Source: the human T2T-CHM13v2.0 reference genome, Homo sapiens. Taken from it: 64,000 nt of DNA. The stretch lies in contig CP086569.2 of assembly GCA_009914755.4 (NCBI GenBank), positions 32,832,001 through 32,896,000 of the forward strand. The letters are read 5' to 3'. Shown one piece after another: positions 1 through 64,000 of the stretch (positions within the stretch are counted from its first letter, which is position 1; every line of letters starts with the position of its first letter). Both the position numbers and the translations under genes were made by a program. The notes beneath the pieces are model-generated. The model was not told where the DNA came from and did not search any database. It was given only the letters and a program-made list of their open reading frames with translations.

Positions 1-3000
1 ATGGAACTTTCTTGAATGGACTGGAATCAAACGGAATGGAATGCAATGCAATCAAATGGCATGGAATAAAATAGAATGAAAGAGAATCAAATGGAATTGA
101 ATCGAATGGAATCGAATGGATTGGAAAGGAATAGAATGGAATGGAATGGAATTGACTCAAATGGAATGGACTAGAATGGAATGGATTCAAATGGAAGGCA
201 AAGGAATGGAATCTATTGGAATGGACTGTAATGGAATGGAATGGAAGGGATTGGAATGGACTCGAATGGAATGGACTGCAATAGAAAGGATTCGAATGGA
301 ATGAAAAAGAATTGAATGGAATAGAACAGAATGGAATCAAATCGAATGAAATGGAATGGAATAGAAAGGAATGGAATGAAATGGAATGGAAAGGATTCGA
401 ATGGAATGCAATCGAATGGAATGGAATCGAACGGAATGGAATAAAATGGAAGAAAACTGGCAAGAAATGGAATCGAAATGAATGGAGTGTTATGGAACGG
501 ACTCAAAAGGAATTGAATGTAATAGAATGGAGTGGAGTGGACTCGAATATAATGGACTGGAATGGAATGAAATCACATGGAATGGGAACGAATGGAATGG
601 AATGGAAAGGAATGGAATCGAATGGAAAGGAATCGAATGGAAGGGAATGAAATTGAATCAACAGGAATGGAAGAGAATAGAATAGACGGTAATGGAATGG
701 ACTCGAATAGAATGGACACGAATGCTCAAATTGAATGGACTCGAATGGAATGGAAACGAAAGGAATGTCATCGAATGGAATTGAATCGATTGGAATGAAA
801 TCGCATAGAATGGAGTGGAATCAAATGGAATTGAATCGAAAGGAAAGGAAGCGAATGGACTGAAATGAAATGGAATGGAATTGAATGGAAAGTTATGTAA
901 TGGAATAGAATGGAACGAAATTTCACGGAATGCAATCAAACTGAATGGAATCAAATCAATGGAATCAAATCAAATGGAATGGAAAGGAATTGAATGGAGT
1001 AGATTGGATTGGATGGGATTGGAATGAAATATACTGGAAAGGACTCGAATTTCATGAAACGGAATGGAATGAATTGGAACGGAACGGACTCGAATGGAAT
1101 GGAATGTCATGGAATGGCATCAAATGGAATGGCATCAAATGGAATGGAATCGAATGCAATGGAGTGCTATGGAATGGAATGGAATGCATTGGAATGGAAT
1201 GTCCTCTAATGGACTGGATTCGAGTGGAATGGAATCGAATATAATGGAGTCGAATGAAATGGAATTGAAAGGAATGGGATCGAATATAATGGAATATACT
1301 GGAATGTAATGTAATGAACTCGAATGTAATTGACTGGAATGGAATGTACATGAATGGAATGTAATCGAATGGAAAGTAATCCAATGGAATAGAATCTAAT
1401 GCAATAAAATCGACTCAGATAGAGTAGAATGTAATGGAATGGAGTGCAGTGCAATGGAATGGAATGGAATGGAATGCAATGGAATGGAATGGAATGGAAT
1501 GGAATGCAATGGGATGGTGTGGAATGGATAGTAATGGACTGGAGTGAAATGGACTGGAAAGGAATGGACTCAAATTGAAAGGGCTCGAAAGGATTGGAGT
1601 CAAATGGAATGGTCTGGAATGGAATGAACACGAATGTAATGCAATCCAATAGAATGGAATCGAATGGCATGGAATATAAAGAAATGGAATCGAAGAGAAT
1701 GGAAACAAATGGAATGGAATTGAATGGAATGGAATTGAATGGAATGGGAACGAATGGAGTGAAATTGTATGCAGTAGAAGAGAATAGAATGGAATGCAAG
1801 CGAAAGGAAAGGAATGGATTGGAATGGAATGGAATTCATTGGAATGGAAGGGAATGTAGTGTAATGGACAGGCCTGGAATAAAGTGGAATGCTACGGTCT
1901 CGAATGGAATAAAAATGTATGGAATGGAATGCAATGAAACGGAATCGAATGTCATAGAATGTAATGGAATGCAAAAAAATGGAATCCAAAATCATTGACT
2001 GGAAAGGCTGGGTGTCGAAAGGAATTGACTCCAATGGAATGGAATCGAATGGAATGGAAGTGAATAGAATCGAACTAAATCGAATGGAATGGAATTGATA
2101 GGAACGGAATGGAAAGGAATGCAATGATTTGGCATGGAATGCAATCGAATGGCATCGAATGGAATGGAATGGAATGCAATGGAATGGAATGTATTAGAAT
2201 GTAATGAACTTTAATGGTATGTACTCGAATGGATTCGACTGGAATGGAATGTTCTGGAAGTGAATGGACTCCAATGGAATGGATTCAAAAGGAATGGAAT
2301 CGTACGGAATGGAATCTAATGGAATGGAATTAAATGGAAATGAATCAAATTGAATAGCACGGAATTGAATTGAATGGAATGGAATGCAATGGAATCTAAT
2401 GAAACGGAAAGGAAAGGAATGGAATGGAATGGAATGGGCTGGAATGGAAAGGAATCGAAACGAATGGAATGGAATCGAAGTGAAGAGACTGGAATGGAAT
2501 GCACTGGAATGGAAGGGAGTGTAATGGAAGGTTCTCGAAAAAAATGGAATCGAATGGAATGGAATTGAATGGAACGGAATAGAGTCGAATGGAATTGAAT
2601 GGAATGGAATGGACTAGAGTGAAATGGAATCGAACCACAAGGAATGGACAGGAATAGAATGGTCTCGAATTGAATGGAATCGTATGGAATGGCATCAAAC
2701 GGAATGGAATGGACAGCCACGGAATGGAATGCACTCGAATGCAATGGAGTCGAAACTAATGGACTGGAATAGAATGGACTCGACTGGTACGGACTCCAAT
2801 GGAATGGAATCGAATGGAAGGGAATCGAACGGAATGGACTCGAAGGGAAAAGACTGCAATGGAAAGGTCTCGAATGGAATGGAAATTAATGGAATGGAAT
2901 GGAATCGAATGAAATGGAGTCAAAAGGAATGGAATCGAATGGCAAGAAATCGAATGTAATGGAATCGCAAGGAATTGATGTGAACGGAACGGAATGGAAT

Positions 3001-3544
3001 GGAATCCAAAGGAATGGAATAGAATGGAATGGAATCGAATGGAAAGGACTCGAATGGAAATCACTCGAATAGAATGCAATTTAATAAAATAGGATCAAAT
3101 GTAATGGAATGGAATGGAAAGGAATCGAAACGAAAGGAATGGAGACAGATGGAATGGAATGGAACAGAGAGCAATGGTATAGAATGGAATGGAATCATCT
3201 GGAATGGAATTGAATGGAATGGAATAACATGAAATGGACTGGAATGGAATGGAATGCCCTTGAATTAAATGGACTGGAATGGAATGGACTCGAACAGAGT
3301 GGAATGGAAAGTGTTGAAATAGAATGGAATGGACTGGTTTGGAATGGTCTAGTATGCAATGCAATCGACTGGCAGGGAATCAAAAGGAATGTAATCGAAT
3401 GGATTGGACTGGAATGCAATGGACTCGAATAGATTGGAAACGGAATGCAAAGGAATGGAATGGAATAGTATGGAATGGAATGGAAAGGAATGGAGTGGAA
3501 TAGACTAGAGTGGAATGGAATGGACTCGAAAGCAATGGACTGGA
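1..3544 (+). repeat. DYZ1-like 3544-bp higher-order repeat unit, copy 1
   Basis: The string 'atggaactttcttgaatggactgg' at position 1 recurs at 3545 and 7089. Every ORF in the track recurs at +3544, for example 116->3660->7204 and 945->4489->8033. Confidence 0.85.
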
Positions 3545-6500
3545 ATGGAACTTTCTTGAATGGACTGGAATCAAACGGAATGGAATGCAATGCAATCAAA
3601 TGGCATGGAATAAAATAGAATGAAAGAGAATCAAATGGAATTGAATCGAATGGAATCGAATGGATTGGAAAGGAATAGAATGGAATGGAATGGAATTGAC
3701 TCAAATGGAATGGACTAGAATGGAATGGATTCGAATGGAAGGCAAAGGAATGGAATCTATTGGAATGGACTGTAATGGAATGGAATGGAAGGGATTGGAA
3801 TGGACTCGAATGGAATGGACTGCAATAGAAAGGATTCGAATGGAATGAAAAAGAATTGAATGGAATAGAACAGAATGGAATCAAATCGAATGAAATGGAA
3901 TGGAATAGAAAGGAATGGAATGAAATGGAATGGAAAGGATTCGAATGGAATGCAATCGAATGGAATGGAATCGAACGGAATGGAATAAAATGGAAGAAAA
4001 CTGGCAAGAAATGGAATCGAAATGAATGGAGTGTTATGGAACGGACTCAAAAGGAATTGAATGTAATAGAATGGAGTGGAGTGGACTCGAATATAATGGA
4101 CTGGAATGGAATGAAATCACATGGAATGGGAACGAATGGAATGGAATGGAAAGGAATGGAATCGAATGGGAAGGAATCGAATGGAAGGGAATGAAATTGA
4201 ATCAACAGGAATGGAAGGGAATAGAATAGACGGTAATGGAATGGACTCGAATAGAATGGACACAAATGCTCAAATTGAATGGACTCGAATGCAATGGAAA
4301 CGAAAGGAATGTCATCGAATGGAATTGAATCGATTGGAATGAAATCGCATAGAATGGAGTGGAATCAAATGGAATTGAATCGAAAGGAAAGGAAGCGAAT
4401 GGACTGAAATGAAATGGAATGGAATTGAATGGAAAGTTATGTAATGGAATAGAATGGAACGAAATTTCAGGGAATACAATCAAACTGAATGGAATCAAAT
4501 CAATGGAATCAAATCAAATGGAATGGAAAGGAATTGAATGGAGTAGATTGGATTGGATGGGATTGGAATGAAATGTACTGGAAAGGACTCGAATTTCATG
4601 AAACGGAATGGAATGAATTGGAACGGAACGGACTCGAATGGAATGGAATGTCATGGAATGGCATCAAATGGAATGGCATCAAATGGAATGGAATCGAATG
4701 CAATGGAGTGCTATGGAATGGAATGGAATGCATTGGAATGGAATGTCCTCTAATGGAATGGATTCGAGTGGAATGGAATCGAATATAATGGAGTCGAATG
4801 AAATGGAATTGAAAGGAATGGGATCGAATACAATGGAATATACTGGAATGTAATGTAATGAACACGAATGTAATTGACTGGAATGGAATGTACATGAATG
4901 GAATGTAATTGAATGGAAAGTAATCCAATGGAATAGAATCTAATGCAATAAAATCGACTCAGATAGAGTAGAATGTAATGGAATGGAGTGCAGTGCAATG
5001 GAATGGAATGGAATGGAATGCAATGGAATGGAATGGAATGGAATGGAATGGGATGGAATGGTGTGGAATGGATAGTAATGGACTGGAGTGAAATGGACTG
5101 GAAAGGAATGGACTCAAATTGAAAGGGCTCGAAAGGAATGGAGTCAAATGGAATGGTCTGGAATGGAATGAACACGAATGTAATGCAATCCAATAGAATG
5201 GAATCGAATGGCATGGAATATAAAGAAATGGAATCGAAGAGAATGGAAACAAATGGAATGGAATTGAATGGAATGGAATTGAATGGAATGGGAACGAATG
5301 GAGTGAAATTGTATGCAGTAGAAGAGAATAGAATGGAATGCAAGCGAAAGGAAAGGAATGGATTGGAATGGAATGGAATTCATTGGAATGGAAGGGAATG
5401 TAGTGTAATGGACAGGCCTGGAATAAAGTGGAATGCTACGGTCTCGAATGGAATAAAAATGTATTGAATGGAATGCAATGAAACGGAATCGAATGTCATA
5501 GAATGTAATGGAATGCAAAAAAATGGAATCCAAAATCATTGACTGGAAAGGCTGGGTGTCGAAAGGAATTGACTCCAATGGAATGGAATCGAATGGAATG
5601 GAAGTGAATAGAATCGAACTAAATCGAATGGAATGGAATTGATAGGAACGGAATGGAAAGGAATGCAATGATTTGGCATGGAATGCAATCGAATGGCATC
5701 GAATGGAATGGAATGGAATGCAATGGAATGGAATGTATTAGAATGTAATGAACTTTAATGGAATGTACTCGAATGGATTCGACTGGAATGGAATGTTCTG
5801 GAAGTGAATGGACTCCAATGGAATGGATTCAAAAGGAATGGAATCGTACGGAATGGAATCTAATGGAATGGAATTAAATGGAAATGAATCAAATTGAATA
5901 GCACGGAATTGAATTGAGTGGAATCGAATGCAATGGAATCTAATGAAACGGAAAGGAAAGGAATGGAATGGAATGGAATGGGCTGGAATGGAAAGGAATC
6001 GAAACGAATGGAATGGAATCGAACTGAAGAGACTGGAATGGAATGCACTGGAATGGAAGGGAGTGTAATGGAAGGTTGTCGAAAAAAATGGAATCGAATG
6101 GAATGGAATTGAATGGAACGGAATAGAGTCGAATGGAATTGAATGGAATGGAATGGACTAGAGTGAAATGGAATCGAACCACAAGGAATGGACAGGAATA
6201 GAATGGTCTCGAATTGAATGGAATCGTATGGAATGGCATCAAACGGAATGGAATGGACAGCCACGGAATGGAATGCACTCGAATGCAATGGAGTCGAAAC
6301 TAATGGACTGGAATAGAATGGACTCGACTGGTACGGACTCCAATGGAATGGAATCGAATGGAAGGGAATCGAACGGAATGGACTCGAAGGGAAAAGACTG
6401 CAATGGAGAGGTCTCGAATGGAATGGAAATTAATGGAATGGAATGGAATCGAATGAAATGGAGTCAAAAGGAATGGAATCGAATGGCAAGAAATCGAATG

Positions 6501-7088
6501 TAATGGAATCGCAAGGAATTGATGTGAACGGAACGGAATGGAATGGAATCCAAAGGAATGGAATAGAATGGAATGGAATCGAATGGAAAGGACTCGAATG
6601 GAAATCACTCGAATAGAATGCAATTTAATAAAATAGGATCAAATGTAATGGAATGGAATGGAAAGGAATCGAAACGAAAGGAATGGAGACAGATGGAATG
6701 GAATGGAACAGAGAGCAATGGTATAGAATGGAATGGAATCATCTGGAATGGAATTGAATGGAATGGAATAACATGAAATGGACTGGAATGGAATGGAATG
6801 CCCTTGAATTAAATGGACTGGAATGGAATGGACTCGAACAGAGTGGAATGGAAAGTGTTGAAATAGAATGGAATGGACTGGTTTGGAATGGTCTAGTATG
6901 CAATGCAATCGACTGGCAGGGAATCAAAAGGAATGTAATCGAATGGATTGGACTGGAATGCAATGGACTCGAATAGATTGGAAACGGAATGCAAAGGAAT
7001 GGAATGGAATAGTATGGAATGGAATGGAAAGGAATGGAGTGGAATAGACTAGAGTGGAATGGAATGGACTCGAAAGCAATGGACTGGA
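3545..7088 (+). repeat. DYZ1-like 3544-bp higher-order repeat unit, copy 2
   Basis: Same as copy 1. Translated ORFs differ from copy 1 by 0-2 residues per roughly 70 aa, which implies about 99% nucleotide identity. Confidence 0.85.
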
Positions 7089-8469
7089 ATGGAACTTTCC
7101 TGAATGGACTGGAATCAAACGGAATGGAATGCAATGCAATCAAATGGCATGGAATAAAATAGAATGAAAGAGAATCAAATGGAATTGAATCGAATGGAAT
7201 CGAATGGATTGGAAAGGAATAGAATGGAATGGAATGGAATTGACTCAAATGGAATGGACTAGAATGGAATGGATTCGAATGGAAGGCAAAGGAATGGAAT
7301 CTATTGGAATGGACTGTAATGGAATGGAATGGAAGGGATTGGAATGGACTCGAATGGAATGGACTGCAATAGAAAGGATTCGAATGGAATGAAAAAGAAT
7401 TGAATGGAATAGAACAGAATGGAATCAAATCGAATGAAATGGAATGGAATAGAAAGGAATGGAATGAAATGGAATGGAAAGGATTCGAATGGAATGCAAT
7501 CGAATGGAATGGAATCGAACGCAATGGAATAAAATGGAAGAAAACTGGCAAGAAATGGAATCGAAATGAATGGAGTGTTATGGAACGGACTCAAAAGGAA
7601 TTGAATGTAATAGAATGGAGTGGAGTGGACTCGAATATAATGGACTGGAATGGAATGAAATCACATGGAATGGGAACGAATGGAATGGAATGGAAAGGAA
7701 TGGAATCGAATGGAAAGGAATCGAATGGAAGGGAATGAAATTGAATCAACAGGAATGGAAGGGAATAGAATAGACGGTAATGGAATGGACTCGAATAGAA
7801 TGGACACGAATGCTCAAATTGAATGGACTCGAATGGAATGGAAACGAAAGGAATGTCATCGAATGGAATTGAATCGATTGGAATGAAATCGCATAGAATG
7901 GAGTGGAATCAAATGGAATTGAATCGAAAGGAAAGGAAGCGAATGGACTGAAATGAAATGGAATGGAATTGAATGGAAAGTAATGCAATGGAATAGAATG
8001 GAACGAAATTTCACGGAATGGAATCAAACTGAATGGAATCAAATCAATGGAATCAAATCAAATGGAATGGAAAGGAATTGAATGGAGTAGATTGGATTGG
8101 ATGGGATTGGAATGAAATGTACTGGAAAGGACTCGAATTTCATGAAACGGAATGGAATGAATTGGAACGGAATGGACTCGAATGGAATGGAATGTCATGG
8201 AATGGCATCAAATGGAATGGCATCAAATGGAATGGAATCGAATGTAATGGAATGGAATGCATTGGAATGGAATGTCCTCTAATGGAATGGATTTGAGTGG
8301 AATGGAATCGAATATAATGGAGTCGAATGAAATGGAATTGAAAGGAATGGGATCGAATACAATGGAATATACTGGAATGTAATGTAATGAACTCGAATGT
8401 ATTTGACTGGAATGGAATGTACATGAATGGAATGTAATCGAATGGAAAGTAATCCAATGCAATAGAATC
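7089..8469 (+). repeat. DYZ1-like higher-order repeat unit, copy 3. It is truncated at the DYZ2 junction after 1381 bp and carries a 15-bp deletion of three pentamers near position 8248.
   Basis: It aligns to copy 2 at offset 3544 up to about 8230, then at offset 3529. Copies 1 and 2 read 'aatgcaatggagtgctatggaatggaatggaatgcattgg' where copy 3 reads 'aatgtaatggaatggaatgcattgg'. Confidence 0.8.
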
Positions 8470-9511
<1,042 letters not shown>

Positions 9512-10084
9512 AGATCCATATTTTTTAAATGAAAAAAAATTTCAAAGGTACTCTGCTTGGTACAATAATCAAATGTATAAACTGAGGAATAAAACATAAC
9601 CATGAAACCTACTTATAACTGCATATGGAAAATACAGAGGATAATTTTTTAAATAACATATTGTTAAAGCCTTAACTAGTAATTTGAAGAGTTGGCATTT
9701 GAAAGGCCAGTATGAATATACCTTCACAGCAGCAACACAGGTTCCCCATGAGAAAAAGCAAACTCAGGGAAAATAAAACCACAAAGGTTCAATCTCTTCT
9801 GACCTTTGAAAGACACAGCACAGACAGTGGTCCTTAGGACGAAGAGCAGGAGACCCCTAATTCCGTCACCATGGCGATAGGGCATAAACATTGCTGGGTA
9901 AGGGCACAATCCACATTGTGAGCTCCAACTGCTGCCAGGAAGACAGCAGTGCTTTTACATAGACCGAAAGGTCATTGAAGGCTCAGAGTTTTGTTTCAAG
10001 AACTGAATCCCAAGCCCACACGTTATTAGGCTGCGCTTCTTAAAACAAGTTATGAGATGGGAAAAAGGGCACCCACATACATAC
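9512..10084. other. Representative non-Alu, non-AT spacer of the DYZ2 unit, about 573 bp and moderately GC-containing. It is repeated once per unit.
   Basis: This is complex, non-repetitive-looking sequence between the Alu 5' end and the AT-rich segment. It contains the recurring 61-codon minus-strand ORF. The same segment appears in all 23 units. Confidence 0.8.
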
Positions 10085-11931
<1,847 letters not shown>

Positions 11932-14036
11932 AGATCCATATTTTTTAAATGAAAAAAAATTTCAAAGGTACTCTGCTTGGTACAATAATCAAATGTATAA
12001 ACTGAGGAATAAAACATAACCATGAAACCTACTTATAACTGCATATGGAAAATACAGAGGATAATTTTTTAAATAACATATTTTGAAAGCCTTAACTAGT
12101 AATTTGAAGAGTTGGCATTTGAAAGGCCAGTATGAATATACCTTCAAAGCAGCAACACAGGTTCCCCATGAGAAAAAGCAAACTCAGGGAAAATAAAACC
12201 ACAAAGGTTCAATCTCTTCTGACCTTTGAAAGACACAGCACAGACAGTGGTCCTTAGGACGAAGAGCAGGAGACCCCTAATTCCGTCACCATGGCGATAG
12301 GGCATAAACATTGCTGGGTGAGGGCACAATCCACATTGTGAGGTCCAAGTGCTGCCAGGAAGACAGGAGTGCTTTTACATAGACCGAAAGGTCATTGAAG
12401 GCTCAGAGTTTTGTTTCAAGAACTGAATCCCAAGCCCACACGTTATTAGGCTGCGCGTCTTAACACAAGTTATGAGATGGGAAAAAGAGCACCCACAAAC
12501 ATACGTATACATTATGTATATAATAATATACAGTATCATATATATAATATATATAACCTATGTATAATATTGTTTTACATCCTGCATCTTATGTTATATA
12601 TATTGTATAAAATATAATAATTGATAATATATAAGTTTTATATTTATACAATATGACATATAGTATATATTATAATTTATGACATATATAATATATGTTA
12701 TATATCATATATAGAATATATTATACGGTTAATATACTTATTAAATATAAATTATACATTATATATATTATATATAATATATCTGTTATATATAATACCC
12801 ATTATGCATAATATATATATTATGTCTATGTTATATATAGTATAAAACAACATATAATAATATATAATTGTATACATAAAATGCGACATATAATATATAT
12901 TATATTTTATGACATATGTAATATATATTATATATTATATATAATGCGTTGTATGTATAATACGTATATTAAATATATATTACATGACTATGTTATTAAT
13001 TACATGTCACATGTGTTATATATTATTTATTTTACATAGAATATACCGGTTACATACAATATATAGTATGTTACCTATAATGTATAATTTATTACATGTA
13101 AAATAAAGAATGCAATATATTATGCATAATTTATAATATACAATATGTGGAATGTGATATATATAACATATAATATATGATATATGATATAGAGTATATG
13201 ATATATAACATACAATATATGATACCTAATATATATGATATACAATATATATTTTATGATATGTATTCTATATGTTATATTTTCTGTTATATATAACTGT
13301 TTGAAATAATATATAACTGTATAATATTTTAGGTACATATGTAATATAATATATATAAGTTTATAATATATTATATATAACTATATATTATGTTATATAT
13401 ACTTTTATAACATAATTTACATAAAATATCATAATATAATATATATTATATTATTTCATATTACATAATATATATTACATATCACCCAATATAAGTAACA
13501 TACATAATATTATAATATAGATTATATTATGTTATATTAAATATCATATATATCATGTATCATATATTCTATAATATATATTATACATTATATAATATGT
13601 ATGTTGTCTATTATGTGATATATATAACTATATATATAATTATATTATTATACATATAACTAGATAAACATGTAATTCTACATATTTTCATTTATAATAT
13701 ATAGAATTATATAATCATATATAATTATTTATATTCTATAAAAAATTATATCATTATATAAATTATAATATATAAAAATTATAATATGTACTACAAATAT
13801 ATATATTATATATCATATATGATATAGTACCTTTGTTATATATCATAATACATATAAATGTGTATTATGTTATCTATAATTATATAATTTCATATATAAG
13901 ATGTATAATATTTATTATATATTATATATGTTATGTAATATATATAGTATATATAAGATGACACAGGATAAATATTATATACTATGACATATAAAATATA
14001 TGAGGTTATATGTTACATATAAGGCATAGCACATAA

Positions 14037-14351
<315 letters not shown>

Positions 14352-16455
14352 AGATCCATATTTTTTAAATGAAAAAAAATTTCAAAGGTACTCTGCTAGG
14401 TACAATAATCAAATGTATAAACTGAGGAAGAAAACATAACCATGAAACCTACTTATAACTGCATATGGAAAATACAGAGGATAATTTTTTAAATAACATA
14501 TTTTGAAAGCCTTAACTAGTAATTTGAAGAGTTGGCATTTGAAAGGCCAGTATGAATATACCTTCAAAGCAGCAACACAGGTTCCCCATGAGAAAAAGCA
14601 AACTCAGGGAAAATAAAACCACAAAGGTTCAATCTCTTCTGACCTTTGAAAGACACAGCACAGACAGTGGTCCTTAGGACGAAGAGCAGGAGACCCCTAA
14701 TTCCGTCACCATGGCGATAGGGCATAAACACTGCTGGGTGAGGGCACAATCCACATTGTGAGGTCCAACTGCTGCCAGGAAGACAGGAGTGCTTTTACAT
14801 AGACCGAAAGGTCATTGAAGGCTCAGAGTTTTGTTTCAAGAACTGAATCCCAAGCCCACACGTTATTAGGCTGCGCTTCTTAAAACAAGTTATGAGATGG
14901 GAAAAAGGGCACCAACAGACATACGTATACATTATGTATATAATAATATACAGTATCATATATATAATATATATAACCTATGTATAATATTGTTTTACAT
15001 CCTGCATCTTATACTATATATATTGTATAAAGTATAATAATTGATAATATATAAATTTTATATTTATACAATATGACATATAGTATATATTATAATTTAT
15101 GACATATATAATATATGTTATATATCATATATAGAATATATTATACGGTTAATATACGTATTAAATATAAATTATACATTATATATATTATATATAATAT
15201 ATCTGTTACATATAATACCCATTATGCATAATATATATATTATGTCTATGTTATATATAGTATAAAACAACATATAATAATATATAATTGTATATATAAA
15301 ATGCGACATATAATATATATTATATTTTATGACATATGTAATATATATTATACATTATATATAATACGTTGTATGTATAATACCTAAAATAAATATATAT
15401 TATATGACTATGTTATTAATTACATGTCACATGTGTTATATATTATATATTTTACATAGAATATACCGGTTACATACAATATATACTATGTTACCTATAA
15501 TGTATAATTTATTACATGTAAAATAAAGAATGCAATATATTATGTATAATTTATAATATACAATATGTGGAATGTGATATATATAACATATAATATATGA
15601 TATATGATATACAGTATATGATATATAACATACAATATATGATACCTAATATATATGGTATACAATATATATTTTATGATATGTATTCTATATGTTTTAT
15701 ATTCTGTTATATATAACTATTTGAAATTATATATAACTGTATAATATTTTATATAAATATGTAATATAATATATATAACTATATAATATATTATATATAA
15801 CTACATATTATGTTATATATACTTTTATAACATAATTTACATAAAATATCATAATATAATATATATTATATTATTTCATATTACATAATATATATTACAT
15901 ATCACCCAATATAAGTAACATACATAATATTATAATATAGATTATATTATGTTATATTAAATATCATATATATCATGTATCATATAATCTATAATATATA
16001 TTATACATTATATAATACGTATGTTGTCTATTATGTGATATATATAACTATATATATAATTATATTATTATACATATAACTAGATAAACATGTAATTCTA
16101 CATATTTTCATTTATAATGTATAGAATTATATAATCATATAAATTATTTATGTTCTATAAAAAATTATATCATTATATAAATTATAATATATAAAAATTA
16201 TAATATGTACTACAAATATGTATATTATATATCATATATGATATAGTACCTTTGTTATATATCATAATACATATAAATGTGTATTATGTTATCTATAATT
16301 ATATAATTTCATATATAAGATGTATAATATTTATTATATATTATATATGTTATGTAATATATATAGTATATATAAGATGACACAGGATAAATATTATATA
16401 CTATGACATATAAAATATATGAGGTTATATGTTACATATAAGGCATAGCACATAA

Positions 16456-16770
<315 letters not shown>

Positions 16771-18874
16771 AGATCCATATTTTTTAAATGAAAAAAAATT
16801 TCAAAGGTACTCTGCTTGGTACAATAATCAAATGTATAAACTGAGGAATAAAACATAACCATGAAACCTACTTATAACTGCATATGGAAAATACAGAGGA
16901 TAATTTTTTAAATAACATATTTTGAAAGCCTTAACTAGTAATTTGAAGAGTTGGCATTTGAAAGGCCAGTATGAATATACCTTCAAAGCAGCAACACAGG
17001 TTCCCCATGAGAAAAAGCAAACTCAGGGAAAATAAAACCACAAAGGTTCAATCTCTTCTGACCTTTGAAAGACACAGCACAGACAGTGGTCCTTAGGACG
17101 AAGAGCAGGAGACCCCTAATTCCGTCACCATGGCGATAGGGCATAAACACTGCTGGGTGAGGGCACAATCCACATTGTGAGGTCCAGCTGCTGCCAGGAA
17201 GACAGGAGTGCTTTTACATAGACCGAAAGGTCATTGAAGGCTCAGAGTTTTGTTTCAAGAACTGAATCCCAAGCCCACACGTTATTAGGCTGCGCTTCTT
17301 AAAACAAGTTATGAGATGGGAAAAAGGGCACCCACAAACATACGTATACATTATGTATATAATAATATACAGTATCATATATATAATATATATAACCTAT
17401 GTATAATATTGTTTTACATCCTGCATCTTATATTATATATATTGTATAAAATATAATAATTGATAATATATAAGTTTTATATTTATACAATATGACATAT
17501 AGTATAAATTATAATTTATGACATATAATATATATGTTATATATCATATATAGAATATATTATACGGTTAATATACGTATTAAATATAAATTACACATTA
17601 TATATATTATATATAATATATCTGCTATATATAATACGCATTATGCATATTATATATATTATGTCTATGTTATATATAGTATAAAACAACATATAATAAT
17701 ATATAATTGTATATATAAAATGCGACATATAATATATATTATATTTTATCACATATGTAATATATATTATATATTATATATAATACGTTGTATGTATAAT
17801 ACCTAAAATAAATATATATTATATGACTATGTTATTAATTACATGTCAGATGTGTTATATATTATATATTTTACATAGAATATACCGGTTACATACAATA
17901 TATACTATGTTACCTATAATGTATAATTTATTACATGTAAAATAAAGAATGCAATATATTATGTATAATTTATAATATACAATATGTGGAATGTGATATA
18001 TATAACATATAATATATGATATATGATATACAGTATATGATATATAACATACAATATATGATACCTAATATATATGGTATACAATATATATTTTATGATA
18101 TGTATTCTATATGTTTTATATTCTGTTATATATAACTATTTGAAATTATATATAACTGTATAATATTTTATGTAAATATGTAATATAATATATATAACTA
18201 TATAATATATTATATATAACTACATATTATGTTATATATACTTTTATAACATAATTTACATAAAATATCATAATATAATATATATTATATTATTTCATAT
18301 TACATAATATATATTACATATCACCCAATATAAGTAACATACATAATATTATAATATAGATTATATTATGTTATATTAAATATCATATATATCATGTATC
18401 ATATAATCTATAATATATATTATACATTATATAATATGTATGTTGTCTATTATGTGATATATATAACTATATATATAATTATATTATTATACATATAAAT
18501 AGATAAACATGTAATTCTACATATTTTCATTTATAATGTATAGAATTATATAATCATATAAATTATTTATATTCTATAAAAAATTATATCATTATATAAA
18601 TTATAATATATAAAAATTATAATATGTACTACAAATATATATATTATATATCATATATGATATAGTACCTTTGTTATATATCATAATACATATAAATGTG
18701 TATTATGTTATCTATAATTATATAATTTCATATATAAGATGTATAATATTTATTATATATTATATATGTTATGTAATATATATAGTATATATAAGATGAT
18801 ACAGGATAAATATTATATACTATGACATATAAAATATATGAGGTTATATGTTACATATAAGGCATAGCACATAA

Positions 18875-19189
<315 letters not shown>

Positions 19190-21292
19190 AGATCCATATT
19201 TTTTAAATGAAAAAAAATTTCAAAGGTACTCTGCTTGGTACAATAATCAAATGTATAAACTGAGGAATAAAACATAACCATGAAACCTACTTATAACTGC
19301 ATATGGAAAATACAGAGGATAATTTTTTAAATAACATATTTTGAAAGCCTTAACTAGTAATTTGAAGAGTTGGTATTTGAAAGGCCAGTATGAATATACC
19401 TTCAAAGCAGCAACACAGGTTCCCCATGAGAAAAAGCAAACTCAGGGAAAATAAAACCACAAAGGTTCAATCTCTTCTGACCTTTGAAAGACACAGCACA
19501 GACAGTGGTCCTTAGGACGAAGAGCAGGAGACCCCTAATTCCGTCACCATGGCGATAGGGCATAAACACTGCTGGGTGAGGGCACAATCCACATTGTGAG
19601 GTCCAACTGCTGCCAGGAAGACAGGAGTGCTTTTACATAGACCGAAAGGTCATTGAAGGCTCAGAGTTTTGTTTCAAGAACTGAATCCCAAGCCCACACG
19701 TTATTAGGCTGCGCTTCTTAAAACAAGTTATGAGATGGGAAAAAGGGCACCCACAAACATACGTATACATTATGTATATAATAATATACAATATCATATA
19801 TATAATATATATAACCTATGTATAATATTGTTTTACATCCTGCATCTTATATTATATATATTGTATAAAATACAATAATTGATAATATATAAGTTTTATA
19901 TTTATACAATATGACATATAGTATAAATTATAATTTATGACATATAATATATATGTTATATATCATATATAGAATATATTATACGGTTAATATACGTATT
20001 AAATATAAATTATACATTATATATATTATATATAATATATCTGCTATATATAATACGCATTATGCATATTATATATATTATGTCTATGTTATATATAGTA
20101 TAAAACAACATATAATAATATATAATTGTATATATAAAATGCGACATATAATATATAATATATTTTATGACATATGTAATATATATTATATATTATATAT
20201 AATACGTTGTATGTATAATACCTATATTAAATATATATTATATGACTATGTTATTAATTACATGTCACATATGTTATATATTATATATTTTACATAGAAT
20301 GTACCGGTTACATACAATATATACTATGTTACCTATAATGTATAATTTATTACATGTAAAATAAAGAATGCAATATATTATGTATAATTTATAATATACA
20401 ATATGTGGAATGTGATATATATAACATATAATATATGATATATGATATACAGTATATGATATATAACATACAATATATGATACCTAACATATATGGTATA
20501 CAATATATATTTTATGATATGTATTCTCTATGTTTTATATTCTCTTATATATAACTATTTGAAATTATATATAACTGAGTAATATTTTATGTAAATATGT
20601 AATATAATATATATAACTATATAATATATTATATATAACTATATATTATGTTATATATACTTTTATAACATAATTTACATAAAATATCATAATATAATAT
20701 ATATTATATTATTTCATATTACATAATATATATTACATATCACCCAATATAAGTAACATACATAATATTATAATATAGATTATATTATGTTATATTAAAT
20801 ATCATATATATCATGTATCATATATTCTATAATATATATTATACATTATATAATATGTATGTTGTCTATTATGTGATATATATAACTATATATATAATTA
20901 TTTTATTATACATATAACTAGATAAACATGTAATTCTACATATTTTCATTTATAATATATAGAATTATATAATCATATATAATTATTTATATTCTATAAA
21001 AAATTATATCATTATATAAATTATAATATATAAAAATTATAATATGTACTACAAATATATATTATATATCATATATGATATAGTACCTTTGTTATATATC
21101 ATAATACATATAAATGTGTATTATGTTATCTATAATTACATAATTTCATATATAAGATGTATAATATTTATTATATATTATATATGTTATGTAATATATA
21201 TAGTATATATAAGATGAGACAGGATAAATATTATATACTATGACATATAAAATATATGATGTTATATGTTACATATAAGGCATAGCACATAA

Positions 21293-21607
<315 letters not shown>

Positions 21608-23710
21608 AGATCCATATTTTTTAAATGAAAAAAAATTTCAAAGGTACTCTGCTTGGTACAATAATCAAATGTATAAACTGAGGAATAAAACATAACCATG
21701 AAACCTACTTATAACTGCATATGGAAAATACAGAGGATAATTTTTTAAATAACATATTTTGAAAGCCTTAACTAGTAATTTGAAGAGTTGGCATTTGAAA
21801 GGCCAGTATGAATATACCTTCAAAGCAGCAACACAGGTTCCCCATGAGAAAAAGCAAACTCAGGGAAAATAAAACCACAAAGGTTCAATCTCTTCTGACC
21901 TTTGAAAGACACAGCACAAACAGTGGTCCTTAGGACGAAGAGCAGGAGACCCATAATTCCGTCACCATGGCGATAGGGCATAAACACTGCTGGGTGAGGG
22001 CACAATCCACATTGTGAGGTCCAACTGCTGCCAGGAAGACAGGAGTGCTTTTACATAGACCGAAAGGTCATTGAAGGCTCAGAGTTTTGTTTCAAGAACT
22101 GAATCCCAAGCCCACACGTTATTAGGCTGCGCTTCTTAAAACAAGTTATGAGATGGGAAAAAGGGCACCCACAGACATACGTATACATTATGTGTATAAT
22201 AATATACAGTAACATATATATAATATATATAACCTATGTATAATATTGTTTTACATCCTGCATCTTATACTATATATATTGTATAAAATATAATAATTGA
22301 TAATATATAAATTTTATATTTATACAATATGACATATAGTATATATTATAATTTATGACATATATAATATATGTTATATATCATATATAGAATATATTAT
22401 ACGGTTAAAATACGTATTAAATATAAATTATACATTATATATATTATATATAATATATCTGTTATATATAATACCCATTATGCATAATATATATATTATG
22501 TCTATGTTATATATAGTATAAAACAACATATAATAATATATAATTGTATATATAAAATGCGACATATAATATATATTATATTTTATGACATATGTAATAT
22601 ATATTATATATTATATATAATACGTTGTATGTATAATAACTATATTAAATATATGTTATATGACTGTGTTATTAACTACATGTCACATATGTTATATATT
22701 ATATATTTTACATAGAATATACCGGTTACATACAATATATACTATGTTACGTATAATGTATAATTTATTACATGTAAAATAAAGAATGCAATATATTATG
22801 TGCAATTTATAATATACAATATGTGGAATGTGATATATATAACATATAATATATGATATATGATATACAGTATATGATATATAACATACGATATATGATA
22901 CCTAATATATATGGTATACAATATATATTTTATGATATGTATTCTATATGTTTTATATTCTGTTATATATAACTATTTGAAATTATATATAACTGTATAA
23001 TATTTTATGTAAATATGTAATATAATATATATAAATATATAATATATTATATATAACTATATATTATGTTATATATACTTTTATAACATAATTTACATAA
23101 AATATCATAATATAATATATACTATATTATTTCACATTACATAATATATATTACGTATCACCCAATATAAGTAACATACCTAATATTATAATATAGATTA
23201 TATTATGTTATATTAAATATCATATATATCATGTATCATATATTCTATAATATATATTATACATTATATAATATGTATGTTGTCTATTATGTGATATATA
23301 TAACTATATATAATTATATTATTATACATATAACTAGATAAACATGTAATTCTACATATTTTCATTTATAATATATAGAATTATATAATCATATATAATT
23401 ATTTATATTCTATAAAAAATTATATCATTATATAAATTATAATATATAAAAATTATAATATGTACTACAAATATATATATTATATATCATATATGATATA
23501 GTACCATTGTTATATATCATTATACATATAAATGTGTATTATGATATCTATAATTATATAATTTCATATATAAGTTGTATAATATGTATTATATATTATA
23601 TATATTATGTAATATATATAGTATATATAAGATGACACAGGATAAATATTATATACTATGACATATAAAATATATGAGGTTATATGTTACATATAAGGCA
23701 TAGCACATAA

Positions 23711-24025
<315 letters not shown>

Positions 24026-26130
24026 AGATCCATATTTTTTAAATGAAAAAAACTTTCAAAGGTACTCTGCTTGGTACAATAATCAAATGTATAAACTGAG
24101 GAATAAAACATAACCATGAAACCTACTTATAACTGCATATGGAAAATACAGAAGATAATTTTTTAAATAACATATTTTGAAAGCCTTAACTAGTAATTTG
24201 AAGAGTTGGCATTTGAAAGGCCAGTATGAATATACCTTCAAAGCAGCAACACAGGTTCCCCTTGAGAAAAATCAAACTCAGGGAAAATAAAACCACAAAG
24301 GTTCAATCTCTTCTGACCATTGAAAGACACAGCACAGACAGTGGTCCTTAGGACGAAGAGCAGGAGACCCCTAATTCCGTCACCATGGCGATAGGGCATA
24401 AACACTGCTGGGTGAGGGCACAATCCACATTGTGAGGTCCAACTGCTGCCAGGAAGACAGGAGTGCTTTTACATAGACCGAAAAGTCATTGAAGGCTCAG
24501 AGTTTTGTTTCAAGAACTGAATCCCAAGCCCACACGTTATTAGGCTGCGCTTCTTAAAACAAGTTATGAGATGGGAAAAAGGGCACCCACAGACATACGT
24601 ATACATTATGTATATAATAATATACAGTATCATATATATAATATATATAACCTATGTATAATATTGTTTTACATCCTGCATCTTATACTATATATATTGT
24701 ATAAAATATAATAATTGATAATATATAAATTTTATATTTATACAATATGACATATAGTATATATTATAATTTATGACATATATAATATATGTTATATATC
24801 ATATATAGAATATATTATACGGTTAATATACGTATTAAATATAAATTATACATTATATATATTATATATAATATATCTGTTATATATAATACCAATTATG
24901 CATAATATATATATTATGTCTATGTTATATATAGTATAAAACAACATATAATAATATATAATTGTATATATAAAATGCGACATATAATATATATTATATT
25001 TTATGACATATGTAATATATATTATATATTATATATAATACGTTGTATGTATAATACCTATATTAAATATATGTTATATGACTGTGTTATTAATTACATG
25101 TCACATATGTTATATATTATATATTTTACATAGAATATACCGGTTACATACAATATATACTATGTTACGTATAATGTATAATTTATTACATGTAAAATAA
25201 AGAATGCAATATATTATGTGCAATTTATAATATACAATATGTGGAATGTGATATATATAACATATAATATATGATATATGATATACAGTATATGATATAT
25301 AACATACAATATATGATACCTAATATATATGGTATACAATATATATTTTATGATATGTATTCTATATGTTTTATATTCTGTTATATATAACTATTTGAAA
25401 TTATATATAACTGTATAATATTTTATGTAAATATGTAATATAATATATATAAATATATAATATATTATATATAACTATATATTATGTTATATATACTTTT
25501 ATAACATAATTTACATAAAATATCATAATATAATATATACTATATTATTTCACATTACATAATATATATTACGTATCACCCAATATAAGTAACATACCTA
25601 ATATTATAATATAGATTATATTATGTTATATTAAATATCATATATATCATGTATCATATATTCTATAATATATATTATACATTATATAATATGTATGTTG
25701 TCTATTATGTGATATATATAACTATATATATAATTATATTATTATACATATAACTAGATAAACATGTAATTCTACATATTTTCATTTATAATATATAGAA
25801 TTATATAATCATATATAATTATTTATATTCTATAATAAATTATATCATTATATAAATTATAATATATAAAAATTATAATATGTACTACAAATATATATAT
25901 TACATATCATATATGATATAGTACCATTGTTATATATCATAATACATATAAATGTGTATTATGATATCTATAATTATATAATTTCATATATAAGATGTAT
26001 AATATGTATTATATATTATATATGTTATGTAATATATATAGTATATATAAGATGACACAGGATAAATATTATATACTATGACATATAAAATATATGAGGT
26101 TATATGTTACATATAAGGCATAGCACATAA

Positions 26131-26445
<315 letters not shown>

Positions 26446-28550
26446 AGATCCATATTTTTTAAATGAAAAAAAATTTCAAAGGTACTCTGCTTGGTACAAT
26501 AATCAAATGTATAAACTGAGGAATAAAACATAACCATGAAACCTACTTATAACTGCATATGGAAAATACAGAGGATAATTTTTTAAATAACATATTTTGA
26601 AAGTCTTAACTAGTAATTTGAAGAGTTGGCATTTGAAAGGCCAGTATGAATATACCTTCAAAGCAGCAACACAGGTTCCCCTTGAGAAAAATCAAACTCA
26701 GGGAAAATAAAACCACAAAGGTTCAATCTCTTTTGACCATTGAAAGACACAGCACAGACAGTGGTCCTTAGGACGAAGAGCAGGAGACCCCTAATTCCGT
26801 CACCATGGCGATAGGGCATAAACACTGCTGGGTGAGGGCACAATCCACATTGTGAGGTCCAACTGCTGCCAGGAAGACAGGAGTGCTTTTACATAGACCG
26901 AAAGGTCATTGAAGGCTCAGAGTTTTGTTTCAAGAACTGAATCCCAAACCCACACGTTATTAGGCTGTGCTTCTTAAAACAAGTTATGAGATGGGAAAAA
27001 GGGCACCCACAAACATACGTATACATTATGTATATAATAATATACAGTATCATATATATAATATATATAACCTATGTATAATATTGTTTTACATCCTGCA
27101 TCTTATATTATATATATTGTATAAAATATAATTATTGATAATATATAAATTTTATATTTATACATTATGACATATAGTATATATTATAATTTATGACATA
27201 TATAATATATGTTATATATCATATATAGAATATATTATACGGTTAATATACGTATTAAATATAAATTATACATTATATATATTATATATAATATATCTGT
27301 TATATATAATACCCATTATGCATAATATATATATTATGTCTATGTTATATATAGTATAAAACAACATATAATAATAAATAATTGTATATATAAAATGCGA
27401 CATATAATATATATTATATTTTATGACATATGTAATATATATTATATATTATATATAATACGTTGTATGTTTAATACCTATAATAAATATATATTATATG
27501 ACTATGTTATTAATTACATGTCACATGTGTTATATATTATATATTTTACATAGAATATACCGGTTACATACAATATATACTATGTTACCTATAATGTATA
27601 TTTTATTACATGTGAAATAAAGAATGCAATATATTATGTATAATTTATAATATACAATATGTGGAATGTGATATATATAACATATAATATATGATATATG
27701 ATATACAGTATATGATATATAACATACAATATATGATACCTAATATATATGGTATACAATATATATTTTATGATATGTATTCCATATGTTTTATATTCTG
27801 TTATAAATAATTATTTGAAATTATATATAACTGTATAATATTTTATGTAAATATGTAATATAATATATATAACTATATAATATATTATATATAACTATAT
27901 ATTATGTTATATATACTTTTATAACATAATTTACATAAAATATCATAATATAATATATATTATATTATTTCATATTACATAATATATATTACATATCACC
28001 CAATATAAGTAACATACATAATATTATAATATAGATTATATTATGTTATATTAAATATCATATATATCATGTATCATATTATCTATAATATATATTATAC
28101 ATTATATAATATGTATGTTGTCTATTATGTGATATACATAACTATATATATAATTATATTATTATACATATAACTAGATAAACATGTAATTCTACATATT
28201 TTCATTTATAATATATAGAATTATATAATCATATATAATTATTTATATTCTATAAAAAATTATATCGTTATATAAATTATAATATGTAAAAATTATAATA
28301 CGTACTACAAATATATATATTATATATCATATATGATATGGTACCTTTGTTATATATCATAATACATATAAATGTGTATTATGTTATCTATAATTATATA
28401 ATTTCATATATAAGATGTATAATATTTATTATATATTATATATGTTATGTAATATATATAGTATATATAAGATGACACAGGATAAATATTATATACTATG
28501 ACATATAAAATATATGAGGTTATATGTTACATATAAGGCATAGCACATAA

Positions 28551-28865
<315 letters not shown>

Positions 28866-30969
28866 AGATCCATATTTTTTAAATGAAAAAAAATTTCAAA
28901 GGTACTCTGCTTGGTACAATAATCAAGTGTATAAACTGAGGAATAAAACATAACCATGAAACCTACTTATAACTGCATATGGAAAATACAGAGGATAATT
29001 TTTTAAATAACATATTTTGAAAGCCTTAACTAGTAATTTGAAGAGTTGGCATTTGAAAGGCCAGTATGAATATACCTTCAAAGCAGCAACACAGGTTCCC
29101 CATGAGAAAAAGCAAACTCAGGGAAAATAAAACCACAAAGGTTCAATGTCTTCTGACCTTTGAAAGACACAGCACAGACAGTGGCCCTTAGGACGAAGAG
29201 CTGGAGACCCCTAATTCCGTCACCATGGCGATAGGGCATAAACATTGCTGGGTGAGGGCACAATCCACATTGTGAGGTCCAAGTGCTGCCAGGAAGACAG
29301 GAGTGCTTTTACATAGACCGAAAGGTCATTGAAGGCTCAGAGTTTTGTTTCAAGAACTGAATCCCAAGCCCACACGTTATTACGCTGCGCTTCTTAAAAC
29401 AAGTTATGAGATGGGAAAAAGGGCACCCACAAACATACGTATACATTATGTATATAATAATATACAGTATCATATATAAAATATATATAACCTATGTATA
29501 ATATTGTTTTACATCCTGCATCTTATATTATATATATTGTTTAAAATATAATAATTGATAATATATAAGTTTATATTTATACAATATGACATATAGTATA
29601 TATTTTAATTTATGACATATATAATATATGTTATATATCATATATAGAATATATTATACGGTTAATATACGTATTAAATATAAATTATACATTATATATA
29701 TTATATATAATATATCTGTTACATATAATACCCATTATGCATAATATATATATTATGTCTATGTTATATATAGTATAAAACAACATATAATAATATATAA
29801 TTGTATATATAAAATGAGACATATAATATATATTATATTTTATGACATATGTAATATATATTATATATTATATATAATACGTTGTATGTATAATACCTAT
29901 AATAAATATATATTATATGACTATGTTATTAATTACATGTCACATGTGTTATATATTATATATTTTACATAGAATATACCGGTTACATACAATATATACT
30001 ATGTTACCTATAATGTATAATTTATTACATGTAAAACAAAGAATGCAGTATATTATGTATAATTTATAATATACAATATGTGGAATGTGATATATATAAC
30101 ATATAATATATGATATATGATATACAGTATATGATATATACCATACAATATACGATACCTAATATATATGGTATACAATATATATTTTATGATATGTATT
30201 CTATATGTTCTATATTCTGTTATATATAACTATTTGAAATTATATATAACTGTATAATATTTTATGTAAATATGTAATATAATATATATAACTATATAAT
30301 ATATTATATATAACTATATATTATGTTATATATACTTTTATAACATAATTTATATAAAATATCATAATATAATATATATTATATTATTTCATATTACATA
30401 ATATATATTACATATCACCAAATATAAGTAACATACATAATATTATAATATAGATTATATTATGTTATATTAAATATCATATATATCATGTATCATATAT
30501 TCTATAATATATATTATACATTATATAATATGTATGTTGTCTATTATGTGATATATATAACAATATATATAATTATATTATTATACATATAACTAGATAA
30601 ACATGTAATTCTACATATTTTCATTTATAATATATAGAATTATATAATCATATATAATTATTTATATTCTATAAAAAATTATATCATTATATAAATTATA
30701 ATATATAAAAATTATAATATGTACTACAAATATATATATTATATATCATATATGATATAGTACCTTTGTTATATATCATAATACATATAAATGTGTATTA
30801 TGTTATCTATAATTATATAATTTCATATATAAGATGTATAATATTTATTATATATTATATATGTTATGTAATATATATAGTATATATAAGATGAGACAGG
30901 ATAAATATTATATACTATGACATATAAAATATATGAGGTTATATGTTACATATAAGGCATAGCACATAA

Positions 30970-31284
<315 letters not shown>

Positions 31285-33389
31285 AGATCCATATTTTTTA
31301 AATGAAAAAAAATTTCAAAGGTACTCTGCTTGGTACAATAATCAAATGTATAAACTGAGGAATAAAACATAACCATGAAACCTACTTATAACTGCATATG
31401 GAAAATACAGAGGATAATTTTTTAAATAACATATTTTGAAAGCCTTAACTAGTAATTTGAAGAGTTGGCATTTGAAAGGCCAGTATGAATATACCTTCAA
31501 AGCAGCAACACAGGTTCCCCATGAGAAAAAGCAAACTCAGGGAAAATAAAACCACAAAGGTTCAATCTCTTCTGACCTTTGAAAGACACAGCACAGACAG
31601 TGGTCCTTAGGACGAAGAGCAGGAGACCCCTAATTCCGTCACCATGGCGATAGGGCATAAACATTGCTGGGTGAGGGCACAATCCACATTGTGAGGTCCA
31701 ACTGCTGCCAGGAAGACAGGAGTGCTTTTACATAGACCGAAAGGTCATTGAAGGCTCAGAGTTTTGTTTCAAGAACTGAATCCCAAGCCCACACGTTATT
31801 AGGCTGCGCTTCTTAAAACAAGTTATGAGATGGGAAAAAGGGCACCCAAAAACATACGTATACATTATGTATATAATAATATACAGTATCATATATATAA
31901 TATATATAACCTATGTATAATATTGTTTTACATCCTGCATCTTATATTATATATATTGTATAAAATACAATAATTGATAATATATAAGTTTTATATTTAT
32001 ACAATATGATATATAGTATAAATTATAATTTATGACATATAATATATATGTTATATATCATATATAGAATATATTATACGGTTAATATACGTATTAAATA
32101 TAAATTATACATTATATATATTATATATAATATATCTGCTATATATAATACGCATTATGCATATTATATATATTATGTCTATGTTATATATAGTATAAAA
32201 CAACATATAATAATATATAATTGTATATATAAAATGCGACATATAATATATAATATATTTTATGACATATGTAATATATATTATATATTATATATAATAC
32301 GTTGTATGTATAATACCTATATTAAATATATATTATATGACTATGTTATTAATTACATGTCACATATGTTATATATTATATATTTTACATAGAATGTACC
32401 GGTTACATACAATATATACTATGTTACCTATAATGTATAATTTATTACATGTAAAATAAAGAATGCAATATATTATGTATAATTTATAATATACAATATG
32501 TGGAATGTGATATATATAACATATAATATATGATATATGATATACAGTATATGATATATAACATACAATATATGATACCTAACATATATGGTATACAATA
32601 TATATTTTATGATATGTATTCTCTATGTTTTATATTCTCTTATATATAACTATTTGAAATTATATATAACTGAGTAATATTTTATGTAAATATGTAATAT
32701 AATATATATAACTATATAATATATTATATATAACTATATATTATGTTATATATACTTTTATAACATAATTTACATAAAATATCATAATATAATATATATT
32801 ATATTATTTCATATTACATAATATATATTACATATCACCCAATATAAGTAACATACATAATATTATAATATAGATTATATTATGTTATATTAAATATCAT
32901 ATATATCATGTATCATATATTCTATAATATATATTATACATTATATAATATGTATGTTGTCTATTATGTGATATATATAACTATATATATAATTATATTA
33001 TTATACATATAACTAGATAAACATGTAATTCTACATATTTTCATTTATAATATATAGAATTATATAATCATATATAATTATTTATATTCTATAAAAAATT
33101 ATATCATTATATAAATTATAATATATAAAAATTATAATAAGTACTACAAATATATATATTATATATCATATATGATATAGTACCGTTGTTATATATCATA
33201 ATACATATAAATGTGTATTATGTTATCTATAATTATATAATTTCATATATAAGATGTATAATATTTATTATATATTATATATGTTATGTAATATATATAG
33301 TATATATAAGATGAGACAGGATAAATATTATATACTATGACATATAAAATATATGAGGTTATATGTTACATATAAGGCATAGCACATAA

Positions 33390-33704
<315 letters not shown>

Positions 33705-35804
33705 AGATCCATATTTTTTAAATGAAAAAAAATTTCAAAGGTACTCTGCTTGGTACAATAATCAAATGTATAAACTGAGGAATAAAACATAACCATGAAA
33801 CCTACTTATAACTGCATATGGAAAATACAGAGGATAATTTTTTAAATAACATATTTTGAAAGCCTTAACTAGTAATTTGAAGAGTTGGCATTTGAAAGGC
33901 CAGTATGAATATACCTTCAAAGCAGCAACACAGGTTCCCCATGAGAAAAAGCAAACTCAGGGAAAATAAAACCACAAAGGTTCAATCTCTTCTGACCTTT
34001 GAAAGACACAGCACAGACAGTGGTCCTTAGGACGAAGAGCAGGAGACCCCTAATTCCGTCACCATGGCGATAGGGCATAAACATTGCTGGGTGAGGGCAC
34101 AATCCACATTGTGAGGTCCAACTGCTGCCAGGAAGACAGGAGTGCTTTTACATAGACCGAAAGGTCATTGAAGGCTCAGAGTTTTGTTTCAAGAACTGAA
34201 TCCCAAGCCCACACGTTATTAGGCTGCGCTTCTTAAAACAAGCTATGAGATGGGAAAAAGGGCACCCACAAACATACGTATACATTATGTATACAATAAT
34301 ATACAGTATCATATATATAATATATATAACCTATGTATAATATTGTTTTACATCCTGCATCTTATACTATATATATTGTATAAAATATAATAATTGATAA
34401 TATATAAGTTTTATATTTATATTATATGACATATATTATATATTATAATTTATGATATATATATTATATGTTATATATCATATATAGAATATATTATACG
34501 GTTAATATACGTATTAAATATAAATTATATATTATATACATTATATATAATATATCTGTTATATATAATACCCATTATGCATAATATATATATTATGTCT
34601 ATGTTATATATAGTATAAAACAACATATAATAATATATAATTGTATATATAAAAGGTGACATATAATATATATTATATTTTATGACATATGTAATATATA
34701 TTATATATTATATATAATACGTTGTATGTATAATACCTATATTAAATATATATGATAGGACTATGTTATTAATTACATGTCACATGTGTTATATATTATA
34801 TGTTTTACATAGAATATAGTGGTTACATACAATATATACTATGTTACCTGTAATGTATAATTTATTACATGTAAAATAAAGAATGCAATATATTATGTAT
34901 AATTTATAATATACAATATGTGGAATGTGATATATATAACATACATGATATATGATATACAGTATATGATATATAACATACAATATATGATACCTAATAT
35001 ATATGGAATACAATATATATTTTATGATATGTATTCTATATGTTTTATATTCTGTTATATATAACTATTTGAAATTATATATAACTGTATAATATTTTAT
35101 GTAAATACGTAATATAATATATATAACTATATAATATATTATATATAACTATATATTATGTTATATATACTTTTATAACATAATTTACATAAAATATCAT
35201 AATATAATATATATTATATTATTTCATATTACATAATATATATTACATATCACCCAATATAAGTAACATACATAATATTATAATATAGATTATATTATGT
35301 TATATTAAATATCATATATATCATGTATCATATATTCTATAATATATATTATACATTATATAATATGTATGTTGTCTATTATGTGATATATATAACTATA
35401 TATATAATTAAATTATTATACATATAACTAGATAAACGTGTAATTCTACATATTTTCATTTATAATATATAGAATTATATAATCATATATAATTATTTAT
35501 ATTCTATAAAAAATTATATCATTATATAAATTATAATATATAAAAATTATAATATGTACTAAAAACAGATATATTATATATCATATATGATATAGTACCT
35601 TTGTTATATATCATAGTACATATAAATGTGTATTATGTTATCTATAATTATATAAATTCATATATAAGATGTATAATATGTATTATATATTATATATGTT
35701 ATGTAATATATATAGTATATATAAGATGACACAGGATAAATATTATATACTATGACATATAAAATATATGAGGTTATATGTTGCATATAAGGCATAGCAC
35801 ATAA

Positions 35805-36119
<315 letters not shown>

Positions 36120-38212
36120 AGATCCATATTTTTTAAATGAAAAAAAATTTCAAAGGTACTCTGCTTGGTACAATAATCAAATGTACAAACTGAGGAATAA
36201 AACATAACCATGAAAGCTACTTATAACTGCATATGGAAAATACAGAGGATAATTTTTTAAGTAACATATTTTGAAAGCCTTAACTAGTAATTTGAAGAGT
36301 TGGCATTTGAAAGGACAGTATGAATATACCTCCAAAGCAGCAACACAGGTTCCCCATGAGAAAAAGCAAACTCAGGGAAAATAAAACCACAAAGGTTCAA
36401 TCTCTTCTGACCTTTGAAAGACACAGCACAGACAGTGGTCCTTAGGACGAAGAGCAGGAGACCCCTAATTCCGTCACCATGGCGATAGGGCATAAACATT
36501 GCTGGGTGAGGGCACAATCCACATTGTGAGGTCCAACTGCTGCCAGGAAGACAGGAGTGCTTTTACATAGACCGAAAGGTCATTGAAGGCTCAGAGTTTT
36601 GTTTCAAGAACTGAATCCCAAGCCCACACGTTATTAGGCTGCGCTTCTTAAAACAAGTTATGAGATGGGAAAAAGGGCACCCACAAACATACGTATACAT
36701 TATGTATATAATAATATACAGTATCATATATATAATATATATAACCTATGTATAATATTGTTTTACATCCTGCATCTTATACTATATATATTGTATAAAA
36801 TATAATAATTGATAATATATAAGTTTTATATTTATAGAATATGACATATAGTATATATTATAATTTATGACATATATATTATAAGTTATATATCATATAT
36901 AGAATATATTATACGGTTAATATAAGTATTAAATATAAATTATATATTATATACATTATATGTAATATATCTGTTATATATAATACCCATTATGCATAAT
37001 ATATATATTATGTCTATGTTATATATAGTATAAAACAACATATAATAATATATAATTGTATATAAAAAATGTGACATATAATATATATTATATTTTATGA
37101 CATATGTAATATATATTATATATTATATATAATACGTTGTATGTATAATACCTATATTAAATATATATGATAGGACTATGTTATTAATTACATGTGACAT
37201 GTGTTATATATTATATATTTTACATAGAATATAGTGGTTACATACAATATATACTATGTTACCTGTAATGTATAATTTATTACATGTAAAATAAAGAATG
37301 CAATATATTATGTATAATTTATAATATACAATATGTGGAATGTGATATATATAACATACATGATATATGATATACAGTATATGATATATAACATACAATA
37401 TATGATACCTAATATATACGGAATACAATATATATTTTATGATATGTATTCTATATGTTTTATATTCTGTTATATATAACTATTTGAAATTATATATAAC
37501 TGTATAATATTTTATGTAAATATGTAATATAATATATATAACTATATAATATATTATATATAACTATATATTATGTTATATATACTTTTATAACATAATT
37601 TACATAAAATATCATAATATAATATATATTATATTATTTCATATTACATAATATATATTACATATCACCCAATATAAGTAACATACATAATATTATAATA
37701 TAGATTATATTATGTTATATTAAATATCATATATATCATGTATCATATATTCTATAATATATATTATACATTATATAATATGTATGTTGTCTATTATGTG
37801 ATATATATAACTATATATATAATTACATTATTATACATATAACTAGATAAACATGTAATTCTACATATTTTCATTTATAATATATAGAATTATATAATCA
37901 TATATAATTATTTATATTCTATAAAAAATTATATCATTATATAAATTATAATATATAAAAATTATAATATGTACTAAAAACAGATATATTATATATCATA
38001 TATGATATAGTACCTTTGTTATATATCATAGTACATATAAATGTGTATTATGTTATCTATAATTATATAAATTCATATATAAGATGTATAATATGTATTA
38101 TATATTATATATGTTATGTAATATATATAGTATATATAAGATGACACAGGATAAATATTATATACTATGACATATAAAATATATGAGGTTATATGTCGCA
38201 TATAAGGCATAG

Positions 38213-38533
<321 letters not shown>

Positions 38534-40656
38534 AGATCCATATTTTTTAAATGAAAAAAAATTTCAAAGGTACTCTGCTTGGTACAATAATCAAATGTAC
38601 AAACTGAGGAATAAAACATAACCATGAAAGCTACTTATAACTGCATATGGAAAATACAGAGGATAATTTTTTAAGTAACATATTTTGAAAGCCTTAACTA
38701 GTAATTTGAAGAGTTGGCATTTGAAAGGACAGTATGAATATACCTCCAAAGCAGCAACACAGGTTCCCCATGAGAAAAAGCAAACTCAGGGAAAATAAAA
38801 CCACAAAGGTTCAATCTCTTCTGACCTTTGAAAGACACAGCACAGACAGTGGTCCTTAGGACGAAGAGCAGGAGACCCCTAATTCCGTCACCATGGCGAT
38901 AGGGCATAAACATTGCTGGGTGAGGGCACAATCCACATTGTGAGGTCCAACTGCTGCCAGGAAGACAGGAGTGCTTTTACATAGACCGAAAGGTCATTGA
39001 AGGCTCAGAGTTTTGTTTCAAGAACTGAATCCCAAGCCCACACGTTATTAGGCTGCGCTTCTTAAAACAAGTTATGAGATGGGAAAAAGGGCACCCACAA
39101 ACATACGTATACATTATGTATATAATAATATACAGTATCATATATATAATATATATAACCTATGTATAATATTGTTTTACATCCTGCATCTTATGTTATA
39201 TATATTGTATAAAATATAATAATTGATAATATATAAGTTTTATAATTATACAATATGACATATAGTATATATTATAATTTATGACATATATAATATATGT
39301 TATATGTCATATATAGAATATATTTTAGGGTTAATATACGTATTAAATATAAATTATACATTATATATATTATATATATCTGTTATATATAATACCCATT
39401 ATGCATAATATATATATTATGTCTATGTTATATATAGTATAAAACAACATATAATAATATATAATTGTATATATAAAATGCGACATATAATATATATTAT
39501 ATTTTATAACATATGTAATATATATTATATATTATATATAATACGTTGTATGTATAATACCTATATTAAATATATATTATATGACTATGTTATTAATTAC
39601 ATGTCACATGTGTTATATATTATATATTTTACATAGAATATACCGGTTACATACAATATACACTATGTTACCTATAATGTATAATTTATTACATGTAAAA
39701 TAAAGAATGCAATATATTATGTATAATTTATAATATACAATATGTGGAATGTGATATATATAACATATAATATATGATATATGATATACAGTATATGATA
39801 TATAACATACAATATATGATTCCTAATATATATGGTATACAATATATATTTTATGATATGTATTCTATATGTTTTATATTCTGTTATATATAACTATTTG
39901 AAATTATATGTAACTGTATAATATTTTATGTAAATATGTAATATAATATATATAACTATATAATATATTATATATAACTATATATTATGTTATATATACT
40001 TTTATAACATAATTTACATAAAATATCATAACATAATATATATTATATTATTTCATATTACATAATATATATTACATATCACCCAATATAACTAACATAC
40101 ATAATATTATAATATAGATTATATTATGTTATATTAAATATCATATATATCATGTATCATATATTCTATAATATATATTACACATTATATAATATGTATG
40201 TTGTCTATTATGTGATATATATAACTCTATATATAATTATATTTTTATACATATAACTAGATAAACATGTAATTCTACATATTTTCATTTATAATATGTA
40301 GAATTATATAATCATATATAATTATTTATATTCTATAAAAAATTTTACCATTATATAAATTATAATATATAAAAATTATAATATGTACTACAAATATATA
40401 TATTATATATCATATATGATATAGTACCTTTGTTATATATCATAATACATATAAATGTGTATTATGTTATCTATAATTATATAATTTCATATATAAGATG
40501 TATAATATGTATCATATATTATATATGTTATGTAATATATATAGTATATATAAGATGACACAGGATAAATATTATATACTATGACATATAAAATATATGA
40601 GGTTATATGTTACATATAAGGCATAGCACATAACATGTAATATATATCATATATAA

Positions 40657-40948
40657 TTTTTTTTTAGACAGAATCTTGTCCTGTTGCACAGGGTGGGGTA
40701 CAATGGCGCCATCTTTGCTCACTGCAACTTCTGCCTCACGGGTCCAAGCGATGGTCCTCCCTCAGCCTCCCAGGTAGCTGGGACTACACCACACTGGGAC
40801 TACACCAGCTGCCACCATGCCTAGCTAATTTTTTGGATTTTTAGTAGTGACAGCGTTTCACTGTATTGGCCAGGATGGTCTTGATCTCTTCACCTTGTGA
40901 TCCCCTTGCCTTGGCCTCCAAATTTGCTGGGATTACAGGCCTGAGCCA
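40657..40948 (-). mobile_element. Alu, unit 14
   Basis: Same element. It carries the variants 'gcaacttctgcc' and 'agcgatggtcc'. Confidence 0.93.
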
Positions 40949-43075
40949 AGATCCATATTTTTTAAATGAAAAAAAATTTCAAAGGTACTCTGCTTGGTAC
41001 AATAATCAAATGTATAAACTGAGGAATAAAACATACCCATGAAACCTACTTATAACTGCATATGGAAAATACAGAGGATAATTTTTTAAATAACATATTT
41101 TGAAAGCCTTAACTAGTAATTTGAAGAGTTGGCATTTGAAAGGCCAGTATGAATATACCTTCAATGCAGCAACACAGGTTCCCCATGAGAAAAAACAAAC
41201 ACAGGGAAAATAAAAACACAAAGGTTCAATCTCTTCTGACCTTTGAAAGACACAGCACATACAGTGGTCCTTAGGACGAAGAGCAGGAGACCCCTAATTC
41301 CGTCACCATGGCGATAGGGCATAAACATTGCTGGGTGAGGGCACAATCCACATTGTGAGGTCCAACTGCTGCCAGGAAGACAGGAGTGCTTTTACATAGA
41401 CCGAAAGGTCATTGAAGGCTCAGAGTTTTGTTTCAAGAACTGAATCCCAAGCCCACACGTTATTAGGCTGCGCTTCTTAAAACAAGTTATGAGATGGGAA
41501 AAAGGGCACCCACAAACATACGTATACATTATGTATATAATAATATAGAGTGTCATATATATAATATATATAACCTATGTATAATATTGTTTTACATCCT
41601 GCATCTTATGTTATATATATTGTATAAAATATAATAATTGATAATATATAAGTTTTATAATTATACAATATGACATATAGTATATATTATAATTTATGAC
41701 ATATATAATATATGTTATATATCATATACAGAATATATTATACGGTTAATATACGTATTAAATATAAATTATACATTATATATATTATATATAATATATC
41801 TGTTATATATAATACCCGTTATGCATAATATATATATTATGTCTATGTTATATATAGTATAAAACAACATATAATAATATATAATTGTATATATAAATGC
41901 GACATATAATATATATTATATTTTATAACATATGTAATATATATTATATATTATATATAATACGTTGTATGTATAATACCTATATTAAATATATATTATA
42001 TGACTATGTTATTAATTACATGTCACATGTGTTATATATTATATATTTTACATAGAATATACCGGTTACATACAATATATACCATGTTACCTATAATGTA
42101 TAATTTATTACATGTAAAATAAAGAATGCAATATATTATGTATAATTTATAATATACAATATGTGGAATGTGATATATATAACATATAATATATGATATA
42201 TGATATACAGTATATGATATATAACATACAATATATGATTCCTAATATATATGGTATACAATATATATTTTATGATATGTATTCTATATGTTTTATATTC
42301 TGTTATATATAACTATTTGAAATTATATATAACTGTATAATATTTTATGTAAATATGTAATATAATATATATAACTATATAATATATTATATATAACTAT
42401 ATATTATGTTATATATACTTTTATAACATAATTTACATAAAATATCATAATATAATATATATTATATTATTTCATATTACATAATATATATTACATATCA
42501 CCCAATATAACTAACATACATAATATTATAATGCAGATTATATTATGTTATATTAAATATCATGTATATCATGTATCATATATTCTATAATATATATTAC
42601 ACATTATATAATATGTATGTTGTCTATTATGTGATATATATAACTCTATATATAATTATATTTTTATACATATAACTAGATAAACATGTAATTCTACATA
42701 TTTTCATTTATAATATGTAGAAGTATATAATCATATATAATTATTTATATTCTATAAAAAATTTTATCATTATATAAATTATAATATATAAAAATTATAA
42801 TATGTACTACAAATATATATATTATATATCATATATGATATAGTACCTTTGTTATATATCATAATACATATAAATGTGTATTATGTTATCTATAATTATA
42901 TAATTTCATATATAAGATGTATAATATGTATCATATATTATATATGTTATGTAATATATATAGTATATATAAGATGACACAGGATAAATATTATATACTA
43001 TGACATATAAAATATATGAGGTTATATGTTACATATAAGGCATAGCACATAACATGTAATATATATCATATATAA

Positions 43076-43367
43076 TTTTTTTTTAGACAGAATCTTGTCC
43101 TGTTGCACAGGGTGGGGTACAATGGCGCCATCTTTGCTCACTGCAACTTCTGCCTCACGGGTCCAAGCGATGGTCCTCCCTCAGCCTCCCAGGTAGCTGG
43201 GACTACACCACACTGGGACTACACCAGCTGCCACCATGCCTAGCTAATTTTTTGGATTTTTAGTAGTGACAGCGTTTCACTGTATTGGCCAGGATGGTCT
43301 TGATCTCTTCACCTTGTGATCCCCTTGCCTTGGCCTCCAAATTTGCTGGGATTACAGGCCTGAGCCA
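43076..43367 (-). mobile_element. Alu, unit 15
   Basis: Same element at the unit period. Confidence 0.93.
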
Positions 43368-45494
43368 AGATCCATATTTTTTAAATGAAAAAAAATTTCA
43401 AAGGTACTCTGCTTGGTACAATAATCAAATGTATAAACTGAGGAATAAAACATAACCATGAAACCTACTTATAACTGCATATGGAAAATACAGAGGATAA
43501 TTTTTTAAATAACATATTTTGAAAGCCTTAACTAGTAATTTGAAGAGTTGGCATTTGAAAGGCCAGTATGAATATACCTTCAAAGCAGCAACACAGGTTC
43601 CCCATGAGAAAAAGCAAACACAGGGAAAATAAAAACACAAAGGTTCAATCTCTTCTGACCTTTGAAAGACACAGCACAGACAGTGGTCCTTAGGACGAAG
43701 AGCAGGAGACCCCTAATTCCGTCACCATGGCGATAGGGCATAAACATTGCTGGGTGAGGGCACAATCCACATTGTGAGGTCCAACTGCTGCCAGGAAGAC
43801 AGGAGTGCTTTTACATAGACCGAAAGGTCATTGAAGGCTCAGAGTTTTGTTTCAAGAACTGAATCCCAAGCCCACACGTTATTAGGCTGCGCTTCTTAAA
43901 ACAAGTTATGAGATGGGAAAAAGGGCACCCACAAACATACGTATACATTATGTATATAATAATATAGAGTGTCATATATATAATATATATAACCTATGTA
44001 TAATATTGTTTTACATCCTGCATCTTATGTTATATATATTGTATAAAATATAATAATTGATAATATATAAGTTTTATAATTATACAATATGACATATAGT
44101 ATATATTATAATTTATGACATATATAATATATGTTATATATCATATACAGAATATATTATACGGTTAATATACGTATTAAATATAAATTATACATTATAT
44201 ATATTATATATAATATATCTGTTATATATAATACCCGTTATGCATAATATATATATTATGTCTATGTTATATATAGTATAAAACAACATATAATAATATA
44301 TAATTGTATATATAAATGCGACATATAATATATATTATATTTTATAACATATGTAATATATATTATATATTATATATAATACGTTGTATGTATAATACCT
44401 ATATTAAATATATATTATATGACTATGTTATTAATTACATGTCACATGTGTTATATATTATATATTTTACATAGAATATACCGGTTACATACAATATATA
44501 CCATGTTACCTATAATGTATAATTTATTACATGTAAAATAAAGAATGCAATATATTATGTATAATTTATAATATACAATATGTGGAATGTGATATATATA
44601 ACATATAATATATGATATATGATATACAGTATATGATATATAACATACAATATATGATTCCTAATATATATGGTATACAATATATATTTTATGATATGTA
44701 TTCTATATGTTTTATATTCTGTTATATATAACTATTTGAAATTATATATAACTGTATAATATTTTATGTAAATATGTAATATAATATATATAACTATATA
44801 ATATATTATATATAACTATATATTATGTTATATATACTTTTATAACATAATTTACATAAAATATCATAATATAATATATATTATATTATTTCATATTACA
44901 TAATATATATTACATATCACCCAATATAACTAACATACATAATATTATAATACAGGTTATATTATGTTATATTAAATATCATATATATCATGTATCATAT
45001 ATTCTATAATATATATTACACATTATATAATATGTATGTTGTCTATTATGTGATATATATAACTCTATATATAATTATATTTTTATACATATAACTAGAT
45101 AAACATGTAATTCTACATATTTTCATTTATAATATGTAGAAGTATATAATCATATATAATTATTTATATTCTATAAAAAATTTTATCATTATATAAATTA
45201 TAATATATAAAAATTATAATATGTACTACAAATATATATATTATATATCATATATGATATAGTACCTTTGTTATATATCATAATACATATAAATGTGTAT
45301 TATGTTATCTATAATTATATAATTTCATATATAAGATGTATAATATGTATCATATATTATATATGTTATGTAATATATATAGTATATATAAGATGACACA
45401 GGATAAATATTATATACTATGACATATAAAATATATGAGGTTATATGTTACATATAAGGCATAGCACATAACATGTAATATATATCATATATAA

Positions 45495-45786
45495 TTTTTT
45501 TTTAGACAGAATCTTGTCCTGTTGCACAGGGTGGGGTACAATGGCGCCATCTTTGCTCACTGCAACTTCTGCCTCACGGGTCCAAGCGATGGTCCTCCCT
45601 CAGCCTCCCAGGTAGCTGGGACTACACCACACTGGGACTACACCAGCTGCCACCATGCCTAGCTAATTTTTTGGATTTTTAGTAGTGACAGCGTTTCACT
45701 GTATTGGCCAGGATGGTCTTGATCTCTTCACCTTGTGATCCCCTTGCCTTGGCCTCCAAATTTGCTGGGATTACAGGCCTGAGCCA
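45495..45786 (-). mobile_element. Alu, unit 16
   Basis: Same element at the unit period. Confidence 0.93.
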
Positions 45787-47913
45787 AGATCCATATTTTT
45801 TAAATGAAAAAAAATTTCAAAGGTACTCTGCTTGGTACAATAATCAAATGTATAAACTGAGGAATAAAACATAACCATGAAACCTACTTATAACTGCATA
45901 TGGAAAATACAGAGGATAATTTTTTAAATAACATATTTTGAAAGCCTTAACTAGTAATTTGAAGAGTTGGCATTTGAAAGGCCAGTATGAATATACCTTC
46001 AAAGCAGCAACACAGGTTCCCCATGAGAAAAAGCAAACACAGGGAAAATAAAAACACAAAGGTTCAATCTCTTCTGACCTTTGAAAGACACAGCACAGAC
46101 AGTGGTCCTTAGGACGAAGAGCAGGAGACCCCTAATTCCGTCACCATGGCGATAGGGCATAAACATTGCTGGGTGAGGGCACAATCCACATTGTGAGGTC
46201 CAACTGCTGCCAGGAAGACAGGAGTGCTTTTACATAGACCGAAAGGTCATTGAAGGCTCAGAGTTTTGTTTCAAGAACTGAATCCCAAGCCCACACGTTA
46301 TTAGGCTGCGCTTCTTAAAACAAGTTATGAGATGGGAAAAAGGGCACCCACAAACATACGTATACATTATGTATATAATAATATAGAGTGTCATATATAT
46401 AATATATATAACCTATGTATAATATTGTTTTACATCCTGCATCTTATGTTATATATATTGTATAAAATATAATAATTGATAATATATAAGTTTTATAATT
46501 ATACAATATGACATATAGTATATATTATAATTTATGACATATATAATATATGTTATATATCATATACAGAATATATTATACGGTTAATATACGTATTAAA
46601 TATAAATTATACATTATATATATTATATATAATATATCTGTTATATATAATACCCGTTATGCATAATATATATATTATGTCTATGTTATATATAGTATAA
46701 AACAACATATAATAATATATAATTGTATATATAAATGCGACATATAATATATATTATATTTTATAACATATGTAATATATATTATATATTATATATAATA
46801 CGTTGTATGTATAATACCTATATTAAATATATATTATATGACTATGTTATTAATTACATGTCACATGTGTTATATATTATATATTTTACATAGAATATAC
46901 CGGTTACATACAATATATACCATGTTACCTATAATGTATAATTTATTACATGTAAAATAAAGAATGCAATATATTATGTATAATTTATAATATACAATAT
47001 GTGGAATGTGATATATATAACATATAATATATGATATATGATATACAGTATATGATATATAACATACAATATATGATTCCTAATATATATGGTATACAAT
47101 ATATATTTTATGATATGTATTCTATATGTTTTATATTCTGTTATATATAACTATTTGAAATTATATATAACTGTATAATATTTTATGTAAATATGTAATA
47201 TAATATATATAACTATATAATATATTATATATAACTATATATTATGTTATATATACTTTTATAACATAATTTACATAAAATATCATAGTATAATATATAT
47301 TATATTATTTCATATTACATAATATATATTACATATCACCCAATATAACTAACATACATAATATTATAATGCAGATTATATTATGTTATATTAAATATCA
47401 TGTATATCATGTATCATATATTCTATAATATATATTACACATTATATAATATGTATGTTGTCTATTATGTGATATATATAACTCTATATATAATTATATT
47501 TTTATACATATAACTAGATAAACATGTAATTCTACATATTTTCATTTATAATATGTAGAAGTATATAATCATATATAATTATTTATATTCTATAAAAAAT
47601 TTTATCATTATATAAATTATAATATATAAAAATTATAATATGTACTACAAATATATATATTATATATCATATATGATATAGTACCTTTGTTATATATCAT
47701 AATACATATAAATGTGTATTATGTTATCTATAATTATATAATTTCATATATAAGATGTATAATATGTATCATATATTATATATGTTATGTAATATATATA
47801 GTATATATAAGATGACACAGGATAAATATTATATACTATGACATATAAAATATATGAGGTTATATGTTACATATAAGGCATAGCACATAACATGTAATAT
47901 ATATCATATATAA

Positions 47914-48205
47914 TTTTTTTTTAGACAGAATCTTGTCCTGTTGCACAGGGTGGGGTACAATGGCGCCATCTTTGCTCACTGCAACTTCTGCCTCACGGGT
48001 CCAAGCGATGGTCCTCCCTCAGCCTCCCAGGTAGCTGGGACTACACCACACTGGGACTACACCAGCTGCCACCATGCCTAGCTAATTTTTTGGATTTTTA
48101 GTAGTGACAGAGTTTCACTGTATTGGCCAGGATGGTCTTGATCTCTTCACCTTGTGATCCCCTTGCCTTGGCCTCCAAATTTGCTGGGATTACAGGCCTG
48201 AGCCA
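47914..48205 (-). mobile_element. Alu, unit 17
   Basis: Same element at the unit period. Confidence 0.93.
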
Positions 48206-50310
48206 AGATCCATATTTTTTAAATGAAAAAAAATTTCAAAGGTACTCTGCTTGGTACAATAATCAAATGTATAAACTGAGGAATAAAACATAACCATGAA
48301 ACCTACTTATAACTGCATATGGAAAATACAGAGGATAATTTTTTAAATAACATATTTTGAAAGCCTTAACTAGTAATTTGAAGAGTTGGCATTTGAAAGG
48401 CCAGTATGAATATACCTTCAAAGCAGCAACACAGGTTCCCCATGAGAAAAAGCAAACACAGGGAAAATAAAAACACAAAGGTTCAATCTCTTCTGACCTT
48501 TGAAAGACACAGCACAGACAGTGGTCCTTAGGACGAAGAGCAGGAGACCCCTAATTCCGTCACCATGGCGATAGGGCATAAACATTGCTGGGTGAGGGCA
48601 CAATCCACATTGTGAGGTCCAACTGCTGCCAGGAAGACACGAGTGCTTTTACATAGACCGAAAGGTCATTGAAGGCTCAGAGTTTTGTTTCAAGATCTGA
48701 ATCCCAAGCCCACACGTTATTAGGCTGCGCTTCTTAAAACAAGTTATGAGATGGGAAAAAGGGCACCCACAAACATACGTATACATTATGTATATAATAA
48801 TATAGAGTGTCATATATATAATATATATAACCTATGTATAATATTGTTTTACATCCTGCATCTTATGTTATATATATTGTATAAAATATAATAATTGATA
48901 ATATATAAGTTTTATAATTATACAATATGACATATAGTATATATTATAATTTATGACATATATAATATATGTTATATATCATATACAGAATATATTATAC
49001 GGTTAATATACGTATTAAATATAAATTATACATTATATATATTATATATAATATATCTGTTATATATAATACCCGTTATGCATAATATATATATTATGTC
49101 TATGTTATATATAGTATAAAACAACATATAATAATATATAATTGTATATATAAAATGCGACATATAATATATATTATATTTTATAACATATGTAATATAT
49201 ATTATATATTATATATAATACGTTGTATGTATAATACCTATATTAAATATATATTATATGACTATGTTATTAATTACATGTCACATGTGTTATATATTAT
49301 ATATTTTACATAGAATATACCGGTTACATACCATATATACCATGTTACCTATAATGTATAATTTATTACATGTAAAATAAAGAATGCAATATATTATGTA
49401 TAATTTATAATATACAATATGTGGAATGTGATATATATAACATATAATATATGATATATGATATACAGTATATGATATATAACATACAATATATGATTCC
49501 TAATATATATGGTATACAGTATATATTTTATGATATGTATTCTATATGTTTTATATTCTGTTATATATAACTATTTGAAATTATATATAACTGTATAATA
49601 TTTTATGTAAATATGTAATATAATATATATAACTATATAATATATTATATATAACTATATATTATGTTATATATACTTTTATAACATAATTTACATAAAA
49701 TATCATAATATAATATATATTATATTATTTCATATTACATAATATATATTACAAATCACCCAATATAACTAACATACATAATATTATAATATAGATTATA
49801 TTATGTTATATTAAATATCATATATATCATGTATCATATATTCTATAATATATATTACACATTATATAATATGTATGTTGTCTATTATGTGATATATATA
49901 ACTATATATATAATTATATTTTTATACATATAACTAGATAAACATGTAATTCTACATATTTTCATTTATAATATGTAGAAGTATATAATCATATATAATT
50001 ATTTATATTCTATAAAAAATTTTATCATTATATAAATTATAATATATAAAAATTATAATATGTACTACAAATATATATATTATATATCATATATGATATA
50101 GTACCTTTGTTATATATCATAATACATATAAATGTGTATTATGTTATCTATAATTATATAATTTCATATATAAGATGTATAATATTTATCATATATTATA
50201 TATGTTATGTAACATATATAGTATATATAAGATGACACAGGATAAATATTATATACTATGACATATAAAATATATGAGGTTATATGTTACATATAAGGCA
50301 TAGCACATAA

Positions 50311-50625
<315 letters not shown>

Positions 50626-52730
50626 AGATCCATATTTTTTAAATGAAAAAAAATTTCAAAGGTACTCTGCTTGGTACAATAATCAAATGTATAAACTGAG
50701 GAATAAAACATAACCATGAAACCTACTTATAACTGCATATGGAAAATACAGAGGATAATTTTTTAAATAACATATTTTGAAAGCCTTAACTATTAATTTG
50801 AAGAGTTGGCATTTGAAAGGCCAGTATGAATATACCTTCAAAGCAGCAACACAGGTACCCCATGAGAAAAAGCAAACTCAGGGAAAATAAAACCACAAAG
50901 GTTCAATCTCTTCTGACCTTTGAAAGACACAGCACAGACAGTGGTCCTTAGGACGAAGAGCAGGAGACCCCTAATTCCGTCACCATGGCGATAGGGCATA
51001 AACATTGCTGGGTGAGGGCACAATCCACATTGTGAGGTCCAACTGCTGCCAGGAAGACAGGAGTGCTTTTACATAGACCGAAAGGTCATTGAAGGCTCAG
51101 AGTTTTGTTTCAAGAACTGAATCCCAAGCCCACACGTTATTAGGCAGCGCTTCTTAAAACAAGTTATGAGATGGGAAAAAGGGCACCCACAAACATACGT
51201 ATACATTATGTATATAATAATATAGAGTGTCATATATATAATATATATAACTTATGTATAATATTGTTTTACATCCTGCATCTTATGTTATATATATTGT
51301 ATAAAATATAGTAATTGATAATATATAAGTTTTATAATTATACAATATGACATATAGTATATATTATAATTTATGACATATATAATATATGTTATATATC
51401 ATATACAGAATATATTATACGGTTAATATTCGTATTAAATATAAATTATACATTATATATATTATATATAATATATCTGTTATATATAATACCCATTATG
51501 CATAATATATATATTATGTCTATGTTATATATAGTATAAAACAACATATAATAATATATAATTGTATATATAAAATGCGACATATAATATATATTATATT
51601 TTATAACATATGTAATATATATTATATATTATATATAATACGTTGTATGTATAATACCTATATTAAATATATATTATATGACTATGTTATTAATTACATG
51701 TCACATGTGTTATATATTATATATTTTACATAGAATATACCGGTTTCATACAATATATACCATGTTACCTATAATGTATAATTTATTACATGTAAAATAA
51801 AGAATGCAATATATTATGTATAATTTATAATATACAATATGTGGAATGTGATATATATAACATATAATATATGATATATGATATACAGTATATGATATAT
51901 AACATACAATATATGATTCCTAATATATATGGTATACAGTATATATTTTATGATATGTATTCTATATGTTTTATATTCTGTTATATATAACTATTTGAAA
52001 TTATATATAACTGTATAATATTTTATGTAAATATGTAATATAATATATATAACTATATAATATATTATATATAACTATATATTATGTTATATATACTTTT
52101 ATATCATAATTTACATAAAATATCATAATATAATATATATTATATTATTTCATATTACATAATATATATTACATATCACCCAATATAACTAACATACATA
52201 ATATTATAATATAGATTATATTATGTTATATTAAATATCATATATATCATGTATCATATATTCTATAATATATATTACACATTATATAATATGTATGTTG
52301 TCTATTATGTGATATATATAACTATATATATAATTATATTTTTATACATATAACTAGATAAACATGTAATTCTACATATTTTCATTTATAATATGTAGAA
52401 GTATATAATCATATATAATTATTTATATTCTATAAAAAATTTTATCATTATATAAATTATAATATATAAAAATTATAATATGTACTACAAATATATATAT
52501 TATATATCATATATGATATAGTACCTTTGTTATATATCATAATACATATAAATGTGTATTATGTTATCTATAATTATATAATTTCATATATAAGATGTAT
52601 AATATGTATCATATATTATATATGTTATGTAATATATATAGTATATATAAGATGACACAGGATAAATATTATATACTATGACATATAAAATATATGAGGT
52701 TATATGTTACATATAAGGCATAGCACATAA

Positions 52731-53045
<315 letters not shown>

Positions 53046-55155
53046 AGATCCATATTTTTTAAATGAAAAACAATTTCAAAGGTACTCTGCTTGGTACAAT
53101 AATCAAATGTATAAACTGAGGAATAAAACATAACCATGAAACCTACTTATAACTGCATATGGAAAATACAGAGGATAATTTTTTAAATAACATAGTTTGA
53201 AAGCCTTAACTAGTAATTTGAAGAGTTGGCATTTGAAAGGCCAGTATGAATATACCTTCAAAGCAGCAACACAGGTTCCCCATGAGAAAAAGCAAACACA
53301 GGGAAAATAAAAACACAAAGGTTCAATCTCTTCTGACCTTTGAAAGACACAGCACAGACAGTGGTCCTTAGGACGAAGAGCAGGAGACCCCTAATTCCGT
53401 CACCATGGCGATAGGGCATAAACATTGCTGGGTGAGGGCACAATCCACATTGTGAGGTCCAACTGCTGCCAGGAAGACAGGAGTGCTTTTACATAGACCG
53501 AAAGGTCATTGAAGGCTCAGAGTTTTGTTTCAAGAACTGAATCCCAAGCCCACACGTTATTAGGCAGCGCTTCTTAAAACAAGTTATGAGATGGGAAAAA
53601 GGGCACCCACAAACATACGTATACATTATGTATATAATAATATACAGTGTCATATATATAATATATATAACCTATGTATAATATTGTTTTACATCCTGCA
53701 TCTTATGTTATATATATTGTATAAAATATAATAATTGATAATATATAACTTTTATAATTATACAATATGACATATAGTATATATTATAATTTATGACATA
53801 TATAATATATGTTATATATCATATACAGAATATATTATACGGTTAATATACGTATTAAATATAAATTATACATTATATATATTATATATAATATATCTGT
53901 TATATATAATACCCATTATGCATAATATATATATTATGTCTATGTTATATATAGTATAAAACAACATATAATAATATATAATTGTATATATAAAATGCGA
54001 CATATAATATATATTATATTTTATAACATATGTAATATATATTATATATTATATATAATACGTTGTATCTATAATACCTATATTAAATATATATTATATG
54101 ACTATGTTATTAATTACATGTCACATGTGTTATATATTATATATTTTACATAGAATATACCGGTTTCATACAATATATACTATGTTACCTATAATGTATA
54201 ATTTATTACATGTAAAATAAAGAATGCAATATATTATGTATAATTTATAATATACAATATGTGGAATGTGATATATATAACATATAATATATGATATATG
54301 ATATACAGTATATGATATATAACATACAATATATGATTCCTAATATATATGGTATACAGTATATATTTTATGATATGTATTCTATATGTTTTATATTCTG
54401 TTATATATAACTATTTGAAATTATATATAACTGTATAATATTTTATGTAAATATGTAATATAATATATATAACTATATAATATATTATATATAACTATAT
54501 ATTATGTTATATATACTTTTATATCATAATTTACATAAAATATCATAATATAATATATATTATATTATTTCATATTACATAATATATATTACATATCACC
54601 CAATATAACTAACATACATAATATTATAATATAGATTATATTGTGTTATATTAAATATCATATATATCATGTATCATATATTCTATAATATATATTATAC
54701 ATTATATAATATGTATGTTGTCTATTATGTGATATATATAACTATATATATAATTATATTTTTATACATATAACTAGATAAACATGTAATTCTACATATT
54801 TTCATTTATAATATGTAGAATTATATAATCATATATAATTATTTATATTCTATAAAAAATTTTATCATTATATAAATTATAATATATAAAAATTATAATA
54901 TGTACTACAAATATATATTATATATCATATATGATATAGTACCTTTGTTATATATCATAATACATATAAATGTGTATTATGTTATCTATAATTATATAAT
55001 TTCATATATAAGATGTATAATATGTATCATATATTATATATGTTATGTAATATATATAGTATATATAAGATGACACAGGATAAATATTATACACTATGAG
55101 ATATAAAATATATGAGGTTATATGTTACATATAAGGCATAGCACATAACATGTAA

Positions 55156-55461
<306 letters not shown>

Positions 55462-57557
55462 AGATCCATATTTTTTAAATGAAAAAAAATTTCAAAGGTA
55501 CTCTGCTTGGTACAATAATCAAATGTATAAACTGAGGAATAAAACATAACCATGAAACCTACTTATAACTGCATATGGAAAATACAGAGGATAATTTTTT
55601 AAATAACATATTTTGAAAGCCTTAACTAGTAATTTGAAGAGTTGGCATTTGAAAGGCCAGTATGAATATACCTTCAAAGCAGCAACACAGGTTCCCCATG
55701 AGAAAAAGCAAACACAGGGAAAATAAAAACACAAAGGTTCAATCTCTTCTGACCTTTGAAAGACACAGCACAGACAGTGGTCCTTAGGACGAAGAGCAGG
55801 AGACCCCTAATTCCGTCACCATGGCGATAGGGCATAAACATTGCTGGGTGAGGGCACAATCCACATTGTGAGGTCCAGCTGCTGCCAGGAAGAAAGGAGT
55901 GCTTTTACATAGACCAAAAGGTCATTGAAGGCTCAGAGTTTTGTTTCAAGAACTGAATCCCAAGCCCACACGTTATTAGGCTGCGCTTCTTAAAACAAGT
56001 TATGAGATGGGAAAAAGGGCACCCACAAACATACGTATACATTATGTATATAATAATATAGAGTGTCATATATATAATATATATAACCTATGTATAATAT
56101 TGTTTTACATCCTGCATCTTATGTTATATATATTGTATAAAATATAATAATTGATAATATATAAGTTTTATAATTATACAATATGACATATAGTATATAT
56201 TATAATTTATGACATATATAATATATGTTATATATCATATATAGAATATATTATACGGTTAATATACGTATTAAATATAAATTATACATTATATATATTA
56301 TATATAATATATCTGTTATATATAATAACCATTATGCATAATATATATATTATGTCTATGTTATATATAGTATAAAACAACATATAATAATATATAATTG
56401 TATTTATAAAATGCGACATATAATATATATTATATTTTATAACATATGTAATATATATTATATATAATACGTTGTATGTATAATACCTATATTAAATATA
56501 TATTATATGACTATGTTATTAATTACATGTCACATGTGTTATATATTATATATTTTACATAGAATATACCGGTTACATACAATATATACTATGTTACCTA
56601 TAATGTATAATTTATTACATGTAAAATAAAGAATGCAATATATTATGTATAATTTATAATATACAATATGTGGAATGTGATATATATAACATATAATATA
56701 TGATATATGATATACAGTATATGATATATAACATACAATATATGATTCCTAATATATATGGTATACAATATATATTTTATGATATGTATTCTATATGTTT
56801 TATATTCTGTTATATATAACTATTTGAAACTATATATAACTGTATAATATTTTATGTAAATATGTAATATAATATATATAACTATATAATATATTATATA
56901 TAACTATATATTATGTTATATATACTTTTATAACATAATTTACATAAAATATCATAATATAATATATATTATATTATTTCATATTACATAATATATATTA
57001 CATATCACCCAATATAACTAACATACCTAATATTATAATATAGATTATATTATGTTATATTAAATATCATATATATCATGTATCATATATTCTATAATAT
57101 ATATTACACATTATATAATATGTATGTTGTCTATTATGTGATATATATAACTATATATATAATTATATTTTTATACATATAACTAGATAAACGTAATTCT
57201 ACATATTTTCATTTATAATATGTAGAATGATATAATCATATATAATTATTTATATTCTATAAAAAATTTTATCATTATATAAATTATAATATATAAAAAT
57301 TATAATATGTACTACAAATATATATATTATATATCATATATGATATAGTACCTTTGTTATATATCATAATACATATAAATGTGTATTATGTTATCTATAA
57401 TTATATAATTTCATATATAAGATGTATAATATGTATCATATATTATATATGTTATGTAATATATATAGTATATATAAGATGACACAGGATAAATATTATA
57501 TACTATGACATATAAAATATATGAGGTTATATGTTACATATAAGGCATAGCACATAA

Positions 57558-57872
<315 letters not shown>

Positions 57873-59975
57873 AGATCCATATTTTTTAAATGAAAAAAAA
57901 TTTCAAAGGTACTCTGCTTGGTACAATAATCAAATGTATAAACTGAGGAATAAAACATAACCATGAAACCTACTTATAACTGCATATGGAAAATACAGAG
58001 GATAATTTTTTAAATAACATATTTTGAAAGCCTTAACTAGTAATTTGAAGAGTTGGCATTTGAAAGGCCAGTATGAATATACCTTCAAAGCAGCAACACA
58101 GGTTCCCCATGAGAAAAAGCAAACACAGGGAAAGTAAAAACACAAAGGTTCAATCTCTTCTGACCTTTGAAAGACACAGCACAGACAGTGGTCCTTAGGA
58201 CGAAGAGCAGGAGACCCCTAATTCCGTCACCATGGCGATAGGGCATAAACATTGCTGGGTGAGGGCACAATCCACATTGTGAGGTCCAACTGCTGCCAGG
58301 AAGACAGGAGTGCTTTTACATAGACCGAAAGGTCATTGAAGGCTCAGAGTTTTGTTTCAAGAACTGAATCCCAAGCCCACACGTTATTAGGCTGCGCTTC
58401 TTAAAACAAGTTGTGAGATGAGAAAAAGGGCACCCACAAACATACGTATACATTATGTATATAATAATATACAGTGTCATATATATAATATATATAACCT
58501 ATGTATAATATTGTTTTACATCCTGCATCTTATGTTATTTATATTGTATAAAATATAATAATTGATAATATATAAGTTTTATAATTATACAATATGACAT
58601 ATAGTATATATTATAATTTATGACATATATAATATATGTTATATATCATATATAGAATATATTATACGGTTAATATACGTATTAAATATAAATTATACAT
58701 TATATATATTATATATAATATATCTGGTATATATAATACCCATTATGCATAATATATATATTATGTCTATGTTATATATAGTATAAAACAACATATAATA
58801 ATATATAATTGTATATATAAAATGCGACATATAATATATATTATATTTTATAACATATGTAATATATATTATATATTATATATAATACGTTGTATGTATA
58901 ATACCTATATTAAATATATAATATGACTATGTTATTAATTACATGTCACATGTGTTATATATTATATATTTTACATAGAATATACCGGTTACATACAATA
59001 TATACTATGTTACCTATAATGTATAATTTATTACATGTAAAATAAAGAATGCAATATATTATGTATAATTTATAATATACAATATGTGGAATGTGATATA
59101 TATAACATATAATATATGATATATGATATACAGTATATGATATATAACATACAATATATGATTCCTAATCTATATGGTATACAATATATATTTTATGATA
59201 TGTATTCTATATGTTTTATATTCTGTTATATATAACTATTTGAAATTATATATAACTGTATAATATTTTATGTAAATATGTAATATAATATATATAACTA
59301 TATAATATATTATATATAACTATATATTATGTTATATATACTTTTATAACATAATTTACATAAAATATCATAATATAATATATATTATATTATTTCATAT
59401 TACATAATATATATTACATATCACCCAATATAACTAACATACATAATATTATAATATAGATTATATTATGTTATATTAAATATCATATATATCATGTATC
59501 ATATATTCTATAATATATATTACACATTATATAATATGTATGTTGTCTATTATGTGATATATATAACTATATAAATAGTTATATTTTTATACATATAACT
59601 AGATAAACATGTAATTCTACATATTTTCATTTATAATATGTAGAATTATATAATCATATATAATTATTTATATTCTATAAAAAATTTTATCATTATATAA
59701 ATTATAATATATAAAAATTATAATATGTACTACAAATATATATATTATATATCATATATGATATAGTACCTTTGTTATATATCATAATACATATAAATGT
59801 GTATTATGTTATCTATAATTATATAATTTCATATATAAGATGTATAATATGTATCATATATTATATATGTTATGTAATATATATAGTATATATAAGATGA
59901 CACAGGATAAATATTATATACTATGACATATAAAATATATGAGGTTATATGTTACATATAAGGCATAGCACATAA

Positions 59976-60290
<315 letters not shown>

Positions 60291-62418
60291 AGATCCATAT
60301 TTTTTAAATGAAAAAAAATTTCAAAGGTACTCTGCTTGGTACAATAATCAAATGTATAAACTGAGGAATAAAACATAACCATGAAACCTACTTATAACTG
60401 CATATGGAAAATACAGAGGATAATTTTTTAAATAACATATTTTGAAAGCCTTAACTAGTAATTTGAAGAGTTGGCATTTGAAAGGCCAGTATGAATATAC
60501 CTTCAAAGCAGCAACACAGGTTCCCCATGAGAAAAAGCAAACACAGGGAAAATAAAAACACAAAGGTTCAATCTCTTCTGACCTTTGAAAGACACAGCAC
60601 AGACAGTGGTCCTTAGGACGAAGAGCAGGAGACCCCTAATTCCGTCACCATGGCGATAGGGCATAAACATTGCTGGGTGAGGGCACAATCCACATTGTGA
60701 GGTCCAACTGCTGCCAGGAAGACAGGAGTGCTTTAACATAGACCGAAAGGTCATTGAAGGCTCAGAGTTTTGTTTCAAGAACTGAATCCCAAGCCCACAC
60801 GTTATTAGGCTGCGCTTCTTAAAACAAGTTATGAGATGGGAAAAAGGGCACCCACAAACATACGTATACATTATGTATATAATAATATACAGTGTCATAT
60901 ATATAATATATATAACCTATGTATAATATTGTTTTACATCCTGCATCTTATGTTATTTATATTGTATAAAATATAATAATTGATAATATATAAGTTTTAT
61001 AATTATGCAATATGACATATGGTATATATTATAATTTATGACATATATAATATATGTTATATATCATATATAGAATATATTATACGGTTAATATACGTAT
61101 TAAATATAAATTATACATTATATATATTATATATAATATATCTGTTATATATAATACCCATTATGCATAATATATATATTATGTCTATGTTATATATAGT
61201 ATAAAACAACATATAATAATATATAATTGTATATATAAAATGCGACATATAATATATATTATATTTTATAACATATGTAATATATATTATATATTATATA
61301 TAATACGTTGTATGTATAATACCTATATTAAATATATATTATATGACTATGTTATTAATTACATGTCACATGTGTTATATATTATATATTTTACATAGAA
61401 TATACCGGTTACATACAATATATACTATGTTACCTATAATGTATAATTTATTACATGTAAAATAAAGAATGCAATATATTATGTAAAATTTATAATATAC
61501 AATATGTGGAATGTGATATATATAACATATAATATATGATATATGATATACAGTATATGATATATAACATACAATATATGATTCCTAATATATATGGTAT
61601 ACAATATATATTTTATGATATGTATCCTATATGTTTTATATTCTGTTATATATAACTATTTGAAATTATATATAAATGTATAATATTTTATGTAAATATG
61701 TAATATAATATATATAACTATATAATATATTATATATAACTATATATTATGTTATATATATTTTTATAACATAATTTACATAAAATATCATAATATAATA
61801 TATATTATATTATTTCATATTACATAATATATATTACATATCACCCAATATAACTAACATACATAATATTATAATATAGATTATATTGTGTTATATTAAA
61901 TATCATATATATCTTGTATCATATATTCTATAATATATATTACACATTATATAATATGTATGTTGTCTATTATGTGATATATATAACTATATATATAATT
62001 ATATTTTTATACATATAACTAGATAAACATGTAATTCTACATATTTTCATTTATAATATGTAGAATTATATAATCATATATAATTATTTATATTCTATAA
62101 AAAATTTTATCATTATATAAATTATAATATATAAAAATTATAATATGTACTACAAATATATATATTATATATCATATATGATATAGTACCTTTGTTATAT
62201 ATCACAATACATATAAATGTGTATTATGTTATCTATAATTATATAATTTCATATATAAGATGTATAATATGTATCTTATATTATATAAGTTATGTAATAT
62301 ATATAGTATATATAAGATGACACAGGATAAATATTATATACTATGACATATAAAATATATGAGGTTATATGTTACATATAAGGCATAGCACATAACATGT
62401 AATATATATCATATATAA

Positions 62419-62710
62419 TTTTTTTTTAGACAGAATCTTGTCCTGTTGCACATGGTGGGGTACAATGGCGCCATCTTTGCTCACTGCAACTTCTGCCTCA
62501 CGGGTCCAAGCGATTGTCCTCCCTCAGCCTCCCAGGTAGCTGGGACTACACCACACTGGGACTACACCAGCTGCCACCATGCCTAGCTAATTTTTTGGAT
62601 TTTTAGTAGTGACAGCGTTTCACTGTATTGGCCAGGATGGTCTTGATCTCTTCACCTTGTGATCCCCTTGCCTTGGCCTCCAAATTTGCTGGGATTACAG
62701 GCCTGAGCCA
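62419..62710 (-). mobile_element. Alu, unit 23
   Basis: Same element at the unit period. Confidence 0.93.
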
Positions 62711-64000
62711 AGATCCATATTTTCTAAATGAAAAAAAATTTCAAAGGTACTCTGCTTGGTACAATAATCAAATGTATAAACTGAGGAATAAAACATAACC
62801 ATGAAACCTACTTATAACTGCATATGGAAAATACAGAGGATAATTTTTTAAATAACATATTTTGAAAGCCTTAACTAGTAATTTGAAGAGTTGGCATTTG
62901 AAAGGCCAGTATGAATATACCTTCAAAGCAGCAACACAGGTTCCCCATGAGAAAAAGCAAACACAGGGAAAATAAAAACACAAAGGTTCAATCTCTTCTG
63001 ACCTTTGAAAGACACAGCACAGACAGTGGTCCTTAGGACGAAGAGCAGGAGACCCCTAATTCCGTCACCATGGCGATAGGGCATAAACATTGCTGGGTGA
63101 GGGCACAATCCACATTGTGAGGTCCAACTGCTGCCAGGAAGACAGGAGTGCTTTTACATAGACCGAAAGGTCATTGAAGGCTCAGAGTTTTGTTTCAAGA
63201 ACTGAATCCCAAGCCCACACGTTATTAGGCTGCGCTTCTTAAAACAAGTTATGAGATGGGAAAAAGGGCACCCACAAACATACGTATACATTATGTATAA
63301 AATAATATACAGTGTCATATATATAATATATATAACCTAGGTATAATATTGTTTTACATCCTGCATCTTATGTTATTTATATTGTATAAAATATAATAAT
63401 TGATAATATATAAGTTTTATAATTATACAATACGACATATAGTATATATTATAATTTATGACATATAAAATATATGTTATATATCATATATAGAATATAT
63501 TATACGGTTAATATACGTATTAAATATAAATTATACATTATATATATTATATATAATATATCTGTTATATATAATACTCATTATGCATAATATATATATT
63601 ATGTCTATGTTATATATAGTATAAAACAACATATAATAATATATAATTGTATATATAAAATGCGACATATAATATATATTATATTTTATAACATATGTAA
63701 TATATATTATATATAATACGTTGTATGTATAATACCTATATTAAATATATATTATATGACTATGTTATTAATTACATGTCACATGTGTTATATATTATAT
63801 ATTTTACATAGAATATACCGGTTACATACAATATATACTATGTTACCTATAATGTATAATTTATTACATGTAAAATAAAGAATGCAATATATTATGTATA
63901 ATTTATAATATACAATATGTGGAATGTGATACATATAACATATAATATATGATATATGATATACAGTACATGATATATAACATACAATATATGATTCCTA

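What the first reader, a model, noticed from the sequence alone, without database searches (positions are those of the whole stretch)
8455..8490. Precise DYZ1/DYZ2 array breakpoint with 3-bp microhomology
HSat3 homology runs through 'aatagaatc' (to 8469), and the next expected base is 't' (copies 1 and 2 read 'aatagaatctaatgcaat'). DYZ2 homology begins at 'atcatatat', where the canonical AT-rich segment has 'cagtatcatatatataat'. The two overlap on 'atc' (8467-8469). The join falls roughly 30-40 bp into the canonical AT-rich segment, not at a unit boundary. That is the signature of an illegitimate or microhomology-mediated junction rather than a shared boundary element. Array-to-array junctions in Yq12 occur many times. 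Whether each DYZ1/DYZ2 switch uses the same breakpoint would show if the alternating blocks arose by duplication of one ancestral junction.
Basis: seen in the sequence. Interest (0 to 1): 0.55.

Follow-up and report, generated by a model that had tools for sequence, protein, structure and literature searches.

The report
Yq12 DYZ1-to-DYZ2 satellite array junction

Summary
DYZ1/HSat3 homology (3,544-bp period) stops exactly at 8469. DYZ2/HSat1B sequence (2,420-bp unit) follows, entering about 30-37 bp into its AT-rich part.

The "3-bp ATC microhomology" is only one of several readings. Collinear DYZ2 homology is gapless from 8470, which gives no overlap. Aligning ATC with the canonical CAGTATC needs a 4-nt gap.

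Four of the first 17 DYZ2 bases differ from canonical DYZ2, against 1.2% in the rest of the unit. All four are explained by an exact 23-nt reverse-complement match of 8467-8489 to another DYZ2 segment (8961-8983). Matches of this kind start at 0.1-0.4% of positions in the AT-rich sequence.

My best reading is a template-switch or templated-insertion junction, with 3-nt microhomology on each side (ATC, TAT). The first DYZ2 unit also has an in-register 768-bp deletion between two paralogous AT-rich sub-blocks.

I could not retrieve any other Yq12 junction, so the single-origin question stays untested. Published work already shows that multi-block duplications amplify the alternating pattern. Low to moderate interest.

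The parts
1..8469 (+). DYZ1 / HSat3A6-type array: 2.39 units of 3,544 bp on the GGAAT-rich strand, with the last unit truncated at 8469
   Evidence: Self-alignment period is 3,544 bp and homology ends exactly at 8469. There are 544 GGAAT and 0 ATTCC, and one GGCC (HaeIII) site per unit at 1871 and 5415. Copies are 98.8-99.35% identical.
8467..8469 (.). ATC: the last three DYZ1 bases. They are shared with the inverted DYZ2 template, and also with canonical DYZ2 consensus 5-7 if a 4-nt gap is allowed. This is candidate microhomology.
8470..8486 (-). 17-nt patch that departs from collinear DYZ2 at 4 positions (8475, 8476, 8485, 8486). Together with its flanks (8467-8489) it is an exact reverse complement of DYZ2 consensus 1271-1293. 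Candidate templated inverted insertion.
   Evidence: The reverse-complement 23-mer is present in 21 of 23 units. Non-collinear exact matches of at least 20 nt start at 0.4% of AT-rich positions, and of at least 23 nt at 0.13%. All four differences are private to unit 1.
8961..8983 (+). Nearest copy of the putative template (ATATATTATATATCATATATGAT). It lies 472 bp downstream in unit 1 and contains a 16-nt perfect palindrome, ATATCATATATGATAT.
   Evidence: for the occurrences. The sequence was read.
8487..8553 (+). DYZ2 unit 1, sub-block A portion (consensus 29-95). TAT at 8487-8489 is shared with the patch. There is one private difference, at 8500.
8553..8554 (.). Joint of a 768-bp internal deletion (consensus 96-863 missing) between in-register positions of the paralogous AT-rich sub-blocks A and B
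   Evidence: The last A-specific base is 8552 and the first B-specific base is 8554. The global A/B alignment pairs consensus 95 with 863. Unit 1 is 1,641 bp and aligns without gaps.
8554..10110 (+). Remainder of DYZ2 unit 1 (consensus 864-2420): AT-rich sub-block B, antisense 5'-truncated Alu, and the HSATI/GC-richer part
10111..64000 (+). 22 full DYZ2 / HSat1B units (2,411-2,420 bp as partitioned), followed by a partial unit that runs to the end of the window

Best explanation
The feature is a non-homologous boundary between a DYZ1 (HSat3A6) array and a DYZ2 (HSat1B) array of the human Yq12 heterochromatin. It has no function of its own; it is a rearrangement scar.

Proposed order of events:
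1. A broken or stalled DYZ1 end, ending ...AATAGAATC, annealed through ATC to the opposite strand of a DYZ2 AT-rich segment (consensus 1293 to 1271).
2. About 17-20 nt were copied from that template.
3. Synthesis switched again, on TAT, to DYZ2 consensus position 29 and continued collinearly.
This is a microhomology-mediated template-switch or templated-insertion junction, of the MMBIR/FoSTeS or polymerase-theta end-joining type.

Separately, or in the same event, unit 1 lost 768 bp by exchange between in-register positions of its two 77%-identical AT-rich sub-blocks.

The edge then stayed outside array homogenisation. According to published work, the DYZ1-DYZ2 composite was multiplied by unequal sister-chromatid exchange.

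Shown: the coordinates, the inverted 23-nt identity, the deletion, and the edge divergence. Inferred: the repair pathway, the order of events, and the amplification.
For: - The DYZ1 end is exact at 8469.
- Unit 1 aligns gaplessly to consensus 12-95 + 864-2420 with 25 differences. Five of them fall in 8470-8500, and 4 fall in the first 17 nt, against 20 in the other 1,610 nt. By my calculation the binomial chance of 4 or more in 17 at 1.24% is about 6e-5.
- The same 20-nt stretch shows no indels and at most one substitution in any of the 23 canonical copies, so it is not locally hypermutable.
- 8467-8489 is an exact reverse complement of consensus 1271-1293, present in 21 of 23 units and nearest at 8961-8983.
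- Only 0.4% of AT-rich start positions have a non-collinear exact match of 20 nt or more, and 0.13% have one of 23 nt or more. Markov-2 random 20-mers match at 0.15%.
- Only 25 of 392,445 possible 4-substitution variants of the canonical 20-mer equal another 20-mer of the unit.
- The deletion joint is in register between the paralogs.
- Unit 1 has 21 private variants. Units near the junction differ from each other by 17-81 sites, while units 15-17 differ by 3-7. That is an old, poorly homogenised edge, and it matches the edge-to-centre gradient reported by Hallast et al..
- Amplification by iterative duplications spanning several blocks, and by unequal exchange, is reported in the T2T-Y preprint and the Hallast supplement.
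Against: - There is only one junction to look at, and it lies in very AT-rich, low-complexity sequence.
- 13 of the 17 patch bases also fit the collinear reading, so only 4 bases plus the ATC extension discriminate between the two.
- Each 3-nt microhomology is individually within chance expectation.
- A DYZ2 variant carrying this sequence natively elsewhere on the Y, or a later short gene conversion, would give the same sequence.
- Neither the junction nor the template folds better than shuffled sequence as single-stranded DNA, so there is no structural driver.
- No independent copy of the junction was recovered.
Confidence: 0.45

Rival explanations
1. Simple one-step illegitimate join. DYZ1 ending in ATC was joined to DYZ2 at consensus 5-7 (CAGT-ATC-ATATAT) using 3-bp microhomology (MMEJ). 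A 4-nt deletion and 3 substitutions followed in the first 20 nt. Alternatively, it was a blunt NHEJ join at consensus 12 followed by 4 substitutions.
For: - Canonical CAGTATCATATATATAAT sits at the collinear phase in 10 units.
- ATCATATAT is a 9-nt exact match in the gapped alignment.
- The gapless alignment gives 16 of 20 matches from 8470.
- It needs only one rearrangement.
Against: - It requires an unusual cluster of later mutations exactly at the joint: 4 in 17 nt against 1.24% elsewhere.
- That stretch shows no indel and almost no substitution in the 23 other copies.
- It treats the exact 23-nt inverted identity as coincidence (about 0.1-0.4%; 25 of 392,445).
- The triplet is not ATC in 12 of the 23 canonical copies (11 GTC, one AAC).
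Confidence: 0.3
2. The join was simple, and the 17-20-nt patch was written later. A short-tract interlocus gene conversion came from the inverted, partly palindromic DYZ2 segment (consensus 1271-1293) of the same or a neighbouring unit.
For: - The exact inverted identity.
- Pedigree studies report interlocus gene conversion as frequent in Yq12. 29% of de novo SNVs match non-orthologous sites, and 17% of events are consistent with conversion.
Against: - Conversion between inverted, only roughly 80%-similar 20-mers is unusual.
- None of the 22 full units shows this conversion at the same site.
- The identity extends into the DYZ1-derived ATC. That is expected for a template switch at the join, but is a coincidence under later conversion.
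Confidence: 0.15
3. Assembly artefact: the boundary, the patch or the 768-bp deletion reflects a misjoin or collapse in a hard-to-assemble satellite region.
For: [quoted passage not shown] The source of the window is unknown.
Against: - A sharp, single-base transition with normal repeat structure on both sides.
- Unit 1 is 1,641 bp long, within the published DYZ2 size range of 1,275-3,719 bp.
- The deletion joint is in register between paralogs.
- The many private variants of unit 1 argue for a real, old locus.
Confidence: 0.04

Closest known systems
Alternating DYZ1 (HSat3A6) / DYZ2 (HSat1B) arrays of human Yq12, as described in the T2T-Y and 43-Y-assembly papers
   Same: - Unit lengths of 3,544 and 2,420 bp.
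- Pentamer composition and one HaeIII site per DYZ1 unit.
- Tripartite DYZ2: AT-rich part, a 291-bp 5'-truncated Alu about 22% diverged, and a GC-richer HSATI part, with the ACATACG marker.
- Units at the array edge more diverged than interior units.
   Different: Those papers describe blocks at the level of arrays and dot plots; boundaries were "manually refined". In the texts I could search I found no base-level description of the DYZ1/DYZ2 junction, its microhomology or a templated patch.
Microhomology-mediated template-switch junctions (FoSTeS/MMBIR) and polymerase-theta end joining with templated insertions
   Same: - A short inserted stretch that is an exact copy, here inverted, of sequence a few hundred bp away.
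- 3-nt microhomology at both switch points.
- No extended homology between the two joined partners.
   Different: The enzymology and timing cannot be known for an ancient germline event. The evidence is a single junction in low-complexity DNA. The pre-rearrangement sequences are inferred from repeat consensus, not observed.
Unequal (homeologous) exchange or slippage between internal sub-repeats of a satellite unit
   Same: The 768-bp deletion in unit 1 joins in-register positions of two 77%-identical sub-blocks. Published DYZ2 length variation is attributed mainly to expansion or contraction of the AT-rich segment.
   Different: Here it occurs only in the junction-proximal unit of this array. 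The exchange point is defined to a single shared base.

Membership tests
DYZ1 / HSat3A6 (Yq12) | Tandem unit of about 3.5 kb (published mean 3,543 bp) | tested here: met
   Period is 3,544 bp.
DYZ1 / HSat3A6 (Yq12) | Built from diverged GGAAT/CATTC pentamers, with one HaeIII (GGCC) site per unit | tested here: met
   544 GGAAT and 0 ATTCC in 1-8469. GGCC occurs only at 1871 and 5415.
DYZ1 / HSat3A6 (Yq12) | Sequence identity to the published Y-specific consensus, or placement on the Y | not testable with these tools
   No human reference or consensus sequence is available in the tool collections.
DYZ2 / HSat1B | Unit of about 2.4 kb (published consensus 2,420 bp) | tested here: met
   The majority consensus of 22 units is 2,420 bp. 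Units are 2,411-2,420 bp.
DYZ2 / HSat1B | Tripartite unit: AT-rich part, 5'-truncated Alu of about 290 bp and about 20% diverged, and an HSATI / GC-richer part | tested here: met
   Alu positions 13-288 align to consensus 1821-1531 (minus strand), 291 nt at 77.7% identity. Sub-threshold Rfam hits to mir-1268 fall in that part. The composition is shown.
DYZ2 / HSat1B | [quoted passage not shown] | tested here: met
   Consensus 2389-2395. The marker is described.
   DYZ1 copies and the junction share nothing after 8469. DYZ2 copies share nothing before 8467.
   ATC overlaps canonical DYZ2 only with a 4-nt gap. The gapless alignment gives 0 nt of overlap.
Templated-insertion / template-switch junction (MMBIR, FoSTeS, TMEJ) | An inserted stretch with an identifiable nearby template, beyond chance | tested here: met
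   23 of 23 nt inverted identity to 8961-8983. Background frequency is 0.13-0.4%.
Templated-insertion / template-switch junction (MMBIR, FoSTeS, TMEJ) | Microhomology at each switch point | tested here: met
   ATC (8467-8469) and TAT (8487-8489), read. Each is individually compatible with chance.
Templated-insertion / template-switch junction (MMBIR, FoSTeS, TMEJ) | The insertion arose at the time of joining (absent from parental sequences, present in all descendants) | not testable with these tools
   No other junction copies were retrievable.
Unequal homologous exchange within the DYZ2 unit (the 768-bp deletion) | The breakpoint joins equivalent positions of two paralogous segments | tested here: met
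   Consensus 95 pairs with 863 in the global A/B alignment. The switch lies between 8552 and 8554.

The most novel reading that the evidence does not exclude
The three-part scar consists of the DYZ1 break at this phase, the 17-nt inverted templated patch, and the 768-bp deleted first unit. It may be the founder junction carried by most or all DYZ1-to-DYZ2 boundaries of Yq12 in all men. If so, the alternating architecture descends from a single complex template-switch event. Private variants around the scar could then be used as a clock and pedigree of block amplification.
Probability: 0.3. Interest if true: 0.4.

Novelty: already known. Interest (0 to 1): 0.25.

Why it matters
DYZ1/DYZ2 boundaries are the only fixed landmarks in roughly 30 Mb of otherwise homogeneous Yq12 satellite. 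If the scar described here recurs at every boundary, it proves a single origin of the alternating pattern. It would also give a cheap marker for tracing how blocks were duplicated, lost and inverted among Y lineages. If different boundaries carry different scars, new DYZ1/DYZ2 joins arise recurrently, which would be more surprising.

The finding itself does not change current understanding. The arrays, their alternation and their amplification by unequal exchange are all published. Only the base-level anatomy of the joint appears undescribed in the literature I could search.

Tried and rejected
1. I looked for other copies of the junction as human contamination. Two patterns, AATAGAATC-N{2,14}-GATATATAATATATGTATAAT and TCATATATGATATATAATATATGTATAAT, gave 0 hits in metagenome contigs and genome contigs. 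A third pattern gave 0 in viral contigs. Megablast of 8250-8750 found nothing in plasmids or phages. These negatives say nothing about the Y, because junctions would be about 1 in 140 of DYZ units and the collections may have been decontaminated.

2. I tried a protein route. The minus-strand ORF 8223-8471 has a start codon created by the junction. It is not on record, and it has no homologs in the protein collection.

3. I tested a hairpin or cruciform driver. DNA folding of the junction, the template and the canonical DYZ2 site is no better than shuffled sequence, with z-scores from -0.26 to +0.55. Rejected.

4. I tested whether the terminal DYZ1 copy is strongly diverged. The 95.7% from BLAST was caused by one 15-nt deletion after 8241. 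Substitution identity is 98.8-98.9% against 99.1-99.35% between copies 1 and 2, so there is only a slight edge effect on the DYZ1 side.

5. I considered an alternative DYZ1 breakpoint 16 nt later (AATGCAATAgAATC against canonical AATGCAATAaAATC). It needs an extra 15-nt deletion for the same number of mismatches, so I rejected it as less parsimonious (read).

6. I searched the literature for a base-level junction catalogue (reading). None was found. One wrong PMC id and one unavailable DOI cost two look-ups.

Full report
**What is in the window**

Positions 1-8469 are a GGAAT-based satellite. There are 544 GGAAT and no ATTCC, and one HaeIII site per unit at 1871 and 5415. The higher-order period is 3,544 bp, and copies are 98.8-99.35% identical.

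Positions 8470-64000 are 23 units of a 2.42-kb repeat.
- The majority consensus of the 22 full units is 2,420 bp.
- On the window's plus strand it runs as follows: about 1,530 bp of more than 85% A+T; an antisense Alu; then a GC-richer part ending ...ACATACG.
- Sub-threshold Rfam hits to mir-1268, which I recall as an Alu-derived family, fall in that part.

These properties match the published descriptions.
- DYZ1/HSat3A6 has a mean unit of 3,543 bp.
- DYZ2/HSat1B has a 2,420-bp consensus: an AT-rich repeat, a 5'-truncated Alu of about 290 bp and about 20% diverged, then HSATI, with ACATACG at the HSATI/AT-rich intersection.
- Sources: the Hallast et al. preprint 10.1101/2022.12.01.518658 and the Rhie et al. 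preprint 10.1101/2022.12.01.518724.

I could not compare the window with a human reference, so placement on Yq12 rests on these features.

**Checking the observation: the DYZ1 side**

Positions 7870-8469 align to 782-1396 and 4326-4940, and both alignments stop at exactly 8469. The two upstream copies continue TAATGCAATAAAATCG, whereas the window continues ATATATGATATATAAT. The break lies 475 bp before the position of the next HaeIII site.

**Checking the observation: the DYZ2 side**

- The join lies 30-37 bp after ACATACG, so "30-40 bp into the AT-rich segment, not at a unit boundary" is right.
- The overlap on ATC is not unique. In the gapless register, 8470 pairs with consensus position 12. 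The whole first unit then aligns without a single gap. That leaves canonical ATC (consensus 5-7) four bases out of register.
- Overlaying ATC needs a 4-nt gap plus three mismatches. By hand, under BLAST-like scoring, the two alignments score about the same.
- The triplet is not ATC in 12 of the 23 canonical copies: 11 read GTC and one reads AAC.
- By my calculation, a 3-nt overlap is expected in about 5% of random blunt joins.

High-identity in-phase homology to later units begins only at about 8526, and in a different phase from 8477-8530. The explanation is that the AT-rich part of DYZ2 consists of two paralogous sub-blocks of about 767 bp.
- Sub-block A is consensus 1-767 and sub-block B is 768-1534. 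They are 77% identical, with an alignment score of 222 against a mean of 117 (maximum 140) for shuffled sequence.
- Unit 1 is a hybrid of consensus 12-95 joined to 864-2420. It is 1,641 bp long, so 768 bp are missing.
- The last A-specific base is 8552 and the first B-specific base is 8554.
- The global A/B alignment pairs consensus 95 with 863, so the deletion joins equivalent positions of the two paralogs. This is what homeologous unequal exchange or slippage would produce.
- The resulting unit length is inside the published DYZ2 range of 1,275-3,719 bp. That variation is attributed mainly to the AT-rich segment.

Unit 1 differs from the consensus at 25 of 1,641 positions. Five of these fall in 8470-8500, and four fall in the first 17 nt (8475, 8476, 8485, 8486). 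The other 1,610 nt carry 20 differences, or 1.24%. By my calculation, the binomial chance of four or more in 17 at that rate is about 6e-5.

The same stretch shows no indel and at most one substitution in any of the other 23 copies. It is therefore not a locally unstable tract.

An unbiased short-word search showed that 8470-8489 is an exact reverse complement of a DYZ2 segment about 500 bp downstream. Extended, 8467-8489 (ATCATATATGATATATAATATAT) equals the reverse complement of consensus 1271-1293. That segment is present in 21 of 23 units, the nearest at 8961-8983.

Such matches are rare even in this AT-rich DNA.
- Non-collinear exact matches of 20 nt or more start at 0.4% of AT-rich positions, and of 23 nt or more at 0.13%.
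- Markov-2 random 20-mers match at 0.15%, and no random 23-mer matched in 20,000 trials.
- Only 25 of the 392,445 possible four-substitution variants of the canonical 20-mer coincide with another 20-mer of the unit.

All four discriminating bases, plus the DYZ1-derived ATC, agree with the inverted segment. TAT (8487-8489) is shared between the inverted segment and collinear DYZ2.

**Most likely mechanism**

I read the junction as follows: DYZ1, then [ATC], then a 17-nt inverted DYZ2 copy, then [TAT], then DYZ2 from consensus 29. This is a two-switch, microhomology-flanked templated insertion of the kind ascribed to MMBIR/FoSTeS or polymerase-theta end joining. That attribution rests on general knowledge of those pathways, not on anything tested here.

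My confidence is about 0.45. There is only one junction, the DNA is low-complexity, 13 of the 17 patch bases also fit the collinear reading, and each 3-nt microhomology is unremarkable on its own.

The rivals are:
- a later short gene conversion from the inverted segment (0.15), since conversion is reported as frequent in Yq12;
- misassembly (0.04).

Secondary structure is not a driver. The junction, the template and the canonical site fold no better than shuffled sequence.

**Age and propagation**

- Unit 1 carries 21 variants found in no other unit.
- Units 2-13, next to the junction, differ from each other at 17-81 sites. Units 15-17 differ at only 3-7.
- This is the edge-to-centre homogenisation gradient already reported. 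It argues that the edge is old and stable.
- The T2T-Y preprint reports 86 alternating blocks and iterative tandem duplications of up to 5 Mb spanning several DYZ1 and DYZ2 blocks, attributed to unequal exchange.
- The Hallast supplement and a 2026 population study attribute Yq12 size differences to gains and losses of whole arrays.

It is therefore likely, but not shown here, that many boundaries are copies of one another.

I tried to recover other junction copies as human contamination in the metagenome, prokaryote-genome and viral collections. I also tried plasmid and phage records, and an ORF whose start codon is created by the junction. All returned nothing. These negatives are uninformative about the Y.

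I found no base-level description of DYZ1/DYZ2 junctions in the searchable literature. The nearest statements are that boundaries were "manually refined", and that one inversion breakpoint lies at a DYZ2 AT-rich/DYZ1 intersection.

**Verdict**

The boundary is real and precisely located, and its non-homologous nature is supported. The specific 3-bp microhomology claim is alignment-dependent. The sequence favours a more complex, templated joint plus an in-register 768-bp deletion in the first unit.

The kind of object is well known, and the proposed follow-up is routine with public assemblies. Interest is low to moderate (0.25). The anatomy given here provides a concrete three-part signature to search for.

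Noticed in passing
window 10111-12530 (any DYZ2 unit); consensus 1-767 vs 768-1534: The AT-rich part of DYZ2 is not a featureless simple repeat. It is two diverged tandem sub-blocks of about 767 bp, 77% identical, with an alignment score of 222 against a mean of 117 (maximum 140) for shuffled sequence.
   Followed up: partly
window 10111-63309: There is a homogenisation gradient in the DYZ2 array. Units 2-13, next to the junction, differ pairwise at 17-81 sites. Units 15-17 (41548-48804) differ at only 3-7 sites, which suggests a recent local amplification away from the edge. Unit pairs 6/11, 7/8 and 12/13 are closer to each other than to their neighbours.
   Followed up: partly
window 8241: The terminal, truncated DYZ1 copy lacks 15 nt that are present in the two upstream copies. 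Otherwise it is 98.8-98.9% identical to them.
   Followed up: yes
window 8223-8471 (minus strand): The junction itself creates an ATG (C8469 plus A8470 and T8471, read on the minus strand). This ATG opens an 82-codon ORF running into the HSat3 array. Canonical DYZ1 has a TAG there. No such protein or homolog is on record, so it is almost certainly meaningless.
   Followed up: yes
window 9324-9390 and 11744-11810 (minus strand): Sub-threshold Rfam matches to mir-1268 (33-39 bits against a gathering score of 83) lie in the Alu-derived part of DYZ2. They reflect Alu ancestry rather than a miRNA gene.
   Followed up: partly
window 34304-39132 and 56061-58471: DYZ2 units 12-13 carry 5-6-nt length differences, and differ from each other at only 22 sites. 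Unit 21 carries a 9-nt length difference. These are small indel variants that mark sub-families of units.
   Followed up: no
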